Assembly: GCA_031552815.1 (NCBI GenBank)
Contig: JAVBMG010000008.1
Coordinates: 54,666-118,665 of the forward strand
DNA from: Opitutales bacterium
GTDB taxonomy: Bacteria > Verrucomicrobiota > Verrucomicrobiia > Opitutales > JAVBMG01
Direction: 5' to 3'
DNA: 64,000 nucleotides
A program made the position numbers and the translations under genes. This document shows, in pieces, positions 1 through 64,000 of the stretch. Under the pieces are notes generated by a model. That model worked only from the letters and a program-made list of their open reading frames with translations. It made no database searches and had not been told where the DNA came from. Within the stretch, counting starts at the first letter, position 1. The number at the start of each line of letters is the position of its first letter.

Positions 1-99
1 TTGGTTTTGTAAAACAATTCCGCAAACAAAAACTGAAATTCAGAAGCAAGTTCAAGACCTCTGGATTACGGAGGCGGCAGTACCGAGTGATGGCACCAT

Positions 100-1152
100 T
101 TATGAAATCCGTTTGTCTGACAGCAGTTTTTTCAGCCAGCGGCGGTGTGGCCCGGAAAGGGTAATCGCATCCAGTTCACTGAGAGGAACCCATTCGCAGT
201 CCGGCGGGGAAAATCCGTTCTCGGGAACCTTGCCCGAGTAAATCCGTTCAAGAATCTGTTGGTAGGAGATTGCGCGTTTGCCTGTCATGAGCAGCGATTT
301 ATGATCGGGTGTCTTTGACGAGATGCTTTCGTGACGGGGAAACTCATACATGCCTTGCAGGCGTTTTCCTGCTTGGGGAACTTTATGCAGAAGCAGCTTG
401 TTGTCGCGGATGCAGAACAACCGGCTTATCTCGATTTTTTCACTCCGTTTCTCGGCAAAGCGGGGAAGGGTTTCTTCCAGACCGAGTTTAGCCGCCTCGC
501 ACATGGCCCATACCGGACAGATTGTGCAGAGGGGGGCGTGGCGGTAGCATACGGTTGCACCCAGTTCCATGAGCGCCTGGTTATGATTTCCCGGATCTTC
601 CTTGTTCAGCAGTTTTTCGGCGATCGGAGTAAAGACCTTAAGTGCGTGCCCGTTATCGCGGAAAAGCGTTTTATTTGCGGTTATGCGGGAAAGTACCCGG
701 ATGACATTACCGTCAACAACGGGGACGGGGTAATTATAGGTGATGCTGGTAATAGCGGCTGCCGTGTAGGGTCCGATTCCCTTGAAGAGCTCCCAGGCAT
801 CCGGCGTTTTCGGTATCTTGTGACGGTCGGTGAGATGTTTGGCCAGTGAGTGCAGGTTTCTGGCGCGTTGGTAGTAACCCAGCCCTTCCCAGTATTTCAG
901 GACGGTAGCTTCGTCGGCATCAGCGAGCTTTTTCCAGTTGGGGAAACGCCGCATCCAACGCTCAAAGTACGGCAGCATCGTCTTTACCTGCGTTTGCTGC
1001 AGCATGAATTCCGAAATAACCGTTTTGTAAAGGGACGGTTTTGTACGCCATGGCAATGGTCGTTTTGCGTCGTGGTACCAGGCCAGCAAAACTTTCTGGA
1101 AGGAATTCGGAGAATCTGAAACGTCCATCCGAGAAAGATGCAAGGACTGCAT
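100..1152 (-). CDS. mutY: A/G-specific adenine DNA glycosylase MutY
   Basis: 350-aa ORF with an HhH-GPD core (EFMLQQTQV, GLGYYQRARNLH). It has the 4Fe-4S loop C-x6-C-x2-C-x5-C (CYRHAPLCTICPVWAMC) and a C-terminal extension of MutY length. Confidence 0.9.
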   Translation of the reverse strand: MQSLHLSRMDVSDSPNSFQKVLLAWYHDAKRPLPWRTKPSLYKTVISEFMLQQTQVKTMLPYFERWMRRFPNWKKLADADEATVLKYWEGLGYYQRARNLHSLAKHLTDRHKIPKTPDAWELFKGIGPYTAAAITSITYNYPVPVVDGNVIRVLSRITANKTLFRDNGHALKVFTPIAEKLLNKEDPGNHNQALMELGATVCYRHAPLCTICPVWAMCEAAKLGLEETLPRFAEKRSEKIEISRLFCIRDNKLLLHKVPQAGKRLQGMYEFPRHESISSKTPDHKSLLMTGKRAISYQQILERIYSGKVPENGFSPPDCEWVPLSELDAITLSGPHRRWLKKLLSDKRIS

Positions 1153-1238
1153 TCGTTTGTCAAAGGCGGAAACAGTTTCTGTATAGAGAAAGAAATCTTG
1201 ATCCGGCTATCGATATTCTATGTTGTTTTGAAGAATAT

Positions 1239-1946
1239 ATGGATTTTGTCCCGAAGTATTTTCCTGAATTCTCAGAAAAGCAGATGAAGCAATTGGATCA
1301 GTTGCTTGCCTGTGTGCGTGAATGGAATGGGAAGATAAACCTGATTTCACGGAAAGACACGGAACATATTGAGGAACACCATATTCTTCATTCGCTCGGA
1401 ATTGTGAAAGCGGTGAAATTCCCTGCCGGATCGCGTGTGATGGATGTCGGTACGGGAGGCGGTTTTCCCGGATTAGTACTGGCCATTGTTTATCCCGATT
1501 GCCAGTTTACGCTGGTGGATTCCATCGGGAAAAAGATCATGGCGGTAAAGGACATGGCGCAGCAGATCGGATTGAAGCATGTTACCGCCAGGCAATGCCG
1601 TGCCGAGGAGGTAAACGGCAGCTTTGATTTTATTACCGGGCGGGCTGTCACCCGTTTGCCTGAATTTATCGGATGGGTACGCAGGAAAATATCGCCTGGA
1701 ACAAAGGAAGGCATATCCCGCGGGATTGTTTATCTGAAGGGGCCGAACGATATCCGGAAAGAATTGGAGGCCATGCAGGTGAAGCCTGTGTCCTGCCACA
1801 TCCTCAGCGAATTCTTTGATGAACCGTTTTTTGCCGAGAAAGCCGTTGTTCACCTGGCAAGCGATACATTGCCGAAAGAACAGGCACTTCAACGGATTGC
1901 CGAGATGATGAAGAAGGAAGATGAGGCAAGGCAGGCAGGAGAATAA
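1239..1946 (+). CDS. rsmG: 16S rRNA (guanine527-N7)-methyltransferase RsmG/GidB
   Basis: SAM-binding motif VMDVGTGGGFPGLVLAI and the WNGKINLIS / HILHSL motifs typical of GidB. I chose the ATG at 1239; the ORF track starts at 1041, which would overlap the mutY 5' end. Confidence 0.85.
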   Translation: MDFVPKYFPEFSEKQMKQLDQLLACVREWNGKINLISRKDTEHIEEHHILHSLGIVKAVKFPAGSRVMDVGTGGGFPGLVLAIVYPDCQFTLVDSIGKKIMAVKDMAQQIGLKHVTARQCRAEEVNGSFDFITGRAVTRLPEFIGWVRRKISPGTKEGISRGIVYLKGPNDIRKELEAMQVKPVSCHILSEFFDEPFFAEKAVVHLASDTLPKEQALQRIAEMMKKEDEARQAGE

Positions 1947-2009
1947 CCAGCCCGGGTCGCAGTCAGTTTCCGAATAATTGTGTGTATTTTGCCATTCTGT
2001 TCATCCAGA

Positions 2010-3068
2010 ATGTTTTCCATGTCATTCCAAGCTACCGCCATAAAAAAAAGCTTTGATAAGCAGCCTGTACTGAATGCCGTAACGATTTCCGTCGAACGCG
2101 GGGAAATACTCGGATTACTCGGCAAATGTGCTTCGGGAAAAAGCACATTGTGCAGAATTATCGCCGGAGAGATTTTTCTGGACAGCGGGACATTGCGCCT
2201 TGACGGAAAATCATTGGCGAACAGGAAAGAAATCGCTTATGTGCCGCAGTGCATATCGGATAGTGAGGAAACATCCGTATGGAAAAAACTGGGTCTTTCC
2301 GGGAAAAAAGAAGTTACGGACCTTTCGTTGACCCCTGCGGTTATTGCCCTTTTGCATGCATTTCGGCTGAATCCCGAACAGGTTCAGGATTCGGATTCGC
2401 TTTCTGAGAGCCAGAAACAACTGTTCGTGATCGCGCGCGCATTGGCAGCAAAACCCCGGTTACTTATCTTTGATGATGCGCTTTCCGGTTTGGATAACAG
2501 TTCCAAGATACTTGTGTTCGGAGCCTGTTACCGTTACGTGAAAGAAGACGGCGGCAGCATGCTGGTAGCGGCAAACCATCCGGCGGATGTATTGCCGTTT
2601 TCCGACCGGGTTGCCTTGTTGCATGGCGGTAGCATTATCCAGGAGGGAACGCCGTTTGAATGCTACCGCCGTCCTCATTCTCCTGCGGCAGCAGGCATTA
2701 TCAGCGAGATTGATTTTATCCGGGGAAAGCTGATTGATGTCGGGGCGGGTGAGGCCTTCGTGGAAACAGCGATAGGCAAGCTCTCCGGTGCGTTGGCAAA
2801 TCCGGAAAAAGAAATGACCGTGGGTTGTGATGTTACCGTGGGCATCCGCATCGAATCGTGGAACAGGAGCGATATGGCGCCGGAGGAAAACTGTTTTCGC
2901 GCAACGGTCGTGATGAGCGCATTTTTCGGGGATTATGCGGATTGCCTGCTCCTGTTTGAGAACGGACAACGCTTGAATGCGCGGTTTAAAAATCCGCGGA
3001 TGTTTGATTTATCCGAGGGAACAAGCTTTGATGTCTGGTTGGACCCTGACGATGTGCTGATCTTCTGA
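2010..3068 (+). CDS. ABC-type ATPase with C-terminal TOBE-like domain (degenerate motifs, orphan)
   Basis: Walker A GKCASGKST, signature-like LSESQKQ, Walker B LLIFDD followed by ALSGLD, and H-loop ANHP. The C-terminal ~120 aa resembles the PotA/CysA regulatory domain. No permease gene is adjacent. Start is ATG 2010 or GTG 1980. Confidence 0.75.
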   Translation: MFSMSFQATAIKKSFDKQPVLNAVTISVERGEILGLLGKCASGKSTLCRIIAGEIFLDSGTLRLDGKSLANRKEIAYVPQCISDSEETSVWKKLGLSGKKEVTDLSLTPAVIALLHAFRLNPEQVQDSDSLSESQKQLFVIARALAAKPRLLIFDDALSGLDNSSKILVFGACYRYVKEDGGSMLVAANHPADVLPFSDRVALLHGGSIIQEGTPFECYRRPHSPAAAGIISEIDFIRGKLIDVGAGEAFVETAIGKLSGALANPEKEMTVGCDVTVGIRIESWNRSDMAPEENCFRATVVMSAFFGDYADCLLLFENGQRLNARFKNPRMFDLSEGTSFDVWLDPDDVLIF

Positions 3069-3083
3069 CAGTCAGCAGAACAG

Positions 3084-3911
3084 TTATTCGCTATCGTTTC
3101 CTTGGGTGAAACGGAAACTCTGGGCTATTTGGGTAAGATACGCTTTCTTTGAGGGCATTTCCATGCTTTCAGTGATGAACATTATCTGGTAAGAACCTCC
3201 TGTGTCTGTGTGGACATAGTAAAGATAGGAAACCGCATTCCCGTCATGTATGCCCTCAAAAGAGAAAAACTCCCATTCTTTGTTATCAATCATGACGGAG
3301 CGTTTCTCGGTAAAATCTGATTTTTCCATTCCTTTCTCAAAAAGTTTCCGGACGGCCTTTCCCATCGCAGCATTCGATTCAAATGGAGTATCTTCAAAGA
3401 TGATTCCCATCGCACAGGAAGCATTGCTTGCAAACAAATCGAATTTGGGATTTGACGTGGTGCGTTTCCAGTCTCCGGGTAGCGTAACCGTATACTTTTC
3501 CTTTGTTCCGGTTGCCTGGTAAGGGTTTTGCTCACCCTTTATTTCCGCCGCTCTGTCCATTGCTGAAGAAAATCCTGCAAGAAGGAACATGGCAATGAAG
3601 GACAATCCGGTTAAAATACCAAGAATGATTCCTTGGGATTTTTTGAACATGAGGGAAAGTATCCAGAAAATGACAATGATAATTACCGAAATAACAAACG
3701 CGAAGAAATGGGATTTTGCACTGACAAGGCAGCCGATCAGAAAGAGTACGGCAAACATGGCAGCCACATTCCATCCGCTGCTTTTCTTTCTTTTCGCCGT
3801 CAGAATGACAGAAAAGCAAATGACCGGAATCATGATTTGTCCCCACAGCTCACCCAAGGCTTCCGGACTTAACGCTGAAACAATGAAATGCATAGGAAGA
3901 ATAAAAGACAA
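3084..3911 (-). CDS. hypothetical integral membrane protein (about 4 N-terminal TM helices plus a soluble C-terminal domain)
   Basis: 275-aa ORF with hydrophobic segments in the first ~120 aa and a balanced C-terminal composition. No recognisable motif. Confidence 0.5.
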   Translation of the reverse strand: MSFILPMHFIVSALSPEALGELWGQIMIPVICFSVILTAKRKKSSGWNVAAMFAVLFLIGCLVSAKSHFFAFVISVIIIVIFWILSLMFKKSQGIILGILTGLSFIAMFLLAGFSSAMDRAAEIKGEQNPYQATGTKEKYTVTLPGDWKRTTSNPKFDLFASNASCAMGIIFEDTPFESNAAMGKAVRKLFEKGMEKSDFTEKRSVMIDNKEWEFFSFEGIHDGNAVSYLYYVHTDTGGSYQIMFITESMEMPSKKAYLTQIAQSFRFTQGNDSE

Positions 3912-3958
3912 TGACGCACAAAGCCCTGATTAACCAGGGCGTTGAAAAACAAGGGAGT

Positions 3959-4354
3959 TTACGCGAGTTTTATTGCGGATTGAATTTCCTTTAAAAGCGA
4001 CGTTTCTTCCTCTGAGACGTCGCCGTCGGAATACAAGAGGCGGTTGATGGAGTCCAAGGCAAATTGTTTTGCCGACCTAGATTCCAGACGTGCATTAATG
4101 GATTCCAGTAATCCTTTTCTGGCGTCATCCGATGAACGGGCAATACGGACGCGCGCGGTAGCTTCGGCAATGTAATTATCGTAAGAGACGATGGAATCCC
4201 ATTCAGTGCTTTCCATGAAGCGATCAATGAGACTGCTTTCCGAAAGCGCAATCTTCGCGTCAGCATAAGTGCCAAGCAGCAATGCATCCACGATGGCTTC
4301 TTTTTCTTTTTGCGAGAGCTTTGATTCGGCGGTCTGTTTTTTGTCAAAAATCAT
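3959..4354 (-). CDS. hypothetical protein, TerB-like domain suspected
   Basis: 131-aa helical protein ending in YSDGDVSEEETSLLKEI, which resembles the ADG-x-v-x-x-EE pattern of TerB-family domains. This is weak motif-level evidence only. Confidence 0.45.
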   Translation of the reverse strand: MIFDKKQTAESKLSQKEKEAIVDALLLGTYADAKIALSESSLIDRFMESTEWDSIVSYDNYIAEATARVRIARSSDDARKGLLESINARLESRSAKQFALDSINRLLYSDGDVSEEETSLLKEIQSAIKLA

Positions 4355-4470
4355 GGTATTCCTTTATGTTTATAATGAAATCATGAAATAACATATAGCA
4401 TGTCAATAGAAACAGGATTTAGTAGGTGAAACCGTTTATATTTGTTAATAAACAAAGCTTGAGCAGACTT

Positions 4471-4510
4471 TTTTGGCTATTATTTAAGGTTACGACAGAT
4501 TTTGGCTATT
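4471..4510. promoter_or_regulatory. direct repeat TTTTGGCTATT x2 (29-bp period) in a divergent AT-rich promoter region
   Basis: The exact 11-mer occurs at 4471-4481 and 4500-4510, between divergent genes ending at 4354 (-) and starting at 4683 (+). Confidence 0.3.
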
Positions 4511-4682
4511 GATTTTATTTGTACTATAAATGATTCAATTCGTATCTAAAAATAAGAAAAATTAACGTCCACCACTTGAAATAATAAGAAAACAAATTAT
4601 CTTTTCTCTATTCCGCACTATCTTTGTCAATATTAGTCGTTTGGATTCTGCGTATTATTTCACACCTCCTAGATATACATTT

Positions 4683-7415
4683 ATGAAAACCATTTCTGTC
4701 AGCAAAGGGCGAAAAATACATATGCGTGCTTCACGCATGGTTTATCGCCATTTTTCTATTATTGGCGGCGCTACGCTTATGTTTGCGTCTGTTATGAATG
4801 CCCAACAATTGTCCATAACGAGCGGAACCGGTAATCTGTATTCGGGTGGCAGCTACAGTACAACCACCGGAGGCATAGATCAATCAGCTATTTATGTCAT
4901 TGGATCCGGAACCCAGGCGGAAGTCTATAACTTTTCAGCACAGGCAACCGGTAATGCTGCAAGCGGGATCTATGTTGGTTCGGGTGCAACCTTGTTATTG
5001 AATTGGAACCATGCCGGTACAGGTACGATTTATGGGGCAGGTGGAGGGAGTACTGCCGGATTACGTGTCGATGGCGGAACCGTTCAGGGTAAACAACTGA
5101 CCATAAACTATTCCGACCTGGAAACCTTTGGTGTTTACGCCACATCAGGTGGGTTGGTGGATCTGCAGGACAGTACGATCAGCAATATGGGTTCGGGAGC
5201 GTATGCGTTGTTTGCTTCAGGAAGCGGGAGCAGGATTACAGGTAATAATCTGTCCATATCCGTGAGCGGGTCAGATACAGGGATCTGGGGCGCGTCTGTT
5301 AATAATGGCGGAATCGTATCGTTGACCGGAGGCTCCATTACCGCAACCAATTCGAACAGGGCGGTTAACGTGGATGGAACCGGTTCATTGTTTGAAGCCA
5401 TCAACCTGCAGATTACCTCAACGAATTTCGGGATCATCAGTACGAATAACGGTAGCGTCTCCTTATCCGGTGGGTTTATTAATACAACGAATAACACGAC
5501 ATTGCGAGCCAGCGGCGGCAGCGTGATTACAGCAAACAGCGTGAATGTCAGCAGTGCCGGTTCTTATGGTTTGGGCGCGACGCTTCTGGCGGGAGAAGCA
5601 ACAGCAGGTACGGTTAATTTCAACGGCGGATCGGTTACATCCCTGATATACGGGGCGAATGCCAGTGCGGGCGGTACTATCCGCATTAATGTTGACTCCA
5701 GTAATGCTCCGCTTGCCTCATCGACATTACTCAAGACAACGGGCAATACGGGCTATGGTCTTTATGCCACAGGGTCCGGATCGAATATTACGGCGGCGAA
5801 TCTCACCGTTAATACCGCAGGGACAAGAGCCTACGGGATTCATTCCATCGCGGGCGGGAAAGTGACGGTAAGCAATAGTGCCATTACTACAGGAAGTTCT
5901 TCCAATGCTTCTGAGGGAACCGAAGGCAGCGGATTGCACATGGATGGCGCTTCCAGTGATATTGCCACCAACGGCGGGGTGTCCATTACGACTTACGGTG
6001 CCGATGCTCACGGTATCCGCGTGAGTAACGGGAAGGTAAAAACCTATGACGGTTCGGCGGGTAATGTATTCCCCGGCATAACCGTTTACGGAAACGGGGC
6101 TGCGGTCATCAATGCAAGCGCTTCCGGCAGTCAGCTCACTTTAAAAAACTACAATCTCAGCACGGCAATGACCGCAGGCGCGGGGACGTGGGGCGCCAAG
6201 GCAGAGAATGGCGGCACGATTACCTTTGATCAGAATGCGTCCAGCGGAGCGACAGCCCTGTGGGCAAGCGCAGGCGGTATCATTACATTTAATGCCAATG
6301 CTGCCGCCAATGGCTCGCGCGTAGTCATTGATACAGGCAGCCAGCTTGATCTCAGCAATACCGGTTCGGGATTAACCATCGGTTCGCTGGAAGGAGGCGG
6401 TAACGTTGCACTTGGTGCGCGGGACTTGACAGTCGGCGGTAGCGTGACGGCTGCGGATAGCGCGAGTACGACTTATAGCGGAAGCATTGGCGGTACAGGC
6501 AATTTTGTTAAGCAGGGCACGGGTACGCTGACTTTGGGCGGGGCGAACGCCTATACCGGAAATACGGTGCTGAACGGCGGTAGCATCAAGGGCGGCGCTG
6601 CCAATGTGATTGCCGCAAGTTCCGCCTTGGTCGTCAGTGCCAACACGACTTTTGATACGGGCAACTTTGTCCAGACGGTTCGCAACCTGCAAGGCGCCGG
6701 ACATGTGATCGCAGGGAACAGCGTTACCATGAACAGTACCGCAGATAGCACCTTCAGCGGTGATGTTTCGGGGACAGGGGGTTTTGTGAAAACCGGATCG
6801 GGCACATTCACGTTAACGGGAACATCGAATGCGTATGCCGGTTCGGCGTCCGTGAATCAGGGAAGTGTTATCGTTGACGGACAATGGGGCAATGCAGGAT
6901 CAGCGTTGGCTGTGAATACCGGAGCGCTTCTTGCGGGAAACGGTATTATTGGCGGGAATGTTACCGTTTCCAATAATGCGACTTTGGCGCCGGGCCGTTA
7001 CGGGAGTGCTTCAAGTCCGGCAATGCTTACGATAGGCGGTGTGTTAACGCTGAACGGCGGTTCAGTCTTTGACTGGCAGACCGGGGATCTTGTGAAAGCC
7101 GCTACGCTGAGTCTGACCGGGGGCAGTCCGATTCTGGTGAATCTTGACGGCTGGTCCGGCGGTACCGTGGTGCTTGCCGAGTTTGATAATCTTCTGGGAT
7201 TTGACTGGGAAACGGACGATGCCAATGACTGGTTTGCTTTAAATATTGCTAACAACCCTGACTACGCAAATTACAACGGTTTGTTTGAAATACGCGACGG
7301 CTTTAGCTTGGTGTATACGGATGTTATACCCGAACCATCCGCCTATGGTTTCTTCAGTCTTATGGCGGCCTTGTTGGGAGCTGCGGTAAGGAGACGCCGG
7401 CGCGTCGTTTCCTGA
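4683..7415 (+). CDS. large secreted beta-helical protein with autotransporter-associated beta-strand repeats and a PEP-CTERM anchor
   Basis: Signal peptide (IIGGATLMFASVMNAQQ). Repeats of the type GTGTLTLGGANAYTGNTVLNGG, GSGTFTLTGTSNAYAGSASVNQG and G/S/T/N-rich beta-strand periodicity. C-terminus VIPEPSAYGFFSLMAALLGAAVRRRRR is PEP + TM + basic tail. Confidence 0.8.
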   Translation: MKTISVSKGRKIHMRASRMVYRHFSIIGGATLMFASVMNAQQLSITSGTGNLYSGGSYSTTTGGIDQSAIYVIGSGTQAEVYNFSAQATGNAASGIYVGSGATLLLNWNHAGTGTIYGAGGGSTAGLRVDGGTVQGKQLTINYSDLETFGVYATSGGLVDLQDSTISNMGSGAYALFASGSGSRITGNNLSISVSGSDTGIWGASVNNGGIVSLTGGSITATNSNRAVNVDGTGSLFEAINLQITSTNFGIISTNNGSVSLSGGFINTTNNTTLRASGGSVITANSVNVSSAGSYGLGATLLAGEATAGTVNFNGGSVTSLIYGANASAGGTIRINVDSSNAPLASSTLLKTTGNTGYGLYATGSGSNITAANLTVNTAGTRAYGIHSIAGGKVTVSNSAITTGSSSNASEGTEGSGLHMDGASSDIATNGGVSITTYGADAHGIRVSNGKVKTYDGSAGNVFPGITVYGNGAAVINASASGSQLTLKNYNLSTAMTAGAGTWGAKAENGGTITFDQNASSGATALWASAGGIITFNANAAANGSRVVIDTGSQLDLSNTGSGLTIGSLEGGGNVALGARDLTVGGSVTAADSASTTYSGSIGGTGNFVKQGTGTLTLGGANAYTGNTVLNGGSIKGGAANVIAASSALVVSANTTFDTGNFVQTVRNLQGAGHVIAGNSVTMNSTADSTFSGDVSGTGGFVKTGSGTFTLTGTSNAYAGSASVNQGSVIVDGQWGNAGSALAVNTGALLAGNGIIGGNVTVSNNATLAPGRYGSASSPAMLTIGGVLTLNGGSVFDWQTGDLVKAATLSLTGGSPILVNLDGWSGGTVVLAEFDNLLGFDWETDDANDWFALNIANNPDYANYNGLFEIRDGFSLVYTDVIPEPSAYGFFSLMAALLGAAVRRRRRVVS

Positions 7416-7421
7416 CAGACT

Positions 7422-8738
7422 CTATTCGGTTCCCAGATTGCTGTGGATAGCGGTATTGTTTGCTTCGTTCTCGATGCGAACTTTCCCTTTGACGGTGTTT
7501 TCACTGACAATCGCGCGTTGGACATCCTTGCCGATGCTGACCTGCGGACTGTCTGCCATGAAGTCACAACCGCGGATAACGATGCTACCGTCATGAACCT
7601 GTATTGCTTTTCGTCCTTCACGGTTTTTGTCCCATTGCACAAAAATACAATCGGAAAAACCGATGGTTCCTTTCCCGCTGATCTTTGCAATCTGGTTGCA
7701 CGGACCCCAGAAAGCGCTGTTCATGAAACGCACATTGCCCTGATTTGCCGCTGTCACTTCGACCATCGTGGGATCATCTCCGTCCAGAGCGACAAATTCT
7801 CCGTTGGTGATCAATATGCCGTACGGCGCGCTTTGTTCCACCTTAATTGCAGTATGGCAGGCATCAGCGCCGATACCAAGGAAGTTACCGTTGCAGGAAC
7901 CCGTTGCGCCGGAACTTGCTCCGAATTTGTACCCGACATTATAGCCGAAGCAGAATGTATTGATGACATAGTGCCAGTCCGTCCGTTCGAAAATAAAGGC
8001 TTCGCCGTTTTGCCTCTGCCAGTTGTAGAGCGCCGGTTTCATGCTCCACCATGGATTCCAATGCACATTTTCAATGCGGCCGATGTCATAAATGCCGTCA
8101 ACAAAGATACCGCGCCTTAACGGTTGTCCGCTGATGTTACGGATCAAGGCGCGCTCATTCTGCGACGCATCGATGGCATTGTAAGGATTGAGCATCTCAA
8201 CATCGAGCAAGGCAGGGTTTTTGCCGCGCATGGCAATGCCCCAGGGATAGGCATCGGGGATTTTTTCCGGATCCTGCAAGGGCCAGTACATGACAACGCC
8301 GCGCAACGTACTGTTTGTGTTTAAGGTGATGGCCGGCGATGCTTTTTCGTTTCCCTTGTTTCCGGTAATCAATAATGTCGTACCGTCATCGCCCGGCTTG
8401 GGCAGTCCTGGGTTGCGGATGCCGTTGTGCGAAGGGACGGATTCAAAGCTCCCCTTCAATGTTACCGCCTGCGGAACATTCAGGGAATCGGCGATGAGAT
8501 AAGTGCCGTTAGGAATGTAAACCGTTCCGCCCCGTTTACCGAAGGAATCCAGCGCCTTCTGGAAAGCGGCGGTAGCATCGGTTTTTCCGTCAGCCTTGGC
8601 TCCGAAATCAAGTACGGACACCCTATCGACCGATTCGGGATGCGGTTTAATATCCACATCTTTGGCATTCGGAAGAACTTGCTGGGCATTCAAACAATTG
8701 ACTCCAAACACAAGCAAAAGCAGAAAAATTCTTTTCAT
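7422..8738 (-). CDS. secreted right-handed beta-helix glycoside hydrolase (pectate-lyase-superfamily, Pectate_lyase_3-like N-terminus)
   Basis: Signal peptide MKRIFLLLLVFGVNCLNAQ. The motif VLDFGAKADGKTDATAAFQKAL...GGTVYIPNGTYLI is characteristic of the GH55/GH28-like beta-helix family. Substrate cannot be inferred. Confidence 0.65.
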   Translation of the reverse strand: MKRIFLLLLVFGVNCLNAQQVLPNAKDVDIKPHPESVDRVSVLDFGAKADGKTDATAAFQKALDSFGKRGGTVYIPNGTYLIADSLNVPQAVTLKGSFESVPSHNGIRNPGLPKPGDDGTTLLITGNKGNEKASPAITLNTNSTLRGVVMYWPLQDPEKIPDAYPWGIAMRGKNPALLDVEMLNPYNAIDASQNERALIRNISGQPLRRGIFVDGIYDIGRIENVHWNPWWSMKPALYNWQRQNGEAFIFERTDWHYVINTFCFGYNVGYKFGASSGATGSCNGNFLGIGADACHTAIKVEQSAPYGILITNGEFVALDGDDPTMVEVTAANQGNVRFMNSAFWGPCNQIAKISGKGTIGFSDCIFVQWDKNREGRKAIQVHDGSIVIRGCDFMADSPQVSIGKDVQRAIVSENTVKGKVRIENEANNTAIHSNLGTE

Positions 8739-8929
8739 AAAGCAATGATCCATTTAAATGATAATATACGACGAATGGATAGTATAACGAAATTAACCCC
8801 CGAAGAATAATGCTTGTTACGCTAGGGAGTTTGTTTTTAGTCAGCGGCGGGTTAAATTAGGACAATTGGATTCATTTTTAACACAGAGCACGCAGAATAC
8901 ACAGAGAAAAAAGCGATAGCATGCTGCCT

Positions 8930-9152
8930 GCGGACAGTCTTATCCGTCTTTTTTGTTTTATAGGTTTACGCGGAGGCACGGAGAAAAAGAGTTTATTTTA
9001 AAACAGAAAATGGCGGTAATATCGAAGAATAAAGGAGCGCAGGTCCCCGGCCTGCGAAATGAAAATTTATCCCCAGTTGCAGAACGAAGCGAAAGCGTTG
9101 TCTTTCATTGATAGTTCAGATTAATAAGAAAAAGACGGACAAGACTGTCCGC
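8930..9152. repeat. 223-bp segment bounded by 24-nt inverted repeats (MITE-like, or paired hairpin terminators)
   Basis: 8930-8954 GCGGACAGTCTTATCCGTCTTTTTT matches the reverse complement of 9129-9152 AAAAAGACGGACAAGACTGTCCGC at 23 of 24 positions. CCT is present immediately outside both ends. Confidence 0.4.
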
Positions 9153-9313
9153 CCTTCCTTTATTTGTAAAGCCTGTCATGCAATGCTATAACGGTTTCCA
9201 ATGTCAATGGGAGCCATTGTAGCTTTTGTTGCGCCCGAGGGCGGGCGCGCTCCTTCTCTTTGAAATATGATGTAATCGGATGGAAACGTCCTAATCTCAA
9301 TATACAAAGGTTT

Positions 9314-12300
9314 TTATAAATATTTCCCTGTTGGGCTGTTTTTTATTTTTTTGATGCCGGAGAGCTTGCCTTGGTAGAGGATGTGGCCGCCGGCTTCGCC
9401 GCCTTCGGGGCCGAGTTCGATGAGCCAGTCGGCTTCCTTTATGATGTCAAGGTGGTGCTCAATGACGACGACGGTGTGCCCTTGGTCGACCATTTTCTGC
9501 AGGAGCCGTATAAGCCGTTCGCAATCGCTGAGATGCAGACCGATGGTCGGTTCTTCCAAGAGATAGAGGTTTGGTTTGAAATTCTGCAGGCGGACGGCGG
9601 CATTTTCCTTTGATGCTACCGTGATGCCGTTGAGGAGTTCGGCGACGAGTTTAAGGCGCTGGGCTTCGCCGCCGCTGAGTGTGGGGCTGGCCTGTCCGAG
9701 CGTGAGATAGCCGAGTCCGGTTTCGTTGATAAGGTCAAGGCTGAGCTTGAGGCGGTTGTAGCTTTCGAAGAAGACGGCAGCTTCCTCGAAGGTCATGGCA
9801 AGGACATCGGCGATGTTTTTTCCGCGCAGGCGGATATCGGCGAGTTCGGGTCCGTAACGGGTGCCGTTGCATTCCTCGCAGGTAACATAACTGTCGGGAA
9901 GGAAGTTCATCTCGACCTTGATTTTTCCTGCGCCTTTGCAGAAAGGGCAACGCCCGCCGTCGGTGTTGTAGGAGAAAACGCCCGAGCCGAAACCGCGCAT
10001 TTTTGCTTCGGGCAGCTGGGCAAAGATATCGCGTATCATGTCAAAAACGCCGATGTAGGTTGCGGGCGAAGAGCGCGGCGTTTTGCCGATGGGTGACTGG
10101 TCGACTTCTATGACCTGCCGGAAACTGTTTGCGCCGGAGAGCGATACAAACGGAGCCTGTTTCATTTCACGGAAGGTTACGGGCAGGTGTTTTCTGTGTC
10201 GGGAAAAGGTAAATTCGGGAAGGTTTTGACGGATGGCTTCGGATGCTACCGGGTGAAGGAGGTCACGGACAAGCGTGGATTTACCGGCGCCGGAAACGCC
10301 GCATACGATGGTGAGGCAGGCTTGGGGGATGGCGATGTTACCGCCTTTCAGATTGCGGAATCGCGGCTCACTCAGCAAAAGAACATTTGCTACGGATTTA
10401 TTCTTTTTATTCGCAGATTTCCCAGATGGCACAGAGAAAGAAGAATCGTTAATTCTCTTTTTCGAAATGTCTTTGCGTTCTTTGCGGTTAATTATCTCTT
10501 CGGCCTGGCTGACATCGCGGTAGCTTCCGTTGAACGGATGGGGAATGCTTTCGCGCAGAAGTTTTGCGGTGAGCGAGTGTTTGTTTTTAAGAACGGAGGC
10601 CACGGTTCCGGTTGCCATGATTTCACCGCCGTTTTTGCCGGCTCCGGGTCCGACGTCGATGAGATAATCGGCCTGGCGTATGGTGTCCTCGTTGTGCTCG
10701 ACCACAAGAATGGTATTTTCCTTTTTATTCAGTTCACGGAGCGCCAGAAGCAGTTTGTCGTTGTCGCGTGCATGCAAACCGATGCTGGGTTCATCAAGGA
10801 TATAAAGCGCGCCGGAGAGGTTTGAGCCGAGCTGCGAGGCAAGGCGGATGCGTTGGGCTTCGCCGCCGCTGAGCGTGGCGGTCGCTCGGTCGAGCGTGAG
10901 ATAGCTGAGCCCGACGCGGTCCATGAATTTGAGACGTTCTTCGATCTGCGAAAAGATGTCGCGCGCGATGCTGATACCGCGTTTGTCGAGTTTCAGTCTT
11001 TTCAGTTGTGAGAGCAAGGCGGTTGAACCGAGCGAAAGCAGCTTGGGGAGGGAAACCATGCTGCCGTCCTGAACGGGGAGAAAAACATGGCGGCTGATGC
11101 GGTTGAGGCGCTCGCCGTGGCAGTCGGGGCAGATTTGTCCGTCCTCGAATCCGGCCTGCGCATCAGCTTCTATTTCCTCCAGCGTTTCTTCCTCGTCCTT
11201 TTGTTTGAAGAGGAAGCCGTAACCGCGGCAAGCGGGACACCAGCCTTTGGGTGAGTTCCAGGAAAAATGCTTGGGTTCGAGTTCGGGATAGGCTTCACCG
11301 GTGACGGGATCCGTGCGTTCGGTCGAGAGCGATGCTACCGTCTTTCCTTTTGCGTCGCAAAGCAGGATGCTGCCGCGTCCGAGATCAAGGGCTTTCTGCA
11401 AAACGGTTTTTACATCGGTTTTGCTGAGGTCGGCGACACAGATTTCGATATCGTGTTCCTTATAGCGGTCAAGCTTGGTAAAGGCATCGGTGCGGACCAG
11501 TTTTCCGTCACAGCGCAGGTATTCATAATCGGATCGCCGCGCCCAGTTGGCAAGGGGCTGATAGTGTCCTTTGCGTCCTTTGACGAGGGAGGCGAAGAGC
11601 AGAAGCTTGCCGCGCTGTTTTCCGGCGGTAGCACGGATGCGGGCAAGCAGGTCGTCGAAGCTGCTTTCGGTCAGCGGTTTCCCGGTTTGCGGGCTGAACT
11701 GGATACCGAGCTTGGAATAGAGGAGACGGAGATATTGGGCGACCTCGGTGATAGTCGCGACGGTGGATTTCATGCTGCCGCGCGTGAGTCGTTGCTCGAT
11801 GGAAACCGTGGGCGGTATGTTGCTGAGGCTGTCAATGTCGGGCTTGGGGAGTTGCTCGACGAACTGGCGCGCATAAGCGGACATGGATTCCATGAACCGG
11901 CGTTGTCCTTCGGCAAAGAGGATGTCGAAGGCGAGCGTGGATTTTCCGGAGCCGGAAACGCCGCTGATGACGGAGAGTTTTCGGATGGGAATATCGACGG
12001 AAATGTTTTTGAGGTTGTGTTCGCGCGCGCCGCGCAGCGAAATCGCGGAAGGCAATTTCGCCGAGTCGGGAGAAGTGAGCGGAGAGAGAGTGGACAACTG
12101 TTTTCCCTGAGCTTTTCCTGTGATGTCCAGAAGCGCTTTGGCGGTCGCCGTGTTTTGTTTTTTGAGTTCATCCACGGTTCCGGCAAAGATGATTTTCCCG
12201 CCGTCGGTTCCTGCGCCGGGTCCCATCTCAATGACCCAGTCGGCTGCCATGATGACGTCCGGCTGATGCTCGACAACGACAATACCGTGTCCGAGCGATT

Positions 12301-15019
12301 GGAGTTTCCTGAGAACGTTGAGGAGCTGCTGGACGTCGTGGCGGTGGAGTCCGGTGGTAGGTTCGTCCAGCAGGATCAGTTGTGCGGCATTTTTGCTGAT
12401 GTTACCGCGGGCGGAGATGCTGCCGTCTTCCGATGTTTCAGCGTCATCGTTTTCCGCGGGTTGTTGTTTTTTCTTGTTCGAGGCGCTTTTGTCGACTTCG
12501 GCGGAAAGGGCGTGGACGAGTTTCAGACGTTGGCTTTCGCCTCCGCTGAGGGTGTTGAGCGCCTGGCCGAGCGGAAGGTAGCCGAGTCCGATTTCGATCA
12601 GCGGGAGGAGTTTGCGCGGTATCTTGGGGTGGCTGGTGAAAAAGACGTAAGCGTCGCTTGCGTCCATCTCAAGTATTTCGGCGGCATTTTTGCCGTTGTA
12701 TTTGATCGCCAGGGTTTCCTTGCGGAAGCGTTTACCTTCGCAGACGGGGCAGGTGATGAATACGTCGGAGAGAAATTGCATTTCGACCTGTTCGTAGCCG
12801 AGTCCCTGGCAATGGGGGCAGCGTCCGTCCCCGCTATTGAAAGAGAATGCGCCGGGTTCCATGCCGTAGGTTTTGGCTTCCTCCGTGGAAGCGAGGAGCG
12901 CGCGGACATCTTCCCAGACGTTCAGGTAAACGGCAGGCGTGGAGCGCGGGGTGCGGCTGAGAGGCGACTGGTCGATCCAGGTGACTGTCGGAAATGTGTT
13001 GCCGGGGACGGTGATCGATTTGATCTCCGCCCGTGTTTCCGTGGCGAGTCCGTGCTTGTCCGCAATGCCTTCGTGGATGACGCTCTGGAGAAGGGTGGAT
13101 TTTCCGGAACCGCTGAGTCCGGTGATGACGACGAACCGGGCGAGGGGGAGTTCAAGGTTGATACCGTTGAGATTGTGGCGGCGGCATCCGGTGAACGTTA
13201 TGCGGGGGGTCGTTTTCGTGACAGGACTGGGTGGCGGCAGCATGATCTGCTTCCTGCCGAAAAGATAATCGCCGCTGAGCGAATGTTTTGCCTTGGCGAG
13301 TTTTTCCATGCTGCCGGCAAAGATGAGTTTGCCGCCGCGTTTTCCGGGTTGGGGGCCGATCTCGATGATGTTGTCGGCAGCCCGCATGATGGTTTCATCG
13401 TGCTCGACAACAACAACGGTATTGCCCGAAGCGGTGAGCGAACGGAGGATGGTGATGAGCCGGTGGATGTCAGCGGAATGAAGCCCGACAGAGGGTTCGT
13501 CGAGCACAAAGAGCGTATCGTAGAGCGATGTGCCGAGGCAGGTGGTGAGATTGACGCGCTGGGTCTCGCCGCCGCTGAGTGTGCGTGTGGTGCGGTCTAG
13601 TGTGAGGTAGGAGAGCCCGACCGCCTCAAGATAACGGAGCCGCGTCAGGATATTCCGGAGCACGGAGTCCCAAGGAAGGTTTTGCGCGGTTTTGACGGTA
13701 GCTTCCTGCTTGGTTGTGTGGGCATTCAGGAGCGCCAGGAGTTCCCTGACCGGGAGTTGGTAGAGTTCCGGTAAGGTGCAGCCGTTCCATTTCCAGAGGA
13801 GGGATTCGGGCTGGAGTCGTTTTCCTTCGCAATAGGGGCAGCTTTGATAGGAGCGGAATTTGGAGAGGAAGACGCGGACGTGCATCTTGTAAATCTTGGT
13901 TTCCAGGTAGGAAAAAAAGCGGTTGATACCGTACCAGTATTTGTCCCAGTTCTGATCCTTGAACTCGGGCTGTCCTTCAATGATGAATTTTTGCTCGCGC
14001 GCGCTGAGTTCGCGCCAGGGTACATCGAGGCGAATACCGTTTTTCGCGGCGAGGCGGCGGAGGTCTTCAAGGCATTGGGAATTGACTTCGCCGTGAAAGG
14101 CTTTGATGGCTCCGTCGTTTACGGATAGGGTGGGGTCGGGAATGACACGGCGCATGTCGATCTCAAAGGTGCGTCCGAATCCTTTGCAATGCGGGCAGGC
14201 ACCGATAGGTGAGTTAAAGGAAAACATGGCGGGCGAGGCGGGACGGTAGCTTTTCCCTGAGACGGGAGAACGGAGTCCGGATGAGAACTTGCCGAGCATG
14301 CTGCCGTTATCGGCGTAGATGGCGATTTCACCGTGTCCGAAACGGAATGCCACTGTGGCAGATTCGATAAAGCGCGCCCGGTTTTTAGGATCGGTTTTGA
14401 TGCGGTCCTGGATGACGGTGATCCGGGGAAGTTCGGTTTTTGTTTCGAGGAGGTCTTCGATTTTTCTGATGCTACCGTCTGTGATGATCCGGTTGTAGCC
14501 TTGCGCGGAGATGCTCCTGAGGATTTCCACGGTTGCGAAATTGTCGGGTTTATTCAGGGTAAAGGTAATCAGACAATCGGTGTCCGCATGGTTTTTTAGG
14601 AGTCGTTTCCAGACAGATTGCGGATTATCGTCGTGGATGGCTTCCCCGCTTTCGGGATCGTAAAGCGTGGCAACCTGCGAAAACCATACCTTAAAATAGT
14701 CGCAGAGTTCAGTCATGGTACCGACGGTGGAGCGGGATGTCCTGACGGCATTTTTCTGTTCAAGGGCAATGGCGGGACGGATGTTTTCAACATCATCGAC
14801 AGCGGCTTTATCAAGCAGTTCAAGGAACTGGCGGGTGTAGGCGCTGAACGTTTCCGCATAACGGCGTTGCCCTTCCGCATAGAGCGTCTCAAACGCAAGC
14901 GAGGATTTTCCTGAGCCGCTGAGTCCGGTGATAACGGTGAATTTGCCGAGCGGAATATCGACATCGATGTTCTTCAGGTTGTTTTGCTTTACTCCCCGTA
15001 ACTTGATAAGTTCTTGCAT
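9314..15019 (-). CDS. uvrA: tandemly duplicated (fused) UvrA-like excinuclease ATPase, 1901 aa, four ABC nucleotide-binding domains
   Basis: There are two complete UvrA-like halves. Four Walker A sites: [36 protein letters not shown]. Four LSGGE signatures and four DEP/EEP Walker B motifs. Zn modules: [24 protein letters not shown]...CPVCEGKR, and [24 protein letters not shown]...CEECNGTR. Half 2 restarts with [19 protein letters not shown], parallel to the N-terminal [19 protein letters not shown]. Confidence 0.9.
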
Positions 15020-15255
15020 GACTGAAAAAGATCAAAACTAATCCGCTTTGCCTGTTTACGCAAAAGGTTTTTTATTTGGGCGCTCAATGAGAGCGATTCC
15101 TTTAATCCCTATTTATACTATAGAAAACATCTATATATTTCATCGATTTCACTATATATAGTCTTTATTTTGAAATTTATTATAGTACAGGATAATTTTA
15201 AATTATAGATTATTGTTATACCGTAATTGAAAATAATCTAATAATGTAATATTTA

Positions 15256-15284
15256 TTGACATACAGCCATCTATCTTGTATCTG
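15256..15284 (+). promoter_or_regulatory. candidate sigma70-type promoter upstream of PEP-CTERM paralog A
   Basis: TTGACA at 15256-15261, a 17-nt spacer, then TATCTG. AGGAGG ribosome-binding site ahead of the ATG at 15326. The region is very AT-rich, so the match may be chance. Confidence 0.3.
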
Positions 15285-15325
15285 ATCTATTAAATATATC
15301 TAACACTTAAACCAGAGGAGGTTTT

Positions 15326-16255
15326 ATGAAAGACTTCAGTAAAATAAAAATGATAGCGCTTGTGTCGGCAATGGGGGCATGGGGTGGTATGGTTCAGGGG
15401 CAAAACTATACTTATCTCTATCGTTTTGCCACAAGCGATACTGGCGGTTCATCTACTACAACAAGCCAATTGCGTTATGATGTGCGTCCCCATTCACGCA
15501 CGGAAAGCATGTTTCCCGGTCAAACCAGCAGCGAACGCTGGTATTCGCTTATCACATCCGGCTATGTCATGGGAGGGCATAAGTCCACATTGACCCGGGG
15601 TATTGATTTCGTGGAGGACTGGGATATTAACTTTATTGATCCCGCGAACCCATCAAACACGTATTGGGGGGATTTTTACAGTGATCGCCAAACGGGTTCT
15701 GTTTCCAGAAGCGGTTATCCTGATACATTATCTACGGGACCGCAGACGGGTCAGAGTTTGCTGACAAGCAACAACCTGATTGCGATGGGCGATGACCACA
15801 GCTTGTGGTATGATTCTGATGGTACGCTCAGCCGGTATAGTTTTGGGAGCGGTGGCAGTTTGACCAATGATTATACATGGACAAGTTTTTCCGGCGGTGC
15901 GTGGAACGGTTTGACGCTGGCATCCAAGTTGAACCTTTTTATCGGATACGAAGAGTCGAATCTTTATTTTCTGGAGGGGGATAGCACTGTTTATCGTTTC
16001 AGCCTGAGCGGTGTTTTGGAAAATACCTATCAGGTGGTTTTGGATGGCGAATTGTCAGGTCGGACGTTGGGCGATCTGGTGGACGGCAAAATCGACGGGT
16101 ATACTTATCTTGGCTGGGATGTGGGTCCGATTGTTATCGGGATGGATATCTCGCCTGTGCCTGAGCAGTCATCTTTACCAATATTTTTCGGTGGATGTGC
16201 GATTGTCATGACGGTAGCATCGCGCAGAAAGCGCATTGGGATGTTTAGGCGCTGA
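15326..16255 (+). CDS. secreted PEP-CTERM-anchored protein of unknown function, paralog A
   Basis: AGGAGG RBS and a signal peptide. C-terminus VPEQSSLPIFFGGCAIVMTVASRRKR is a PE motif + TM + basic tail. The mature part is ~88% identical to the next gene. Confidence 0.75.
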   Translation: MKDFSKIKMIALVSAMGAWGGMVQGQNYTYLYRFATSDTGGSSTTTSQLRYDVRPHSRTESMFPGQTSSERWYSLITSGYVMGGHKSTLTRGIDFVEDWDINFIDPANPSNTYWGDFYSDRQTGSVSRSGYPDTLSTGPQTGQSLLTSNNLIAMGDDHSLWYDSDGTLSRYSFGSGGSLTNDYTWTSFSGGAWNGLTLASKLNLFIGYEESNLYFLEGDSTVYRFSLSGVLENTYQVVLDGELSGRTLGDLVDGKIDGYTYLGWDVGPIVIGMDISPVPEQSSLPIFFGGCAIVMTVASRRKRIGMFRR

Positions 16256-16300
16256 AATGCCAGATGTCTTATCTGATTGTTTGATCTGAGAGGGGAATGC

Positions 16301-16336
16301 AAAATCCATGCGATGGCATGGATTTTGTGTTTTTGC
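16301..16336 (+). terminator. rho-independent terminator of paralog A
   Basis: Hairpin AAATCCATGC-GATG-GCATGGATTT followed by TGTGTTTTTGC. Confidence 0.7.
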
Positions 16337-16671
16337 TTCCTATTGATGGCAAACGATTACGCCATCATAAGGATAGAGTATTACTTGTCCGATAGAGGTT
16401 TCAGAAATTTTTTTTTGAAAACATTGGTCTGAATGATTCTCAGAAATATGCTTATTGTGAGATAATCTATAGTTTGACGTTAGGTTTTTCTCTTAGAAAC
16501 AAGTCTGTCTGTATGCGGGTTTTTCCTGTGGTTTTGTGGTGTGTTGTTTTCATGGTAAGTTCTATTGTATTTATCTAACTTTTTGAACGATAATGATTCT
16601 GTAGTAATACAATTTGACATTTCATGATTGTGTGGCTGTATTGTCGGCATAAACTAAATGAGGATGCGGAA

Positions 16672-17589
16672 ATGAAACAAAGAAACTGTTTACTTTTATC
16701 TGTTTTTGTTATGCTGGTATGTGGGCGTGGCCTTTTCGGGCAAAGTTATACTTACCTCTACCGTTTTGCTGCAAGTGATGTTGGCGGTTCATCTACGATT
16801 ACAAGTCAACTGCGTTATGATATACGTCCCCACTCACGTACGGAAAGCATGTTTCCCGGTCAAACCAGCAGTGAACGCTGGCGTTCGCTTATCACGTCCG
16901 GCTATGTTATGGGAGGACATAAGTCCACATTGACCCGGGGTATCGATTTGGCGGAGGACTGGGATATTAACTTTATTGATCCCACTGATCCGTCAAGGAC
17001 GTATTGGGGGAATCTTTATATTGATCGTGAAACGGGTTCTGTTTCCAGAAGCGGTTATCCTGACAGATTGTCTACGGGACCGCAGGCGGGCCAGAGTTTG
17101 CTGACAAGCAACAACCTGATTGCGATGGGCGATGACCACAGCTTGTGGTATGATGCTGATGGTACGCTGAGCCGGTATAGTTTTGGGAGCGGCGGCAGTT
17201 TGATCAATGATTATACATGGACAAGTTTTTCCGGCGGTGCGTGGAATGGTTTGACGCTGGCATCCAAGCTGAACCTTTTTATCGGGTATGAACAATCGAA
17301 TCTTTATTTTCTGGAAGGGGATAGCACTGTTTATCGTTTCAGCCTGAGCGGTGTTTTGGAAAATACCTATCAGGTGGTTTTGGACGGGGAACTGTCGGGT
17401 CGGACGCTGGGCGATCTGGTGGACGGTAAAATCGACGGGTATACTTATCTTGGCTGGGATGCCGGTCCGATTGTTGCGGGGATAGATATTTCGTCCGTGC
17501 CTGAATCATCGTCCTTTCCAGCGTTCTTCGGTGTGTCTGTGGTTGTCGTGACGGTGGCATCACGCAGGAAGCGTGTGCGGAATGCTTAG
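16672..17589 (+). CDS. secreted PEP-CTERM-anchored protein of unknown function, paralog B
   Basis: The ATG at 16672 (MKQRNCLLLSVFVML) gives a signal peptide. C-terminus VPESSSFPAFFGVSVVVVTVASRRKR. Paralog of 15326..16255. Confidence 0.75.
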   Translation: MKQRNCLLLSVFVMLVCGRGLFGQSYTYLYRFAASDVGGSSTITSQLRYDIRPHSRTESMFPGQTSSERWRSLITSGYVMGGHKSTLTRGIDLAEDWDINFIDPTDPSRTYWGNLYIDRETGSVSRSGYPDRLSTGPQAGQSLLTSNNLIAMGDDHSLWYDADGTLSRYSFGSGGSLINDYTWTSFSGGAWNGLTLASKLNLFIGYEQSNLYFLEGDSTVYRFSLSGVLENTYQVVLDGELSGRTLGDLVDGKIDGYTYLGWDAGPIVAGIDISSVPESSSFPAFFGVSVVVVTVASRRKRVRNA

Positions 17590-17642
17590 ATGTTAAAACC
17601 GTCAAATGCCCTATCAGACGTTAATCTGAGGAAGTAATGAAA

Positions 17643-17664
17643 AATCCATGCTACCGCATGGATT
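17643..17664. terminator. hairpin terminator between paralog B (+) and mdaB (-), with the ATGCTACCG motif across one arm and the loop
   Basis: AATCCATGC-TACC-GCATGGATT. There is a run of A on the 5' side, which is a T-run on the minus strand downstream of the mdaB stop. Confidence 0.65.
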
Positions 17665-17698
17665 GTGTGATTGTATCGCGGTTGATGTGAAGCGATGT

Positions 17699-18280
17699 CT
17701 AGAGCGTTAGTTGAGCCAGGTGTTTCTTATATCGCTCAATATTATGGGGAACGTTCGGTTCCTTCATTACGTCGACGCAGAGGAAAGTGGGCAGTGCTTC
17801 CATGCCGAGAAACTGGTTTGCCTTGTGGAAAGGGAAATAAACGGCGTCCACTCCCCGGCCTATGAAGAATTGTTTGGGGTCGTCAAAGGCCTCAAACGGG
17901 GCGTTCCATGTGGCGGAAATCATGTATTTCCTGCCTTGGATCATTCCGCCTGAGCCATATTTTTTCGATGGGTCTGAACGGGTCCGCCCGTCGCTGGAGT
18001 AGAGACGGCCGTGTCCGGCGGTGAACACCTCATCCATATATTTCTTCAATATCCAGGGTGGGCCCATCCACCATCCGGGCATCTGGTAGATGACAACGTC
18101 CATCCATAAATAATTTTCCACTTCCTGCCCGATATCGTAGCCGTGATCCACGGTGACCTGACGGATTGAATGTCCTTGCGCGGAGAGCCACTCAACGGCA
18201 ATTGTATGCAAAGTCGTATTCAGTTCGCCGTTTGAATGGGCGAATTTTTTCATCGCATTAATCAACAATATCTTGCTCAT
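17699..18280 (-). CDS. mdaB: NADPH:quinone oxidoreductase MdaB (flavodoxin-like fold)
   Basis: Long colinear similarity to E. coli MdaB as I recall it (KKFAHSNGxLN, QMPGWWMGxPW, SDGRTRxDPSKKYGSGG, PFHKANQFLGME). I chose the ATG at 18280 (MSKILLIN). Confidence 0.9.
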   Translation of the reverse strand: MSKILLINAMKKFAHSNGELNTTLHTIAVEWLSAQGHSIRQVTVDHGYDIGQEVENYLWMDVVIYQMPGWWMGPPWILKKYMDEVFTAGHGRLYSSDGRTRSDPSKKYGSGGMIQGRKYMISATWNAPFEAFDDPKQFFIGRGVDAVYFPFHKANQFLGMEALPTFLCVDVMKEPNVPHNIERYKKHLAQLTL

Positions 18281-18476
18281 GGATTCAGTTGAAGACAAAC
18301 GGCAGAATTTCTCAATGCGTTTTATTCCCGCTTGGTTTATTCTCGGAATTCATCGGAGTTTATTTAAAAGCAGCGCCCATGGTATGCATTATACAGGATA
18401 GCGTTCTCTTATCCTATATTTTATAGGGTAATAAAATTGCTTTTCTAATTTTGGTTTTCCGTTAGGTTTGACGTTT

Positions 18477-19487
18477 ATGTTACCGTTTAAAGAGCGTTCA
18501 GTACTTACGTTTGCAAAGTTAGCTGAGGCGGCAAGGCCTCAGCTATCGGCATTGTCTGATTTTCTGGACTCTCAGATTTCCGAGTTTGAACCGGAAATCA
18601 GGGAGATGGTAGCTTATTGCCTGAAAAACAGCGGAAAACGGATACGTCCGATCCTGGGTTTCTTTGCCGGCTGGACGGATGCTACCGTCAATAAGGATGT
18701 TGTCAAGTTGGGTGCGGTCGTGGAAATGGTGCATTTGGCAACATTGGTCCATGACGACATTCTGGATGCTGCCGTCTTGCGTCATAACCGTTCGACAGCA
18801 CAGGAAAAATACGGGACGCATTCGGCAGTGCTGCTGGGCGATGCCTTGTTTGCGCACGCGTTAAAGCTGGCTACGGAATTTCCGACGAACGAGGTTTGCG
18901 CGAAGGTGGCGGAGGCGACGAGAAAGGTTTGTGCCGGCGAGATCAGCCAGACGCTTCAGCGAGGTAATCTGAATCTCAGCCTGGAATCTTATTACCGTCA
19001 TATTGAGTTGAAAACGGCGGAGCTTTTCCGTGTTTCCTGTTATCTTGGCGCAAAAATCAGTGGACAGGGTCAGGATTTTGCTGATGCTGCGGGTGTTTTC
19101 GGTCGTCATCTTGGGATTGCCTATCAGATTTACGATGACTTAACAGACTTGTTTGCCGAAGAAAAGGATATCGGAAAAACGCTCATGACGGATTTATCCA
19201 GCGGCAAATACACGCTTCCGGTTTTGTTGTTTTTAAGGACAATGAATACGGAGCAACGGCAAGCCTGGGAGAGTGAGCTCAAGAGAAACGCAGAAGAAGC
19301 AACGGTAGCATTAATCGGTGTTTTAAAACAATCGGGTATTCTGGAAACTGTGCTTAAGGAGCATTTTCACAAGGAACTTGCCGATGCGGCCGCCGCACTG
19401 GCTCCTTTTGCCGATAAACCAGCAGTCGAAAAACTCTCACAGCTTCAGTCTGTGATCACGGCCTTAACAAGAAAACTGAAGGTATGA
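18477..19487 (+). CDS. trans-polyprenyl diphosphate synthase (IspB/HepT-type; chain length not inferable)
   Basis: First aspartate-rich motif LVHDDILD and second motif YQIYDDLTD. GKRIRP and LLGD motifs are present. Confidence 0.85.
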   Translation: MLPFKERSVLTFAKLAEAARPQLSALSDFLDSQISEFEPEIREMVAYCLKNSGKRIRPILGFFAGWTDATVNKDVVKLGAVVEMVHLATLVHDDILDAAVLRHNRSTAQEKYGTHSAVLLGDALFAHALKLATEFPTNEVCAKVAEATRKVCAGEISQTLQRGNLNLSLESYYRHIELKTAELFRVSCYLGAKISGQGQDFADAAGVFGRHLGIAYQIYDDLTDLFAEEKDIGKTLMTDLSSGKYTLPVLLFLRTMNTEQRQAWESELKRNAEEATVALIGVLKQSGILETVLKEHFHKELADAAAALAPFADKPAVEKLSQLQSVITALTRKLKV

Positions 19488-19535
19488 GGGGCGCATGAAT
19501 GGCTGGTTTCACGTTTACTTGTCTTATCTGGAGTG

Positions 19536-20912
19536 ATGATACGATTTGTTGATATCCTGAAGATTGTTTCTGTCGTTGTTCTGGTTTTTACGCTCGTGCA
19601 TGTGTTTGTGATTCCCGATAAGCCAACGGAAGAAGAGTCGGTTTCCGGGCCATTGTCTCCGGAGGCGGAAAAATGGTTTGATGAAGGCATGCGGATGAAA
19701 GCGGAAAGTAGGTTTGACAGTGCGGCGTATTGTTTTTCGCAGGCGATAGAGAGCGAACCGGGTTTTGAATCAGCTTATGCGCAGCGCGGCTGTATATTTT
19801 TTGAGCTGAAGCGTTATGATGCCGCACTGAAGGATGGTATGAAAGCGGTTGAATTGAATCCTTCATTCTCCGGTGGTTATATCGTCCAGGCAATGGTGCA
19901 TGCCCAGAGAAATAACCTTCGGATAGCCAAATCATTTTATGACTCTGCCGTTGATAATTCCTTTCCCGATGCGGATGCTTATGAGGCACGCGGAAAATTC
20001 TATTTGCAGATGGGTGAGAACTTTCTGGCAATCCGTGATTTCACGGATGCGTTGGATTGGGGTGCCATGAACGAATCCGTTTACGTTGGTCGCGGCCGGG
20101 CATTACGGCTTACGGGGCAGGCGAATACGGCAATGTCGGATGTGGCGAAGGCGATTGAGTTAAATCCGGGCTCGGTGGATGCATTGTTTGAGATGGGGTA
20201 TGTTTACCTGAGCCTGAATGATAATTTGAACGCGCGCAGTTATTTTGGCAGAATCATTGAGTTGGATCCGAAGAATGCTACCGCATATTATTATCGTGGG
20301 AATACTTACCTATGGAGCAATGAAGCTCTTTCGGCAATGGTTGATTACGATCAGGCATTGGCAATCGATCCTTCTTTCTGGAAAGCATATACGAATAAAG
20401 CCATCACTTTTTCGCTTCGGGGTATGCATTTCTCTGCCATAGATTGCATAACAAAGGCCATAGAGGTTGTTCCCCACTTATGGAGCGTATACTTTCAACG
20501 CGGAACGGAATATTTTTTTACAGGCAATTACGACAAAGCGATTTCTGATTTTACCGCGGCTGAGAAACGTTACGAGTCCAGCAGGATTGAAGCGCTGATG
20601 AATACGCGTCCTCCCGGAGGTAGCATAGCGGATATTTATGCATTCCTGGGAGCTGCATGGAATGAGAAAAAAGACCTTAAGCAGGCATTCCATTATGTGA
20701 ACAAATCCATAGATTTCCAGCCTACCTCCATAGCGTATGAGGTGCGGGCGGCGTGTTATATGGAGTACCGCGATTATGAAAAGGCTTTGGCGGATATTAA
20801 TATTGCCCAATCCTATGGGGAAGGGGCGACGGTGATCCAAAAGAAAATCAGTATTCTGGAAAAACTGGGCAGGATTACCGAGGCGGACGAATTGAAGAAA
20901 AAGCTCAGATAA
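19536..20912 (+). CDS. membrane-anchored TPR-repeat protein
   Basis: N-terminal TM (IVSVVVLVFTLVHVFVI) followed by ~10 34-residue TPR-like units (A..Y..RG....g.y..A..D...Al.l.P). Confidence 0.8.
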   Translation: MIRFVDILKIVSVVVLVFTLVHVFVIPDKPTEEESVSGPLSPEAEKWFDEGMRMKAESRFDSAAYCFSQAIESEPGFESAYAQRGCIFFELKRYDAALKDGMKAVELNPSFSGGYIVQAMVHAQRNNLRIAKSFYDSAVDNSFPDADAYEARGKFYLQMGENFLAIRDFTDALDWGAMNESVYVGRGRALRLTGQANTAMSDVAKAIELNPGSVDALFEMGYVYLSLNDNLNARSYFGRIIELDPKNATAYYYRGNTYLWSNEALSAMVDYDQALAIDPSFWKAYTNKAITFSLRGMHFSAIDCITKAIEVVPHLWSVYFQRGTEYFFTGNYDKAISDFTAAEKRYESSRIEALMNTRPPGGSIADIYAFLGAAWNEKKDLKQAFHYVNKSIDFQPTSIAYEVRAACYMEYRDYEKALADINIAQSYGEGATVIQKKISILEKLGRITEADELKKKLR

Positions 20913-20925
20913 ACGGTAGCATGGA

Positions 20926-21189
20926 TCAGATCAATCCAATTGATAATCCAACGACTGATATTATCCAGAAAAGTATAATGTTGTCTTTGAAATAGCTTAA
21001 TAGCCAAAAATATAAAGAGGAAGTCGCCATAATAATTGCCACGACAATCAACTTGGAAAGGAATGGCGCTTGAGACCATAATGAAAAGAAAAACACGACG
21101 GTTGTGTAAATTCCGGAACAGAGAAAGGGTTTATCTGTTACTACAAGCAATCGGATGAGCGCAACTATAAGGATTATTTTGAAAATCAT
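20926..21189 (-). CDS. small hypothetical membrane protein (87 aa)
   Basis: Three hydrophobic segments. It is the only ORF filling the gap between two + strand genes. No motif support. Confidence 0.35.
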   Translation of the reverse strand: MIFKIILIVALIRLLVVTDKPFLCSGIYTTVVFFFSLWSQAPFLSKLIVVAIIMATSSLYFWLLSYFKDNIILFWIISVVGLSIGLI

Positions 21190-21333
21190 GTATTTATTAT
21201 AGGATATTTTTATTCAGAGTCTTATAATATGCCGGCAGTGTAGGTAGCATCCATCTTTTTTATTGTTGAGTCGGACAGATTTATTGAGAAACTGGATAGC
21301 TTTTATTTTATTCGAACCCAAAACACATTTGAT

Positions 21334-22803
21334 ATGAAAGAAAGTACGGCTTCATCCTCAAAGGTAAAATTTTTCAGCGGTGAAAACATTCCGTTGGAAT
21401 TGCACAAGGTACGCGTGGTGCAGAAACTTCATCTTGTGCCGATAGAGCGTCGTCTGGAAGCGGTGCGCGAAGCTGGTTTCAATACATTCCTGCTCAGTAC
21501 CAAGGATGTGTTCCTGGATATGCTTACGGACTCGGGAACGAATGCGATGAGCGACAATCAGACGGCAGCGATGATGCAGGCTGACGATGCCTACGCCGGT
21601 TCGCAGAGCTTTGTGCGTTTGCAGTCTGCCGTGGAGGACGTTTTCGGGAAGAAAATTCTTTTGCCTGTACACCAGGGCCGTGCTGCCGAGAACGTGATTT
21701 CCCAGGCTTTTGTGAAGGCCGGAAACGTGGTTCCGATGAACTATCACTTTACGACGACGTTGGCGCATATTACGCTGAACGGCGGTAAGATCGTGGAAAT
21801 CCTGCATGATGATGCCCTGGAAATCACAAGCAAGAATCCTTTCAAGGGTAATATCGACATCAAGAAGTTAAAGGAAACCATTGTCAAATACGGCGCTGCC
21901 AATATTCCGTTTATCCGCATGGAAGCCTCGACGAACCTGATCGGCGGTCAGCCGTTCTCGATCCAGAATATGCGCGATGTTCGCAAGGTGGCTGATGAAC
22001 ACGGTATCATGGTGGTTCTGGATGCAAGCCTGATCGGTGAAAATGCGTATTTCATCAAACAGCGCGAGGCTGAATTCAAGGGTGCTACCGTCGGGAAAAT
22101 CCTGCACACGATGTGCAGTATCGCGGATATCGTTTACTTTTCGGCACGCAAGGTCAGTTCTTCCCGCGGCGGAGGTATTTGTTCCAATAACGTTGAGCTT
22201 ATCAACAAGATGAAGCACCTGATTCCGCTTTATGAAGGTTTCATGACTTACGGTGGTATTTCCGTGCGTGAAATTGAGGCGATGGCGGTCGGTCTGCGTG
22301 AGACAACGGATGAGACGGTGATTTCCCAGAGTCCGTCTTTTATCGAATACCTGGTCGGCCGTCTGAGCGCGTTGAAGATTCCGGTAGTGACCCCTGCCGG
22401 CGGTTTGGGTTGTCACGTCGATGCGACGTCGTTTGTTTCTCATGTTCCGCAGACAGAATACCCGGCCGGCGCGCTTGCCGCAGCCTTGTATCTGGTTTCC
22501 GGTATCCGCGGTATGGAACGCGGTACGATTTCCAGCGTGCGCGACGAACACGGAAATGACATTCTGGCTGACGTGGAACTGGTCCGTTTAGCTTTCCCGC
22601 GCCGTGTGTTCACGCTTTCGCAGGTGAAATATGTGGAAGACCGTCTGAACTGGCTTTATCACAATCGCGAGCTGATCGGCGGGTTGCGCTTTGTGGAAGA
22701 ACCTCCGGTACTCCGTTTCTTTAACGGTAAACTGGAAGCCACATCCGACTGGCCGGAAAAGCTGATGAAGCAATTCCGCAAGGATTTCGGAGACAGCCTG
22801 TAA
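21334..22803 (+). CDS. beta-eliminating lyase (tryptophanase / tyrosine phenol-lyase family, PLP-dependent)
   Basis: Colinear similarity to TnaA/TPL (LLTDSGTNAMS, DDAYAGSQSF, PVHQGRAAE, DASLIGENAYFIKQREAEF, and the YFSARK Lys region). Trp versus Tyr specificity is not decidable from the sequence. Confidence 0.85.
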   Translation: MKESTASSSKVKFFSGENIPLELHKVRVVQKLHLVPIERRLEAVREAGFNTFLLSTKDVFLDMLTDSGTNAMSDNQTAAMMQADDAYAGSQSFVRLQSAVEDVFGKKILLPVHQGRAAENVISQAFVKAGNVVPMNYHFTTTLAHITLNGGKIVEILHDDALEITSKNPFKGNIDIKKLKETIVKYGAANIPFIRMEASTNLIGGQPFSIQNMRDVRKVADEHGIMVVLDASLIGENAYFIKQREAEFKGATVGKILHTMCSIADIVYFSARKVSSSRGGGICSNNVELINKMKHLIPLYEGFMTYGGISVREIEAMAVGLRETTDETVISQSPSFIEYLVGRLSALKIPVVTPAGGLGCHVDATSFVSHVPQTEYPAGALAAALYLVSGIRGMERGTISSVRDEHGNDILADVELVRLAFPRRVFTLSQVKYVEDRLNWLYHNRELIGGLRFVEEPPVLRFFNGKLEATSDWPEKLMKQFRKDFGDSL

Positions 22804-22816
22804 GGCTGATTGATTT

Positions 22817-22859
22817 AAAAAAGACGGTAGCCTGGAATTTCCATGCTACCGTCTTTTTT
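22817..22859. terminator. bidirectional rho-independent terminator built from an inverted pair of the CGGTAGC / GCTACCG motif
   Basis: AAAAAAGACGGTAGC-(13 nt)-GCTACCGTCTTTTTT. The arms are perfect, with an A-run and a T-run outside, and it lies between convergent genes. Confidence 0.8.
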
Positions 22860-22880
22860 GTTTTTAAGCGTGTAATCCGC

Positions 22881-24338
22881 TTATTTTACTTTTTCAAAAT
22901 CATTTGGCTTCCATTGTCCGTTAAAGGCGGATGCTTCCGGCCCGTAAACGCGGAAATATACGAACCAACCTTTATTCGGAATGGTTTTTATCCATTGATT
23001 CTCGTATCCTTCCGGCGCAGTCGGTCCAAAATAGAGATCCAGTGATTTTTCCGATCCTTTATCTTTTAATTCAAACAATGAACGGAGCGCTGCTTTTCCT
23101 TGGTCGGTATTCACCTGGCTGCGTGTTTCAGCGTCGTAAACGGTTACAGACCAGAAGAGTTTTGCGGGAACAGGCTGGGGAATGGTAAGTTTATAGGTGT
23201 TGCTGCCGTCAAGGTATACACCGTCCTTGTCCCGAAGCCCGAGCCAGTAAACAGAGCCTGCTCCGGCATCGCGGCGAAACATGGCAGGTGAGCTGCCGAT
23301 TGCCTGGAAGTACCATTTGTCGCGGGCGTAATTGTCCGTGTAATTGGGTGTATCGAAGGCTCCGTTTTCAAAGCGCAAGGCGGCCCATTCCCATTTTCTG
23401 TCTTGCCATACGACTTTATCCGGACGGCGGTCATCAAAGGATTCGACACGTAATTGGGCCAAACCGGCTTTGGCTGCCCTTGTGAGGATGCGTTTCATAC
23501 GTTCATCCGGAGCGAAGGGTTTTCCTTTTTCAATACCGAGAGCCGCGAGTTCTCCGTAATAATCATGATACGCGGGATAAAGCGGTTCATTATTTATGAT
23601 TTCGGACAATTCCTGCCAGTACTGGAGATTGTCTTCCCATGCGAGCGGGGTGGTATCTTGGTCGAGCGGAGTCAGGTCGAGCCATTTGGGTTCAACCCAA
23701 TTGGATGGCGGATTGAGCGGGTATACTTTTACGGATTTGATGCGTTCAATGGCTGAAGGCACGTCACCGCCGACAGGCAGTGAGCGAATACCGACCAGCA
23801 TGCGGTAGGTAGGCGATGTTGAGGTATGATAACCTGTCGGTATCTCACCTTTATAATCCGGAGGAAGAAGGAGATACTTGCCTCCTTTTCCTGCATCAGG
23901 TCCGGGCAGTCCCATGTCTGCGACCCAATGCTGTGTTAAGTCCATAGCAACACAGATAAGGGGACCTGCGGGCATTTCGACAACCATGGGCCCTTCACTC
24001 AGGTCGACCAGGACAGGCGCGTAAGGCGTATCGGAATTAAGCGTAAAGCCAATATGCTTTGGTTTCGTGTCCAGTGTTCCAAAGGTCTTATTGGGAAGAA
24101 CGCCGATTTTTGCATTACCCTTAAAGATTGCTGCTCCCGATACGGCAGGATAGAATATGCGATACATTTGTACCGCACGATTAAAATCAACGGCTTCAAA
24201 TGCTCTTTCCGCTGTTTCCTCTGTAGGGTAGCCGCCCTCAAATCTATATTCGTAGCGTTGAGCATTTCTTTGTCCCCAGGCAGATGACGCAAGTGCGCAA
24301 AGCAATGATAGAGTAAGTATTTCTAGTTTAATATTCAT
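22881..24338 (-). CDS. secreted DUF1254/DUF1214-family protein
   Basis: Signal peptide, and a C-terminal LFWSVTVYD pattern typical of DUF1214. Size (~485 aa) and two-domain layout fit the family. Function unknown. Confidence 0.6.
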   Translation of the reverse strand: MNIKLEILTLSLLCALASSAWGQRNAQRYEYRFEGGYPTEETAERAFEAVDFNRAVQMYRIFYPAVSGAAIFKGNAKIGVLPNKTFGTLDTKPKHIGFTLNSDTPYAPVLVDLSEGPMVVEMPAGPLICVAMDLTQHWVADMGLPGPDAGKGGKYLLLPPDYKGEIPTGYHTSTSPTYRMLVGIRSLPVGGDVPSAIERIKSVKVYPLNPPSNWVEPKWLDLTPLDQDTTPLAWEDNLQYWQELSEIINNEPLYPAYHDYYGELAALGIEKGKPFAPDERMKRILTRAAKAGLAQLRVESFDDRRPDKVVWQDRKWEWAALRFENGAFDTPNYTDNYARDKWYFQAIGSSPAMFRRDAGAGSVYWLGLRDKDGVYLDGSNTYKLTIPQPVPAKLFWSVTVYDAETRSQVNTDQGKAALRSLFELKDKGSEKSLDLYFGPTAPEGYENQWIKTIPNKGWFVYFRVYGPEASAFNGQWKPNDFEKVK

Positions 24339-24519
24339 GGTTATTTTCGGTTTATAAATGGAAGCATCGCTGTTTATGGCATGCTTTAAACGAAGACTCT
24401 TGTTTTATCCTGGAGGCATTCAGTTTTCAGGAACAATAAAAAGATTAATAGCTCCAATGAAGATCGGTTTTTCCACTAAGTCAAACGGGAATAGAAAGAT
24501 CTTCCGAGTGCCGGTATTT

Positions 24520-25338
24520 TTAATGTTTGACGTGTATGGGGAATTGGAGGTTGCAGCCGATGAACAGCTGAAATTGAGGAGTCCCGTCACCGTCATGGGC
24601 GACAGTCCATTGAGGTTCGACGAAAGCATTGACCGTTGTACCGCCGGAAAGAACAAACACTTTACCTACGCCGGCGCCCACAGGAATCGTATAGTTATGA
24701 TCTTCGTTGAGCTGGAAATTGCAAATAGCGGTTGAACGGAGATACCAGCCTTCAGGGAGGTTGTAGAGCAGGAGCGGTTGTACCGAGAGGTTGTTTTGCG
24801 TGGGGCGGTTACTGGGGCCGGCAAAGGAACCTTGCCAGGTGACGAGAACCCCGAGAAGCCCGCTTTCCATCGGTTTGAGGACGAGCCCCGCAACACCTGC
24901 CTGCCATTTCCCGGTACCTGTTTCGTCACGGGTGGCTGTGGGAAAAGTCAATTGCGGACCGATGCCGAATTCAATGCCTTCAGCCTTGAATGGTATGAAG
25001 TCCGTGATGGTTAAATCACCCATGCCGAAAACCTGGCCACCGCCGATTTCGGGAGCAAGGACAAGCGGGAGCGTGGCACGGAAGAGGTGGACGGTATCAA
25101 GAATCTTGGTCGGCACGACGGTGCGAAGCATGAAAGTGTCGGCATCGTCGTCAACATGGTAGAGATTTTGGTAGTAGTTATGGAAGTTGACCGTGATTTT
25201 AGGTGTCAGCGGACTGTTGGCTTCGTTGGTTTGTTCGCTGGTGGCGTTGGTTGCAGCGTATACCGGATTAAGCAACGATGCAATAAATCCAAGAATAGCG
25301 AAGCATGTGTGTGTCGATTTATAATGTAGAAGTTTCAT
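24520..25338 (-). CDS. putative outer-membrane beta-barrel protein
   Basis: Signal peptide, alternating hydrophobic beta-strand pattern and a GMGDL motif. The aromatic-rich C-terminal strand is weakly reminiscent of the MetA-pathway/transporter OMP family. Confidence 0.5.
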   Translation of the reverse strand: MKLLHYKSTHTCFAILGFIASLLNPVYAATNATSEQTNEANSPLTPKITVNFHNYYQNLYHVDDDADTFMLRTVVPTKILDTVHLFRATLPLVLAPEIGGGQVFGMGDLTITDFIPFKAEGIEFGIGPQLTFPTATRDETGTGKWQAGVAGLVLKPMESGLLGVLVTWQGSFAGPSNRPTQNNLSVQPLLLYNLPEGWYLRSTAICNFQLNEDHNYTIPVGAGVGKVFVLSGGTTVNAFVEPQWTVAHDGDGTPQFQLFIGCNLQFPIHVKH

Positions 25339-25529
25339 AGGTATTATCGTTCGTTAACAAATGATACTGATAAAAAAACATAAGTAAATTGGTTTCTGAA
25401 AATTTTTGCAAAGAACGCTAACATGAAAGCCAATGCTACCGTATTTGGCATTGTTTGTTGTTTAAATCCTGTGGGCTGATGGAAAACAGTAATTATACCG
25501 GGACACTCTCTTCCGTTGACAAACAGGGA

Positions 25530-27590
25530 ATGAATTTTGAGCATGGCAGCATGGATTTTTCTCCCATTGATTTTAAAGAAGAGCTAAATGCGGAGCAGTA
25601 TAAAGCGGTAATATCGGACATCAGTCAACCGGCATTGGTACTTGCCGGGGCGGGTTCGGGAAAAACGCGTACGCTGACGTACCGCGTAGCTTACCTGCTT
25701 ACGCAAGGGATTCGTCCCTGGGAGATACTTCTGCTTACTTTTACAAACAAGGCTGCCCGGGAAATGCTTTCACGGGTGGAGGACCTTACGGGTATTTCGT
25801 CGTCGCAATTCTGGGGTGGAACCTTCCACAGCATCGGTGCCCGTATTCTGAGAACACACGGCAGTCTTGTCGGGATAAACGCAAATTTCACCATACTGGA
25901 TGAGGATGACGCGGAGGGTATTCTTAAAGAGGTCATCAAAAAATGTGACGGTAGCTTTCTTAAGTCCAAGGAGCATCCTTCGGCCAGTGTCTTACAGAAC
26001 ATAATCAGCTATGCGCGTAACACATTGCAGCCTGTTGATGTTACCGTTGAATCGCGTTACCCTTACTTCAAGGAAATAAAGGGCTTGATTGCGGAATTCG
26101 CAGCTGCATACAAGCAGGAAAAACTGGAACAGCAGGTTGTTGATTATGACGATTTGCTGGAGTACTGGCTGGAACTTCTGCGGAACCATACAGAGGTCCG
26201 TACCCGTTTCAATGAACGTTTTTCTTCCCTATTGGTTGATGAGTATCAGGATACGAACGCGATCCAGTCGGAGATTATAGATCTCATGGCGGGCGAGCAC
26301 CGTATCATGGCCGTGGGCGATGACGCGCAGTGTATTTATACCTGGCGCGGTGCCAATTTTGAAAATATCATGAATTTTCCGGGCAGGCATCCGGGAACGG
26401 AAATACACAAGATAGAGATTAATTATCGATCCACGCCGGAAATTCTGCATCTGGCAAACTGCGTTTTGGAGAACCAACCGATGGGAAGCGGCTATGAAAA
26501 AGAATTGCGTTCGATTCGGGAATCGGGACAAAAACCGGCGCTGATGTCCTTTTTTGACACGCGCCAGCAGGCAAAAACGATAGCGCATAAGATTGTTACC
26601 TTGGTGGAGGATGAGGGATTCCGTTTGTCGGATATAGCGATTCTGTATCGTGCGCATTACCATGCGATGGATCTGCAGATGGAATTGGGGCGTGCTGCCA
26701 TTCCCTATGTGATAACAAGCGGTGTGCGCTTCTTTGAGCAGGCTCATGTCCGTGACCTGGTTGCCCATTTGCGGGTGGTAGCAAATCCGAAGGACAGCGC
26801 TGCTTTGTCCCGCCTGCTTTGTCTCTTACCGAAAGTCGGGCCGAAAACCGCCTTGGGTATCTACAATAAGGGTTCAAAGCTGGCTGAGGAAAAAGGAAAG
26901 ACGCTGATACAGGTTCTGGATTCAGATGAACTCATGAAAAAAATTCCCGAACCTGCGCGTGATGACTACCGTGATCTTGCCTATACGCTGCAAAATGTGG
27001 AAGAGGGCTTTCGTTCGCCGGTCGCATCCAAAGCGGACGACTTGTTCTCAGTTGCGGAAGCCAGGGAGCAAGAGTCGAACAGGATTATAAAAACGCCGGA
27101 GGAGCTGGTACGTATTGCGATTGAGGGATGGTACGGTGATTACATGCGGAATATTTTCCCAAACTGGATGGACCGAAGGGAGGATTTGGACAGTGTTGCT
27201 GGCTTTGCTTCGCAATACAAGGATATGAACGAGTTACTTGCCCAACTGGTATTACTTAACTCGGAAACGAGTGACCGCTCGGTCGAGATTGGCAGCGATT
27301 GTCTGCGGTTAACGACTGTTCACCAGGCAAAAGGCCTGGAGTACCCGGTGGTTTTTGTGATCGGTCTGGCAGATGGCATGTTCCCGTTGAAACGGGCGAT
27401 TGAGGCCGATGACCTGGAAGAAGAACGGCGATTGTTTTATGTCGCCGTGACGCGTGCGCGCGACCAGCTTTATCTCAGTTACCCCGTGCTGCAAAGTTCA
27501 GGCGGGCCGCCTCAGCGCCTTGATCCGAGCCGCTTTGTTCAGGAACTCGATCCTAATACCTACTCTTTCAGGCAAATGCGTCCGTGGTAA
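25530..27590 (+). CDS. UvrD/PcrA/Rep-family superfamily-1 DNA helicase
   Basis: LNAEQYKAV...LVLAGAGSGKTRTLTYR (motif I), LLVDEYQDTN (motif II), and the TVHQAKGLEYPVVF and RRLFYVAVTRAR motifs. The start is uncertain (TTG 25455, ATG 25479/25530/25551). Confidence 0.85.
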   Translation: MNFEHGSMDFSPIDFKEELNAEQYKAVISDISQPALVLAGAGSGKTRTLTYRVAYLLTQGIRPWEILLLTFTNKAAREMLSRVEDLTGISSSQFWGGTFHSIGARILRTHGSLVGINANFTILDEDDAEGILKEVIKKCDGSFLKSKEHPSASVLQNIISYARNTLQPVDVTVESRYPYFKEIKGLIAEFAAAYKQEKLEQQVVDYDDLLEYWLELLRNHTEVRTRFNERFSSLLVDEYQDTNAIQSEIIDLMAGEHRIMAVGDDAQCIYTWRGANFENIMNFPGRHPGTEIHKIEINYRSTPEILHLANCVLENQPMGSGYEKELRSIRESGQKPALMSFFDTRQQAKTIAHKIVTLVEDEGFRLSDIAILYRAHYHAMDLQMELGRAAIPYVITSGVRFFEQAHVRDLVAHLRVVANPKDSAALSRLLCLLPKVGPKTALGIYNKGSKLAEEKGKTLIQVLDSDELMKKIPEPARDDYRDLAYTLQNVEEGFRSPVASKADDLFSVAEAREQESNRIIKTPEELVRIAIEGWYGDYMRNIFPNWMDRREDLDSVAGFASQYKDMNELLAQLVLLNSETSDRSVEIGSDCLRLTTVHQAKGLEYPVVFVIGLADGMFPLKRAIEADDLEEERRLFYVAVTRARDQLYLSYPVLQSSGGPPQRLDPSRFVQELDPNTYSFRQMRPW

Positions 27591-27661
27591 AGCTGTAAAC
27601 TGCGGAAAGAGGACGGTAACATGGAAGCGTTGTAGAACATACAACTATTGGAAAGAAAGAT

Positions 27662-27703
27662 AGCTTTCACCCCGGTAGCTTGAAGCATACCGGGATGAAA
27701 GCT
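27662..27703. terminator. long intergenic hairpin between convergent helicase and trxB genes
   Basis: A 16-bp stem with one mismatch: AGCTTTCACCCCGGTA-(10 nt)-TACCGGGATGAAAGCT. It contains the CGGTAGCT variant. No clear U-tract, so its terminator function is uncertain. Confidence 0.45.
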
Positions 27704-27738
27704 TGAGGGTACTTAGAACAAGAGTATTTCTGAAAATC

Positions 27739-28659
27739 TTACGAAAGGAAACGTTCTGCCTCAATGGCAGCCTGGCTTCCCATTCCTGCAGCAACAACGG
27801 CCTGGCGGTAAACATGGTCGGCGCAGTCACCTGCTACAAAAATGCCTTCGATTTCCGTTTTTACGGAACCCCTGCATAACGCGACAAGATAGCCATTTTC
27901 ATCGAGGGGAAGCTGTCCTTTAAAAATGGAGGTGTTCGGAATGTGTCCGATTGCGACAAAAATACCTTTCACGGGGATTTCGCTGACGGAGTTGTCTTTT
28001 ACATTCTTGATCCTGATGCCGCGGCAAAAGCCTTTTTCGTCTTCCAGCATTTCCTCGACTGTTGAATTCCAGACGGGTTGGATTTTAGGATTGTTGAGCG
28101 TGCGGTCAGCTACGATTTTTGAGGCACGAAATTCATCACGGCGGTGGATGATATAAACCTTTGACGCAAAATGAGTCAGGAATTGAGCTTCTTCGCAGGC
28201 GGAATCACCGCCGCCAATAACGGCAACGTCCATGTCACGGTAAAAAGCGCCGTCGCAGGTGGCACAAGCGCTCACTCCTTTGCCTCCGTACATTTTGGCT
28301 TCTCCGGGAACGCCTGTCATTCGGGGGGCGGCACCTGTTGCAATGATGACTGATTTGGCTTCGTAAGTATTATTGGCGGACATCAGTTTCTTCACCGGTC
28401 CGGAAAAATCAACGGCAGTAATGGTATCGCCCGCAAAACGGGCGCCGAACTTGGCAGCCTGTTTCCGCATATTATCGGTCAATGTAAAACCGTCGATTCC
28501 TTCGGGAAAACCAGGGTAGTTTTCGACATCGGTTGTGACTGTCAGTTGACCGCCTGGCTGAGAACCCTCAATAACCAAGGGATTCAAATTCGCTCTGGCC
28601 GCATAGATAGCGGCAGTCAGTCCTGCGCAACCGGTTCCTATAATAACGAGATTTTCCAT
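27739..28659 (-). CDS. trxB: thioredoxin-disulfide reductase
   Basis: [19 protein letters not shown] motif, redox-active [21 protein letters not shown] motif and a C-terminal GDCAD motif. 306 aa. Confidence 0.92.
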
Positions 28660-28945
28660 ATTTTATGAAACACTGACGAAGACCTTGCATTAGAATGGTA
28701 AATACCGGATGAATCAAGCGGTTATTTATCAAAAGAAGTAAAAATAAATGGGGCAAAGATACCTGAAGTACAGAATGATTGTCTTGTGTTTCAATGGCTT
28801 ATGGGTAATGTTATTTTTCTTCCTTTTCTTTTTGTTTCCTGCAAACAAAGCATTGACCAAGGGGCGACTTTACCTTTTAAAATCATCCTTTGAATAGATA
28901 CTTTTTTGCTATTTCACATTTTAACCTTAATAACATTTAAGTTCC

Positions 28946-30250
28946 GTGAACATCCAGGTACAAGACATCAACTCCATCCGTAAAAACATCGTCGCGACTT
29001 TTACCGCAGAGGAAATACAGGCGCAGGAAAGCAGTATTCTGAATGAATTTGCCGCCCATGCCAAAGTTCCCGGGTTTCGTCCGGGAAAGGCTCCGACTGC
29101 TGTTGTTCAGAAGAATTATGCGAAGGGCATCAAGGATGAGGCGCGCCGCAAGCTTGTCCAGTCAGCCTATGAAAAGGCGACCAAGGATAATGGATTGAAG
29201 ATTGCTCTTGTTGTGGAAGTCAAGGATGCCGATCTGGATCAGACAGCTACCTGTGAAATCGTGGTTGATACGGTTCCGGCTTTTACTTTGCCGGAATATA
29301 AGGGAATCGAAGTAACGGTAGCATCGGAAGAAGTCACAGACCAGGATGTTCAGAAGGCCATTGACGGTCTTTTGAACCAACGTGCGGAATATAAGGTCGT
29401 GGAACGTGACGTGTGCAAGGGTGATTTTGCAAAGATCAATTATGACGGTAGCATTGACGGAAAACCGATTTCTGAAATTGCCCCGGCGATGTCCATGTAC
29501 GGCAAGCAAAACGGAACCTGGGAAGAAGCGGGAACCGAAGGACCGGGGGTAAGCTCGGTGATAAACGGTATCATCGGTATGAAGAAGGGTGAAAGAAAAG
29601 AAGTCACTCATGTATTTCCTGCCGATTTTGAGAACAAGGATCTTGCGGGAAAAACAGCAAGTTATTTTATTGAGGTTTTGGAAATCCGCGAGAAAACCGT
29701 TCCTCCGATGGATGAAGCGTTTTTCAAGTCCAACAAGGTGAAGGATGAGGCGGAGCTCCGCGAGAACCTCCAGAAGAATCTTGCCGCCCAGAAGAAAAAC
29801 CAGAATATGCAATCCCGCCGCAGCCAGATCCTTGAGAAGCTCGGTAGCAGCGTGGAATTTGATTTGCCCCAGAGTGTTGTGGATTCCGAATCCCAGGAGC
29901 TTGTCGACGATTTTGTGAATCGCCAGATGCGTGCTTACGGTGCAAGCCGTGCTGACTTTACCGAGCATCAGGCTGAGATTAAAGCCGGTGCGGAGAAGAC
30001 AGCGCGCGAGCGTGTAAAGCTTCAGTATATTGTACTTGCGATTGCTGACGCGGAAAAAATCACGGTGACGAACGATGACATGTACAATGTTCTGGTCCGC
30101 GAGGCAATGGCCCGGGGATTGCCTATTAACAAAGTCATTGAGGAAATCAAAAAGGACCAGTTCCGTTTGACAAAGCTCCAGCGTGCGGTACTTGTTGAGA
30201 AAACAATTGCATTCGTTTCCGAGAATGCAAAAGTAGTGGATAAAAAATAA
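28946..30250 (+). CDS. tig: trigger factor
   Basis: The N-terminal ribosome-binding signature GFRPGKAP, a central FKBP-like region and the position upstream of clpP-clpX. GTG start. Confidence 0.9.
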
Positions 30251-30264
30251 ACGATCAAGTTACC

Positions 30265-30858
30265 GTGGCATACATACCGCTTCCATATGTTTACGAAGGT
30301 GATGGCCGCAATGAGCGCGCTTGGGATATCTATAGCCGTTTGTTGAAGGATCGCATTATTTTCATCGGTTCGCCAATCGACGATTTTGTTGCGAATGCGG
30401 TTGTTGCACAGATGCTTTTCCTGCAAATGGATGATCCCAAGAAGGATGTCCATGTGTATATTAATTCCCCGGGCGGTTCGGTGACGGCAGGTATGGCGAT
30501 TTATGATACGATGAATTTTCTCCAGTGTGACGTGGTAACTTACTGCGTAGGTATGGCAGCCAGCATGGCGACCATCCTGCTTGCGGCGGGAACTCCCGGA
30601 AAACGTTACGCTTTGCCAAACAGCCGGATCATGATCCATCAGCCTTCTGGCGGTGCGGGAGGCCAGGCTTCGGATATTTCCATTGCAGCAAAGGAAATCA
30701 TCCGCTGGAGAAAGGTACTGAATGAAGTCCTTTCCAAACACACTGGCAAGGATGTCGCGCAGGTGGAAAAAGACAGCGACCGCGATTACTATATGACAGC
30801 CGAGGAAGCCAAGGCTTACGGCATTGTTGATCGCGTTATTGCTGAAAAGCCTGTCTAA
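30265..30858 (+). CDS. clpP: ATP-dependent Clp protease proteolytic subunit
   Basis: [12 protein letters not shown] and catalytic GMAASMA (Ser), RIMIHQP (His). 197 aa. Confidence 0.95.
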
Positions 30859-30942
30859 TAAAAGCAATAAACGGGAAACTGAGACCGCTGCTTTCCGTTT
30901 TCTGTTGATGAAGCGGTAAAAATAACTTCAGTACGTACTTCG

Positions 30943-32211
30943 ATGGATAAACCCAGAACGTGTTCATTTTGTAATCGCGACGAAAGCAAGGTCGGGCATC
31001 TTGTCATGGCAGAGTCAGGTGTGACTATCTGTCGGGAATGCGCAATGCTGTGCTATCAGGCATTTGAACGTGAGAGACAGGCCCGGGTTGCCGCCGCTGA
31101 GAAAACAAAGACAAAGCAAAAAGCGCTTTTCAATCTTGCAAAACCTGCGGAAATCCGGGCAGAGCTTGATAAATATGTAGTCGGGCAAGAACATGCAAAG
31201 AAGGTATTGTCTGTTGCGGTTTATAATCACTATAAGCGTCTCGCGCTGGAAAGCGGTAACATGGACCAATCGCTTTACAAGGAATTCTCGGATGTCCATG
31301 TTGAAAAAAGCAATGTCCTGCTGATTGGGCCTACCGGGACCGGAAAAACACTGCTTGCCCGTACGATGGCCGAGCAGTTGAAAGTACCTTTTGCAATTGC
31401 TGATGCTACCACGCTGACCGAGGCAGGCTATGTCGGCGAGGATGTGGAGAATATTGTCTTGCGCCTGTTGCAGGCGGCAAATTACGACATTGAGAAAGCA
31501 CAATGCGGCATTATCTATGTGGATGAGGTTGATAAGATTGCGCGGAAGACCGAAAACGTTTCCATCACGCGCGACGTTTCGGGCGAGGGCGTTCAACAGG
31601 CTTTATTAAAGATCCTGGAAGGAACCGTTTGTAATGTTCCTCCTCAAGGCGGGCGCAAGCATCCGCAGCAAGAGTACATAAAGGTAGATACCTCCAATAT
31701 CCTTTTCATTTGCGTCGGAGCCTTTGTCGGTTTGGACCGAATTATTGAGCGCCGGATCGGGAAAAATACCTTGGGTTTTGAGACTGCGAAAGCATCAGGC
31801 GTTATCAACCCGAGCGAGTATATCGTGAAATATGTGCAGCCAGGGGATTTGGCTCGTTTTGGAATGATACCTGAATTCATCGGGCGTTTGCCTGTAATCT
31901 CCGTGCTGAATGAACTGACCTTGCCGGAACTTGAACATATTTTGTGCAATACAAAGAATGCGTTGCTCAAGCAATACGGAAAGCTGGTTGCAATGGAAGG
32001 GGCAACGCTGACTTTTGAACCCCAAGCGATTACCGCCATTGCCCAGAAAGCGCAGGAAATGAAAACAGGAGCACGCGCGCTGCGTTCCATCGTTGAAGCG
32101 TTGATGCTTGATGTGATGTATGAGTTGCCGCACGACGGTAGCATTGAAGAAGTCATCATCACTCCGGAATTCGTGGAAGGAAAAGCAAAAGCAAATATTG
32201 TCCGCAAGTAA
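30943..32211 (+). CDS. clpX: ATP-dependent Clp protease ATP-binding subunit ClpX
   Basis: N-terminal zinc finger CSFCNR...CRECA, Walker A GPTGTGKT, Walker [10 protein letters not shown], and the GYVGEDVE pore-loop region. Confidence 0.95.
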
Positions 32212-32220
32212 GAATGATTG

Positions 32221-32913
32221 ATGAAAGCGGTTGCCAAAGCTGATATCCGTCCGAAACGTTCCTGGTGGAAAATCCTTCTTCTGGCAATTTGTGTCTGTGT
32301 TATGATGACGGTCGTTTTTGTCGGTAGTGTGCTTGTGTGTTACCGTTTGGTAGAAAATGACGCCAGACCGTTTATCTACGATGACGTAAATGCTATTCCC
32401 GAAAACAATGTGGGGTTGGTTTTGGGAACCGGAAAGTATTTAAACAACGGCCGTCAGAACTATTATTATAAATACCGTATTGATGCGGCAGAGGCTTTGT
32501 TCAAGGCCGGTAAGATCAGGAAAATTCTTCTGAGCGGCGATAACCATTCACATGGGTATAATGAACCCGAAGATATGCGCGCGGATTTGCTGGCGCGCGG
32601 AATACCGGATGATGCCATTGTCCTGGATTATGCGGGATTCCGTACGCTGGATTCTGTTGTCCGCAGCAAGGAGATTTTCGGGCAGAAAAAAATAACAATC
32701 ATTTCGCAGGAGTTCCATAATGCCCGTGCCGTTTATTTGGCCCATACGCATGGAATAGAAGCGGTAGCTTATAACGCAAAGGATGTTTCTGCGAGAAAGT
32801 GGCGTTGGAGGAATCTCGGGCGTGAAGGGTTGGCGCGCGTAAAAATGTTTTTGGATTTACTTGTCGGTAAGCAGCCAAAATTCCTGGGTGAGGAAGAGCC
32901 GATAGAAGAATGA
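32221..32913 (+). CDS. sanA: SanA/YdcF-family (DUF218) envelope protein
   Basis: N-terminal TM, then LSGDNHSHGYNEPEDMRADL and VLDYAGFRTLDSVVRSKEIF, which are colinear with E. coli SanA as I recall it. Confidence 0.8.
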   Translation: MKAVAKADIRPKRSWWKILLLAICVCVMMTVVFVGSVLVCYRLVENDARPFIYDDVNAIPENNVGLVLGTGKYLNNGRQNYYYKYRIDAAEALFKAGKIRKILLSGDNHSHGYNEPEDMRADLLARGIPDDAIVLDYAGFRTLDSVVRSKEIFGQKKITIISQEFHNARAVYLAHTHGIEAVAYNAKDVSARKWRWRNLGREGLARVKMFLDLLVGKQPKFLGEEEPIEE

Positions 32914-32962
32914 TTTTTGGGTTGCCGGTAAACAGGTTTAATTGATCTGATGGGCTGCAAAT

Positions 32963-32996
32963 AAAAAATCCACGGCAGTGTTACCGTGGATTCTTT
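32963..32996. terminator. hairpin terminator between convergent sanA and 33013..33822
   Basis: AATCCACGG-(8 nt)-CCGTGGATT. An A-run lies 5' on the plus strand, which is a T-run after the hairpin on the minus strand. Confidence 0.6.
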
Positions 32997-33012
32997 GTTA
33001 AAGTACTCTTTT

Positions 33013-33822
33013 TCAGTTAAAAAGATTTTTAATGCTGTCTCCTGCATTCTTTCCTGCATCCTTAAGGTTTTGACCCGCATCTTTGATCGCTTCGCCCGCT
33101 GCCTTTCCTGCATCCTTGATTGCCTTGGTTGTGGCGCTTGCGGCTCCCGATATGATTTGCTTGGTGACTTCACTCGTTATTTTAAGTCCAAGTTGTTTGC
33201 CTGTAAGTCCGCCTTCGGCAACACCGAGGTCCTTCAATGTAAAGGATGGAAGAGGAATCGTGACCGGATTTGCGCCATAAGCGATGGTGACCGTGCTTTC
33301 CGCAAAGGTGAACTCCTTGAGTATGAATTTCTTCTCAGGACCTTCTTCGGTTTTTGGTTCATCGGGTTTCTTCTCGTCAGGTTTTTTACCGCCTGCTCCC
33401 AAGGCAGCTTCGGCATTTTTTTGAATGGCGGCAATATTGCTGTCTGTAAGGGTCCCTGATTTTATCTCATAAGTGACTTTCGGAGCGATGACACTGATTT
33501 TATTGATGACAATGGCATCGTTCGATCCTTGCACTGATTTAATGACACTGTTTGTGTCCACTTCGAATTCCACTTCGCCGAGTTCGAAAGAGGTTGGTTG
33601 TTGAAATCCTGCGGGATTGCCGAGTTTGAAATTCTTCAAACCGAATACGCCGGAGTGAGGGACAATGACAACGGAATCAACGCCAACCGTTGTCTTTGTT
33701 ATATTGGGGACAACTTTTTCCACAGACGTCTTCACAAGGTTTCCTGCGAAGAAATAAGCACCTGCCAATAAGAGAACGACAAGTACAAGTAATCCCAATA
33801 CGATTTTTAAAAGAGTTTTCAT
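33013..33822 (-). CDS. membrane-anchored hypothetical protein (AsmA-N-like start, C-terminal KDAG repeats)
   Basis: N-terminal TM (IVLGLLVLVVLLLAGAYFF), and a C-terminal low-complexity repeat AIKDAGKAAGEAIKDAGQNLKDAGKNAG. The family assignment is tentative. Confidence 0.5.
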   Translation of the reverse strand: MKTLLKIVLGLLVLVVLLLAGAYFFAGNLVKTSVEKVVPNITKTTVGVDSVVIVPHSGVFGLKNFKLGNPAGFQQPTSFELGEVEFEVDTNSVIKSVQGSNDAIVINKISVIAPKVTYEIKSGTLTDSNIAAIQKNAEAALGAGGKKPDEKKPDEPKTEEGPEKKFILKEFTFAESTVTIAYGANPVTIPLPSFTLKDLGVAEGGLTGKQLGLKITSEVTKQIISGAASATTKAIKDAGKAAGEAIKDAGQNLKDAGKNAGDSIKNLFN

Positions 33823-33948
33823 GTGAGAATATTGTTAGAATAAGATGAATGATAGCATTTCTGTTTACGGATAAAATATAAAAATATCATGGGTGAATTC
33901 AAATTTCCGGATGGTTTTACTTCATTACAGGTTTTCTTGTCCGAATTT

Positions 33949-36060
33949 TTAAACCGATTTTTCGAGCGCGTTAAGAACGCGTTCCGCAATAAAGAATATG
34001 CGTTCAAGCATCCGGTAGTAGAGGAATCGGACTTGACCGATTGCCACCGAAACCTGGTCGGCCGGATGAGTGGATGGGGTTGCGTCCTTTATATAGTCTG
34101 CCACCGTTATGTTTCCTTGGGCATGTTCGAACGGATAAGGAAATTGGGCTGCTGCAAGGGTTTTTCTGTAAACGGCACTCAGCTCTGAGATAGTCTTTGT
34201 GACGGAAGCATGAAAATCCTTGTGCTCCTGAAGCTCTTTCTGATGGTTTGTGATGTAACCGGAAGAAATGTCCAGGGTAATGAGTTCCTTGATGTTGGGA
34301 AAAACATTCATGAAATCCTGATATGATTTCAGAAGACGGATAAGTTCTTCCGCTTCGTCGGGTTGTTCCATATGAGACTTTACCGTGGGACTTTCTGCGG
34401 CATGGAGTGCTGCGTTGATCCATGCTACCGCGTGTCTGTCCCGATCCTGATCCGTCCTGATCGTCTCTTCCAGTTCCTTTTGGATTTTTACCAGAGTGTC
34501 CTGCGCTTGTTTTAATTCTTCCGCTTCAATCTCCAGTCCGTAGGGGGATACGTCAAATCCTGTATTTGCCAGTTGTATTGCCGCCTGAAGGTTTATTTCC
34601 TTTTGCCAGAGTTTCTGGTTCTCATCCAGGAGCGTATTAAGCTTTTCCGTGTTTTCGTCCAGCCATGTACGGTTTTCTTTTGCGGATGCGAGCAGGTGTT
34701 TGAGATCGGTATCCGATTCTGATTCAAGTGGCAGCATCAACGGGTATTGGAAAAGCACATAGCCTCCGGCCAATCGCACAAGTGCCTTTTCGGCGGCTTC
34801 TTCCTGATGGAGCGTTTTCAGAATTTCCTGAGTGGGAACGCATTTGATTTTTCCTAAATCAATTTGCTGCTCGGATTGATAATAATGTTTTGTGATATCC
34901 CTGGAAAGTGAAGGGAAATCGGAGAACAGTTCTTCTGCGGGTTTAGAAACATGAAAAATGCCGGTAGCATGCAGCTCGGCAGCGTGCCGAATACGGTCAC
35001 GGGTACAGGGGTGCGTATCGTAACGGCCTGTTTTTTCTCCGGCTATGTATTCTTCCACGCGCTTGACGAATTCATCGCTTTGCCGGAGACGGTAGTCTTT
35101 GACCAATAACACATAATTGTCTACGAGCTTATGGTCTTGGTAAAGGCGGCGGCATGCCTCGAAAGCTTCGCTGTTTGCACCCGAAAGGTACATGAGTTCA
35201 CGGCTTGTCTGGGCAAATGACTCGGAACCTCCGAGCTGCGTCTCATAATAATCGGCATCAAATTCCATTTGTCTTGCCTGATAGCAACTGATAATGTGAC
35301 CGAGCAGCATGAGTCCATGGAGGATTTTTCTGGTGACCCAGATGAAGAATTGCATGAACCATTTAAAAAGTGTCCATCGGAAGTCATTGACGTGTTTATC
35401 CATGTTGTCGAGCCATACGTCGAGGATATCCCGGTCGAAAACCACGCGCGAAAACCAGTGGTTTATGCTACGGATGATATAGGTGCAGGCCATGCTGGCG
35501 CGCTGCGCAAAGTGACCAAACTCATGGGCAATGACTCCTCCGAGTTGTGTCATCGTTAATCCGGTAGCGAGCGGCAGTCCGATAGTAAGCACCAAATCTT
35601 TTTTCATAATACTAAGCATGCCGCTCCGGAAGCCGGCGGAGGCATTGACGAGGTTGTCAACACGGACTTCCGCGGGAAACGCGACACCGACCTGTGTACA
35701 TATCTCCTGGATAAAGGTTTTCAGTTGGGGTTCTTTTTCCATATCAAGGGTAATCGGCCTTACGCCCTTGGGTCTGCGTACAAATATCGGTTTTATCATG
35801 AAGACGACGAAGACAATCCCGATGACGATAAGCACAGGATTAATAGACAGCTTGCGGGCTGAACCGGTCAAATGATACGTATTTTCATAGAGACCCCAGC
35901 GATAAATGAAAAAATAGGCAATGAGGCCGATTATCGCGAAATAGACGAGAGGAAGTAATACCATCCCGAGCGTGGTCAGCAGAAGGCCGGCCCGATAGCC
36001 TTTTGACAATACCGCGGCAGGAATGTTTCCTTTGAAAGATTCCTTAAGGTTTGTTTTCAT
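33949..36060 (-). CDS. membrane-bound M48-family zinc metallopeptidase with a long helical C-terminal extension
   Basis: HEFGH zinc motif (GGVIAHEFGHFAQ) flanked by TM helices, and a downstream Glu ligand region (MEFDAD). The ~350-aa C-terminal extension has no recognisable motif. Confidence 0.75.
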   Translation of the reverse strand: MKTNLKESFKGNIPAAVLSKGYRAGLLLTTLGMVLLPLVYFAIIGLIAYFFIYRWGLYENTYHLTGSARKLSINPVLIVIGIVFVVFMIKPIFVRRPKGVRPITLDMEKEPQLKTFIQEICTQVGVAFPAEVRVDNLVNASAGFRSGMLSIMKKDLVLTIGLPLATGLTMTQLGGVIAHEFGHFAQRASMACTYIIRSINHWFSRVVFDRDILDVWLDNMDKHVNDFRWTLFKWFMQFFIWVTRKILHGLMLLGHIISCYQARQMEFDADYYETQLGGSESFAQTSRELMYLSGANSEAFEACRRLYQDHKLVDNYVLLVKDYRLRQSDEFVKRVEEYIAGEKTGRYDTHPCTRDRIRHAAELHATGIFHVSKPAEELFSDFPSLSRDITKHYYQSEQQIDLGKIKCVPTQEILKTLHQEEAAEKALVRLAGGYVLFQYPLMLPLESESDTDLKHLLASAKENRTWLDENTEKLNTLLDENQKLWQKEINLQAAIQLANTGFDVSPYGLEIEAEELKQAQDTLVKIQKELEETIRTDQDRDRHAVAWINAALHAAESPTVKSHMEQPDEAEELIRLLKSYQDFMNVFPNIKELITLDISSGYITNHQKELQEHKDFHASVTKTISELSAVYRKTLAAAQFPYPFEHAQGNITVADYIKDATPSTHPADQVSVAIGQVRFLYYRMLERIFFIAERVLNALEKSV

Positions 36061-36073
36061 AGCATTGAGCGGT

Positions 36074-36589
36074 TTATGTTTTCGAAAGTTGGTTTTTGAT
36101 TCGTTTTATGATTTCCAGACAACCGTCTTCAAGAATGTCCAGAACATGATCAAATCCGGAAAGACCGCCGTAATAAGGGTCGGGAACGAACTTGTCCTTA
36201 TGTACCGTGCAAAAGCTGCAGAAAGTCATGATTTTCTTGCGGTATTTTCCTGTCACATCCAATTGGATAACATCAAGAAAATTAGAATCGTCCATCGTGA
36301 TTATCCAGTCGAAATGCTCAAGATCCTGCAAAGAAATCTGCCGGGCTTTTGAGAGTAACTTGATTTGCCGTTTTTCGGCTGCACTTCGCATCCGTTGGTC
36401 CGGTGGGTTTCCTATGTGATAACCTGCTGTTCCTGCGGATTGGCAGATTATAAGATGATCAAGTTGTTCCTTGGCAAGAAAATGGTTGAATATGCCTTCC
36501 GCGGCGGGGGAGCGGCAAATGTTACCAAGACATACGAAAAGCACTCTGAAGGGTTTATTTCGTTTTCTTATGGATTTGGAGTTGGGCAT
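36074..36589 (-). CDS. low-molecular-weight protein-tyrosine phosphatase
   Basis: P-loop VLFVCLGNICRSP (C-x5-R-S) and a DPYY general-acid loop. I chose the ATG at 36589 to avoid overlap with yhbY. Confidence 0.85.
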   Translation of the reverse strand: MPNSKSIRKRNKPFRVLFVCLGNICRSPAAEGIFNHFLAKEQLDHLIICQSAGTAGYHIGNPPDQRMRSAAEKRQIKLLSKARQISLQDLEHFDWIITMDDSNFLDVIQLDVTGKYRKKIMTFCSFCTVHKDKFVPDPYYGGLSGFDHVLDILEDGCLEIIKRIKNQLSKT

Positions 36590-36597
36590 AGATTTAT

Positions 36598-36870
36598 TCA
36601 ATTTGGTTTTGGGCGATAAAAGGAAGCTGTTTTCCCGACTCCTCCGACATGGCAGCTTTCCGTCTTTTCGGCGAGTTCGGTACATTGGGACTGAATGGTT
36701 TCACGTTCTGCGGAAAACTTTACCTTGACCAGTTCATCCTTTTTTAAAAGACGTTCCATTTCCTGAACGATATTTTCGGTGATGCCGTTGCTTCCAACGT
36801 GAATACCCGGCTTGATTGTTTGTGCTAATCCTCGTAGGGCTTTCTTTTCTGCAGAATTAAGTTCCAACAT
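36598..36870 (-). CDS. yhbY: ribosome-assembly RNA-binding protein YhbY (CRM domain)
   Basis: 90 aa, with LRGLAQTIKPGIHVGSNGITENI...ELVKVKF matching the YhbY/CRS1 pattern. Confidence 0.8.
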   Translation of the reverse strand: MLELNSAEKKALRGLAQTIKPGIHVGSNGITENIVQEMERLLKKDELVKVKFSAERETIQSQCTELAEKTESCHVGGVGKTASFYRPKPN

Positions 36871-36962
36871 GATGATCTAGAATATTTTATTTTTGTGAGG
36901 AATCAATGTAACAAAAACAGTAAGCGAAAGCCAGTTGTTCCTCAAAATTAAAAATGATTGAA

Positions 36963-37907
36963 TCAAAACAGATAGGCAAATTTTACCCAGACAATGTCGC
37001 CCTCAATGGTATTGGAAGAATCAATCTGTCTCAGGTATTTGATTTCCATGGATAGTGCTGAATCCTTTGTAAAGTGCGATAGATTGATGAAGGGACCAAC
37101 CGCCGTTGTCCGTTGATGGAAATCCCCAAGAACGGCGCCATCGCCGCTGTCATCGGATATCTGCTGGATCCATGAAACAGCCGCACCGATTCCCCACATG
37201 GTTTGTGCTCCGTACATCCATTCTTTGAAGACGCTTGCGTCAGTATGGAAAAGTCTTCCGCTTTGGTAATCCATGTCCGTGTTTTCCGTATTGAAATCCA
37301 ATGCCGCAAAAACAGTGGCTCCGATCAGTGTTTCGGGATGCAGATAAGTGATGCCTGCAGTCGGTTCAAAGGTCCAATAGTTCATCCCAAGATTTGCGAT
37401 ATCGGATTTTGAATAGGAACCTGTGGGCGTGTATATGGGGAACAGGAAAAAGTATTGGGTATTTCCAGCTGTCCAGTTAAGAATAACCGGTGCAAATGCA
37501 ATGTCTCCGATTCCTGTGGCAGTGTCTTTTTTCGAGCGGGTGATAGGGCCTATCTGTAATTTGCCTTTTACCTGAATGTCAGAAAAGGGTACAAAAACCC
37601 CGGCGGAGTAATGGGCGCCAAGGATGGTTGGTTCAATAGTATAGACAGCGATGGCGACAGCGGAGTTGGCAATAACATCCACTCCGCCAACAAGATTTCG
37701 TCCGATACTTATCTGATCGCCGTTTGTCATACTGCCGTTGAAAAGATTATACTGGAGTTCCAGTGCCAGTCCCGGCTTATTTGGCGGCGTGTCGATTAAC
37801 GTTCCGAGAGCACCCGGAATATAATGACCCATGCCGCTTTCAGTAGCATGGGTGCTCAGGTTTGTAAGGGGAAGGATAGCGAGACCCAACAAGATTGATT
37901 TTTTCAT
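36963..37907 (-). CDS. outer-membrane channel of the MetA-pathway-of-phenol-degradation-like (transporter) family
   Basis: Signal peptide, then SGMGHYIPGALGTLID, the typical N-terminal motif of that family. Beta-barrel strand periodicity, ending in an aromatic residue (YLF). Confidence 0.7.
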   Translation of the reverse strand: MKKSILLGLAILPLTNLSTHATESGMGHYIPGALGTLIDTPPNKPGLALELQYNLFNGSMTNGDQISIGRNLVGGVDVIANSAVAIAVYTIEPTILGAHYSAGVFVPFSDIQVKGKLQIGPITRSKKDTATGIGDIAFAPVILNWTAGNTQYFFLFPIYTPTGSYSKSDIANLGMNYWTFEPTAGITYLHPETLIGATVFAALDFNTENTDMDYQSGRLFHTDASVFKEWMYGAQTMWGIGAAVSWIQQISDDSGDGAVLGDFHQRTTAVGPFINLSHFTKDSALSMEIKYLRQIDSSNTIEGDIVWVKFAYLF

Positions 37908-37943
37908 ATAGTATCGATTCTGATTTACTAAATAGATAAGTAT

Positions 37944-37986
37944 AAAAAAACAGTTGAATTTCTCAAATCGAAATTCAACTGTTTTG
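37944..37986 (-). terminator. rho-independent terminator of the sufCB operon
   Basis: A perfect 13-bp stem ACAGTTGAATTTC-(7 nt)-GAAATTCAACTGT. On the minus strand it is followed by TTTTTTTATA, 22 nt after the sufB stop. Confidence 0.8.
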
Positions 37987-38007
37987 CTATTTCAAAGAAA
38001 ATACCGT

Positions 38008-39432
38008 CTAGCCGACGCTGCCTTCCATCTGAAGTTCAATAAGCCGTTTGAGTTCGACACTGTATTCCATCGGGAATTCCTTGATCAGGTCGTTAACGAA
38101 TCCGTTTACTGCCAGGCTCATGGCTTCTGCTTCCGATAATCCGCGTTGTTGCATGTAAAATATCTGCTCTGCACTGATTTTTGAAACGGAAGCTTCATGT
38201 TGCACGGCATTCTGGTTGCCATCGACGGAGATTGCAGGATAGGTGTCGGTACGGCTGTTCGTATTGATAAGCAATGCGTCACATTCCGTATTGTTTTTGC
38301 ATCCTTTGAGTCCGCGCGGGATTTCGACACGGCCACGGTAGCTTGCACGGCCTTGACCGATGGAAATGGATTTTGAAATGATATTGGAAGAGGTGTCATT
38401 GGCCCGGTGGATCATCTTTGCCCCCGTATCCTGGTGTTGTCCGTCACCGGCCAGGGCAATGGACAATACTTCGCCGCGGGCCTTGCGTCCATTTAGAACG
38501 ACTGCCGGATACTTCATTGTCAGTTTTGAACCGATATTACAGTCAATCCAGCGGATTTCAGCTTCTTCCTCAGCCCAACCGCGTTTTGTCACGAGGTTAA
38601 AAACGTTATTCGACCAGTTCTGGACTGTGATGTACTGGACTTTGGCTCCTTTAAGGGCGACCAGTTCAACCACCGCACAGTGAAGCGTGGAGGTTTCAAA
38701 TTTCGGGGCGGTACAGCCTTCCATGTAAGTGACTTCAGCACCTTCGTCAGCGATAATCAGTGTTCGTTCAAACTGTCCGAAGCTTTCCGCATTAATCCGG
38801 AAGTAGGCTTGGAGCGGTTGGGCTACTTTTACGCCTTTGGGAACATAAATGAAGCTCCCGCCGGAAAATACGGCGCTGTTCAGGGCGGCGAATTTATTGT
38901 CATTGACCGGAATGACTTTGCTGAACCATTTCTCGAAAATTTCCCTGTGTTCGCGTAGTCCTTCCGTGGGTCCTACAAAGATAACGCCTTGTTTGCGAAG
39001 CTCTTCCTTCATGTTCGAATAGGCTGCTTCGCTGTCAAATTGCGCTTCCACGCCTGCCAGGAACTTACGTTCCTGTTCAGGTATTCCGAGCCGTTCAAAA
39101 GTTTCCTTCACTTCGGAAGGGACATCTTCCCAGGAGCGGGTCGGACGTTGTCCTTTTGCAAGGTAATAATGTATTTTATCGAATTCTATGGTTTCAAGCT
39201 CCTTGCTCGCCCAATGGGTCGGAAGCGGCTTCTGCTCGAATACTTTTAGCGCACGCAGGCGGAAATCGCGCACCCAATCGCTTTCACCCTTCGCCTTGAC
39301 CATGTAATCAATGGTTTCAGGGGTGAGTCCGATTCCGGCATTATACTCGTAATCGGTCTTATAATGGAAATTGCCGATGTCACGGTCGACATTCAAGGCG
39401 TCGGGCTTTTCCTGATTTTCGTTTTCGTTCAT
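38008..39432 (-). CDS. sufB: Fe-S cluster assembly scaffold SufB
   Basis: 474 aa with [23 protein letters not shown] and the C-terminal beta-helix motifs typical of SufB. It overlaps sufC by 4 nt. Confidence 0.93.
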
Positions 39433-40187
39433 TTGCTTGCTGCAAAGTTGTTTTTTACCCAGTCGTAACCTTTGGCTTCAAGCTGCTTGGCCAAGTCCTT
39501 GTCACCGGTCATTACGATTTTTCCGTCATACATGATATGCACAACGTCAGGCACGATGTAATCCAGAAGGCGCTGGTAGTGGGTAATGATGCAGAACGAA
39601 CGATCTTTGCTGCGCATTGCATTAACCCCGTGCGCTACGATTTTGAGAGCATCGATGTCCAGTCCTGAGTCTGTTTCGTCCATGATGCAGTAACTGGGGC
39701 TCAGCATGGCCATCTGCAAAATTTCACAGCGTTTCTTTTCTCCTCCGGAAAAGCCTTCATTCACGTAACGGGAGGTGAATTTTCGGTCAATTTTCAGCAG
39801 GTCCATTTTTTCATACAGTTGATTGTAGAAATCACGGGCTGAAAGTTCCTGTCCTTCTTTCATGCGGGCTTTAAGAGCGGCGCGGAGGAAATTCGCAATG
39901 GTAACGCCAGGTATTTCCATCGGGTATTGAAAGGCGAGAAACAAACCTTTTCGGGCGATTTCATCCGGCTCAAGACCGATGATGTTTTCCCCGTCCAGAA
40001 ATGCTTCTCCTGATTCCACCGTATAATCTTCATGTCCGGCCAGGACTTTTGCGAGCGTGCTTTTACCGGTACCGTTAGGTCCCATGATTGCATGAACTTC
40101 TCCCTTGGGCAGGGTCAGTTCAAAATCTTTCAGGATTTGTTTTCCTTCAATGGAAACATTCAGGTTTTTTATGGCTAATTCGCTCAT
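39429..40187 (-). CDS. sufC: Fe-S cluster assembly ATPase SufC
   Basis: Walker [10 protein letters not shown], the SufC-typical [11 protein letters not shown], signature FSGGEKKR and Walker [13 protein letters not shown] at 40187. Confidence 0.93.
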
Positions 40188-40411
40188 GAATAACAGGTCA
40201 ATTAATTCTTGTTGAAAACTAATCACAATAAAGAATTCAATATAAAGGTCAACAGGTTGTTACGTTTCTTGAGAAAGAAAATGGAGGTGTTGTCAAAAGA
40301 CGGGATTTGTTCATCAAAATGACTGCATTTCCTTGTGACCGCGGTATAAATCGGCTGTTCTTTTTCCTTCTATACGGTTTCTGTTTGTGTAATGTTAGCT
40401 GCATGCCTGAA

Positions 40412-42511
40412 ATGAAGAAGCATCCGTTTTTAGATACATCTTTTAATATTAAATGGTCCCGTTTGTTGCCCGAATGTGTTGAACCTGATATTGATGCTGC
40501 TCTGGAAGAAGCAAAAAGGAATATTGCGGAGATTGCCGGACAAAGTGAGGACTCTGTTTCCTATGCGAGCACATTGGATGCGCTGGAGAATGCTACCGTG
40601 CGTCTGGATCACGCATGGGGACTGATTTCCCATCTGGATGCTGTATGCAACTCGGACGCTTTGCGAAAGGCTTACAATGCTGTTCTGGCGAAAGTTACCG
40701 ATTTCTACGGTAGCATTCCTTTAAATGCGGAGCTATGGAAGGTCATAAAGGCGTTTTCAAAAACAGAAGAGGCAAAACGCTTGAGCCCGACGAGAAAGCG
40801 TTTTCTTGAGGAAACAATGGCTGGTTTTAAGGCGATGGGGGCGGATCTGTCTTCCGAACAGAAACGGGAATTGGAGAAAGTGCAATCCCAGTTGGCCCAA
40901 TTGACCCAGAAATTTTCGGAGCATGTTTTGGATGCGACAAATGCATGGAGTCTGCTGGTAGATGATGAATCCAAGTTGAACGGATTGCCGGACAGCGCGC
41001 GCGCGGAAGCATTGCAAAATGCAAGGAACAAGGGTCTTGGGTCAGAGAAGCAGCCTGTCTGGCGATTTACCTTGCAGGCTCCTTCCATGCTACCGGTGTT
41101 GACTTATCTGGATGATCCTGCCGTGCGGAAACAGGTCTGGGAAGCTAACAATCTTCTGGGTACACTCGAACCTTATGAGAACGGAAAACTGATAAAACGC
41201 ATCCTGGAACTGCGACAGCAGCGTGCTGAAATTCTCGGAAAAACGCACTTTCCCGATCTTGTTCTGGAGCGGCGGATGGCCAAGGCGGGAAAGCATGCAC
41301 TGGATTTTGTGGAAGGATTGCATGCAAAAACAAAACCGTTTTTTGACAAGGAAGTTGAGGCATTAAAAGCATTCTGGCGTAAGGAATCGAACGCAGATGC
41401 TACCGCGGAGATGGAGCCGTGGGATATCGCCTATTGGTCGGAGAAACTCAGGAAAAAACAATATGATTTTGATGAAGAAGCATTACGTCCGTATTTTCCG
41501 ATGGACAAGGTGATTCGCGGTTTATTTTCAATTTGCGAAACCATTTTCGGTGTAAAGATTTATGAGAAACCGTCTACATATATTGAACCCGGAAGCATGA
41601 CGATTGCCCCTGAGGATGTGACAGAAGTCTGGCATCCGGATGTTAAGTTTTATGCTGTTCAGGATGCGAACGGTGAGCATCTTGGTTCGTTTTACGCGGA
41701 CTGGTATCCGCGTGAGTCCAAGCGGGGTGGGGCATGGATGAATCATCTGATAACGGGTAACCGGGCAAACGGGAAAAAGGAGCCGCATCTGGGATTGATG
41801 TGCGGAAACATGTCTGCTCCCGTTGAAGGAAGACCGGCGCTTTTGAACCACAGGGAAGTTGAAACGGTTTTTCATGAATTCGGACACTTGCTGCACCATC
41901 TGCTTGCGAATGTTGAAGTGAAATCACTGAGTGGTACCAATGTTGCCTGGGATTTTGTTGAATTGCCTTCCCAGATTATGGAAAACTGGTGTTGGGAGCG
42001 TTCGTCTCTTGATCTCTTTGCGCGTCATTACGAAACCCATGCTACCGTCCCCGAAGATCTGTTTAGGAAAATGGTGGCGGCCAGGAATTTTATGTCTGCC
42101 AGTTTCAAGATGCGCCAGCTTTCAATCGGGAAAATTGATTTGGAAATGCACCTGCATGTCAGCGACTTTCTGGAAGGCGATTTGAGTGAGCAATGTCGTG
42201 CTGTCCTGAATGCTTACACAGTAAAAACCGCAACAAAACCCAATCCGATTGTTTATCGGCTTACCCATGTGTTCAGCGACCCTGTCGGATATGCTTCCGG
42301 TTATTATTCCTATAAATGGGCGGAAGTATTGGATGCGGACGCCTTTACGCTTTTCAGGCAGCGCGGTATCATGAATCCCCAGGTCGGAGGTGAATTCCGC
42401 AAAAAGATACTCGCAAAGGGAAACAGCGAAGATCCTGCAAAACTTTATCGCGATTTCATGGGACGTGACCCTGACGCTACCGCCTTGCTTATTCGCTGCG
42501 GTTTAATCTAA
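40412..42511 (+). CDS. M3-family oligopeptidase (oligopeptidase A / dipeptidyl carboxypeptidase type)
   Basis: Zinc motif HEFGHLLHH with a downstream E (VELPSQIMEN). Length and colinearity fit PrlC/Dcp. Alternative starts are 40307 and 40403. Confidence 0.85.
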   Translation: MKKHPFLDTSFNIKWSRLLPECVEPDIDAALEEAKRNIAEIAGQSEDSVSYASTLDALENATVRLDHAWGLISHLDAVCNSDALRKAYNAVLAKVTDFYGSIPLNAELWKVIKAFSKTEEAKRLSPTRKRFLEETMAGFKAMGADLSSEQKRELEKVQSQLAQLTQKFSEHVLDATNAWSLLVDDESKLNGLPDSARAEALQNARNKGLGSEKQPVWRFTLQAPSMLPVLTYLDDPAVRKQVWEANNLLGTLEPYENGKLIKRILELRQQRAEILGKTHFPDLVLERRMAKAGKHALDFVEGLHAKTKPFFDKEVEALKAFWRKESNADATAEMEPWDIAYWSEKLRKKQYDFDEEALRPYFPMDKVIRGLFSICETIFGVKIYEKPSTYIEPGSMTIAPEDVTEVWHPDVKFYAVQDANGEHLGSFYADWYPRESKRGGAWMNHLITGNRANGKKEPHLGLMCGNMSAPVEGRPALLNHREVETVFHEFGHLLHHLLANVEVKSLSGTNVAWDFVELPSQIMENWCWERSSLDLFARHYETHATVPEDLFRKMVAARNFMSASFKMRQLSIGKIDLEMHLHVSDFLEGDLSEQCRAVLNAYTVKTATKPNPIVYRLTHVFSDPVGYASGYYSYKWAEVLDADAFTLFRQRGIMNPQVGGEFRKKILAKGNSEDPAKLYRDFMGRDPDATALLIRCGLI

Positions 42512-42539
42512 ACAGGATAAATTATCTGCAATTAAAACT

Positions 42540-43091
42540 ATGAATATTAAAAACAATAAATGGGTACTGGTTCTGTTATTAGGTTTCATATTTATCATGA
42601 TTCGTCATTCTACCGGCAAATCTGGCAGTGCAGAAGAACCTTTCGGGTTTTCCGATGCAATGCTGGAGCGGTACGATAAGCTGTCTGCATCCATGATGGA
42701 TCGGTGTACAAAGGAATGGGGAATAGCTTCTTTGTCCGATGCTGTTACGCTTTACGATAAAGCGGTCATTCGCGGTGATGCTGATAAAGTAAAATCGTTT
42801 ATTGCCGATTCATCAAAGAAAACCATGAGCGAGAAAGATACGTTGTCTTCTGTTTTACCGAAAAGCATTTATACGGTTTATGCGCACCCAATGGCTTCCT
42901 GGGGAAGCTCTGAGAGAAAAATTTCCGCCGAACTTATCAAATATGTGAAACCGAATATCTCCAATACGATAAGCAGTACTGATTTTTATACTGAAATATG
43001 GGTGTACGAAGAGGGTTCATGGCAATTATACGCCACATCGCAATGGATGCATGTCAGACCGGGTTTTCCTTTGTCTGCCATTGAGCATTAA
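42540..43091 (+). CDS. hypothetical membrane-anchored or secreted protein
   Basis: 183 aa with an N-terminal hydrophobic segment (WVLVLLLGFIFIMI). No recognisable motif. Confidence 0.5.
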   Translation: MNIKNNKWVLVLLLGFIFIMIRHSTGKSGSAEEPFGFSDAMLERYDKLSASMMDRCTKEWGIASLSDAVTLYDKAVIRGDADKVKSFIADSSKKTMSEKDTLSSVLPKSIYTVYAHPMASWGSSERKISAELIKYVKPNISNTISSTDFYTEIWVYEEGSWQLYATSQWMHVRPGFPLSAIEH

Positions 43092-43187
43092 GGGGAAATC
43101 CTAAAAATCACCTTCTTTCCTTAAGATTTAATAGTTGCCAGAACGATTTTTATTTAAACAAAAAATCCTGAGGATAGAGTATTTGTC

Positions 43188-43673
43188 ATGAAATCCGCGA
43201 TTTATCCGGGAACATTTGATCCGATCACATTTGGTCACTTAGACTTATTGAAACGCGCCTGCTGCATTTTTGACAAGGTGTATATCGCAGTGGCAAAGAA
43301 CGCAGGGAAAAATCCTATGTTCAGTGCGTATGAACGCGAACAGCTTATCGGAGAAATTGTGGCTGAAATGAAGCTGGATAATGCCGAGGTTAAGTCTTTT
43401 GACTCACTGACGGTCGAATTTGCCAAGAGCCTTGGCGCAAGTGCCATCATCCGTGGATTGCGAGCTGTTTCAGACTTTGAATATGAATTTCAGATGGCAC
43501 AGATGAATCGTCATTTGTCTTCTGAGATAGAAACGATTTTTCTGATGCCCAGCGAAAAGTTTTTTTACACGAGTTCGACGCTTATCAAACAGGTACAGCA
43601 TTATGGCGGTAACATTGATCGCTTTGTCCCGAAGAACGTACTGAACGCGTTGCGCGAACAACGTCAGAAATAG
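43188..43673 (+). CDS. coaD: phosphopantetheine adenylyltransferase
   Basis: [16 protein letters not shown] (T/HxGH motif), [11 protein letters not shown] and a C-terminal ISSTLIK-like SSTLIKQV. Confidence 0.92.
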
Positions 43674-43678
43674 GGGTA

Positions 43679-44755
43679 TTACGGTTTATTTGCTACGTGT
43701 TCTACCACGTAACGTAATCCCCAGACGACTTCTGCCATTGTTTCATAATCCAGTTTTTCAGGCGTGTCGCTCAGTTCGTGATAATGGTCAGAACGTAAAA
43801 AGGTTGTATCGGTCACGGCAAATGCGGGAATACCTTGTTCCCAGAAAGACCAATCATCCGACCATGCTACCGTTTTGGATATTCTGGGAAAAGACATGCG
43901 GCGTAATTCTATACGGCTATGTTTCTGAAAGACTTCGGCACATTCCTTTGTGAAGGGAATAGAGTTTCTGTTGCTTAGAAAACAGACGTAATCAGATTTA
44001 CTGCTAAGTCCGAGTGTTCCCGAAAACGGCACGCGTTTCTCCTGACGTTCCGGCGAATAGCAACCTAATGTCTCGGGAGTAAGCATGCCGACGACTTTCA
44101 GGTTTTTGTCTTTAACCAGATATCTGGCATAAACAAGGCTACCCATGGCATCGGTCTGGTAAAATGGCGGTTCTTCATTAACAAAAGCAACAAAGCGAAT
44201 GCTGCGTTCCGTCGGAATTTGCTCAAATATACGTGCTAATGCCAGGGTTGCAGCTATGCCGCTGGCATTGTCATTCGCACCGGGTGTTCCTTTTTTATCT
44301 TTGTTGGGATTATCGTGATCATGCCATCCTCTCATGCCCACTTTTGAGTCATAATGGGCTCCAACAATTAAAATCTCGTTTGGTTTAGTAATTCCTGTTT
44401 TTTCTGCTTCGATATTCCACACGGTCATTTCACCGCAATGATAGGGTTCTCCATCGGGTACATAGACCGGCAAACGTCTTGTCCTGTATCCCATTTTTTG
44501 AAATGCTTCTTCTATCCAAGCTGCAGAAGCCTCGAGATTTTCCGGTTGGTAACAGTTGCGCTCCCCAATATCATTGGCAAGTGTTTCAACGGTGACTTTT
44601 AATTCTTTTCCAAGAACTTTTGCGTCACTGGCTTCATGAGTCTCATCCAGATGGGGATCATAGACGGGTGCACAGGCTGAACAGAACAAAAGCAATGGAA
44701 CAATAAATGATAGGGGAAATGGTACGCGTTGAGAGCTAGGAAAGCAAGATGACAT
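43679..44755 (-). CDS. M28-family zinc aminopeptidase (secreted or lipoprotein)
   Basis: VGAHYDS and GANDNASGIAATLALARIF metal-ligand motifs. Signal sequence with Cys (LLFCSAC). Confidence 0.8.
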   Translation of the reverse strand: MSSCFPSSQRVPFPLSFIVPLLLFCSACAPVYDPHLDETHEASDAKVLGKELKVTVETLANDIGERNCYQPENLEASAAWIEEAFQKMGYRTRRLPVYVPDGEPYHCGEMTVWNIEAEKTGITKPNEILIVGAHYDSKVGMRGWHDHDNPNKDKKGTPGANDNASGIAATLALARIFEQIPTERSIRFVAFVNEEPPFYQTDAMGSLVYARYLVKDKNLKVVGMLTPETLGCYSPERQEKRVPFSGTLGLSSKSDYVCFLSNRNSIPFTKECAEVFQKHSRIELRRMSFPRISKTVAWSDDWSFWEQGIPAFAVTDTTFLRSDHYHELSDTPEKLDYETMAEVVWGLRYVVEHVANKP

Positions 44756-44756
44756 C

Positions 44757-45485
44757 TTACGGTTTCCTTTTTATTTCAATCTTTTCACCTTTCCTTTCCA
44801 GGTCGCTGTCATCGGTTACGGACATCAGGACTTCCTGGATGCGTTCCGTGGAATCTTCGCCGTTAGGCGTAAGTGCCTTGATGTTCTCAAAGCGTATGCA
44901 TTTAAATTCAACTTCCGAGAAAGGATAGGGAATGGCAAAACGATCCCAGCTCTTGAAACGTATGGCTTTTTTATAAGCAAACATGCCTATGACGATGGGG
45001 GAATTGCTCATCTCGGCAATTTTCATGGCTCCCTTTTTAGCAATGTAAACAGGGCCTCTGGGTCCGTCGGGCGTGAGTCCGACATCGTTGCCTTCCTCCA
45101 GTCGCCGCAGCATTTCGAGCATGGCTGTCGAGGCCCGTTTACTGCTTGAACCGCGCGCGGTATAAACGCCCATTGCACGGAAGAAAGCGGTAAGCCAGGC
45201 ACCGTCTTTGCTTGTACTGACCAGACAGTAAAGCTTCCTGCCGGGACGTAGTTTGGGAAATATGGCCGGGGCGCAGATAATACGGTTATGCCACAGGACA
45301 AAAATCGACGGTTTTGATCTGTCGGTAAATGCCTTGCGCGATTCGTCGGTCATTTTAAAACGGATAGTCCAGAGCCAGAGTTTTACAAGGGCACAAACAG
45401 GATAAACCAGCAAGTAACGCCATCCTGAAAACACATGTGGTGTTGTGACGGTAGCTTTAGCGTTCTTGTCTGAATTATCTTCCAT
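44757..45485 (-). CDS. DUF374-family lysophospholipid-acyltransferase-like protein
   Basis: LWHNR, STSKDG and TPDGPRGP motifs characteristic of DUF374. I chose the ATG at 45485 (TTG at 45494 is possible). Confidence 0.7.
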   Translation of the reverse strand: MEDNSDKNAKATVTTPHVFSGWRYLLVYPVCALVKLWLWTIRFKMTDESRKAFTDRSKPSIFVLWHNRIICAPAIFPKLRPGRKLYCLVSTSKDGAWLTAFFRAMGVYTARGSSSKRASTAMLEMLRRLEEGNDVGLTPDGPRGPVYIAKKGAMKIAEMSNSPIVIGMFAYKKAIRFKSWDRFAIPYPFSEVEFKCIRFENIKALTPNGEDSTERIQEVLMSVTDDSDLERKGEKIEIKRKP

Positions 45486-45554
45486 AATCTGCAAGGAACG
45501 GTAGCAATAATGAACTGATTTTCAATCCAAGACTTGGGAGGAAGATGCTACCGC

Positions 45555-46040
45555 TTATGCGAGGTCACGGTTTATGTATGCACTGTAGTCCTTGACTGTT
45601 TTCTCGTACTTGTCGTTGAAGAGTTCCGATGAGATAACAAAGTCCGCGGTGGACCGGGTGCAGGCCGTGACGACGTTGTAAAGGACTGCAATGCGAAGCA
45701 ATGCTTTGACATCCACGTCGTGCGGTTGAGGTTCCATCGGGTCCCAGAGAAAGATGATAATGTCGATCTTGTTCTCGCAAATGAGGGATCCGAGTTGTTG
45801 ATCGCCTCCCAAAGGTCCGGATTTAAGGCGGGTGATTTTGACCTTACCCATCAGTTCCCTGTCTTCCGGTGGCAGTGCCGCGAGTTTTTTCTCAATGGCT
45901 TCCTGGACTAACCGTCCGGTTGTTCCGGTGCAGATAAGTTCGTGAGGCACTAATGTCTGCCAATTGTATTCAACCCATTCGATCAGATCCTTTTTCCGGT
46001 TATCGTGCGCGACCAGCGCGATATATTTTGTTCTTTTCAT
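45555..46040 (-). CDS. mgsA: methylglyoxal synthase
   Basis: IALVAHDNRKKDL, CTGTTG and LKSGPLGGDQQ motifs. Confidence 0.9.
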   Translation of the reverse strand: MKRTKYIALVAHDNRKKDLIEWVEYNWQTLVPHELICTGTTGRLVQEAIEKKLAALPPEDRELMGKVKITRLKSGPLGGDQQLGSLICENKIDIIIFLWDPMEPQPHDVDVKALLRIAVLYNVVTACTRSTADFVISSELFNDKYEKTVKDYSAYINRDLA

Positions 46041-46181
46041 AGGATTTATGATTACACAGATAATAATGGGATTTTATGAAGAAGAAAGGTTATTTCCGTT
46101 ATTGTTTGTCCTGTCAGAAGCATTTGTCTTGTAACTTGTGCGGGAACATTGAGTTTATACTTATCAAATCAGAAACGATTT

Positions 46182-48416
46182 ATGAAAAAAATAATATGCT
46201 TATTCTCCCTTATTTTAATGTGTGCCTGGCAGGCTTTTGCCGAAGAAGATACATCGTTACGGCTGCCGGATCCTAAATTCTCTCCGGGAAATGATGATTC
46301 CTGGAAGAATGCGGGTTTTGACGATAGCTCATGGAAAACCATCAAGGCTGATGTGCATTGGGAAAACCAAGGGTACCGAAATCTGGACGGATATGCATGG
46401 TACCGTTTCCGTTTTGTGCTGCCGTCATCTTTCCGCGAAAAGACATTTTCCCAGGATAAAATGAACGTTTATCTGGCGCGAATCGATGACGCGGATGAAG
46501 CCTATTGGAACGGGGTGAAAATCGGAAAAACAGGACGCTTTTATGATGACCAAGGAGGTTACAGTACCAATTTCAATGCCGAGCGGAATTATCAGGTTGA
46601 TGCCAATGCTCCCTTTGTTAAATGGGACCAGGAAAACGTGATTGCGGTAAAAGTCCTGGACGATAACGGTTTAGGCGGAATGAACGGGGCCAAGCCGGTG
46701 ATCCGGATGGTGGACAAAGTACTCATTGATGTCAGTAAAGATGCGGATATTTCCAATCCGGAACTCACGGGAAAAACCGTGATACTGTCGAACGGGTTTA
46801 GCGAAACGATGAGCGGAAGCATGATCGCAACCGTAGTGGATCGTCTTACAGGGAAAGTCCTCGAGACAAAGAAGGAGAAAACGCAGATTACGTCCGGAGC
46901 GACGCATCCTTTCAAGTACCAATTCAAGCATGAAAGAGGACAAATGCTGGAAGTCCGTTACCAGTTCACGGATGAAAAGACAGGTAAAAAGACGGGCGCT
47001 GTTGTGGAATCGTTGCCTTATATTCTGACACCGGTATCTCCAGAGACGCCGCGTGTAAACGGGGCTGATGTATTTGGCGTACGTCCGGGCTCACCTTTCT
47101 TGTATAAAATCCCGGCAACAGGCAAGAAACCGCTTGAGTACAGTGTGGAAAATTTGCCCCGGGGATTGCAGGTGAATAATGCTACCGGTATCATTACCGG
47201 CAAGTTGGAAAAGGCCGGTAATTACACGGTAACATTGGTTGTAAAGAATGCGCTGGGTACAGACAGAAAACCATTTGAAATCAAATGCGGTGATTTGTTG
47301 GCTTTGACACCTCCGATGGGTTGGAACAGTTGGAACTGCTTCGGTGTGAATGTCACGGAGGAGAAAGTACGCGGATCTGCCCAGGCGATGATTGACAAAG
47401 GGCTTATTGACCATGGATGGGCTTACATGAATATTGATGACGGATGGCAGGCCGCAGAGCGTGACGAGAACAATATTTTGCAGCCGAATGAAAAATTCGG
47501 GAACATCAGGAAGCTTGCGGATTGGATGCATGAACGTGGTTTGAAACTTGGTATTTATTCATCTCCCGGTCCTTTGACTTGCGGGCGGTTTTTAGGCTCA
47601 TACAAATACGAAACTTTGGATGCGGATATCTACAATGATTGGGGTATCGACTATCTCAAATACGACTGGTGCGGTTATTCGTCGGTGGTCGAAAATGATT
47701 CGCTTGAAGCGTTTATCAAACCATACCGGGTAATGGAAAAAGCATTGAGAAAGCAACCGCGCGACATCATTTACAGTCTTTGCCAATATGGGATGAAGGA
47801 TGTCTGGACCTGGGGTGCGCAGGTTGATGCGAATACGTGGCGCGTGACAGGGGATATTGAGGATACCTGGGATAGTCTGAGCGGAATAGCTTTCCGTCAT
47901 GGCGTTGACCGGATGGCTCCGTACGCAAAGCCGGGCCGCTGGAATGACCTGGATATGATGATTGTCGGTTATGTCGGTTGGAATGATAATCTCAGAAGAA
48001 CCCGGCTGACATGGGATGAACAGTACATGCATGTCAGTTTTTGGGCGATTCAGGTCACGCCATTGCTCATAGGCTGCGATATGACGAAACTGGATGATTT
48101 TACGGTAGCATTGCTTACCAATGACGAAGTGATTGCAATCAATCAGGATAAGCTGGGGGAGCAGGCGCATCGCGTTGCGAAAGAAGACGGTTATGAAGTG
48201 TGGGTAAAACCGTTGCACGACGGTGCTGTGGCTGTCGGTATTTTCAATCTTGATAATGAATTTAGTAGAATTAAAGTCCGTGCAGAAGATGCCGGAGTAA
48301 ACCCAAACAATAAAGTACGCGATGTGTGGAGGCAGCAGGATACCGGTGTCTTTGGAAATGTTTATGAAGCTGTTGTGCCTCCCCACGGAGCTGTTCTTAT
48401 AAAAGTCCAAAAATAA
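46182..48416 (+). CDS. secreted GH27-family alpha-galactosidase / alpha-N-acetylgalactosaminidase with N-terminal accessory domains
   Basis: Signal peptide. The catalytic domain starts at PPMGWNSWN, with IDDGW and the nucleophile motif DYLKYDWC. The ~380 N-terminal aa are jelly-roll/Ig-like, judged by composition only. Confidence 0.8.
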   Translation: MKKIICLFSLILMCAWQAFAEEDTSLRLPDPKFSPGNDDSWKNAGFDDSSWKTIKADVHWENQGYRNLDGYAWYRFRFVLPSSFREKTFSQDKMNVYLARIDDADEAYWNGVKIGKTGRFYDDQGGYSTNFNAERNYQVDANAPFVKWDQENVIAVKVLDDNGLGGMNGAKPVIRMVDKVLIDVSKDADISNPELTGKTVILSNGFSETMSGSMIATVVDRLTGKVLETKKEKTQITSGATHPFKYQFKHERGQMLEVRYQFTDEKTGKKTGAVVESLPYILTPVSPETPRVNGADVFGVRPGSPFLYKIPATGKKPLEYSVENLPRGLQVNNATGIITGKLEKAGNYTVTLVVKNALGTDRKPFEIKCGDLLALTPPMGWNSWNCFGVNVTEEKVRGSAQAMIDKGLIDHGWAYMNIDDGWQAAERDENNILQPNEKFGNIRKLADWMHERGLKLGIYSSPGPLTCGRFLGSYKYETLDADIYNDWGIDYLKYDWCGYSSVVENDSLEAFIKPYRVMEKALRKQPRDIIYSLCQYGMKDVWTWGAQVDANTWRVTGDIEDTWDSLSGIAFRHGVDRMAPYAKPGRWNDLDMMIVGYVGWNDNLRRTRLTWDEQYMHVSFWAIQVTPLLIGCDMTKLDDFTVALLTNDEVIAINQDKLGEQAHRVAKEDGYEVWVKPLHDGAVAVGIFNLDNEFSRIKVRAEDAGVNPNNKVRDVWRQQDTGVFGNVYEAVVPPHGAVLIKVQK

Positions 48417-48422
48417 TCCGCC

Positions 48423-49427
48423 ATGACAATCAAGAGAACCATTATGTTTGCGGTAGCATGCTTTGCCATGCTGAATGCTACCGTGACGTCCTCTGCCAAG
48501 GACAATAAAAAAACTTCGGGTAATCCGATCTTTGAAGGCTGGTATGCCGATCCCGAGGGAATTATTTACGGAAATGAATACTGGATTTTCCCGACCTATT
48601 CGGATCGTTATGAGAAGCAGATATTCTTTGATGCTTTCTCATCAAAGGATTTGGTCGAATGGACGAAACATGAAAAAATTATTGATTCATCACGGGTAAA
48701 GTGGGCAAAGAAAGCCATGTGGGCACCTTCTATGATCAAGAAGGACAACAAGTATTATTTCTTCTTTTCGGCCAATGATGTCCACGAAGGTGAAATCGGA
48801 GGTATCGGGGTTGCTGTTGCGGATAAACCGCAAGGACCGTACAAGGATCTGCTGGGTAAACCGTTGCTCAGTCAGATCATTAACGGAGCGCAACCGATCG
48901 ACCAGTTTGTATACCGTGACGATGACGGTAGCTATTACATGTATTATGGCGGTTGGGGGCATTGTAATGTTGTTAAGCTCAACAAGGACTTTACCGGAAT
49001 CGAGTCTTTTGATGACGGCACGTATTTCAAGGAAGTTACGCCGGAGCGTTATACTGAGGGGCCTTGTATGTTCAAGAAAGATGGGAAGTATTACTTCATG
49101 TGGTCAGAAGGCGGTTGGGGTAATCCGGATTATTCAGTAGCTTATGCCATAGCAGATAGTCCGTTGGGACCCTTCAAACGTATCGGAAAAATCCTCGAAC
49201 AGGATGCAAGTATCGCAACGAGTGCTGGGCACCATTCTGTCATTCATAATGAAGGTGCCGACGAGTGGTATATTGTTTATCATCGTCGTCCGTTGAGTGA
49301 AACGGCGGCAAATAATCGTGCTACCTGTATTGACCGGATGTACTTTGATGAGAAAGGGTTTATCAAACCCGTGAAAATGACTTTTGAGGGAGTTCCCCCA
49401 TCAAGGGTGAAATCGCCGAAGAAATAA
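48423..49427 (+). CDS. secreted GH43-family glycoside hydrolase
   Basis: Signal peptide, NPIFEGWYADPEG (catalytic Asp region), and WAPSMIK and TEGPCMFK motifs of the five-bladed propeller. Confidence 0.8.
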   Translation: MTIKRTIMFAVACFAMLNATVTSSAKDNKKTSGNPIFEGWYADPEGIIYGNEYWIFPTYSDRYEKQIFFDAFSSKDLVEWTKHEKIIDSSRVKWAKKAMWAPSMIKKDNKYYFFFSANDVHEGEIGGIGVAVADKPQGPYKDLLGKPLLSQIINGAQPIDQFVYRDDDGSYYMYYGGWGHCNVVKLNKDFTGIESFDDGTYFKEVTPERYTEGPCMFKKDGKYYFMWSEGGWGNPDYSVAYAIADSPLGPFKRIGKILEQDASIATSAGHHSVIHNEGADEWYIVYHRRPLSETAANNRATCIDRMYFDEKGFIKPVKMTFEGVPPSRVKSPKK

Positions 49428-49448
49428 AGAATTCAGAATCAACCTTAT

Positions 49449-49488
49449 AACGGTGGCATGGAAATAACATGCTACCGTTTATTTTTTC
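49449..49488. terminator. bidirectional terminator formed by an inverted pair of the motif
   Basis: AACGGTGGCATG-(7 nt)-CATGCTACCGTT, with one G-U pair in RNA, followed by TATTTTTTC. It lies between convergent GH43 and dsbD-like genes and abuts the dsbD stop. Confidence 0.7.
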
Positions 49489-51563
49489 AAGGCATCCAGA
49501 ATGTCCGTGGGTGAGATCAGTTCAGGGAGAATGACCGGTTCTTTGTTTGGAATGAATAAAACATTAAAGGGAACCGCAAAACGATTGAACCGGGCAAGTT
49601 CCTGCGTTATGGCCGGATCTTTGTTTGTCCAGTCCGCTTTTAGTAAAACAACGTTCTGTTCGCGGAAGGCTTTTTGAACATCCGTATCGTTGTAGTTACG
49701 TTTGTTCCATTGGCAGGTTGCGCACCAGCGGGCAGTGAAATCCACATAGACTTTTTTACCGGATGCCAGCGCTTGTTCAACCCGCTCGTGCGACCAGGGT
49801 TCCCAAACAAGTGTCTCATTGCTTTGAGTGTTCGCCTGTTCCCGCGATCGGGATATGCTCAAGAGGCTCCCTGTTACCGTAAGGAGAATAAGCATCAGTG
49901 AAAGCCCTGTCGCCAGGACGCGTGTTTTCCTCGTCCGTCCGATGTTTGCCCAACGTCCGTAAATCCAGAGCGAAAAAGCGATCACAATCAGTCCAAGCAG
50001 TAAATAAAGCAGGATGCTTTCATCAGGAATCTGGCCGATGAATGTCCACACGAGGAAGGCGACGGTAGCATAGAGAAGAAACGCCATGCCTTGTTTGAAA
50101 CTTTCCATCCAGGCTCCGGGCTTGGGTAAGCAATTCAGCAGGGACGGGAACAGAGAGAGGAGCAGATACGGAAATGCGAGACCCAGTCCGATCATCGTGA
50201 AAAGCACGAGTGAAGGGAATGCGGGTAAGGTCAGGATTTTTCCCAAGGCAGGCGCAAGGAAAGGCGCGGAACAAGGGGTGGCAATAACTGTTGCAAGAAA
50301 CCCTGAAAAAAAGGAGCCGCTTAATCCGCTTTTGCGCGTGAGCGAGGATCCGACGTTCATGGCGGACGTACCGATTTCAAAAACACCGCTGAGATTCATC
50401 GCAAAGGCGAGAATAACGATTATCAGCAGGTAAATAAATCTCGGTTCTTGTAATTGGAATCCCCATCCTAACTGGGTTCCGCCTTGCCTAAGTGCAATGA
50501 GCAATATGGCCATGATCCAGAAGGATAATAAAACACCTGCAGTGAAGGTGATTCCATGGGCGATGATTTTTGATTTTTCATTGCCTGATTGATTGACGAA
50601 TCCGACAATCTTTAATCCGATGACCGGAAACACGCAGGGCATCAGGTTAAGTATCAGTCCTCCCAGAAAACCAAATCCCAGTGTGGTGAGAAAACCGGCA
50701 TTAAAGGCGAATGCGGCAGTGGTATTCGGAGTGACGGTAGCATGAATCGCATGTCCCGGTATGCTTATATGTGTGTTTCCCTGATCGGTGCTTATTTCCA
50801 GTATGCCGGAAATCATTTCCGGCAATGTGGATGTTTTATTCAACGGTAACAGCAGCGTCACGGAATGGTTTTCCTGGTTGAATGTTTGAGGCTTGTCTGC
50901 CGCGATGATTTCTTTGTCGGAATAAAAATAAGCAGAATGGATTTGTACGGGATCTGATAATGTGAATTTGGCCGTGAGCGTATCATTCCCAAATGAAAAA
51001 TCGGCTGTCAGCTTCGGATCTGTTTTGGGAAGTCGGTTTCTGGCTTCGGAGAAAAAACTTTCTTCCTGGGTATCTGTTTTTGCCGGGGAAGCGACAGGGA
51101 TTGTTAATTGAAGCGTGGTTTTGGCAGGTACGCAGACATCTTTGCAGATGAGGAGATTTACCGTTGCGTTAAAGGTGAGCTGCGGGGCGGTAATCTTTTT
51201 ATCCAATGTTACCGGGATCAAAAGAAATGTGTTCCCTTCGCTGCCGTAATTGATGATACCGTCAAAATCGAATCGTTTGGGAGCAGGGTAGGTGATTTCG
51301 CCGAAATCCACGCCTTCGATCGTTTCCCAGCTTATTTCGGGAGGCAGTCCCGGTCCTCCGGGATTTTTCCAGTAAATATGCCATCCTGGTTCCAGCTTTA
51401 TGGCGATGCCTAACCAAAATGTTTTCCCGGGGCTTATCTGTTCGTTTTCCGAATGTAATTGAAGCGTTGCATAGCTTGCCTGCACTTCTTCCGAGCTTTT
51501 GGCAAAAAGGGAAGGAAGAAAAAACAGAAACAAAATAAGCATTCGTGCGTATCTCATGTTCAT
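49479..51563 (-). CDS. dsbD: thiol:disulfide interchange protein DsbD-like (N-terminal alpha domain, CcdA-type TM core, C-terminal thioredoxin)
   Basis: CKDVCVP in the N-domain. TM-core cysteines in LMPCVFPVIG and ATPCSAPFL. C-terminal thioredoxin WCATCQ. The start is ATG 51563 or 51557. Confidence 0.8.
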   Translation of the reverse strand: MNMRYARMLILFLFFLPSLFAKSSEEVQASYATLQLHSENEQISPGKTFWLGIAIKLEPGWHIYWKNPGGPGLPPEISWETIEGVDFGEITYPAPKRFDFDGIINYGSEGNTFLLIPVTLDKKITAPQLTFNATVNLLICKDVCVPAKTTLQLTIPVASPAKTDTQEESFFSEARNRLPKTDPKLTADFSFGNDTLTAKFTLSDPVQIHSAYFYSDKEIIAADKPQTFNQENHSVTLLLPLNKTSTLPEMISGILEISTDQGNTHISIPGHAIHATVTPNTTAAFAFNAGFLTTLGFGFLGGLILNLMPCVFPVIGLKIVGFVNQSGNEKSKIIAHGITFTAGVLLSFWIMAILLIALRQGGTQLGWGFQLQEPRFIYLLIIVILAFAMNLSGVFEIGTSAMNVGSSLTRKSGLSGSFFSGFLATVIATPCSAPFLAPALGKILTLPAFPSLVLFTMIGLGLAFPYLLLSLFPSLLNCLPKPGAWMESFKQGMAFLLYATVAFLVWTFIGQIPDESILLYLLLGLIVIAFSLWIYGRWANIGRTRKTRVLATGLSLMLILLTVTGSLLSISRSREQANTQSNETLVWEPWSHERVEQALASGKKVYVDFTARWCATCQWNKRNYNDTDVQKAFREQNVVLLKADWTNKDPAITQELARFNRFAVPFNVLFIPNKEPVILPELISPTDILDALKK

Positions 51564-51647
51564 TACGATGTCCAAAGAGCGGATTTTATCAAGTAATAGA
51601 ATACAGGCCCGGTTCTCCAACGGCAAAAATACTGTTTTTGTTTGCTT

Positions 51648-52688
51648 ATGCGCATGTATTATCCCTATGTTCGATTGCTTTCGAATCGTAAAATGCTGAG
51701 CATCATAAACAAATATGTACAGTGGTCATGGGCGGAAGCGCTGAGAGGCGCTCTCTGCATGTTACCGTCCATCGTTCTTTGCTTGCTTGGTAAACCGGTT
51801 TACGGTTTGGAAATCGGTATTTGCAGTATTCCGTTGGCCATGGTCGGCATACAACCGGAGCGTCAAGACAGGCTTCGCTTGCTGTTTGCAGTAGTCATGC
51901 TTTCCATTGTGTTCGGACTTGGAGTTGTCCTTCCCGGTGTTTGGTGGATGGATATGATTTCCGTATTCCTGGTCGTTTATGCGACGGTTCCCTTGGCTGT
52001 TTTTACGCGGATTGGCCTGCTTGCTTATCTGATTCTCTTACCCTCGTTTGTTGTGGCTGTCAGCAATCATTCATCAGCGGATAGCGGCTTGCCCATTTCC
52101 TTGCTTTTATTTTCGAGCGGTGTGTGGATTGTCATCGTGAATTATCTCTTTCCAGAAAAAAAAGAGAAAAAACGGAAGAAGGCTTCTCCCCGTGTTCCTG
52201 AGATTCCCAAGATTCATAGATTGGGTCTTCTATTTGCCTGTGCCATTGTGGGAACCATGTATATCGGTTATTATCTTGAAATCAAGGATCCTGCCTGGGC
52301 GGCGATTGCTGCGACGCTGATTATCCGTCCGCATGATGAAATGCTTAAGTTCCGGGGGATTGTTCGTGTCATGGCTACGACCGGCGGTATCTTATTGGCT
52401 TTTTCCATGATGCCGTCCGCTGAAAATAATTGTGTGTTGGGTATTTATCTGTTCGGCATAGCGGTTATCATTATTGCGATGCGCAAAATTCAATGGTACT
52501 TGTTTCCGGCAGGTATGGCATTGCTTCTGGTTTTACTCTATAATAAGCAGGAGCCGAGTGATTTTATCACCGTGTTGAATTTCGGTCTGATCAGGAATAC
52601 GATTGGTTCCATGGTTGCACTTTATTTTGGCTTGTGTATTCCGTGGATGATTGGCCGCGTATTAGCTGAATTTCGCAAAAATAACTAG
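51648..52688 (+). CDS. polytopic integral membrane protein (FUSC/ArAE-like, tentative)
   Basis: About 9-10 hydrophobic helices and a central basic loop KKEKKRKK. No catalytic motif. The family call rests on topology only. Confidence 0.45.
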   Translation: MRMYYPYVRLLSNRKMLSIINKYVQWSWAEALRGALCMLPSIVLCLLGKPVYGLEIGICSIPLAMVGIQPERQDRLRLLFAVVMLSIVFGLGVVLPGVWWMDMISVFLVVYATVPLAVFTRIGLLAYLILLPSFVVAVSNHSSADSGLPISLLLFSSGVWIVIVNYLFPEKKEKKRKKASPRVPEIPKIHRLGLLFACAIVGTMYIGYYLEIKDPAWAAIAATLIIRPHDEMLKFRGIVRVMATTGGILLAFSMMPSAENNCVLGIYLFGIAVIIIAMRKIQWYLFPAGMALLLVLLYNKQEPSDFITVLNFGLIRNTIGSMVALYFGLCIPWMIGRVLAEFRKNN

Positions 52689-52703
52689 TATTACTGGAAG
52701 TTC

Positions 52704-52731
52704 GGAAAATATATTTTCCCCCTATTTTTTT
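52704..52731 (+). terminator. AT-rich palindrome plus T-run after the membrane-protein gene
   Basis: GGAAAATATATTTTCC (a perfect 16-bp palindrome) followed by CCCTATTTTTTT. The stem is weak and AU-rich. Confidence 0.4.
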
Positions 52732-52979
52732 GCACTGTACGCATAAACCAGTCCGTTATCTCTTCAGTGAGTATCTATAAGTATCACCCATCTTTCGCAC
52801 TTTCGTAAAGTATATAATATAAGTACTGTTGTTGCTGAAATGTATCTTCGTTATTCTTCAGATAAACATTCTTTGCGAAAAACAAGATAAAAAAAATTTG
52901 ACAAAAGGAGGATATACTGCTTTTTATTTAGCCCATGATTAATAATGACTCATCGAAAGAGGCTGTCAAATTGATGTTG

Positions 52980-53015
52980 CCCTCGTTCAAGGATGAACGG
53001 GGATGTTTGTTTTTG
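52980..53015 (+). promoter_or_regulatory. hairpin plus U-tract inside the 493-bp leader upstream of pilT (possible attenuator or sRNA 3' end)
   Basis: CCC(T)CGTTCA-AGGA-TGAACGGGG followed by ATGTTTGTTTTTG. Confidence 0.35.
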
Positions 53016-53181
53016 AAGGGAAATAAATCCATTGGGTTTGTTTACATTGGGGGCGTTCAGTTCGCTTCTTTCTGATTTTTGTTCGTTATTAATTAACGTT
53101 TTATCTGAATTGCTTTAACTAAAGACTGATCTGTTTTATATTATTTGGTTAAATTAAACATATCTTGTTTGTTAGTTTATT

Positions 53182-54240
53182 ATGAATACGAAGGAACTTA
53201 TTAATATAGGATTACAAAAAGATGCATCGGACGTTCACCTTTGTGAAGGTGATCCTTTGGTTCTTCGTGTTGACGGTGTGGTTAGCAAATTTCCCGAATA
53301 TCCGGTAACAAAAGAAAATTTGGATGAGGTCGTAGATAGCTGGATTACCGTGGCGCAGCGAAAAGGCTTTGTTGAATCGATGCATGCGGTTGACTTTGCG
53401 ACCAATATTGACGGGCAGGATATGCGCTGTCATATGTTCCTTTCAGGCGGAAAGCGTTGTATCGCCATCCGTTTCATGCGGGCAAAGATTCCGACCATGG
53501 ATGACCTCATGTTGCCCAAGGCGTTTCAGCAAATTATTAAGGATGGCCGTCCGACCGGATTAATTCTGGTCACCGGTTATACCGGCTCCGGTAAATCCAC
53601 GACACTCGCAGCCTCCTTGAACTGGTTAAACCAGAACGAGCCCTTGAATATTGTTACTTTGGAACACCCGATCGAATACCGTTACAAGCAGGAGAAAAGT
53701 ATTATCCGCCAGAGAGAAGTAGGCCGGGATGTTCATGACTTTAACGCGGGAATGGTAGATGCCATGCGTGAAGACCCTGATGTGATTCTGATCGGTGAGT
53801 TGCGTGATGCCGAAACCGTGAAAGCAGCGGTGTCTGCCGCGGAAACAGGACACTTGGTGTTTGGAACATTGCACACGCGTACGGCAGCATCAACTATTAG
53901 TCGTATTTTTGACGTGGTTCCTGCCGATGAACGTGACCAAATTCGCACCATGGTGGCTTCATCTTTGCTGGCGGTTATCGGTCAGCGACTGGTTCCGAAA
54001 ATCAGTGGCGGCCGTGTGGCTGTTTTTGAATTGATGGTAAACTGCCCGGCTGTGGCTGGGGCAATCCGTGAAAACCGCCCCGGACAGCTTGCGAATGAAA
54101 TCGCGGTAAAAAAAGAGCTGGGAATGATTGACTTTGATACTTGTTTATTAAACTACGTCCGGGATAAGGTAATCACACCTGAGGACGCCATAGCCACTTC
54201 TGACCGTCCTGATGAGCTGAAAAAACGCTTGGGCCGATAA
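53182..54240 (+). CDS. pilT: PilT/PilU-family type IV pilus retraction ATPase
   Basis: 352 aa. Walker A GYTGSGKST, Asp-box/Walker B DPDVILIGELRD, His-box GHLVFGTLHT and a C-terminal AIRENRPGQL (AIRNLIRE-like) motif. Confidence 0.88.
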   Translation: MNTKELINIGLQKDASDVHLCEGDPLVLRVDGVVSKFPEYPVTKENLDEVVDSWITVAQRKGFVESMHAVDFATNIDGQDMRCHMFLSGGKRCIAIRFMRAKIPTMDDLMLPKAFQQIIKDGRPTGLILVTGYTGSGKSTTLAASLNWLNQNEPLNIVTLEHPIEYRYKQEKSIIRQREVGRDVHDFNAGMVDAMREDPDVILIGELRDAETVKAAVSAAETGHLVFGTLHTRTAASTISRIFDVVPADERDQIRTMVASSLLAVIGQRLVPKISGGRVAVFELMVNCPAVAGAIRENRPGQLANEIAVKKELGMIDFDTCLLNYVRDKVITPEDAIATSDRPDELKKRLGR

Positions 54241-54253
54241 TCTATAAGCACTA

Positions 54254-56194
54254 ATGAAACAAACACTAAACAGTCTTGCCAAAGCCGGTTTGAAAAAGGG
54301 AACCTTCGGGATATCTCTTCTGATGCTTGCCATGCCGCTTGCGCTGGAAGCGCAGTTCGTGATTGCCATTGACGGAGCAGTGAACAATGCGGCGCAAAAT
54401 GCAAATGCTGAAGCTTCGGAAAAGGATATGCAAGTACAGCAGGCTCCGCAAAATCCAAAAAGTCCTTTGGACAAGATGATTCCTTATTTCAGCCAGGACG
54501 ACCAACCGATTCCCCGCGTAATGCAGGCGCTTGGCCGTTCAAACGGTATCAGTATCATTTGTGATCCGAATATTGACGGAAAAGTCTATGTGGAATTTTA
54601 TAACATCAGCCTGCGCGGTGCCTTGGATGCGATTTGCGATCCTTACGGTTTTTATTGGGAACTGGAACCGAATGGCTGGGTATCTATTCGCAGGACAAAG
54701 ACCATTATTTATCATGTGGAATATCCGCGTCTGGAACGTACGGGAACCGCCACCTCGGAAATCAACCTTGGAAACGTAGGCTATAGTAATAATAATAATA
54801 ATATGAACGGAGGAAGTTCCGGTGGCTCTTCGCGCGGCAGTGGCAGTGGTGGTGGCGGAAGCGGAAATAATGAAGAAGATGAAGATAAAGCCAGTGTCAA
54901 GGTTGAGCAGAAGAATGATGATCCTTTCTGGACAAAGCTGGAAACAGAATTGAAGAGTGTACTTATTGATGATAAGACAGAAAAAATCACATTTAATCGT
55001 TTTTCGGGAACCGTTCAAGTGACTGCCGGGCGCAAAACACACCAATATGTAACGGATTATCTTGGATCCATCAACATGCGGATCGGGATGCAGGTAGAAA
55101 TTGTGGCCAAGATTGTCGAGGTGCAATTGGATGACCAGCACAAACTGGGTATTGACTGGCGCCAGGCAGCAACGAGTATCGGCGGTAAAAATGGATTGCA
55201 GATCGGTCAGCCGGAACTGTCACCTTCTACGGGGGAAATCATGGGTGACGTGATCGGAAACACAAATATAATGAAATTCGGTAGTTTTGAATTTTCTCCG
55301 GATACCTTTTCCGGAACCATCGGTCTCGGTGACATCAGCGCAATGATTTACGCATTGTCGCAACAAGGAACCGTGAATACGATTTCATCACCGCGGATTG
55401 TAACGACCAATAACCAAACAGCGTATATCAAGGATACGAACGATAAGCCCTTCTTCCAGTTGCAGCAGTCTGCCGAATATCGTAATTATGATAATAACAA
55501 CGGAACCGATTCTACCTACCGTAGTTATCAGATTAATACCATTTCCATCGGTACTATCATGGCGGTAACGCCGCAGGTGGCGAATAACGGGGATATCACT
55601 TTGGATGTCATGCCGGCATTAACCCGTTTGAAAGATACCGCGACTTCGCCGGACAAATTGTCAAATGCTCCCGACCTTCAGGTTAAGCAGGCATCGACGA
55701 TTGTTCGTTTGCGTAGCGGGGAAACAGCCGTTATCGGCGGTTTGATTACGGATGCGGAAGGCGTGATGACACGCGGCGTTCCTTTCCTCGAAGACATTCC
55801 CTTTATCGGTAAATACCTGTTTCAGTCGGAAGCCACCTATCATACGAAAAGTGAATTGGTCATTTTCTTGACGCCGCGTATTATTAAACCGGGATCCTTG
55901 ATTGATATTGATGAGGAGACCAAGCGGAATGCGGTGAGAAATCATACCGTAACCCCGGTCAAGGCTCCGTCGATGCCGACAGGCATTTCTGATATTCGTG
56001 GTGCGAATGGTGAATATCATGACGGTTATCGTTACGATGGCAATGTTTACAATCAGGTCAGTTCCGACGGTAGCAACTATAACCAGGGAAACTACCGCGG
56101 ATCAAATACGGATGAGATCACGGACGAAGGCTTGGGGGGAGATGATCCGAGGCGAACCAAGCTCAAACCGGTCGAAAATGTAAGTTTATTTTAA
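54254..56194 (+). CDS. secretin (PilQ/MshL/GspD family outer-membrane channel)
   Basis: Signal peptide. The C-terminal secretin domain carries SSPRIVTTNNQTAYI and VPFLEDIPFIGKYLF...SELVIFLTPRII. There is an internal N/G/S-rich low-complexity linker. Confidence 0.85.
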   Translation: MKQTLNSLAKAGLKKGTFGISLLMLAMPLALEAQFVIAIDGAVNNAAQNANAEASEKDMQVQQAPQNPKSPLDKMIPYFSQDDQPIPRVMQALGRSNGISIICDPNIDGKVYVEFYNISLRGALDAICDPYGFYWELEPNGWVSIRRTKTIIYHVEYPRLERTGTATSEINLGNVGYSNNNNNMNGGSSGGSSRGSGSGGGGSGNNEEDEDKASVKVEQKNDDPFWTKLETELKSVLIDDKTEKITFNRFSGTVQVTAGRKTHQYVTDYLGSINMRIGMQVEIVAKIVEVQLDDQHKLGIDWRQAATSIGGKNGLQIGQPELSPSTGEIMGDVIGNTNIMKFGSFEFSPDTFSGTIGLGDISAMIYALSQQGTVNTISSPRIVTTNNQTAYIKDTNDKPFFQLQQSAEYRNYDNNNGTDSTYRSYQINTISIGTIMAVTPQVANNGDITLDVMPALTRLKDTATSPDKLSNAPDLQVKQASTIVRLRSGETAVIGGLITDAEGVMTRGVPFLEDIPFIGKYLFQSEATYHTKSELVIFLTPRIIKPGSLIDIDEETKRNAVRNHTVTPVKAPSMPTGISDIRGANGEYHDGYRYDGNVYNQVSSDGSNYNQGNYRGSNTDEITDEGLGGDDPRRTKLKPVENVSLF

Positions 56195-56228
56195 AGCAGA
56201 ACAGAACAAAAGCACTACTAACACTTCT

Positions 56229-57998
56229 ATGAACACACGCTCAACTAACACAACAAATACGTCGTCCCATGTAAATGGGAACGGTGCTGTTGTGCCGTTA
56301 TCGGACGGGGAGCAGGTGCAGGAGCCTAAGGTTATCCGTTTTGAACCGGATTTTCTCTGGATGCCGCAGGTTTTGGTTCAGCAAGGAGTCGGCGCAAGCA
56401 GTATCAAGCTGGCTACGGATTATTATAATCAGCAGGGCCGTCGGATGAGTTATGGGGCTGTTCTGATTGAGTTGGGATTGATGACTCCGCCTTCCGTAGC
56501 CAAGATGATTGCCGATTATTACGGATTTGAAACGATTTCTTTGGGTGGTTTGCGGGTGACTCCTGAGGTGGCAAAACTCTTGCCCGCAAACATTTCACGC
56601 CGCCGCAAGGTGATCCCGATTCAGCGCGAAGGGCAAACGTTGACGGTGGCAGTTGCCGATCCGTCCGAACCGGGGTTTGGTGAAGTGCCACAGTTATTGG
56701 GTCGTGTCGGCATGCGGAATATTATTTTCAAGATTGCCTTGGAAGCGGAAGTGATCGGGAAACTGGAAGAAGTGTGGGCGCCGAAAATTGACGTTACCGA
56801 TCCGGCTCGATTCTTTGACTTGCTCGTTAATGAGGCAGTGATGATGGGGGTTTCCGATATTCACGTGGTACCGGAAGAAACACATATGCAGATCAAGTTC
56901 CGTCTGGACGGATTTATTCATCCCTATCGGGTGATTGATGGTTCCAACAAGGAAGCCATTAATGCGCGCTTCAAGATGAAAGGCGGCTTGGATATTGCTG
57001 TTAAAAACGTACCGCAGGACGGACGTGCCAAACTAGTGTTGAACGGAAAAAAGGTAAATCTGCGTTTCTCTTCTTTGCCGACGCTTTATGGAGAGAGCTT
57101 GGTCATGCGTATTCTTGACCAGTCCAAGGGCATTGTTCCGTTGGAAAAGCTTGGTATGCTGGATGATACCAAGGCCACGATTTTAAAAGCCGCCAATGCT
57201 GCTTACGGGTTTACCTATTTTGTAGGTCCTACCGGTTCCGGTAAAACAACGTCGCTGTATTCCATTATTAATACCTTGGATGTCAGTAATTACACGATGA
57301 TGACCTTGGAGGATCCGGTGGAATATGAATTCCGTAATATTCGCCAGACGGAAATTACCGATAATCTGACCTTTGCTTCCGGATTGCGTTCGTTGTTGCG
57401 TCAGGATCCCGATTATATTCTGGTCGGTGAAACGCGTGACAAGGAAACCGCGGAGTTGTCCATGCGCGCTGCCTTGACAGGCCATACCGGGTTTTCGACC
57501 TTGCACGCCAATACAGCCTTGGGTGGAATCGCCAGATTGATTGATATCGGGGTGGATCCCAGCATCATCATCAGCGCGGTGAATATCTTCGTATCGCAGC
57601 GTCTGGTGCGCCGTCTTTGTACCTGTAAGGAGCCGCATCCGCATGCGCAGGCAGTGGCGGATCACTACAGTATCCAGTTAAAACCGGGGCAAATGCTGTA
57701 TCGTCCGAAGCCGGGAGGTTGTGGACTATGCAACGGAACAGGATACAAAGGACGCGTCGGATTGTACGAATGCCGTCCGGTTGAGCCTTTTGCCGATATT
57801 ATTGTCAAGTCAGGCAAAGATGCCTTGCGCGATTGCGAGGCGGAAGCAAGAAGACTTTATGCAATGGAAATGGAAAAAGAAGGAAGTTCCATTTTCAGAA
57901 CCATGCGCCGTGAAGGTTTTATCAAGGCTGCCATGGGGCTTACTTCCATCGAGGAAGTGGTTGCACAAACAGAACCCGAAGCCGGGTTCGGTTCCTAA
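56229..57998 (+). CDS. PilB/GspE/MshE-family assembly ATPase
   Basis: T2SSE N-terminal domain, Walker A GPTGSGKTT, Asp-box LRQDPDYILVGETRD, His-box GHTGFSTLHAN, and a tetracysteine CTC...CGLCNGTGYKGRVGLYE. Confidence 0.9.
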   Translation: MNTRSTNTTNTSSHVNGNGAVVPLSDGEQVQEPKVIRFEPDFLWMPQVLVQQGVGASSIKLATDYYNQQGRRMSYGAVLIELGLMTPPSVAKMIADYYGFETISLGGLRVTPEVAKLLPANISRRRKVIPIQREGQTLTVAVADPSEPGFGEVPQLLGRVGMRNIIFKIALEAEVIGKLEEVWAPKIDVTDPARFFDLLVNEAVMMGVSDIHVVPEETHMQIKFRLDGFIHPYRVIDGSNKEAINARFKMKGGLDIAVKNVPQDGRAKLVLNGKKVNLRFSSLPTLYGESLVMRILDQSKGIVPLEKLGMLDDTKATILKAANAAYGFTYFVGPTGSGKTTSLYSIINTLDVSNYTMMTLEDPVEYEFRNIRQTEITDNLTFASGLRSLLRQDPDYILVGETRDKETAELSMRAALTGHTGFSTLHANTALGGIARLIDIGVDPSIIISAVNIFVSQRLVRRLCTCKEPHPHAQAVADHYSIQLKPGQMLYRPKPGGCGLCNGTGYKGRVGLYECRPVEPFADIIVKSGKDALRDCEAEARRLYAMEMEKEGSSIFRTMRREGFIKAAMGLTSIEEVVAQTEPEAGFGS

Positions 57999-58029
57999 AA
58001 ACAAAATAATAAACTAAGATATAAATCAT

Positions 58030-58782
58030 ATGAAAAACACAATGAAAAGTAAGAAGGGTTTTACCCTTATTGAAATGTTGGGCGTTCTCGCCATTATCGC
58101 GATCCTCGTTAGTATCGTCGCTGTTGGCGTATTGAAGGCTATCAACCGTTCACGTATCGTTTCCACGGTCGCTAACTTCAAAACCTACGAAACAGCCATG
58201 TTGGCATTCGTAACTCTGCCGGAAACTTTGGGATTTCTCCCGATCACTGAAGGCGCAAGTAACTACACTACATCTGTTCCAACGATAGGCGGAACGCCAG
58301 GAGCAAATGCAACTGACCCAGATTTGTATACACTTGGTCAAGTATTCTTGGGCGCAGGAGTTCTTGAGCGCATGCCAACTTTCCGCGTAGGTCGTGAATT
58401 GCCTTTTGCTTCCGGTTCTGATGTTCAGGCAGTGTGGAGTCAATCAGACGTTGCATGGTTGGATACACCAGTGGCTAATGCAAAGTTCACAACACAAAAG
58501 AAAGCTCGCTGTGAGGCTGTTGTAGCTACCGCAACGATTGGTCTTGGTACGAATTTTGCTCTTGGCGGTGGCGGTACAGCATCTGTACCTGTAGGTGCAA
58601 CGATCGCTTATGTAGTTGTTCCGCAGGTATCTTCAGCAGACGCTGTTGAATTGTCCAAGGAAGTAAATGGTTCGTTGAACAAGGCGACATTGACTAACGT
58701 AAAGCAAGACGACGGTCGTTTGACATTTGCAGTAGCAAGTGGCGGAATGACTGATGTTTATTACTATATCGGTAATATGTAA
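58030..58782 (+). CDS. type IV pilin / pseudopilin with a prepilin-type N-terminal cleavage-methylation signal (250 aa)
   Basis: Leader MKNTMKSKKG followed by FTLIEMLGVLAIIAILVSIV (Gly-1, Phe+1, Glu+5). The C-terminal globular part has a single Cys. Confidence 0.85.
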   Translation: MKNTMKSKKGFTLIEMLGVLAIIAILVSIVAVGVLKAINRSRIVSTVANFKTYETAMLAFVTLPETLGFLPITEGASNYTTSVPTIGGTPGANATDPDLYTLGQVFLGAGVLERMPTFRVGRELPFASGSDVQAVWSQSDVAWLDTPVANAKFTTQKKARCEAVVATATIGLGTNFALGGGGTASVPVGATIAYVVVPQVSSADAVELSKEVNGSLNKATLTNVKQDDGRLTFAVASGGMTDVYYYIGNM

Positions 58783-58825
58783 TATGTGATGCGTTGAATT
58801 CGTAAGAGAAAACGATCAATTAACT

Positions 58826-58859
58826 ATGATAGGATAAGCAGTTTTGCTTATCCTATCAT
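58826..58859 (+). terminator. strong hairpin immediately downstream of the pilin gene
   Basis: A perfect 15-bp stem ATGATAGGATAAGCA-GTTT-TGCTTATCCTATCAT, 44 nt after the pilin stop. No long U-tract, so partial termination or a stabiliser role is plausible. Confidence 0.65.
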
Positions 58860-58875
58860 TCAATTAAGGTAGATA

Positions 58876-60180
58876 ATGAAACATGCGGTAATCATTTGGG
58901 AAAAAACAGTCTATTTCCGGACAAAGGATGGATGGCAGAAGAATGCCATAGGAAAAACGGAAAATGCTGTAAATGTCCTTGCTGATAATTTCAAGAAGGG
59001 ATCAAAGTTTTGTATTGCTTACGATCCGTATATTCTCAGTACGGAAGTGGTTGATTGTCCCAAAGGTCCCCGCACAGTCATGCGCGAATCGTTCCTTGAA
59101 ACGCATGATATGATTTCAAATGAGGAAACAGCGTGGGGTTACCAACCGCAATGGTCCAGCGGAGGAGGTGGTTTTTCCACATATTTGTCTTATGAAACCA
59201 ATCCCTCTTTGCTTCCGATGATGCAAAAAGCGGAAGAAGAAAAGGTGAAAATAAGCAGTGTTTATCCATTAGCGACTCTCGTTTCCCAAACTATAGGTGC
59301 CCCGGGAAAGACTTCTGTCTTTCTGATGATTGATAGCGAAATAAAACAGGCCTATATGGCTATTTCCTCGTTCACAGGAATGCGTGCCATACGCAAGATT
59401 TTCAATTCGGAGGATCGTCCGGTAGACCTGTGGGCGGAAATACAGCTTTTCTTGGCAGAATATGGAGTGGCTTTCGATTTTGTCGGACACTCAAAACCCC
59501 AGATTAAAATATTTCAGGCGTCGAATACGGACGTGAAGACAGAATGTCCCTTCTGGTCCGAAATGAATAATGCCTGCTCGGTTGATATACAAGCGTTTGA
59601 CGCACTCGAAAAACTACTTTTTGCGGTTCCGTCTCGTCATATAGGATCCATGACGGCAGGATTCCCTCAGGTGCTGAATATTGATCCTGTCTTTCAAGGA
59701 TTGGCAGTAGTGACCTTATTGGCATTGGGCTTTGTCGGATGGTTGTATTGGAGTGAACAGCAAGAGTTTCTGGAACAGCAACAGGAAATTACCAACCAGA
59801 AAAATGCTCAAGCAATAGTCAAAAATCAATTATTGAAAAATAAAAAGGAAATTGAATCCTTAAAGGTTTTGTTTTCGGAAGATAATCTTTTGGCCAGCAA
59901 GGAGAAAATCCGCTTTATTCAAGGCTTCTCCGAAGGACTACCCTTGGACTACACCGTAACTAATCTGCGTATTTTCCAGGATAATGCTTTTCAGATGGAT
60001 GGTATTTTATGGAATTTGAATGCAAAAACAACCAAGGAAAACGTTGCGAATCCGATCATTATGGCTTTGGAGCGCAGTGTGAAAGGTGTTCTTGTGGACA
60101 GTAAGAAAACACAGTTTAAAGGTCAGGAGCGGGGAGAACTGACTATTGAAGGTTCTATTCCTAAACAATTTGTGAAATAA
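58876..60180 (+). CDS. bitopic pilus/secretion assembly protein, GspL-like or PilM-PilN-fusion-like (topology-based)
   Basis: 434 aa: ~270-aa cytoplasmic domain, one TM (GLAVVTLLALGFVGWLYW), a coiled coil (QQEFLEQQQEITNQKNAQ) and a ~120-aa C-terminal domain. Position is directly after the pilin gene. No sequence motif was recognised. Confidence 0.45.
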   Translation: MKHAVIIWEKTVYFRTKDGWQKNAIGKTENAVNVLADNFKKGSKFCIAYDPYILSTEVVDCPKGPRTVMRESFLETHDMISNEETAWGYQPQWSSGGGGFSTYLSYETNPSLLPMMQKAEEEKVKISSVYPLATLVSQTIGAPGKTSVFLMIDSEIKQAYMAISSFTGMRAIRKIFNSEDRPVDLWAEIQLFLAEYGVAFDFVGHSKPQIKIFQASNTDVKTECPFWSEMNNACSVDIQAFDALEKLLFAVPSRHIGSMTAGFPQVLNIDPVFQGLAVVTLLALGFVGWLYWSEQQEFLEQQQEITNQKNAQAIVKNQLLKNKKEIESLKVLFSEDNLLASKEKIRFIQGFSEGLPLDYTVTNLRIFQDNAFQMDGILWNLNAKTTKENVANPIIMALERSVKGVLVDSKKTQFKGQERGELTIEGSIPKQFVK

Positions 60181-60183
60181 CCC

Positions 60184-60744
60184 ATGAATAATAAGAAAAA
60201 CAAGGTAAAATTGTCTCCGGTATGGATTATCTTTTGGGTATTTTTACTTGGAGGCATTGGTGGCGGACTGTACTATCGTGAGGTTATGACAGAAGAGGCA
60301 CTTATGGCTATTGCCCAATTGGAGAGTGAATTGAGTACAGAAAAAAATGCGGTTTCAGCCTTGCAAAAAGACTTTTCGAATGCGAAAGCGCAGGAAGCGC
60401 GTGATCGTGCCAATAAATTTAAAATGTCGATGTTGAGCAGGGCAGAAGTGAATGCAATCACTTCGAGCTATGCCGAACAATGGAACGTCAATAAAATCCG
60501 CGAGGATGACAATGACGAGTATATTCTGAGCCGTTATCAGTTAATGCGCGGTTCCAGCGGGGTTGCGGACTGGGAGATGATTTACAATACGATTTTGGAC
60601 TTGGACAAGCGAAGCGGCTTTGTCCTGGATACCTTGGATATAAGCACTGCAGGTGACAACCGCCAGAGGATGTTTTCCCGGGTGAGTATTGCTTTGCAGA
60701 TTTACATCAAGAAACCCGGTGATGAGGGGTTGTCGAAGAAATAA
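60184..60744 (+). CDS. bitopic protein with PilO/GspM-like topology
   Basis: 186 aa: short N-terminus, TM (VWIIFWVFLLGGIGGGLYY), a coiled coil and a ~100-aa C-terminal domain. It starts 4 nt after the upstream stop. Confidence 0.4.
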   Translation: MNNKKNKVKLSPVWIIFWVFLLGGIGGGLYYREVMTEEALMAIAQLESELSTEKNAVSALQKDFSNAKAQEARDRANKFKMSMLSRAEVNAITSSYAEQWNVNKIREDDNDEYILSRYQLMRGSSGVADWEMIYNTILDLDKRSGFVLDTLDISTAGDNRQRMFSRVSIALQIYIKKPGDEGLSKK

Positions 60745-60755
60745 GGAGAAATGAA

Positions 60756-61247
60756 ATGAAGAAAAAAAATCTAGTTTTTGTTTTTTGTTTGCTTGCTGGT
60801 TTTTCGGTGGCATTTGCGCAAAATAGCACTGGTTTCAAACCAAGTACGATTCCTGTTCGGGATGGTGTGGCTGCAACATTTCCGGGAGCGAATCCGGTAG
60901 CATCCGCAAACAATACCGGCAGTTATGCGAGCAGCACTCCTATTGATAAGGATTCGCCGCAGTACGCAGACATGATTTATAAAATGCGCGAATCCGTGCA
61001 ACGTATTGCCTCGGAATACGGTAATCCGGCTTTTGCCCAGGTCTTTACCAACGATAAGGACCGTGCGGAGGAAATCCGCAATAAACTGAAGGTCTTGGAA
61101 TCCCATGAAGCTTTGGCCCAGATCAATGAGGCGCTGAGCAAGCGGGAGAGCGAACTCCGCATGGAAATTGAACGTCTGGAAGCCCGTTTAAATGATCTTA
61201 AATACCGCGTGAACGAAGCACAGAAGCTTCTGGACGGAACCAAATAA
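60756..61247 (+). CDS. secreted coiled-coil protein of unknown function
   Basis: Signal peptide (LVFVFCLLAGFSVAFAQ) and a C-terminal heptad-rich segment. Operonic position in the pilus cluster. Confidence 0.4.
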   Translation: MKKKNLVFVFCLLAGFSVAFAQNSTGFKPSTIPVRDGVAATFPGANPVASANNTGSYASSTPIDKDSPQYADMIYKMRESVQRIASEYGNPAFAQVFTNDKDRAEEIRNKLKVLESHEALAQINEALSKRESELRMEIERLEARLNDLKYRVNEAQKLLDGTK

Positions 61248-61306
61248 ATCTTATTTGAAACTCTTTATTATCAGAATAAACATTTACACAGGTTAATTCA
61301 TCAATC

Positions 61307-62752
61307 ATGTTTAATGATACTTCCATTCAGTTGACTGAGATTGTCTTGCGTGTGGCCAACCATCTGGCTTTTCGCGGGCAAATGGATGAGTTGCCTGCGG
61401 AGGAAATACGTGCCAATATTTTGGCGGAATTAAGTCTCTTGGGTGCCGTGATTACCGAACAGTCGGAAGGGGTTTGGCACGTAAGTGATTTTGACAGCAA
61501 CGAAACTTGCCTGTTACGCGAAGAACAAGGAAACTACCATGTCGAATACATCAGCAATATTGACCCAATTACAGAAGAATGCGCAGCTTCGTCTTCAGGA
61601 GATGGAAGCGGAATGGAAGAAGACCCTCTTCGAGAAGTTTCGCACTATTTGCCGCGAGGAAATGATGGAGGTTATGAAGGATCTTTTGCAGACGACAGCA
61701 ATGGAATCCAATCAGTTGGTTACTTCGCTTCGCAAGGAGATGGAGGAAAGCAGCAAGGCTCAGGAGAGTATTATCCTTCAGGAGCTGGTGAAAACGGAAT
61801 CCAGGCTGGATGGATTGACGGATCAATTCAGGAAGAGCACGGAAGAATCGGAAGCGACATCCCAGGAAACGGCAAAGATGATCAAGGAAGTCGCCAGGGA
61901 GACTTTGATGGCGCAGCAGGTGATCAGCAAGGAAATGACGGAGAGTGCGAGCAAGGTTTCAGCCGGAAGCACAGTGTTGGTACTGAAATCAGCGATTCTG
62001 GCGATACTGCTAACGATAGTGATCTTGGTGGGCGGCGTATTTCTGATGAAAATGATGGATTGGCTTCCGGTAGTATCGACGCAGGAGGAACTGGCAGCGA
62101 TGCAGCAGGAAAATCAGAAATTGAGCAAACTGAGAACGGAGATTGCGGAACTGAACAAGGATCTGGAAGCGAAAAAGGCAGAAATGATTTTGTTGGACAT
62201 GAGACGCGGGGAACTGGACCAGGAAATAAAGAAATCCATGGCGGTCCAGGCAACGACTGTGCAGACCTTGAACAATCTTCAGGAGCAGACCAAGAAACTG
62301 CAAACCTTGCAGGAACAATTCCGCTTCAAGCTGCTTCAGGGGGATACGGGCGGAGTGTTCGTGGAGACAGCGGACGGATCGATGCCGTTCATGATGAACG
62401 GAAAGAGTTACATCCGGGTGAGGGAATAAAGGAAGCTTCCGTGGACGACGAATTGGTCGAACTCTCCATTGAGAAACGGATCAAGCGGGCGGAAATGTAT
62501 GCCTTGGAGCGTGAACTGCTCCTTCAGGAAAAGGAGCGTAAGCTTTTGGCAAAAAAACTGGATGAACTAAGTGCATTGCTTTCCGCAAGAAACATGGAGT
62601 TTGCCGAAGTTCACCAGAGTTTACAGGAATTGAAACAAATCAGAGAAAATCAGAAACAGGAAGTACAGACTTTTTGCAGTGAGCTTGATAATTTGCGTGA
62701 GGAATTTGACTCCTTGCAGAAGCGGCTATCCGGATTGTCTTCAGACGTTTGA
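61307..62752 (+). CDS. 481-aa ORF (frame 2): plausible N-terminal ~80 aa and C-terminal ~100 aa, with a G/D/S/E-rich centre that looks like off-frame translation
   Basis: The frame is uninterrupted from the ATG at 61307. The central 61560-62430 segment overlaps the better-looking frame-0 ORF and uses GGA for almost every Gly. See findings. Confidence 0.3.
   Translation: MFNDTSIQLTEIVLRVANHLAFRGQMDELPAEEIRANILAELSLLGAVITEQSEGVWHVSDFDSNETCLLREEQGNYHVEYISNIDPITEECAASSSGDGSGMEEDPLREVSHYLPRGNDGGYEGSFADDSNGIQSVGYFASQGDGGKQQGSGEYYPSGAGENGIQAGWIDGSIQEEHGRIGSDIPGNGKDDQGSRQGDFDGAAGDQQGNDGECEQGFSRKHSVGTEISDSGDTANDSDLGGRRISDENDGLASGSIDAGGTGSDAAGKSEIEQTENGDCGTEQGSGSEKGRNDFVGHETRGTGPGNKEIHGGPGNDCADLEQSSGADQETANLAGTIPLQAASGGYGRSVRGDSGRIDAVHDERKELHPGEGIKEASVDDELVELSIEKRIKRAEMYALERELLLQEKERKLLAKKLDELSALLSARNMEFAEVHQSLQELKQIRENQKQEVQTFCSELDNLREEFDSLQKRLSGLSSDV
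61539..62429 (+). CDS. bitopic coiled-coil protein (296 aa) of unknown function, pilus-cluster associated
   Basis: AAGGAA lies 6 nt upstream of the ATG at 61539. Third codon positions are G/C-rich, as in neighbouring genes. Heptad-rich N-terminal half, clear TM (VLVLKSAILAILLTIVILVGGVFLM), a second coiled coil and a small C-terminal domain. Confidence 0.6.
   Translation: MSNTSAILTQLQKNAQLRLQEMEAEWKKTLFEKFRTICREEMMEVMKDLLQTTAMESNQLVTSLRKEMEESSKAQESIILQELVKTESRLDGLTDQFRKSTEESEATSQETAKMIKEVARETLMAQQVISKEMTESASKVSAGSTVLVLKSAILAILLTIVILVGGVFLMKMMDWLPVVSTQEELAAMQQENQKLSKLRTEIAELNKDLEAKKAEMILLDMRRGELDQEIKKSMAVQATTVQTLNNLQEQTKKLQTLQEQFRFKLLQGDTGGVFVETADGSMPFMMNGKSYIRVRE
62441..62752 (+). CDS. 104-aa coiled-coil protein (alternative reading of the 3' end of the 61307 ORF)
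   Basis: GTG at 62441 is preceded by AAGGAAG with 5-nt spacing, 12 nt after the stop of the 61539..62429 gene. Regular heptad composition. Confidence 0.45.
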   Translation: MDDELVELSIEKRIKRAEMYALERELLLQEKERKLLAKKLDELSALLSARNMEFAEVHQSLQELKQIRENQKQEVQTFCSELDNLREEFDSLQKRLSGLSSDV

Positions 62753-62773
62753 TATCAATAAACATATTTTAAA

Positions 62774-63463
62774 ATGCGCTATTTATCTTTCATTGGTTTT
62801 TTCTTGTTCGCTTTGGGTTTTGGCATGGTGTCGGCTCAGGAAGATGTATCTTTGTTACCTGCTCCCGGGCGTGATGCCTCTGCACCTGTTTCAAAGTCAA
62901 GCGGTGCGGATGAAGTCGTAGTGCTTAAACTATCTGATGAAGTATCGAATGCGGAAAACAAGAACCAGGCAAAGCAAACTTCAGGGAGTAATGATGCATC
63001 GGCTAAAAAAGAGCCAAAACCGGCAGTCAATGTGAATGCCAATTCGAATCCTCCTGTTGCCAAGCCTATTGCGGCATCTCAGCCGAAAACACTTGCTTCA
63101 AACAAGGAAAAAGACCAGAAACCGATTCCGGCCGAGTTGAAGGAACCCGATAAGGATGGCATCGTCATGTTGGTGCGTCTGGTCGAATTAAATGCTTCCG
63201 CGCTTAACAATCCTTTTGAAATCAGAGTCCAACCAACGATTGCCACGGTTGATACGGTGATCGAAGTCGGCGGTATCATTCGCGGTTATACGGAAGGGCA
63301 GCATACGGCCATTGTGAACGGGCGGGTATACTCGCAGGGGGATATGGTCGATGGATTCAAGATTTATTTGATTTTGGAAAAAAGTATCATCGTTGAATAC
63401 AACAATAAATACGTGAATATTCCGCGTGACCGTAAAATCACGCTGCGTTTGCCGCAAAGTTAG
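62774..63463 (+). CDS. secreted protein with a GspB/MshK/PilP-like C-terminal domain
   Basis: Signal peptide and a K/P/A/N-rich linker. The C-terminal pattern GIIRG..GQHTAIVNGRVYSQGDMVDGFKIYLILEKSIIVEYNNKYVNI resembles the A-I-x-N-G-x-x-Y-x-x-G-D...V-x-x-I motif of T2SS-B/PilP-type proteins. Confidence 0.5.
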   Translation: MRYLSFIGFFLFALGFGMVSAQEDVSLLPAPGRDASAPVSKSSGADEVVVLKLSDEVSNAENKNQAKQTSGSNDASAKKEPKPAVNVNANSNPPVAKPIAASQPKTLASNKEKDQKPIPAELKEPDKDGIVMLVRLVELNASALNNPFEIRVQPTIATVDTVIEVGGIIRGYTEGQHTAIVNGRVYSQGDMVDGFKIYLILEKSIIVEYNNKYVNIPRDRKITLRLPQS

Positions 63464-63472
63464 GTAATCACT

Positions 63473-64000
63473 ATGCCATCCTATGTAGTCAGGTATGTAA
63501 CAGAGACAGGAGCAAAGAAGAAGGAGGTTTTCTTTGCTCCTGATATGGTTTATTTGCGCGGGGTTTTACAGCGGAAGAATTATTGGCCGTTGAGTATCGA
63601 AGTGCAGGAAGGCGGCTTCCGGAAATATAAGACGCGGCTTTCTGCCGGGGATACGATTTCCATTTTGGACCAGGTCGAAATCCAGTTGCAGGTGAGCATC
63701 AATGTAGATGACGCGTTCAGGAATTTGGCTGAGGAGGTGCAAACCAAGAAAGTTAAGTTTGTTGTATCCCGTATATCAGACAGCATTGATTCCAATGGGC
63801 GTGTGGCTGATGCCTGTGGCCAGTTTCCTAATATTTTTCCAGATCATATTCGGCAAATGATTTCTGTCGGGGAGGATACGGGAAAACTCGCTCCGTCTTT
63901 TACCCGGGTGATAGAATATTTCAAGGCTGCTGATACATTGATGGGAACCATCAAAAATGCCAGTATTTATCCTTCTCTTGTGCTTGGCGCGATGATGGTT
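63473..64000 (+). CDS. PilC/GspF-family inner-membrane platform protein (5' part, truncated by the window end)
   Basis: Open frame from the ATG at 63473 to the last base; it is not in the ORF track because it has no stop. First T2SSF domain pattern FPNIFPDHIRQMISVGEDTGKLAPSFTRVIEYF, followed by the first TM (IYPSLVLGAMMV). Confidence 0.85.
   Translation, partial: MPSYVVRYVTETGAKKKEVFFAPDMVYLRGVLQRKNYWPLSIEVQEGGFRKYKTRLSAGDTISILDQVEIQLQVSINVDDAFRNLAEEVQTKKVKFVVSRISDSIDSNGRVADACGQFPNIFPDHIRQMISVGEDTGKLAPSFTRVIEYFKAADTLMGTIKNASIYPSLVLGAMMV

What the first reader, a model, noticed from the sequence alone, without database searches (positions are those of the whole stretch)
53182..64000. Atypically organised type IV pilus / T2SS-like cluster
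All genes are on one strand with short gaps, in this order: PilT-type retraction ATPase, secretin, PilB/GspE-type assembly ATPase, one 250-aa pilin, at least six proteins without recognisable motifs, then the PilC/GspF platform. Classical T4aP loci separate pilT, pilQ (in pilMNOPQ) and pilBCD. MSHA and T2SS loci lack pilT. This window contains no prepilin peptidase and no minor-pilin set, although the cluster continues beyond the edge. A retraction ATPase leading an operon that also contains its secretin and a single pilin suggests a compact, dynamically retracting fibre. Such a fibre could serve DNA uptake, adhesion to glycans or secretion. I do not recognise this architecture from described systems.
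Basis: partly seen in the sequence, partly recalled or inferred. Interest (0 to 1): 0.68.

Follow-up and report, generated by a model that had tools for sequence, protein, structure and literature searches.

The report
Opitutae one-operon retractile pilus cluster
This is a real type IV pilus gene cluster with an unusual gene order that is conserved only in one class of Verrucomicrobia (Opitutae); several of its "unknown" genes are probably very divergent standard pilus parts, and one is a 0.9-kb gene nested out of frame inside another gene.

Summary
On the + strand, with gaps of 3-93 nt, lie PilT (53182), a short MshL-like secretin (54254), a PilB-type ATPase (56229), a 250-aa prepilin (58030), five further ORFs plus one nested ORF, and the N-terminus of PilC/GspF (63473 to the window edge).

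The ATPase has 70-75% identical relatives only in Opitutae (Ereboglobus, Termitidicoccus, Puniceicoccales and Opitutaceae MAGs). Every related locus recovered has the same gene order, though two are incomplete. Five relatives continue past pilC with a second prepilin; a sixth has an unrecognised 287-aa gene there. Five of them add InlB-repeat surface proteins, some of 2762-4867 aa.

No T4aP-PilB/PilQ, MSHA, T2SS or Tad equivalog model reaches its cut-off. The ATPases sit closest to T4aP PilB and PilT.

Several "unknowns" are probably divergent alignment-complex parts:
- the 434-aa protein has a PilN-like C-terminal half;
- the 186-aa protein resembles PilO/GspM;
- the 229-aa protein ends in a GspB-like domain.

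Unexpectedly, a 296-codon gene (61539-62429) lies wholly inside the 481-codon ORF 61307-62752 in another frame. The outer frame has no stop codon in 7 of 8 loci, against 2-11 expected.

Verdict: a new, lineage-specific variant of a type IVa-like retractile pilus machine. Its function has not been tested.

The parts
53182..54240 (+). PilT-type retraction ATPase (352 aa), first gene of the cluster
   Evidence: TIGR01420 scores 367.7 bits against a cut-off of 319.1. The best solved relatives are Aquifex and Pseudomonas PilT at 264 bits. Walker A (GYTGSGKST), Walker B (DVILIGELRD), a His box and an AIRENR motif can be read directly in the sequence.
54254..56194 (+). Outer-membrane secretin (646 aa) with a signal peptide, an Asn/Gly/Ser-rich Secretin_N_2 region and a long low-complexity C-terminal tail
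   Evidence: Pfam Secretin E 4.9e-40 and Secretin_N_2 E 3.4e-8. The best NCBIfam model is MshL at 204 bits, below its cut-off of 250; GspD scores 151 and PilQ 140. Solved structures do not discriminate: PilQ 69.7 bits against GspD 68.7.
56229..57998 (+). PilB-type extension ATPase (589 aa) with an MshEN/T2SSE_N-type N-domain and a C4 zinc motif
   Evidence: T2SSE E 2.6e-96 and MshEN E 5e-10. PilB scores 389.6 bits, GspE 366.2, both below their cut-offs. Among solved proteins, T4aP PilB (321, 308 and 303 bits) outscores GspE (263). The canonical c-di-GMP motif is not matched. Close relatives occur only in Opitutae.
58030..58782 (+). Prepilin (250 aa), presumed major pilin; predicted cleavage KKG|FTLIEM
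   Evidence: N_methyl E 6.5e-8; TIGR02532 scores 30.4 bits against a cut-off of 16.3. It carries the only class-III signal motif in the window.
58876..60180 (+). 434-aa bitopic protein: ~265-aa cytoplasmic domain, TM helix, coiled coil and periplasmic alpha-beta-beta-alpha-beta-beta domain. Proposed fusion with a PilN-like C-terminal half (GspL/MshI-style architecture)
   Evidence: No Pfam or NCBIfam hit. A 33-sequence profile has Myxococcus PilN (3jc8_N) as its best solved match, E 7.9e-4, over the TM-coil-periplasmic part. The AF2 model is poor (pLDDT 53) but gives that order of secondary structure. The family has 119 representative clusters, and the 10 sampled members have no Pfam domain.
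60184..60744 (+). 186-aa bitopic protein, PilO/GspM-like
   Evidence: hhalign against the C-terminal half of the 434-aa family gives probability 78%, E 1.8e-5. The single-sequence AF2 model is low-confidence (pLDDT 50) with a TM-coil-alpha-beta-beta-alpha-beta-beta order. Its top Foldseek matches to solved structures are PilO (3jc8_O, 2rjz, 5uvr), EpsM (1uv7, TM 0.60) and PulM (8a9x), none with E <= 0.001.
60756..61247 (+). 163-aa secreted coiled-coil protein with a conserved EYGNPxFAQxFTND motif; role unknown; absent from L009
   Evidence: The signal peptide and motif are read. Only coiled-coil noise appears in Pfam. L009 has no homologue.
61307..62752 (+). ORF A (481 aa): conserved ~85-aa N-domain, ~300-aa acidic Gly/Ser/Asp-rich spacer and C-terminal coiled coil. 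No signal peptide or TM helix, so presumably cytoplasmic
   Evidence: The N- and C-terminal parts show a normal coding pattern in this frame (mismatch at codon positions 1/2/3 of 0.30/0.18/0.61 and 0.46/0.31/0.63). The frame has no stop across nested gene B in 7 of 8 loci, against 2-11 expected. The N-domain is conserved in 7 loci and has no Pfam or solved-structure match.
61539..62429 (+). Nested gene B (296 aa), +1 frame relative to A: conserved cytoplasmic N-terminal helix, TM helix, periplasmic coiled coil and a small conserved C-terminal beta motif (FRFKLxxG..GGVFVE)
   Evidence: Window and L001 align over 891 nt without gaps. Amino-acid identity is 47% in this frame and 31% in frame A; mismatch by codon position is 0.40/0.30/0.56. 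A conserved ATG with a purine-rich upstream stretch is present. Gene callers found it in the relatives. DUF3450 is hit in 4 of 6 members, best E 2e-6, probably reflecting coiled-coil composition.
62774..63463 (+). 229-aa secreted protein with a low-complexity linker and a C-terminal GspB/PilP-style small beta domain; proposed link to the secretin
   Evidence: T2SSB E 2.1e-5 and CdsD_C E 1.3e-5, both just below the gathering score. T2SSB is hit in 4 of 6 family members and CdsD_C in 3 of 6. The C-terminal ~100 aa are conserved in all loci.
63473..64000 (+). N-terminal 176 aa of the PilC/GspF inner-membrane platform, cut by the window edge
   Evidence: T2SSF E 2.3e-14. GspF scores 64.6 bits, more than PilC models at 31.7, on this partial sequence. 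It is 65% identical to the L001 homologue. Full-length homologues in the relatives are 399-408 aa.

Best explanation
The region encodes most of a type IVa-like, retractile pilus machine specific to the class Opitutae (Verrucomicrobiota). It is probably transcribed as one operon starting just upstream of pilT.

Proposed mechanism (inferred from the well-studied T4aP and T2SS machines):
1. The 250-aa prepilin is processed by a prepilin peptidase encoded elsewhere.
2. It is extracted from the inner membrane at the PilC platform and polymerised by the PilB-type hexameric ATPase.
3. The fibre leaves the cell through the short MshL-like secretin.
4. The 434-aa protein (cytoplasmic domain fused to a PilN-like half) and the 186-aa PilO/GspM-like protein form the inner-membrane alignment complex.
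5. The 229-aa protein, with its GspB/PilP-style C-terminal domain, couples that complex to the secretin.
6. PilT depolymerises the fibre, giving retraction.

The 163-aa secreted coiled-coil protein and the nested A/B pair are lineage-specific accessories of unknown role. B is a bitopic coiled-coil protein. A is a cytoplasmic protein whose ~300-aa spacer is read from the same DNA as B in another frame.

In relatives the operon continues with a second, larger prepilin and often with InlB-B-repeat surface proteins, some of them giant. This favours surface adhesion, with or without twitching, as the output.

Shown here: gene content, gene order, conservation, family assignment of the four core proteins, and the dual-frame constraint.
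Inferred: the roles of the accessory proteins, operon status, retraction and adhesion.
For: Core parts were identified by curated models. PilT passes its NCBIfam cut-off. The ATPases are closest to solved T4aP PilB and PilT.

Gene order is identical in the 8 related loci recovered: Ereboglobus luteus, Termitidicoccus mucosus, a Puniceicoccales MAG (L008), and other MAG and metagenome contigs whose organism was not shown; two of the loci are incomplete. ATPase similarity falls sharply outside this clade, from 70% to 52% to below 41%. A Verrucomicrobiales locus with a 38%-identical ATPase has a different order.

Accessory proteins:
- PilN-like: profile match to solved Myxococcus PilN, E 7.9e-4.
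- PilO/GspM-like: hhalign E 1.8e-5, and top fold matches that are almost all PilO, EpsM or PulM.
- GspB-like domain in 4 of 6 family members.

Gaps between genes are tight, and no convincing internal terminator was found. A second prepilin follows pilC in relatives.
Against: - No PilM/actin-like domain was detected in the 434-aa protein. Its AF2 model is poor and its Foldseek matches are meaningless.
- The PilN, PilO and GspB assignments rest on weak or sub-threshold scores and on low-confidence models.
- No prepilin peptidase and no canonical minor-pilin/PilY1 set lies in the window or in the related loci.
- The secretin and the PilC fragment score slightly better against MSHA and T2SS models than against T4aP models.
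- There are no expression or pilus-imaging data for any of these organisms. Promoter and terminator scans are not above background.
Confidence: 0.7

Rival explanations
1. It is a T2SS-like protein secretion machine. A short pseudopilus built from the prepilin pushes substrates through the secretin, for example the neighbouring giant InlB-repeat proteins of the relatives, or glycosidases. PilT resets or disassembles the pseudopilus.
For: - The PilC fragment scores better against GspF (64.6 bits) than against PilC models.
- The 186-aa model matches EpsM and PulM as well as it matches PilO.
- A GspB-type domain is present.
- Large secreted Flg_new_2 proteins lie directly downstream in 5 relatives.
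- Glycoside hydrolases lie upstream in the window.
Against: - A dedicated PilT is conserved as the first gene in every locus whose 5' end is present. This is not a T2SS feature (own knowledge; Denise et al., PMC6668835, place PilT with pili).
- The ATPase is nearer to T4aP PilB than to GspE.
- There are no GspC, GspH, GspI, GspJ or GspK homologues.
- GspD and GspE equivalogs fall far below their cut-offs.
- L005 has the machine without Flg_new_2 genes.
- The pilin, at 250-283 aa, is much larger than GspG.
Confidence: 0.15
2. It is an MSHA-type pilus locus that has been rearranged.
For: MshL is the best-scoring secretin model at 204 bits. The ATPase carries a Pfam MshEN domain.
Against: - MshL is below its cut-off of 250.
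- The Pfam MshEN domain is shared by the T4aP-type PilB ATPases recovered here.
- The c-di-GMP-binding motif typical of MshE is not matched.
- No MshM/MshN-type genes and no mshBACD-type pilin set were found.
- pilT lies inside the locus.
Confidence: 0.05
3. The nested A/B arrangement is not dual coding. Only B and two small flanking genes (A-N and A-C) are real, and the open A frame over B is a by-product of composition or codon bias.
For: - The middle of A shows no amino-acid-level constraint (31% identity; synonymous-site divergence of B is normal at 0.46).
- The region is purine-rich and T-poor.
- Gene callers annotate B and a small A-C gene separately.
- In GC-rich L009 the test is weak on its own (p 0.09).
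Against: - Synonymous-codon shuffles that keep B's protein and codon usage expect 2-11 stops. No stop is observed in 7 loci spanning 48-63% GC.
- The other alternative frame has the expected number of stops, which serves as an internal control.
- Pooled, 0 of 543 codons that precede AA/AG/GA-starting codons end in T, against 193 of 1477 elsewhere (p 1.5e-28). The loci are related, so this p-value is nominal.
- Control genes of the same operon show no such avoidance.
- A-N has no stop codon of its own in any locus.
- L010, the one locus that lacks A-N and A-C, has a stop in that frame.
Confidence: 0.25

Closest known systems
Type IVa pilus machine (Myxococcus xanthus / Pseudomonas aeruginosa PilA-B-C-D-M-N-O-P-Q-T)
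   Same: - PilB-type and PilT-type ATPases are the nearest solved relatives.
- It has a T2SSF platform, a secretin and a prepilin.
- It has a PilN-like and a PilO-like bitopic pair.
- Like Myxococcus, most parts sit in one cluster (own knowledge).
   Different: - The order pilT-secretin-pilB-pilin-...-pilC is not that of any model organism.
- No recognisable PilM or PilP, no minor-pilin/PilY1 set and no pilD in the locus.
- The secretin is short and MshL-like, without a recognised AMIN domain.
- PilB and PilQ equivalog cut-offs are not reached.
- It has extra lineage-specific genes (the 163-aa protein and the nested A/B pair).
MSHA pilus locus (Vibrio cholerae mshIJKLMNEGF-BACDOPQ)
   Same: - The secretin scores best against MshL.
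- The ATPase has an MshEN-type N-domain.
- A fused cytoplasmic-plus-PilN-like protein recalls MshI (own knowledge).
   Different: - MshL is below its cut-off.
- There is no MshM or MshN and no pilin operon.
- The c-di-GMP motif is not matched.
- pilT is encoded inside the locus.
Type II secretion system (GspC-M)
   Same: - The platform fragment scores best against GspF.
- A GspM-like fold and a GspB-like domain are present.
- The 434-aa protein has a GspL-style architecture (cytoplasmic domain, TM helix, periplasmic ferredoxin-like domain).
   Different: - PilT is present.
- GspD and GspE equivalogs are far below their cut-offs.
- There are no pseudopilins GspH-K and no GspC.
- The pilin is about twice the size of GspG.
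'Generic' type IV filament systems of Denise et al. 2019 (PMC6668835), e.g. the Chlamydiae and Bacteroidetes systems
   Same: These are divergent clusters with an ATPase, a platform and a pilin (with or without a secretin) whose assembly proteins escape the HMM profiles. Chlamydiae, like Opitutae, belong to the PVC group.
   Different: Those systems lack PilT. The paper does not mention Verrucomicrobia at all (0 occurrences).
Akkermansia Amuc_1098-1102 pilus-like cluster
   Same: It is a Verrucomicrobia pilus-associated cluster with a secretin.
   Different: The Amuc_1098 family model scores only 67 bits against a cut-off of 750, so this is a different secretin family and a different gene set.
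Long overlapping genes in bacteria (e.g. the Pseudomonas aeruginosa antisense pairs of 957 and 1536 nt, PMC8850804)
   Same: The coding overlap is of similar length (891 nt), is missed by annotation pipelines, and one partner is low-complexity or disordered.
   Different: Here the overlap is on the same strand and fully nested. It is conserved across a whole bacterial class. The outer frame seems constrained only to stay open.

Membership tests
Type IVa pilus (T4aP) | PilT/PilU retraction ATPase | tested here: met
   TIGR01420 scores 367.7 bits against a cut-off of 319.1. Solved PilT proteins match at 264 bits.
Type IVa pilus (T4aP) | PilB assembly ATPase at equivalog level | tested here: not met
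   TIGR02538 scores 389.6 bits against a cut-off of 675.65. PilB is still the best model and the nearest solved relative.
Type IVa pilus (T4aP) | PilQ-type secretin | tested here: not met
   TIGR02515 scores 140.4 bits against a cut-off of 284.35. The generic Pfam Secretin domain is met.
Type IVa pilus (T4aP) | PilM-PilN-PilO-PilP alignment complex | tested here: inconclusive
   - PilN: profile match E 7.9e-4.
- PilO/GspM: fold matches with E >= 7e-3 from a model of pLDDT 50, and hhalign E 1.8e-5.
- A GspB-like domain stands in for PilP, below threshold.
- No PilM signal.
Type IVa pilus (T4aP) | Minor pilin set (FimU/PilVWXE type) and PilY1/PilC adhesin | tested here: not met
   There is one prepilin motif in the 64-kb window. 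Relatives have one further prepilin after pilC. Genes elsewhere in the genome could not be examined.
Type IVa pilus (T4aP) | Prepilin peptidase PilD | not testable with these tools
   None was found among the 30 window ORFs scanned. The rest of the genome is not available: the genome-contig scan and the exact-protein look-ups failed.
MSHA pilus | MshL secretin equivalog | tested here: not met
   TIGR02519 scores 204.2 bits against a cut-off of 250.2.
MSHA pilus | MshE ATPase with the c-di-GMP-binding MshEN motif pair | tested here: not met
   The Pfam MshEN domain is present. The motif as I recall it (not checked against a source), RLGxxLLxxGLLxxxxLxxxLxxQ, is not matched in the window protein or in 7 clade members. 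A relaxed form of the pattern matches two outgroup ATPases near their N-termini; within the clade it matches only one degenerate segment (residue 74) of the window protein, and the strict pattern matches none of the ten sequences tested. Binding was not tested biochemically.
MSHA pilus | mshI-Q gene set and order, with pilT outside the locus | tested here: not met
   The gene order is different, there are no MshM/MshN-type hits, and pilT is the first gene.
Type II secretion system | GspD and GspE equivalogs | tested here: not met
   GspD scores 151.2 bits against 351.35. GspE scores 366.2 against 630.25.
Type II secretion system | GspG plus minor pseudopilins GspH-K | tested here: not met
   Only the N-terminal methylation segment of the 250-aa pilin matches GspG (28.9 bits against a cut-off of 88.85). 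There are no other prepilins in the window.
Type II secretion system | GspC, GspL and GspM assembly platform | tested here: inconclusive
   A GspM-like fold, a GspL-like architecture for the 434-aa protein and a GspB-like domain are seen. No GspC was found.
Tad / Flp pilus | TadA-type ATPase | tested here: not met
   TIGR03819 scores 44.8 bits against a cut-off of 373.15.
Akkermansia Amuc_1098-type pilus cluster | Amuc_1098 family secretin | tested here: not met
   NF042912 scores 67 bits against a cut-off of 750.

The most novel reading that the evidence does not exclude
The operon contains a true, class-wide conserved dual-coding segment. A 296-codon gene for a bitopic membrane protein (B) is nested, in the +1 frame, inside the ~300-codon spacer of a larger cytoplasmic protein (A). 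Selection acts on B's amino-acid sequence and, separately, on A only to keep its frame free of stops, so that A's N-domain stays physically tethered to its C-terminal coil. This would be one of the longest same-strand nested gene pairs known in a cellular genome. It sits in an undescribed Opitutae-specific type IV pilus machine whose alignment proteins have diverged beyond HMM recognition.
Probability: 0.55. Interest if true: 0.75.

Novelty: new variant of a known kind. Interest (0 to 1): 0.55.

Why it matters
- Verrucomicrobia of the class Opitutae are common in termite and cockroach guts, soils and waters. Their surface machinery is essentially unstudied. A conserved, self-contained retractile-pilus operon gives a concrete target for studying adhesion, motility or DNA uptake in cultured species such as Ereboglobus luteus and Termitidicoccus mucosus.
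- The core motor and conduit of type IV filament machines can be kept while the alignment proteins drift beyond profile recognition. This matters for automated classification with TXSScan-type models.
- The nested A/B pair is a clean, statistically strong and phylogenetically replicated candidate for long same-strand dual coding in bacteria. Such cases are rare, and annotation pipelines systematically discard them (PMC5810103, PMC8665328).

Tried and rejected
**Extending the contig.** This failed.
- Exact-protein look-ups of window proteins are not on record.
- The single genome-contig scan, anchored on PilC, returned only an unrelated Nealsonbacteria locus.
- Both metagenome-contig scans, with the B and 434-aa alignments, found nothing.
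- So pilD, further pilins and comEA/comEC in this genome could not be examined.

**Sequence searches of the unknowns that gave nothing.**
- The 434-aa and 186-aa families against Pfam and solved structures, using 6-sequence profiles.
- The A N-domain.
- B, which returned only coiled-coil noise and DUF3450.

**Structure prediction.**
- The AF2 model of the 434-aa protein, built from an 8-sequence alignment, was poor (pLDDT 53). Its Foldseek matches (HIV RT and others, all E > 0.03) are meaningless and I disregard them.

**Readings rejected.**
- MSHA, T2SS, Tad and Akkermansia-type membership: curated cut-offs were not met.
- c-di-GMP control through MshEN: the motif is not matched.
- Chance or composition as the reason for the open A frame: synonymous-codon shuffles and control genes argue against it.
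- A frameshift fusion A-N+B or B+A-C as a sufficient explanation: neither needs the whole frame to be open.

Promoter and terminator scans were not above the shuffled background and were not used as evidence.

Full report
**1. What is in the sequence**

ORF listing and Pfam/NCBIfam scans confirm a same-strand cluster with gaps of 3-93 nt.
- PilT, 53182-54240: TIGR01420 scores 367.7 bits, above its cut-off of 319.1.
- Secretin, 54254-56194: Pfam Secretin E 4.9e-40, plus Secretin_N_2.
- PilB/GspE-type ATPase, 56229-57998: T2SSE E 2.6e-96, plus an MshEN-type N-domain.
- Prepilin of 250 aa, 58030-58782.
- ORFs of 434, 186, 163, 481 and 229 aa.
- The first 176 codons of a T2SSF platform protein, 63473 to the window edge.

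Genes upstream are unrelated: a FUSC-like membrane protein, DsbD, a GH43 enzyme and an alpha-galactosidase. The window holds only one class-III signal motif. None of the 30 ORFs scanned with Pfam is a prepilin peptidase. No tRNA or Rfam match occurs in the window.

**2. Whose cluster it is, and how conserved**

The window's own genome could not be retrieved. The ATPase has relatives at 70-75% identity only in Opitutae: Ereboglobus luteus, another Ereboglobus species, Termitidicoccus mucosus, and Puniceicoccales and Opitutaceae MAGs. Beyond them there is one relative at 52%, then a drop below 41% to PilB proteins of many phyla.

Eight related loci were read: L001, L003, L004, L005, L007, L008, L009 and L010. 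All share this order, though L001 and L008 are incomplete:
- pilT, secretin, pilB, a pilin of ~250-283 aa;
- proteins of ~431-470 aa, ~180-193 aa and ~149-316 aa (the last absent in L009);
- the nested pair, a T2SSB-like protein, pilC;
- a second prepilin of 304-384 aa in five of the six loci that extend past pilC, with TIGR02532 passing its cut-off in 4 of them; in L010 the corresponding 287-aa gene has no family hit.

In five loci a ~340-aa protein and a giant protein (2762-4867 aa) follow. Both carry InlB-B-repeat (Flg_new_2) domains. L005 lacks them. A Verrucomicrobiales locus with a 38%-identical ATPase is organised differently, as pilB-pilC-pilin, with no pilT. The architecture is therefore a conserved trait of one clade and not an accident of this window.

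**3. Which type of system**

No equivalog model reaches its curated score:

| Model | Score (bits) | Cut-off (bits) |
|---|---|---|
| PilB | 389.6 | 675.65 |
| GspE | 366.2 | 630.25 |
| MshL | 204.2 | 250.2 |
| GspD | 151.2 | 351.35 |
| PilQ | 140.4 | 284.35 |
| TadA | 44.8 | 373.15 |
| Amuc_1098 | 67 | 750 |

Against solved proteins, the assembly ATPase is nearer to T4aP PilB (321, 308 and 303 bits) than to GspE (263). The first gene is a real PilT (264 bits). The secretin does not discriminate between types.

The c-di-GMP motif of MshE-type N-domains is not matched in this clade. A relaxed form of the pattern matches two outgroup ATPases; the strict form matches none of the ten sequences tested.

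I conclude that this is a T4aP-like machine with a short MshL-like secretin. It does not qualify as a member of the MSHA, T2SS or Tad families. Denise et al. 2019 (PMC6668835) describe a 'generic' class for such divergent loci. They note that Chlamydiae systems, also from the PVC group, escape classification because their assembly proteins are not recognised.

**4. The "unknown" proteins**

*The 434-aa family.* It has no Pfam hit, even among distant members of its 119 representative clusters. A 33-sequence profile has Myxococcus PilN as its best solved match (E 7.9e-4), covering the TM helix, the coil and the start of the periplasmic domain. The AF2 model is poor (pLDDT 53). It shows two beta-beta-beta-alpha-type cytoplasmic modules, a long TM/coil helix and a C-terminal alpha-beta-beta-alpha-beta-beta unit. 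Its Foldseek matches are meaningless.

*The 186-aa family.* It aligns with the C-terminal half of the 434-aa family by hhalign (probability 78%, E 1.8e-5). Its single-sequence model is also low-confidence. Even so, it has the TM-coil-alpha-beta-beta-alpha-beta-beta order, and its top matches are almost all PilO, EpsM or PulM (E 7e-3 to 0.17; TM up to 0.60).

*The 229-aa family.* It ends in a small domain that hits T2SSB in 4 of 6 members and CdsD_C in 3 of 6.

These results fit a GspL/MshI-style fusion paired with a PilO/GspM-like partner and a GspB/PilP-style secretin coupler. Each assignment is weak on its own. No PilM-like ATPase fold was demonstrated.

*The 163-aa protein.* It is secreted, forms a coiled coil and carries a conserved EYGNPxFAQxFTND motif. 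Its role is unknown.

**5. The nested gene**

The 481-codon ORF A (61307-62752) has three parts:
- a conserved ~85-aa N-domain;
- a Gly/Ser/Asp/Glu-rich middle (net charge -36);
- a C-terminal coiled coil.

Its middle is entirely overlapped, in the +1 frame, by ORF B (ATG 61539 to 62429, 296 aa). B has a highly conserved N-terminal helix, a TM helix, a periplasmic coil and a conserved C-terminal beta motif.

*Comparison of the window with L001.*
- The 891 nt align without gaps.
- Amino-acid identity is 47% in frame B and 31% in frame A.
- B shows the usual codon-position pattern.
- Its synonymous-site divergence (0.46) matches that of neighbouring genes (0.40-0.60).
- The A-N and A-C parts show a normal coding pattern in frame A.

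*Evidence that frame A is kept open.*
- Frame A has no stop across B in 7 of 8 loci, which span 48-63% GC.
- Shuffling synonymous codons of B predicts 2-11 stops. No shuffle reached zero stops in the two AT-richer loci. The probability is 0.01 or less in four others and 0.09 in L009.
- The third frame has exactly the expected number of stops.
- Pooled, 0 of 543 codons preceding AA/AG/GA-starting codons end in T, against 193 of 1477 elsewhere (p 1.5e-28). The loci are related, so this p-value is nominal.
- Control genes in the operon show no such avoidance.
- L010, which lacks A-N and A-C, has a stop in that frame.

Gene callers annotate only B and a small A-C fragment. The simplest reading is that full-length A is translated and its spacer is constrained only to stay open. 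Frameshift or coupling models do not require that. Long non-trivial overlaps are rarely described in bacteria and are excluded by annotation pipelines (PMC5810103, PMC8665328, PMC8850804).

**6. Mechanism and function**

By analogy with T4aP and T2SS machines, which is inference:
- PilB and PilC polymerise the processed pilin.
- The fibre exits through the secretin.
- The PilN-like, PilO-like and GspB-like proteins align the inner- and outer-membrane parts.
- PilT retracts the fibre.

In relatives, the second large prepilin and the neighbouring giant repeat proteins point to adhesion. Secretion of those proteins by a T2SS-like mode is the main rival reading. DNA uptake cannot be assessed without the rest of the genome.

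**7. Verdict**

The cluster is best described as a new, Opitutae-specific variant of a type IVa-like pilus machine, and it contains a notable candidate for long same-strand dual coding.

Noticed in passing
window 61307-62752 (A) and 61539-62429 (B); also L001 4358-5821, L003 15472-16926, L004 15810-17189, L005 7467-8792, L007 15328-16803, L009 14683-16014: A 296-codon gene is nested in the +1 frame inside a 481-codon ORF. The outer frame has no stops in 7 of 8 loci, against 2-11 expected. Current annotations of the relatives omit the outer ORF.
   Followed up: yes
L003 19943-21758, L004 20516-21794, L007 19897-21806, L009 18784-21752, L010 12505-14779: Downstream of the second prepilin, relatives encode a ~340-aa protein and a giant protein (2762-4867 aa), both with InlB-B-repeat (Flg_new_2 / TIGR02543) domains. 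They may be an adhesin or a substrate of the machine. They are absent in L005, and their presence in the window's genome is unknown.
   Followed up: partly
L010 7787-9477; L009 14656-14927: The accessory genes vary between loci. L010 lacks the A N-domain and C-tail, and has a longer (316-aa) homologue of the 163-aa protein. L009 lacks the 163-aa homologue altogether.
   Followed up: partly
window 54254-56194, residues ~175-205 and 560-646: The secretin has an Asn/Gly/Ser homopolymer-like stretch inside the Secretin_N_2 region and an ~85-aa Tyr/Asn/Gly/Asp-rich C-terminal tail after the secretin domain. No lipobox is present in the signal peptide.
   Followed up: no
window 49479-51626 (-) and L007 3420-5591 (-): A DsbD thiol:disulfide interchange gene lies upstream of the cluster, on the opposite strand, in both the window and L007. 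In L007 a cNMP-binding Crp-type regulator sits between DsbD and pilT. In the window a FUSC-like membrane protein (51642-52688) occupies that place.
   Followed up: no
window 9314-15019 (-): A 1901-aa ORF on the minus strand coincides with locally raised G+C (0.55-0.57 against ~0.47 for the window). It was not examined.
   Followed up: no
one search hits P0019-P0029: A set of ~1010-aa PilB-like ATPases, about twice the normal length, appears among the next-best hits. One is annotated as coming from a Patescibacteria MAG.
   Followed up: no
window 46149-49427: An alpha-galactosidase with He_PIG/PKD Ig-like domains and a GH43 glycosidase lie just upstream, consistent with a polysaccharide-degrading lifestyle. 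No link to the pilus cluster was shown.
   Followed up: no

Follow-up and report, generated by a model that had tools for sequence, protein, structure and literature searches.

A probable ancient same-strand nested gene pair in Verrucomicrobiota: a conserved membrane-protein gene within the predicted disordered linker region of a second pilus/secretion-cluster protein

Can 891 nucleotides of a bacterial genome be kept readable in two frames of the same strand? The question is raised by a window of 64,000 nt from an Opitutales bacterium (contig JAVBMG010000008.1), in which ORF analysis finds an outer gene, A, running from ATG to TGA, and entirely inside it a second gene, B, whose reading frame is shifted by +1 from that of A and is open over 61485-62429 (Table 1); all 891 nt of B are common to both genes, and the third forward frame carries 42 stops over the same span. 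The first-pass annotation of this DNA had placed both ORFs at these coordinates, one nested in the other, as our ORF check confirms, and had listed four explanations without choosing among them: true overlapping genes, a programmed frameshift, an indel or assembly error, and compositional chance. A nested arrangement with both frames kept readable is very rare among cellular bacteria. We consider it quite probable, on comparative sequence evidence, that A and B are nonetheless a true nested pair of genes on the same strand, of ancient origin, and that a single segment of mRNA is translated in both frames.

Table 1. Features of the A/B locus and its neighborhood (window coordinates)
Feature	Position	Strand	Description or evidence
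PilT-family ATPase	53182-54240	+	Pfam/NCBIfam
Secretin	54254-56194	+	Pfam/NCBIfam
GspE/PilB-type ATPase with MshEN domain	56229-57998	+	Pfam/NCBIfam
Prepilin-type protein	58030-58782	+	Pfam/NCBIfam
Three proteins without assigned function	58876-60180, 60184-60744, 60756-61247	+	
Gene A, outer	61307-62752	+	481 aa: N-domain, overprinted linker, C-terminal helix
A N-terminal folded domain (N-domain), aa 9-82	61331-61552	+	Two helices, then four strands
Shine-Dalgarno (SD) sequence of B, AAGGAA	61527-61532	+	Inside A coding sequence
Gene B, nested	61539-62429	+	296 aa; predicted bitopic inner-membrane coiled-coil protein
A central linker, aa 85-377 (~295 aa)	61559-62437	+	-1 frame of B; Gly-rich, acidic
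B transmembrane (TM) helix, aa 146-175	61974-62063	+	AF2 helix; hydrophobic stretch VLVLKSAILAILLTIVILVGGVFLMKMM
A C-terminal 100-residue helix (coiled coil)	62447-62746	+	3′ of B stop
Downstream gene, 229 aa	62774-63463	+	Weak T2SSB/CdsD_C-like C-terminal domain

The genes upstream of the pair (53182 to 61247) form a type IV pilus (T4P)/type II secretion (T2SS)-like cluster, and the same gene order surrounds the pair in four loci (L001, L009, L013, and L016). Orthologs of the 229-aa gene, whose T2SSB/CdsD_C-like Pfam matches fall just under threshold, lie 3′ of the pair in every locus, and in the window a terminator-like hairpin (63507-63542) follows this gene; promoter and terminator scans gave no signal inside the unit (counts at shuffle level), and a tRNA scan of the window found none. 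Pfam and NCBIfam searches with A and with those neighbors that lack an assigned function returned generic coiled-coil noise only.

B is readily recognized as a gene by homology. There are 17 full-length homologs of ~295 aa, 31-36% identical, with 36 invariant columns in a 19-sequence alignment (alignment A1) and 40 in an 18-sequence alignment (A3), and dN/dS for B is 0.14-0.45. The AAGGAA previously noticed ahead of the ATG at 61539 is indeed there, and GAAGGAA or AAGGAA stands 6-8 nt ahead of ATG-TCG-AAC in 12 of 12 aligned loci, B beginning with an invariant Met-Ser-Asn; this SD core is rare in the genome (4 of 45 genes). Homologs, dN/dS, and the conserved SD and ATG bear out the earlier opinion that this product is genuine. 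A reverse shuffle, in which the A protein was fixed and frame B scored for openness, gave P ~0.25 and is uninformative, so that the reality of B is argued from homology and dN/dS. The AF2 model of B consists almost wholly of helix (long helices and the TM helix, plus a small beta element at the C-terminus), and its pTM of 0.27 is too low to support a fold search. The single TM helix coincides with a conserved hydrophobic block in alignment A1, and its nucleotides read in frame A encode hydrophilic S/D/G/T/N residues. The N-terminus of B, MSNTSAILTQLQ, has neither a signal peptide nor a lipobox, and at E<=0.01 Pfam and NCBIfam again gave generic coiled-coil noise only. The predicted topology, in which a cytoplasmic N-terminus and the TM helix are followed by a periplasmic coiled coil and a small beta domain, would fit the bitopic proteins of T4P/T2SS assembly platforms (PilN/PilO/GspL/GspM-like), as would the operon context, and B probably serves as a structural component of the surrounding T4P/T2SS-like machine.

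Is frame A open across B by luck? A coiled-coil gene that is rich in purines and in E/K/Q, and in which few codons end in T, might leave its neighboring frame open as an artefact of composition or codon context, and there is something to be said for this: the region is purine-rich, T occupies only 12.8% of third positions (T3) in B, in the equivalent frame the genome shows a mild general deficit of stops (obs/exp 0.84 for the other genes of the window, whose longest open run in that frame is 174 codons), and an open frame B is unsurprising given the A protein. We nevertheless regard it as highly improbable. Specifically, i) a recount found 38 T-ending codons in B and 94 codons starting with AA, AG, or GA, so that 12 frame-A stops would be expected if these were independent, and the rough first-pass count (~31, ~90, and ~9 stops) therefore holds, while genome-typical codon usage predicts 12.6 frame-A stops across B; ii) synonymous shuffles in which the B protein and its codon usage, skewed as it already is, were kept predict 8.7 frame-A stops against 0 observed, and in such shuffles, which the first-pass annotation had named as a possible refutation, 0 of 100,000 trials reached 0; iii) where no frame-A stop could arise, T3 in B is close to its expected level (38 versus 39.9), but it is absent at at-risk positions (0 versus 13.9 expected); and iv) the third frame over B, a control, has stops as expected, and the pattern is replicated in 16 loci ranging from 43 to 62% GC. 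Compositional chance is thus refuted by shuffles and controls. Purine content of the overlap region was itself preserved in the shuffles.

These 16 complete orthologous or paralogous loci come from independent assemblies, and their B proteins are ~33% identical. Frame A is open across B in 16 of 16, with 0 stops against ~82 expected (1.4-10.6 per locus; ~58 when one locus per lineage is counted), and the third frame again matches expectation; T-ending codons stand before AA, AG, or GA codons in 0 of 944 cases compared with 295 of 2617 elsewhere (Fisher p = 4e-42). The pair is carried by genera of the Opitutaceae and by a sister group of lower GC; it has been duplicated as a unit, and paralogous loci in TAV1 and TAV2 are among the stop-free set. 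Orthologs with a frame-A stop soon after ~61560, which the first-pass annotation had proposed to look for, do not occur in this set, and a scan of metagenome contigs yielded one short fragment only (L008), consistent as far as it was covered. An indel or assembly error that removed a stop, or that fused three separate genes (N-domain, B, and C-terminal part), is suggested by the oddness of the arrangement and by nothing else, and its probability is close to nil: the same architecture is found in the finished TAV5 genome (CP007053), in the drafts of TAV1, Geminisphaera colitermitum TAV2, and Ereboglobus PH5-10, and in MAGs and contigs from NCBI, JGI, ENA, and Logan, which refutes that explanation.

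The two ends of A behave as protein-coding sequence in frame A. The public record of the source genome annotates A (P0001), whose leader is AT-rich and lacks an SD, as 41 of 45 control genes of the genome also lack the SD core. The N-domain, with the motif LGA-V...W-V-D-E...C-I-E--G-YYVE, is conserved in 12 aligned loci, where its Met start lies 74-79 codons ahead of the B start; its dN/dS is 0.07-0.42, and its AF2 pLDDT is 80-89, from only 2 sequences. Pfam, NCBIfam, and PDB fold searches gave no match for it, and a profile search of 5.8 billion proteins gave 0 matches; an A profile run exhaustively with HMMER against 1.84 billion representatives returned only P0001, P0002, and one spurious kinesin-repeat match, and recovered no stand-alone N-domain gene; and a fold search of the model of A against PDB gave nothing significant (best E = 0.07). 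Because these searches found no homologs of A or of its N-domain outside the group, no independent functional annotation backs A. The C-terminal helix (pLDDT ~97) has weak coiled-coil-type Pfam/NCBIfam matches, is replaced in high-GC relatives by a shorter helix and a Lys/Arg-rich tail, and is 47% identical to L001 in frame A; its dN/dS is mostly 0.3-0.56 in diverged pairs, and in the closest pair (L002/L004) omega of the C-terminal extension is ~1 over 55 codons. The extension is always in the frame of the N-domain, with no stop between.

The middle of A is different. The AF2-predicted disordered segment of A (residues 85-377, pLDDT ~30 throughout) coincides with the overlap, and in 12 loci this linker has 16-26% Gly, a pI of 4.2-5.7, and a GRAVY of -0.6 to -1.3. 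Frame-specific dN/dS, recommended as a check by the first-pass annotation, indicates constraint on the N-domain, B, and the C-terminus but an omega of 0.8-2.2 for the linker, which is thus without purifying selection at the sequence level. In this respect the earlier remark that the center of A resembles off-frame sequence was sound; what it missed was selection on composition. In a codon-class tally, frame-A stops number 0 against 64 expected, and across six loci frame A has 18 Lys codons (AAA/AAG) against 50 expected, 11 AGA/AGG Arg codons against 70 (CGA/CGG Arg codons, 76 against 75), and 2 Trp codons (TGG) against 12; Tyr and Cys are also depleted across B in frame A, while Glu, Gly, and Asp are enriched. 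The corresponding skew in control genes is near 1, and B lies beyond the range of all 45. Judged by these codon classes, the synonymous sites of B are skewed on behalf of frame A, avoiding not only stops but also Lys, the rare AGA/AGG Arg codons, Trp, Tyr, and Cys. Since the linker shows no constraint on sequence, it is openness and composition that make the case for its function; and since the skew exceeds stop avoidance, the translated middle itself would appear to be under selection. The G3 excess in B is also seen, more weakly (O/E 1.25-1.3), at positions that are not at risk, and part of it could be selection on B's own translation.

The same data bear on an alternative that we think unlikely, in which A is read through B merely as a delivery route: the middle would be a functionless by-product, perhaps trimmed or cleaved, and the N- and C-terminal parts would be separate entities. 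The C-terminal part lacks a start of its own, so ribosomes coming from the N-domain must read through to reach it. No separate start or SD for this part is conserved across loci; the AAGGAAG-N5-GTG reported at 62441, which directly follows the stop of B, exists in the window but is not conserved in relatives, and nor is the independent start once suggested for the C-terminal part. The lack of sequence constraint on the middle of A is as this alternative would have it, as is the fact that annotators of the relatives call the C-terminal part as a separate gene of 96-124 aa. A mere delivery route would not, however, be expected to deplete Lys, Trp, Tyr, and Cys or enrich Glu, Gly, and Asp beyond what stop avoidance demands, and a simple start codon would cost far less than holding ~890 nt free of stops across 16 loci.

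A programmed frameshift, either +1 near 61535-61545 (joining the N-domain to B) or -1 near the end of B (joining B to the C-terminal helix), would make the long open frame incidental. Both fusions are geometrically possible (B is +1 to A, and A is -1 to B), and an SD-like element lies just 5′ of the junction; the spacing of that element suits initiation instead, as does the invariant Met-Ser-Asn. The first-pass annotation had advised a search for slippery heptamers near the junction, and our scan was negative: a canonical X_XXY_YYZ heptamer in frame B occurs in 0 of 12 loci, there is no conserved homopolymer, and the junction nucleotides vary by lineage (AAC TAC CAT versus ATT TAT TAT), which makes tRNA re-pairing impossible. 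Moreover, the zero frame lacks an early stop, A running ~1.2 kb beyond the B start in all loci, and the ~82 stops absent across the whole of B would go unexplained. With no conserved slippery site, and with an SD and ATG belonging to B, frameshifting is unsupported, and we consider it very unlikely.

We therefore return to a true nested pair, the first of the four explanations, which is favored by dual-frame openness in 16 of 16 loci together with frame-specific signatures of selection. Both frames are conserved and open; the N-domain, B, and the C-terminal part are under purifying selection; and the synonymous sites of B are skewed toward the needs of frame A. In the mechanism we propose, ribosomes would start A at the ATG at 61307 through an AT-rich leader without an SD, the usual type in this genome, and would produce a 481-aa cytoplasmic protein consisting of a small folded N-terminal alpha/beta domain, an acidic Gly-rich linker of ~295 residues, and a coiled-coil helix; a strong, conserved internal SD would recruit other ribosomes to 61539, in the +1 frame. 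These would make the bitopic membrane protein of 296 aa, in which a conserved cytoplasmic N-terminus leads through a coiled coil to the TM helix, with a second, periplasmic coiled coil and a small beta domain beyond it. All that would be required of the linker is an unbroken frame, a hydrophilic or acidic character, and easy translation; with so few requirements, the protein sequence of B would be almost free, and the cost would be borne by the synonymous third positions of B. We infer that A is translated end to end as a single polypeptide, that the A and B proteins act in the same machine, and that the pair arose by overprinting. It is likely, then, that a conserved membrane-protein gene has long been carried within the disordered-linker region of a second pilus/secretion-machine protein, with selection on the openness, charge, and codon quality of the linker acting through the synonymous sites of B.

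Long same-strand overlaps in cellular prokaryotes are usually deemed annotation errors, and gene finders forbid them. Every pipeline reports only one gene of the pair, A in the source genome and B in relatives, where the conserved N-domain falls in an apparent intergenic gap of 250-280 nt. A and B provide clean comparative evidence for a dual-coding segment of ~890 nt in bacteria: stops are avoided in a frame-specific way, composition is skewed, the flanking domains are under purifying selection, and the pair has been retained after duplication. If the pair is what it seems, intrinsically disordered linkers would offer nested genes a natural home in cellular genomes, a suggested general rule that could be searched for systematically, and standard annotation rules against long co-directional overlaps would systematically hide similar cases. 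The analysis also draws attention to two components of a verrucomicrobial T4P/T2SS-like machine that lack annotation or are wrongly annotated, and since the TAV strains and Ereboglobus are cultured, they offer a tractable test system.

A same-strand, out-of-frame gene within a larger gene of a cellular bacterium is known from Bacillus subtilis, where comS, of 46 codons, lies inside the large NRPS gene srfA; the nested gene in A/B has 296 codons, and it is hosted by a linker instead of an enzyme domain. According to Palleja et al., as cited in 10.1101/724807, prokaryotic co-directional overlaps >60 bp are essentially all artefacts. Among longer bacterial overlaps, EHEC nog1, laoB, and pop and Pseudomonas aeruginosa olg1 and olg2 are chromosomal, non-trivial, and >600 nt (PMC7103648, PMC5810103, PMC8850804), and as with A/B, annotation pipelines ignore the overlap; those genes, however, are antisense, young, taxonomically narrow, and mainly supported by expression, whereas A/B is same-strand, old (B is ~33% identical across carriers), and supported by comparative signatures. 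The spanin genes Rz and Rz1 of phage lambda, in which a longer gene contains the whole of another on the same strand, read in the +1 frame (PMC5295617, PMC6139136), likewise give an envelope-associated pair from one mRNA segment, one product being a bitopic coiled-coil membrane protein. They belong to a phage lysis cassette rather than to a cellular T4P/T2SS-like operon; embedded Rz1 is a lipoprotein of ~60 aa, whereas embedded B is the larger and better conserved membrane protein, of 296 aa, and lacks a lipobox; outer gene A supplies only a predicted disordered linker over the overlap; and A/B bears no sequence or fold relationship to Rz/Rz1. In viral overprinted genes an ordered, conserved frame is paired with a low-complexity or disordered, fast-evolving one, the shared nucleotides constraining both (PMC8227390; 10.1101/229690), and A/B likewise pairs an ordered conserved frame with a fast-evolving one predicted to be disordered. 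Viral cases arise under genome-size pressure; A/B, by contrast, resides in large (6-7 Mb) genomes of free-living or gut bacteria, where it has been conserved in more than one genus and duplicated as a whole.

The two open frames in the window, the AAGGAA motif, and the ATG of the inner frame are present exactly as the first-pass annotation described them. Of the four explanations it offered (overlapping genes, a programmed frameshift, an indel or assembly error, or compositional chance), the best supported by sequence comparison is a true nested gene pair: an outer gene A and, within it and +1 relative to frame A, a gene B for a putative membrane protein. Conservation of both frames, selection patterns, and codon skew all favor this reading. 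The segment is purine-rich (GC skew and AT skew each about +0.25 to +0.3), and the third forward frame contains 42 stops across the same span. Two antisense ORFs (102-109 aa) opposite the overlap are probably by-products of the strong coding-strand purine skew.

Features of the A/B region, of its products (AF2 models; that of A built from only two sequences, that of B from 18), and of related loci (L numbers, in locus coordinates)
Feature	Position	Strand	Details
Frame A ORF	61307-62752	+	ATG 61307 to TGA 62752; 481 aa
Frame B open region	61485-62429	+	ATG at 61539; 296 aa
B Shine-Dalgarno (SD)	61527-61532	+	AAGGAA, upstream of ATG 61539
Antisense ORF	61924-62253	-	opposite overlap
Antisense ORF	62010-62318	-	opposite overlap
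Terminator-like hairpin	63507-63542	+	strong; 15-bp stem then T-rich tail; just 3' of 229-aa gene
1,901-aa ORF	9314-15019	-	codon-usage control
A N-domain	aa 9-82		pLDDT 80-89; confident fold, two helices then four strands
A middle	aa 85-377		pLDDT about 30; wholly unstructured; coincides with overlap
A C-terminal helix	aa 381-480		pLDDT about 97; single 100-residue helix
B TM helix	aa 146-175		
B coiled coil	aa 183-260		
Annotation cases in relatives	L009 4724-5001, 5957-6325; L014 1265-1621; L015 1929-2303; L016 3442-3732; L017 3520-3831		
Flg_new_2 proteins	L009 9376-10906; L013 8363-9993; L014 4737-5711		

A stop in frame A needs a T-ending B codon directly before a B codon starting with AA, AG, or GA. 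With 38 codons of the first type and 94 of the second, B would be predicted to have 12 frame-A stops if the two were independent; none is observed, bearing out the rough first-pass estimate (~31 and ~90 codons, ~9 stops expected, none seen). Synonymous shuffles that kept the B protein and B codon usage gave 8.7 +/- 2.2 frame-A stops, and 12.6 resulted when B was rewritten with codon frequencies from the 45 other window genes; the suggestion that shuffling might often leave the frame open failed, as none of 100,000 trials reached 0 stops. The third frame is within expectation (27 stops observed vs 25 expected), and the equivalent frame of the 45 other genes shows a mild stop deficit (observed/expected 0.84) and a longest stop-free run of 174 codons. 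The 1,901-aa control ORF has the highest GC3 (0.66) among window genes. The reverse test, whether B is open given A, is uninformative (P about 0.25).

Opitutaceae TAV1/TAV5, Ereboglobus, and metagenomes yield 17 full-length homologs of B (about 295 aa, 31-36% identity). For A there is a single full-length homolog, the divergent P0002 (487 aa, 40% identity). We took related loci from reference genomes (termite Opitutaceae MAGs, Geminisphaera colitermitum TAV2 with two loci, an Ereboglobus MAG, and Ereboglobus strain PH5-10) and from contigs encoding B homologs, a set that spans 43-62% GC, a finished genome, drafts, and MAGs from four repositories, and paralogous copies in TAV1 and TAV2. The first-pass annotation had raised the possibility that orthologs would carry a frame-A stop soon after the N-terminal part; none interrupts B in any of 16 complete loci or in one partial locus, and frame A begins at a conserved Met that precedes the B start by 74-79 codons and continues for 80-140 codons after the B stop. 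Synonymous shuffles predict 1.4-10.6 frame-A stops per locus, summing to about 82, or about 58 at one locus per lineage, and third-frame stop counts match expectation throughout. In 12 pooled loci, T-ending codons precede AA/AG/GA codons in 0 of 944 cases vs 295 of 2,617 elsewhere (Fisher p = 4e-42). Compositional chance is thus excluded by shuffles, control genes, and related loci, and an indel or assembly error by recurrence of the open frame in independent finished, draft, and MAG sequences, across the GC range, repositories, and paralogous copies. TAV2 (L003, L006) and TAV1 (L011/L012, L017) each carry two copies of the pair in differing neighborhoods, the L011 copy not adjoining a T2SSE/T2SSF set; both copies in each genome retain an open frame A. 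The ancestral arrangement of the pair was not found.

Selection differs by segment. In a close pair of loci (L002/L004, about 92% nucleotide identity) and in eight further pairs, dN/dS is i) 0.07 and 0.11-0.42 for the N-domain; ii) 0.14 and 0.18-0.45 for frame B; iii) 1.66 and 0.76-2.2 for frame A across the overlap; and iv) ~1 for the C-terminal extension, with 0.31-0.56 in those further pairs with unsaturated dS; the third frame gives 1.56 in the close pair. The N-domain, B, and the C-terminal part are therefore coding and constrained, and the A middle lacks sequence-level constraint. Under the main rival explanation, read-through would serve only to deliver ribosomes to the C-terminal part, leaving the middle a by-product. 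This is weakened by the composition of the middle, which is, judging from the sequences, not neutral. B third positions are frame-A first positions, and their skew against genome codon usage depends on the following codon: where a stop is at risk, the window has A 9, C 18, G 67, and T 0 (27.2, 17.6, 35.3, and 13.9 expected), and elsewhere T 38 (39.9 expected). At-risk observed/expected ratios in the 45 control genes stay near 1 (A 1.02, C 1.04, G 1.11, T 0.84), and the B values fall beyond those of all 45. The skew recurs in L001, L009, L011, L013, and L014; over six loci, frame A is depleted (observed/expected) in stops (0/64), Lys AAA/AAG (18/50), rare Arg AGA/AGG (11/70), Trp (2/12), Tyr (27/53), and Cys (22/40), not in common Arg CGA/CGG (76/75), and enriched in Glu, Gly, and Asp. 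In all loci the middle is 16-26% Gly, with pI 4.2-5.7 and GRAVY -0.6 to -1.3. Such skew would be expected if frame A were translated into an acidic, aromatic-poor, disordered chain without rare codons.

Programmed frameshifting, which would join the A N-domain to B, found no support. No locus examined has a canonical -1 slippery heptamer in frame B or a conserved homopolymer; the A/B junction nucleotides vary between lineages and do not permit tRNA re-pairing for a +1 shift; and the invariant first residues of B, Met-Ser-Asn, follow its own SD at the spacing used for initiation. A frameshift site was accordingly rejected, and frameshifting would leave stop avoidance along the whole of B unexplained. 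As for a separate C-terminal gene, the proposed AAGGAAG-N5-GTG start is present in the window and specific to it; no start or SD for such a gene is conserved across loci.

The B SD (GAAGGAA/AAGGAA, 6-8 nt before ATG-TCG-AAC) is kept in all aligned loci. The SD core occurs in just 4 of 45 presumed window genes, most cluster genes having AT-rich leaders without an SD, as does A, the normal type for this genome; a strong, conserved B SD in an SD-poor genome is in keeping with the notion that initiation within a translated ORF would require one. Alignments of B are invariant in an N-terminal block (MSN...QLRLQEME-EW--TLFE-FR-ICREEMM-VM); they also show a hydrophobic TM segment and, toward the C-terminus, a second block (QEQFRFKL-KGE-GGVFVE...F...I-VK). 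The B model, whose pLDDT averages 70, predicts long helices along with one small beta element. The A N-domain is kept in all loci. In the window and L001, the C-terminal part of A forms a longer, acidic coiled coil without a basic tail; high-GC relatives instead have a shorter helical segment and then a tail rich in Lys/Arg/Ala/Pro (pI 10-12; the last ~40-80 frame-A codons in L002, L003, L005-L007, L009, L011, and L013-L017) resembling histone H1 and AlgP tails. Neither B nor A or its N-domain has a profile match beyond generic coiled-coil hits (for B, in Pfam and NCBIfam), and the A model has no PDB fold match.

The pair lies in a type IV pilus/type II secretion-like operon, preceded by a PilT-family ATPase, a secretin, a GspE/PilB-type ATPase (MshEN domain), a prepilin-type protein, and three unknown envelope proteins, and followed by a 229-aa protein with a weak T2SSB/CdsD_C-like domain and the terminator-like hairpin. 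Relatives share this order and continue into a T2SSF platform gene, before which the window operon seems to end. Farther along, relatives' clusters encode Flg_new_2 (Listeria-Bacteroides repeat) proteins, some from giant ORFs (about 3,900 aa); these may serve the system as cargo or as surface fibers. No annotation pipeline reports both A and B: the public record of the window's genome calls A only, and relatives' annotations call B and a following 96-124-aa gene, leaving the N-domain in a gap of about 250-280 nt.

We infer that A is translated end to end as a cytoplasmic protein in which a disordered acidic linker joins the N-domain to the C-terminal helix or tail, and that B, a bitopic membrane component initiated at the internal SD and ATG, would function together with it. 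The overlap would be tolerable because the linker demands just openness and composition, the cost being borne by B synonymous sites; the pair may have originated by overprinting, in either direction. The closest architecture is that of phage Rz/Rz1, an embedded spanin pair (PMC5295617, PMC6139136); membership in the spanin family was rejected, B having no lipoprotein features and the context not being a lysis cassette. In evolutionary pattern, the nearest parallel is viral overprinting in which one partner is disordered (PMC8227390; 10.1101/229690). Reported long bacterial overlapping genes are antisense, young, and narrowly distributed (PMC7103648, PMC5810103, PMC8850804), whereas A/B is same-strand and ancient. 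A/B is best placed among nested or overprinted genes, as an ancient same-strand overlap of about 890 nt that lies in a cellular genome and has been duplicated whole.
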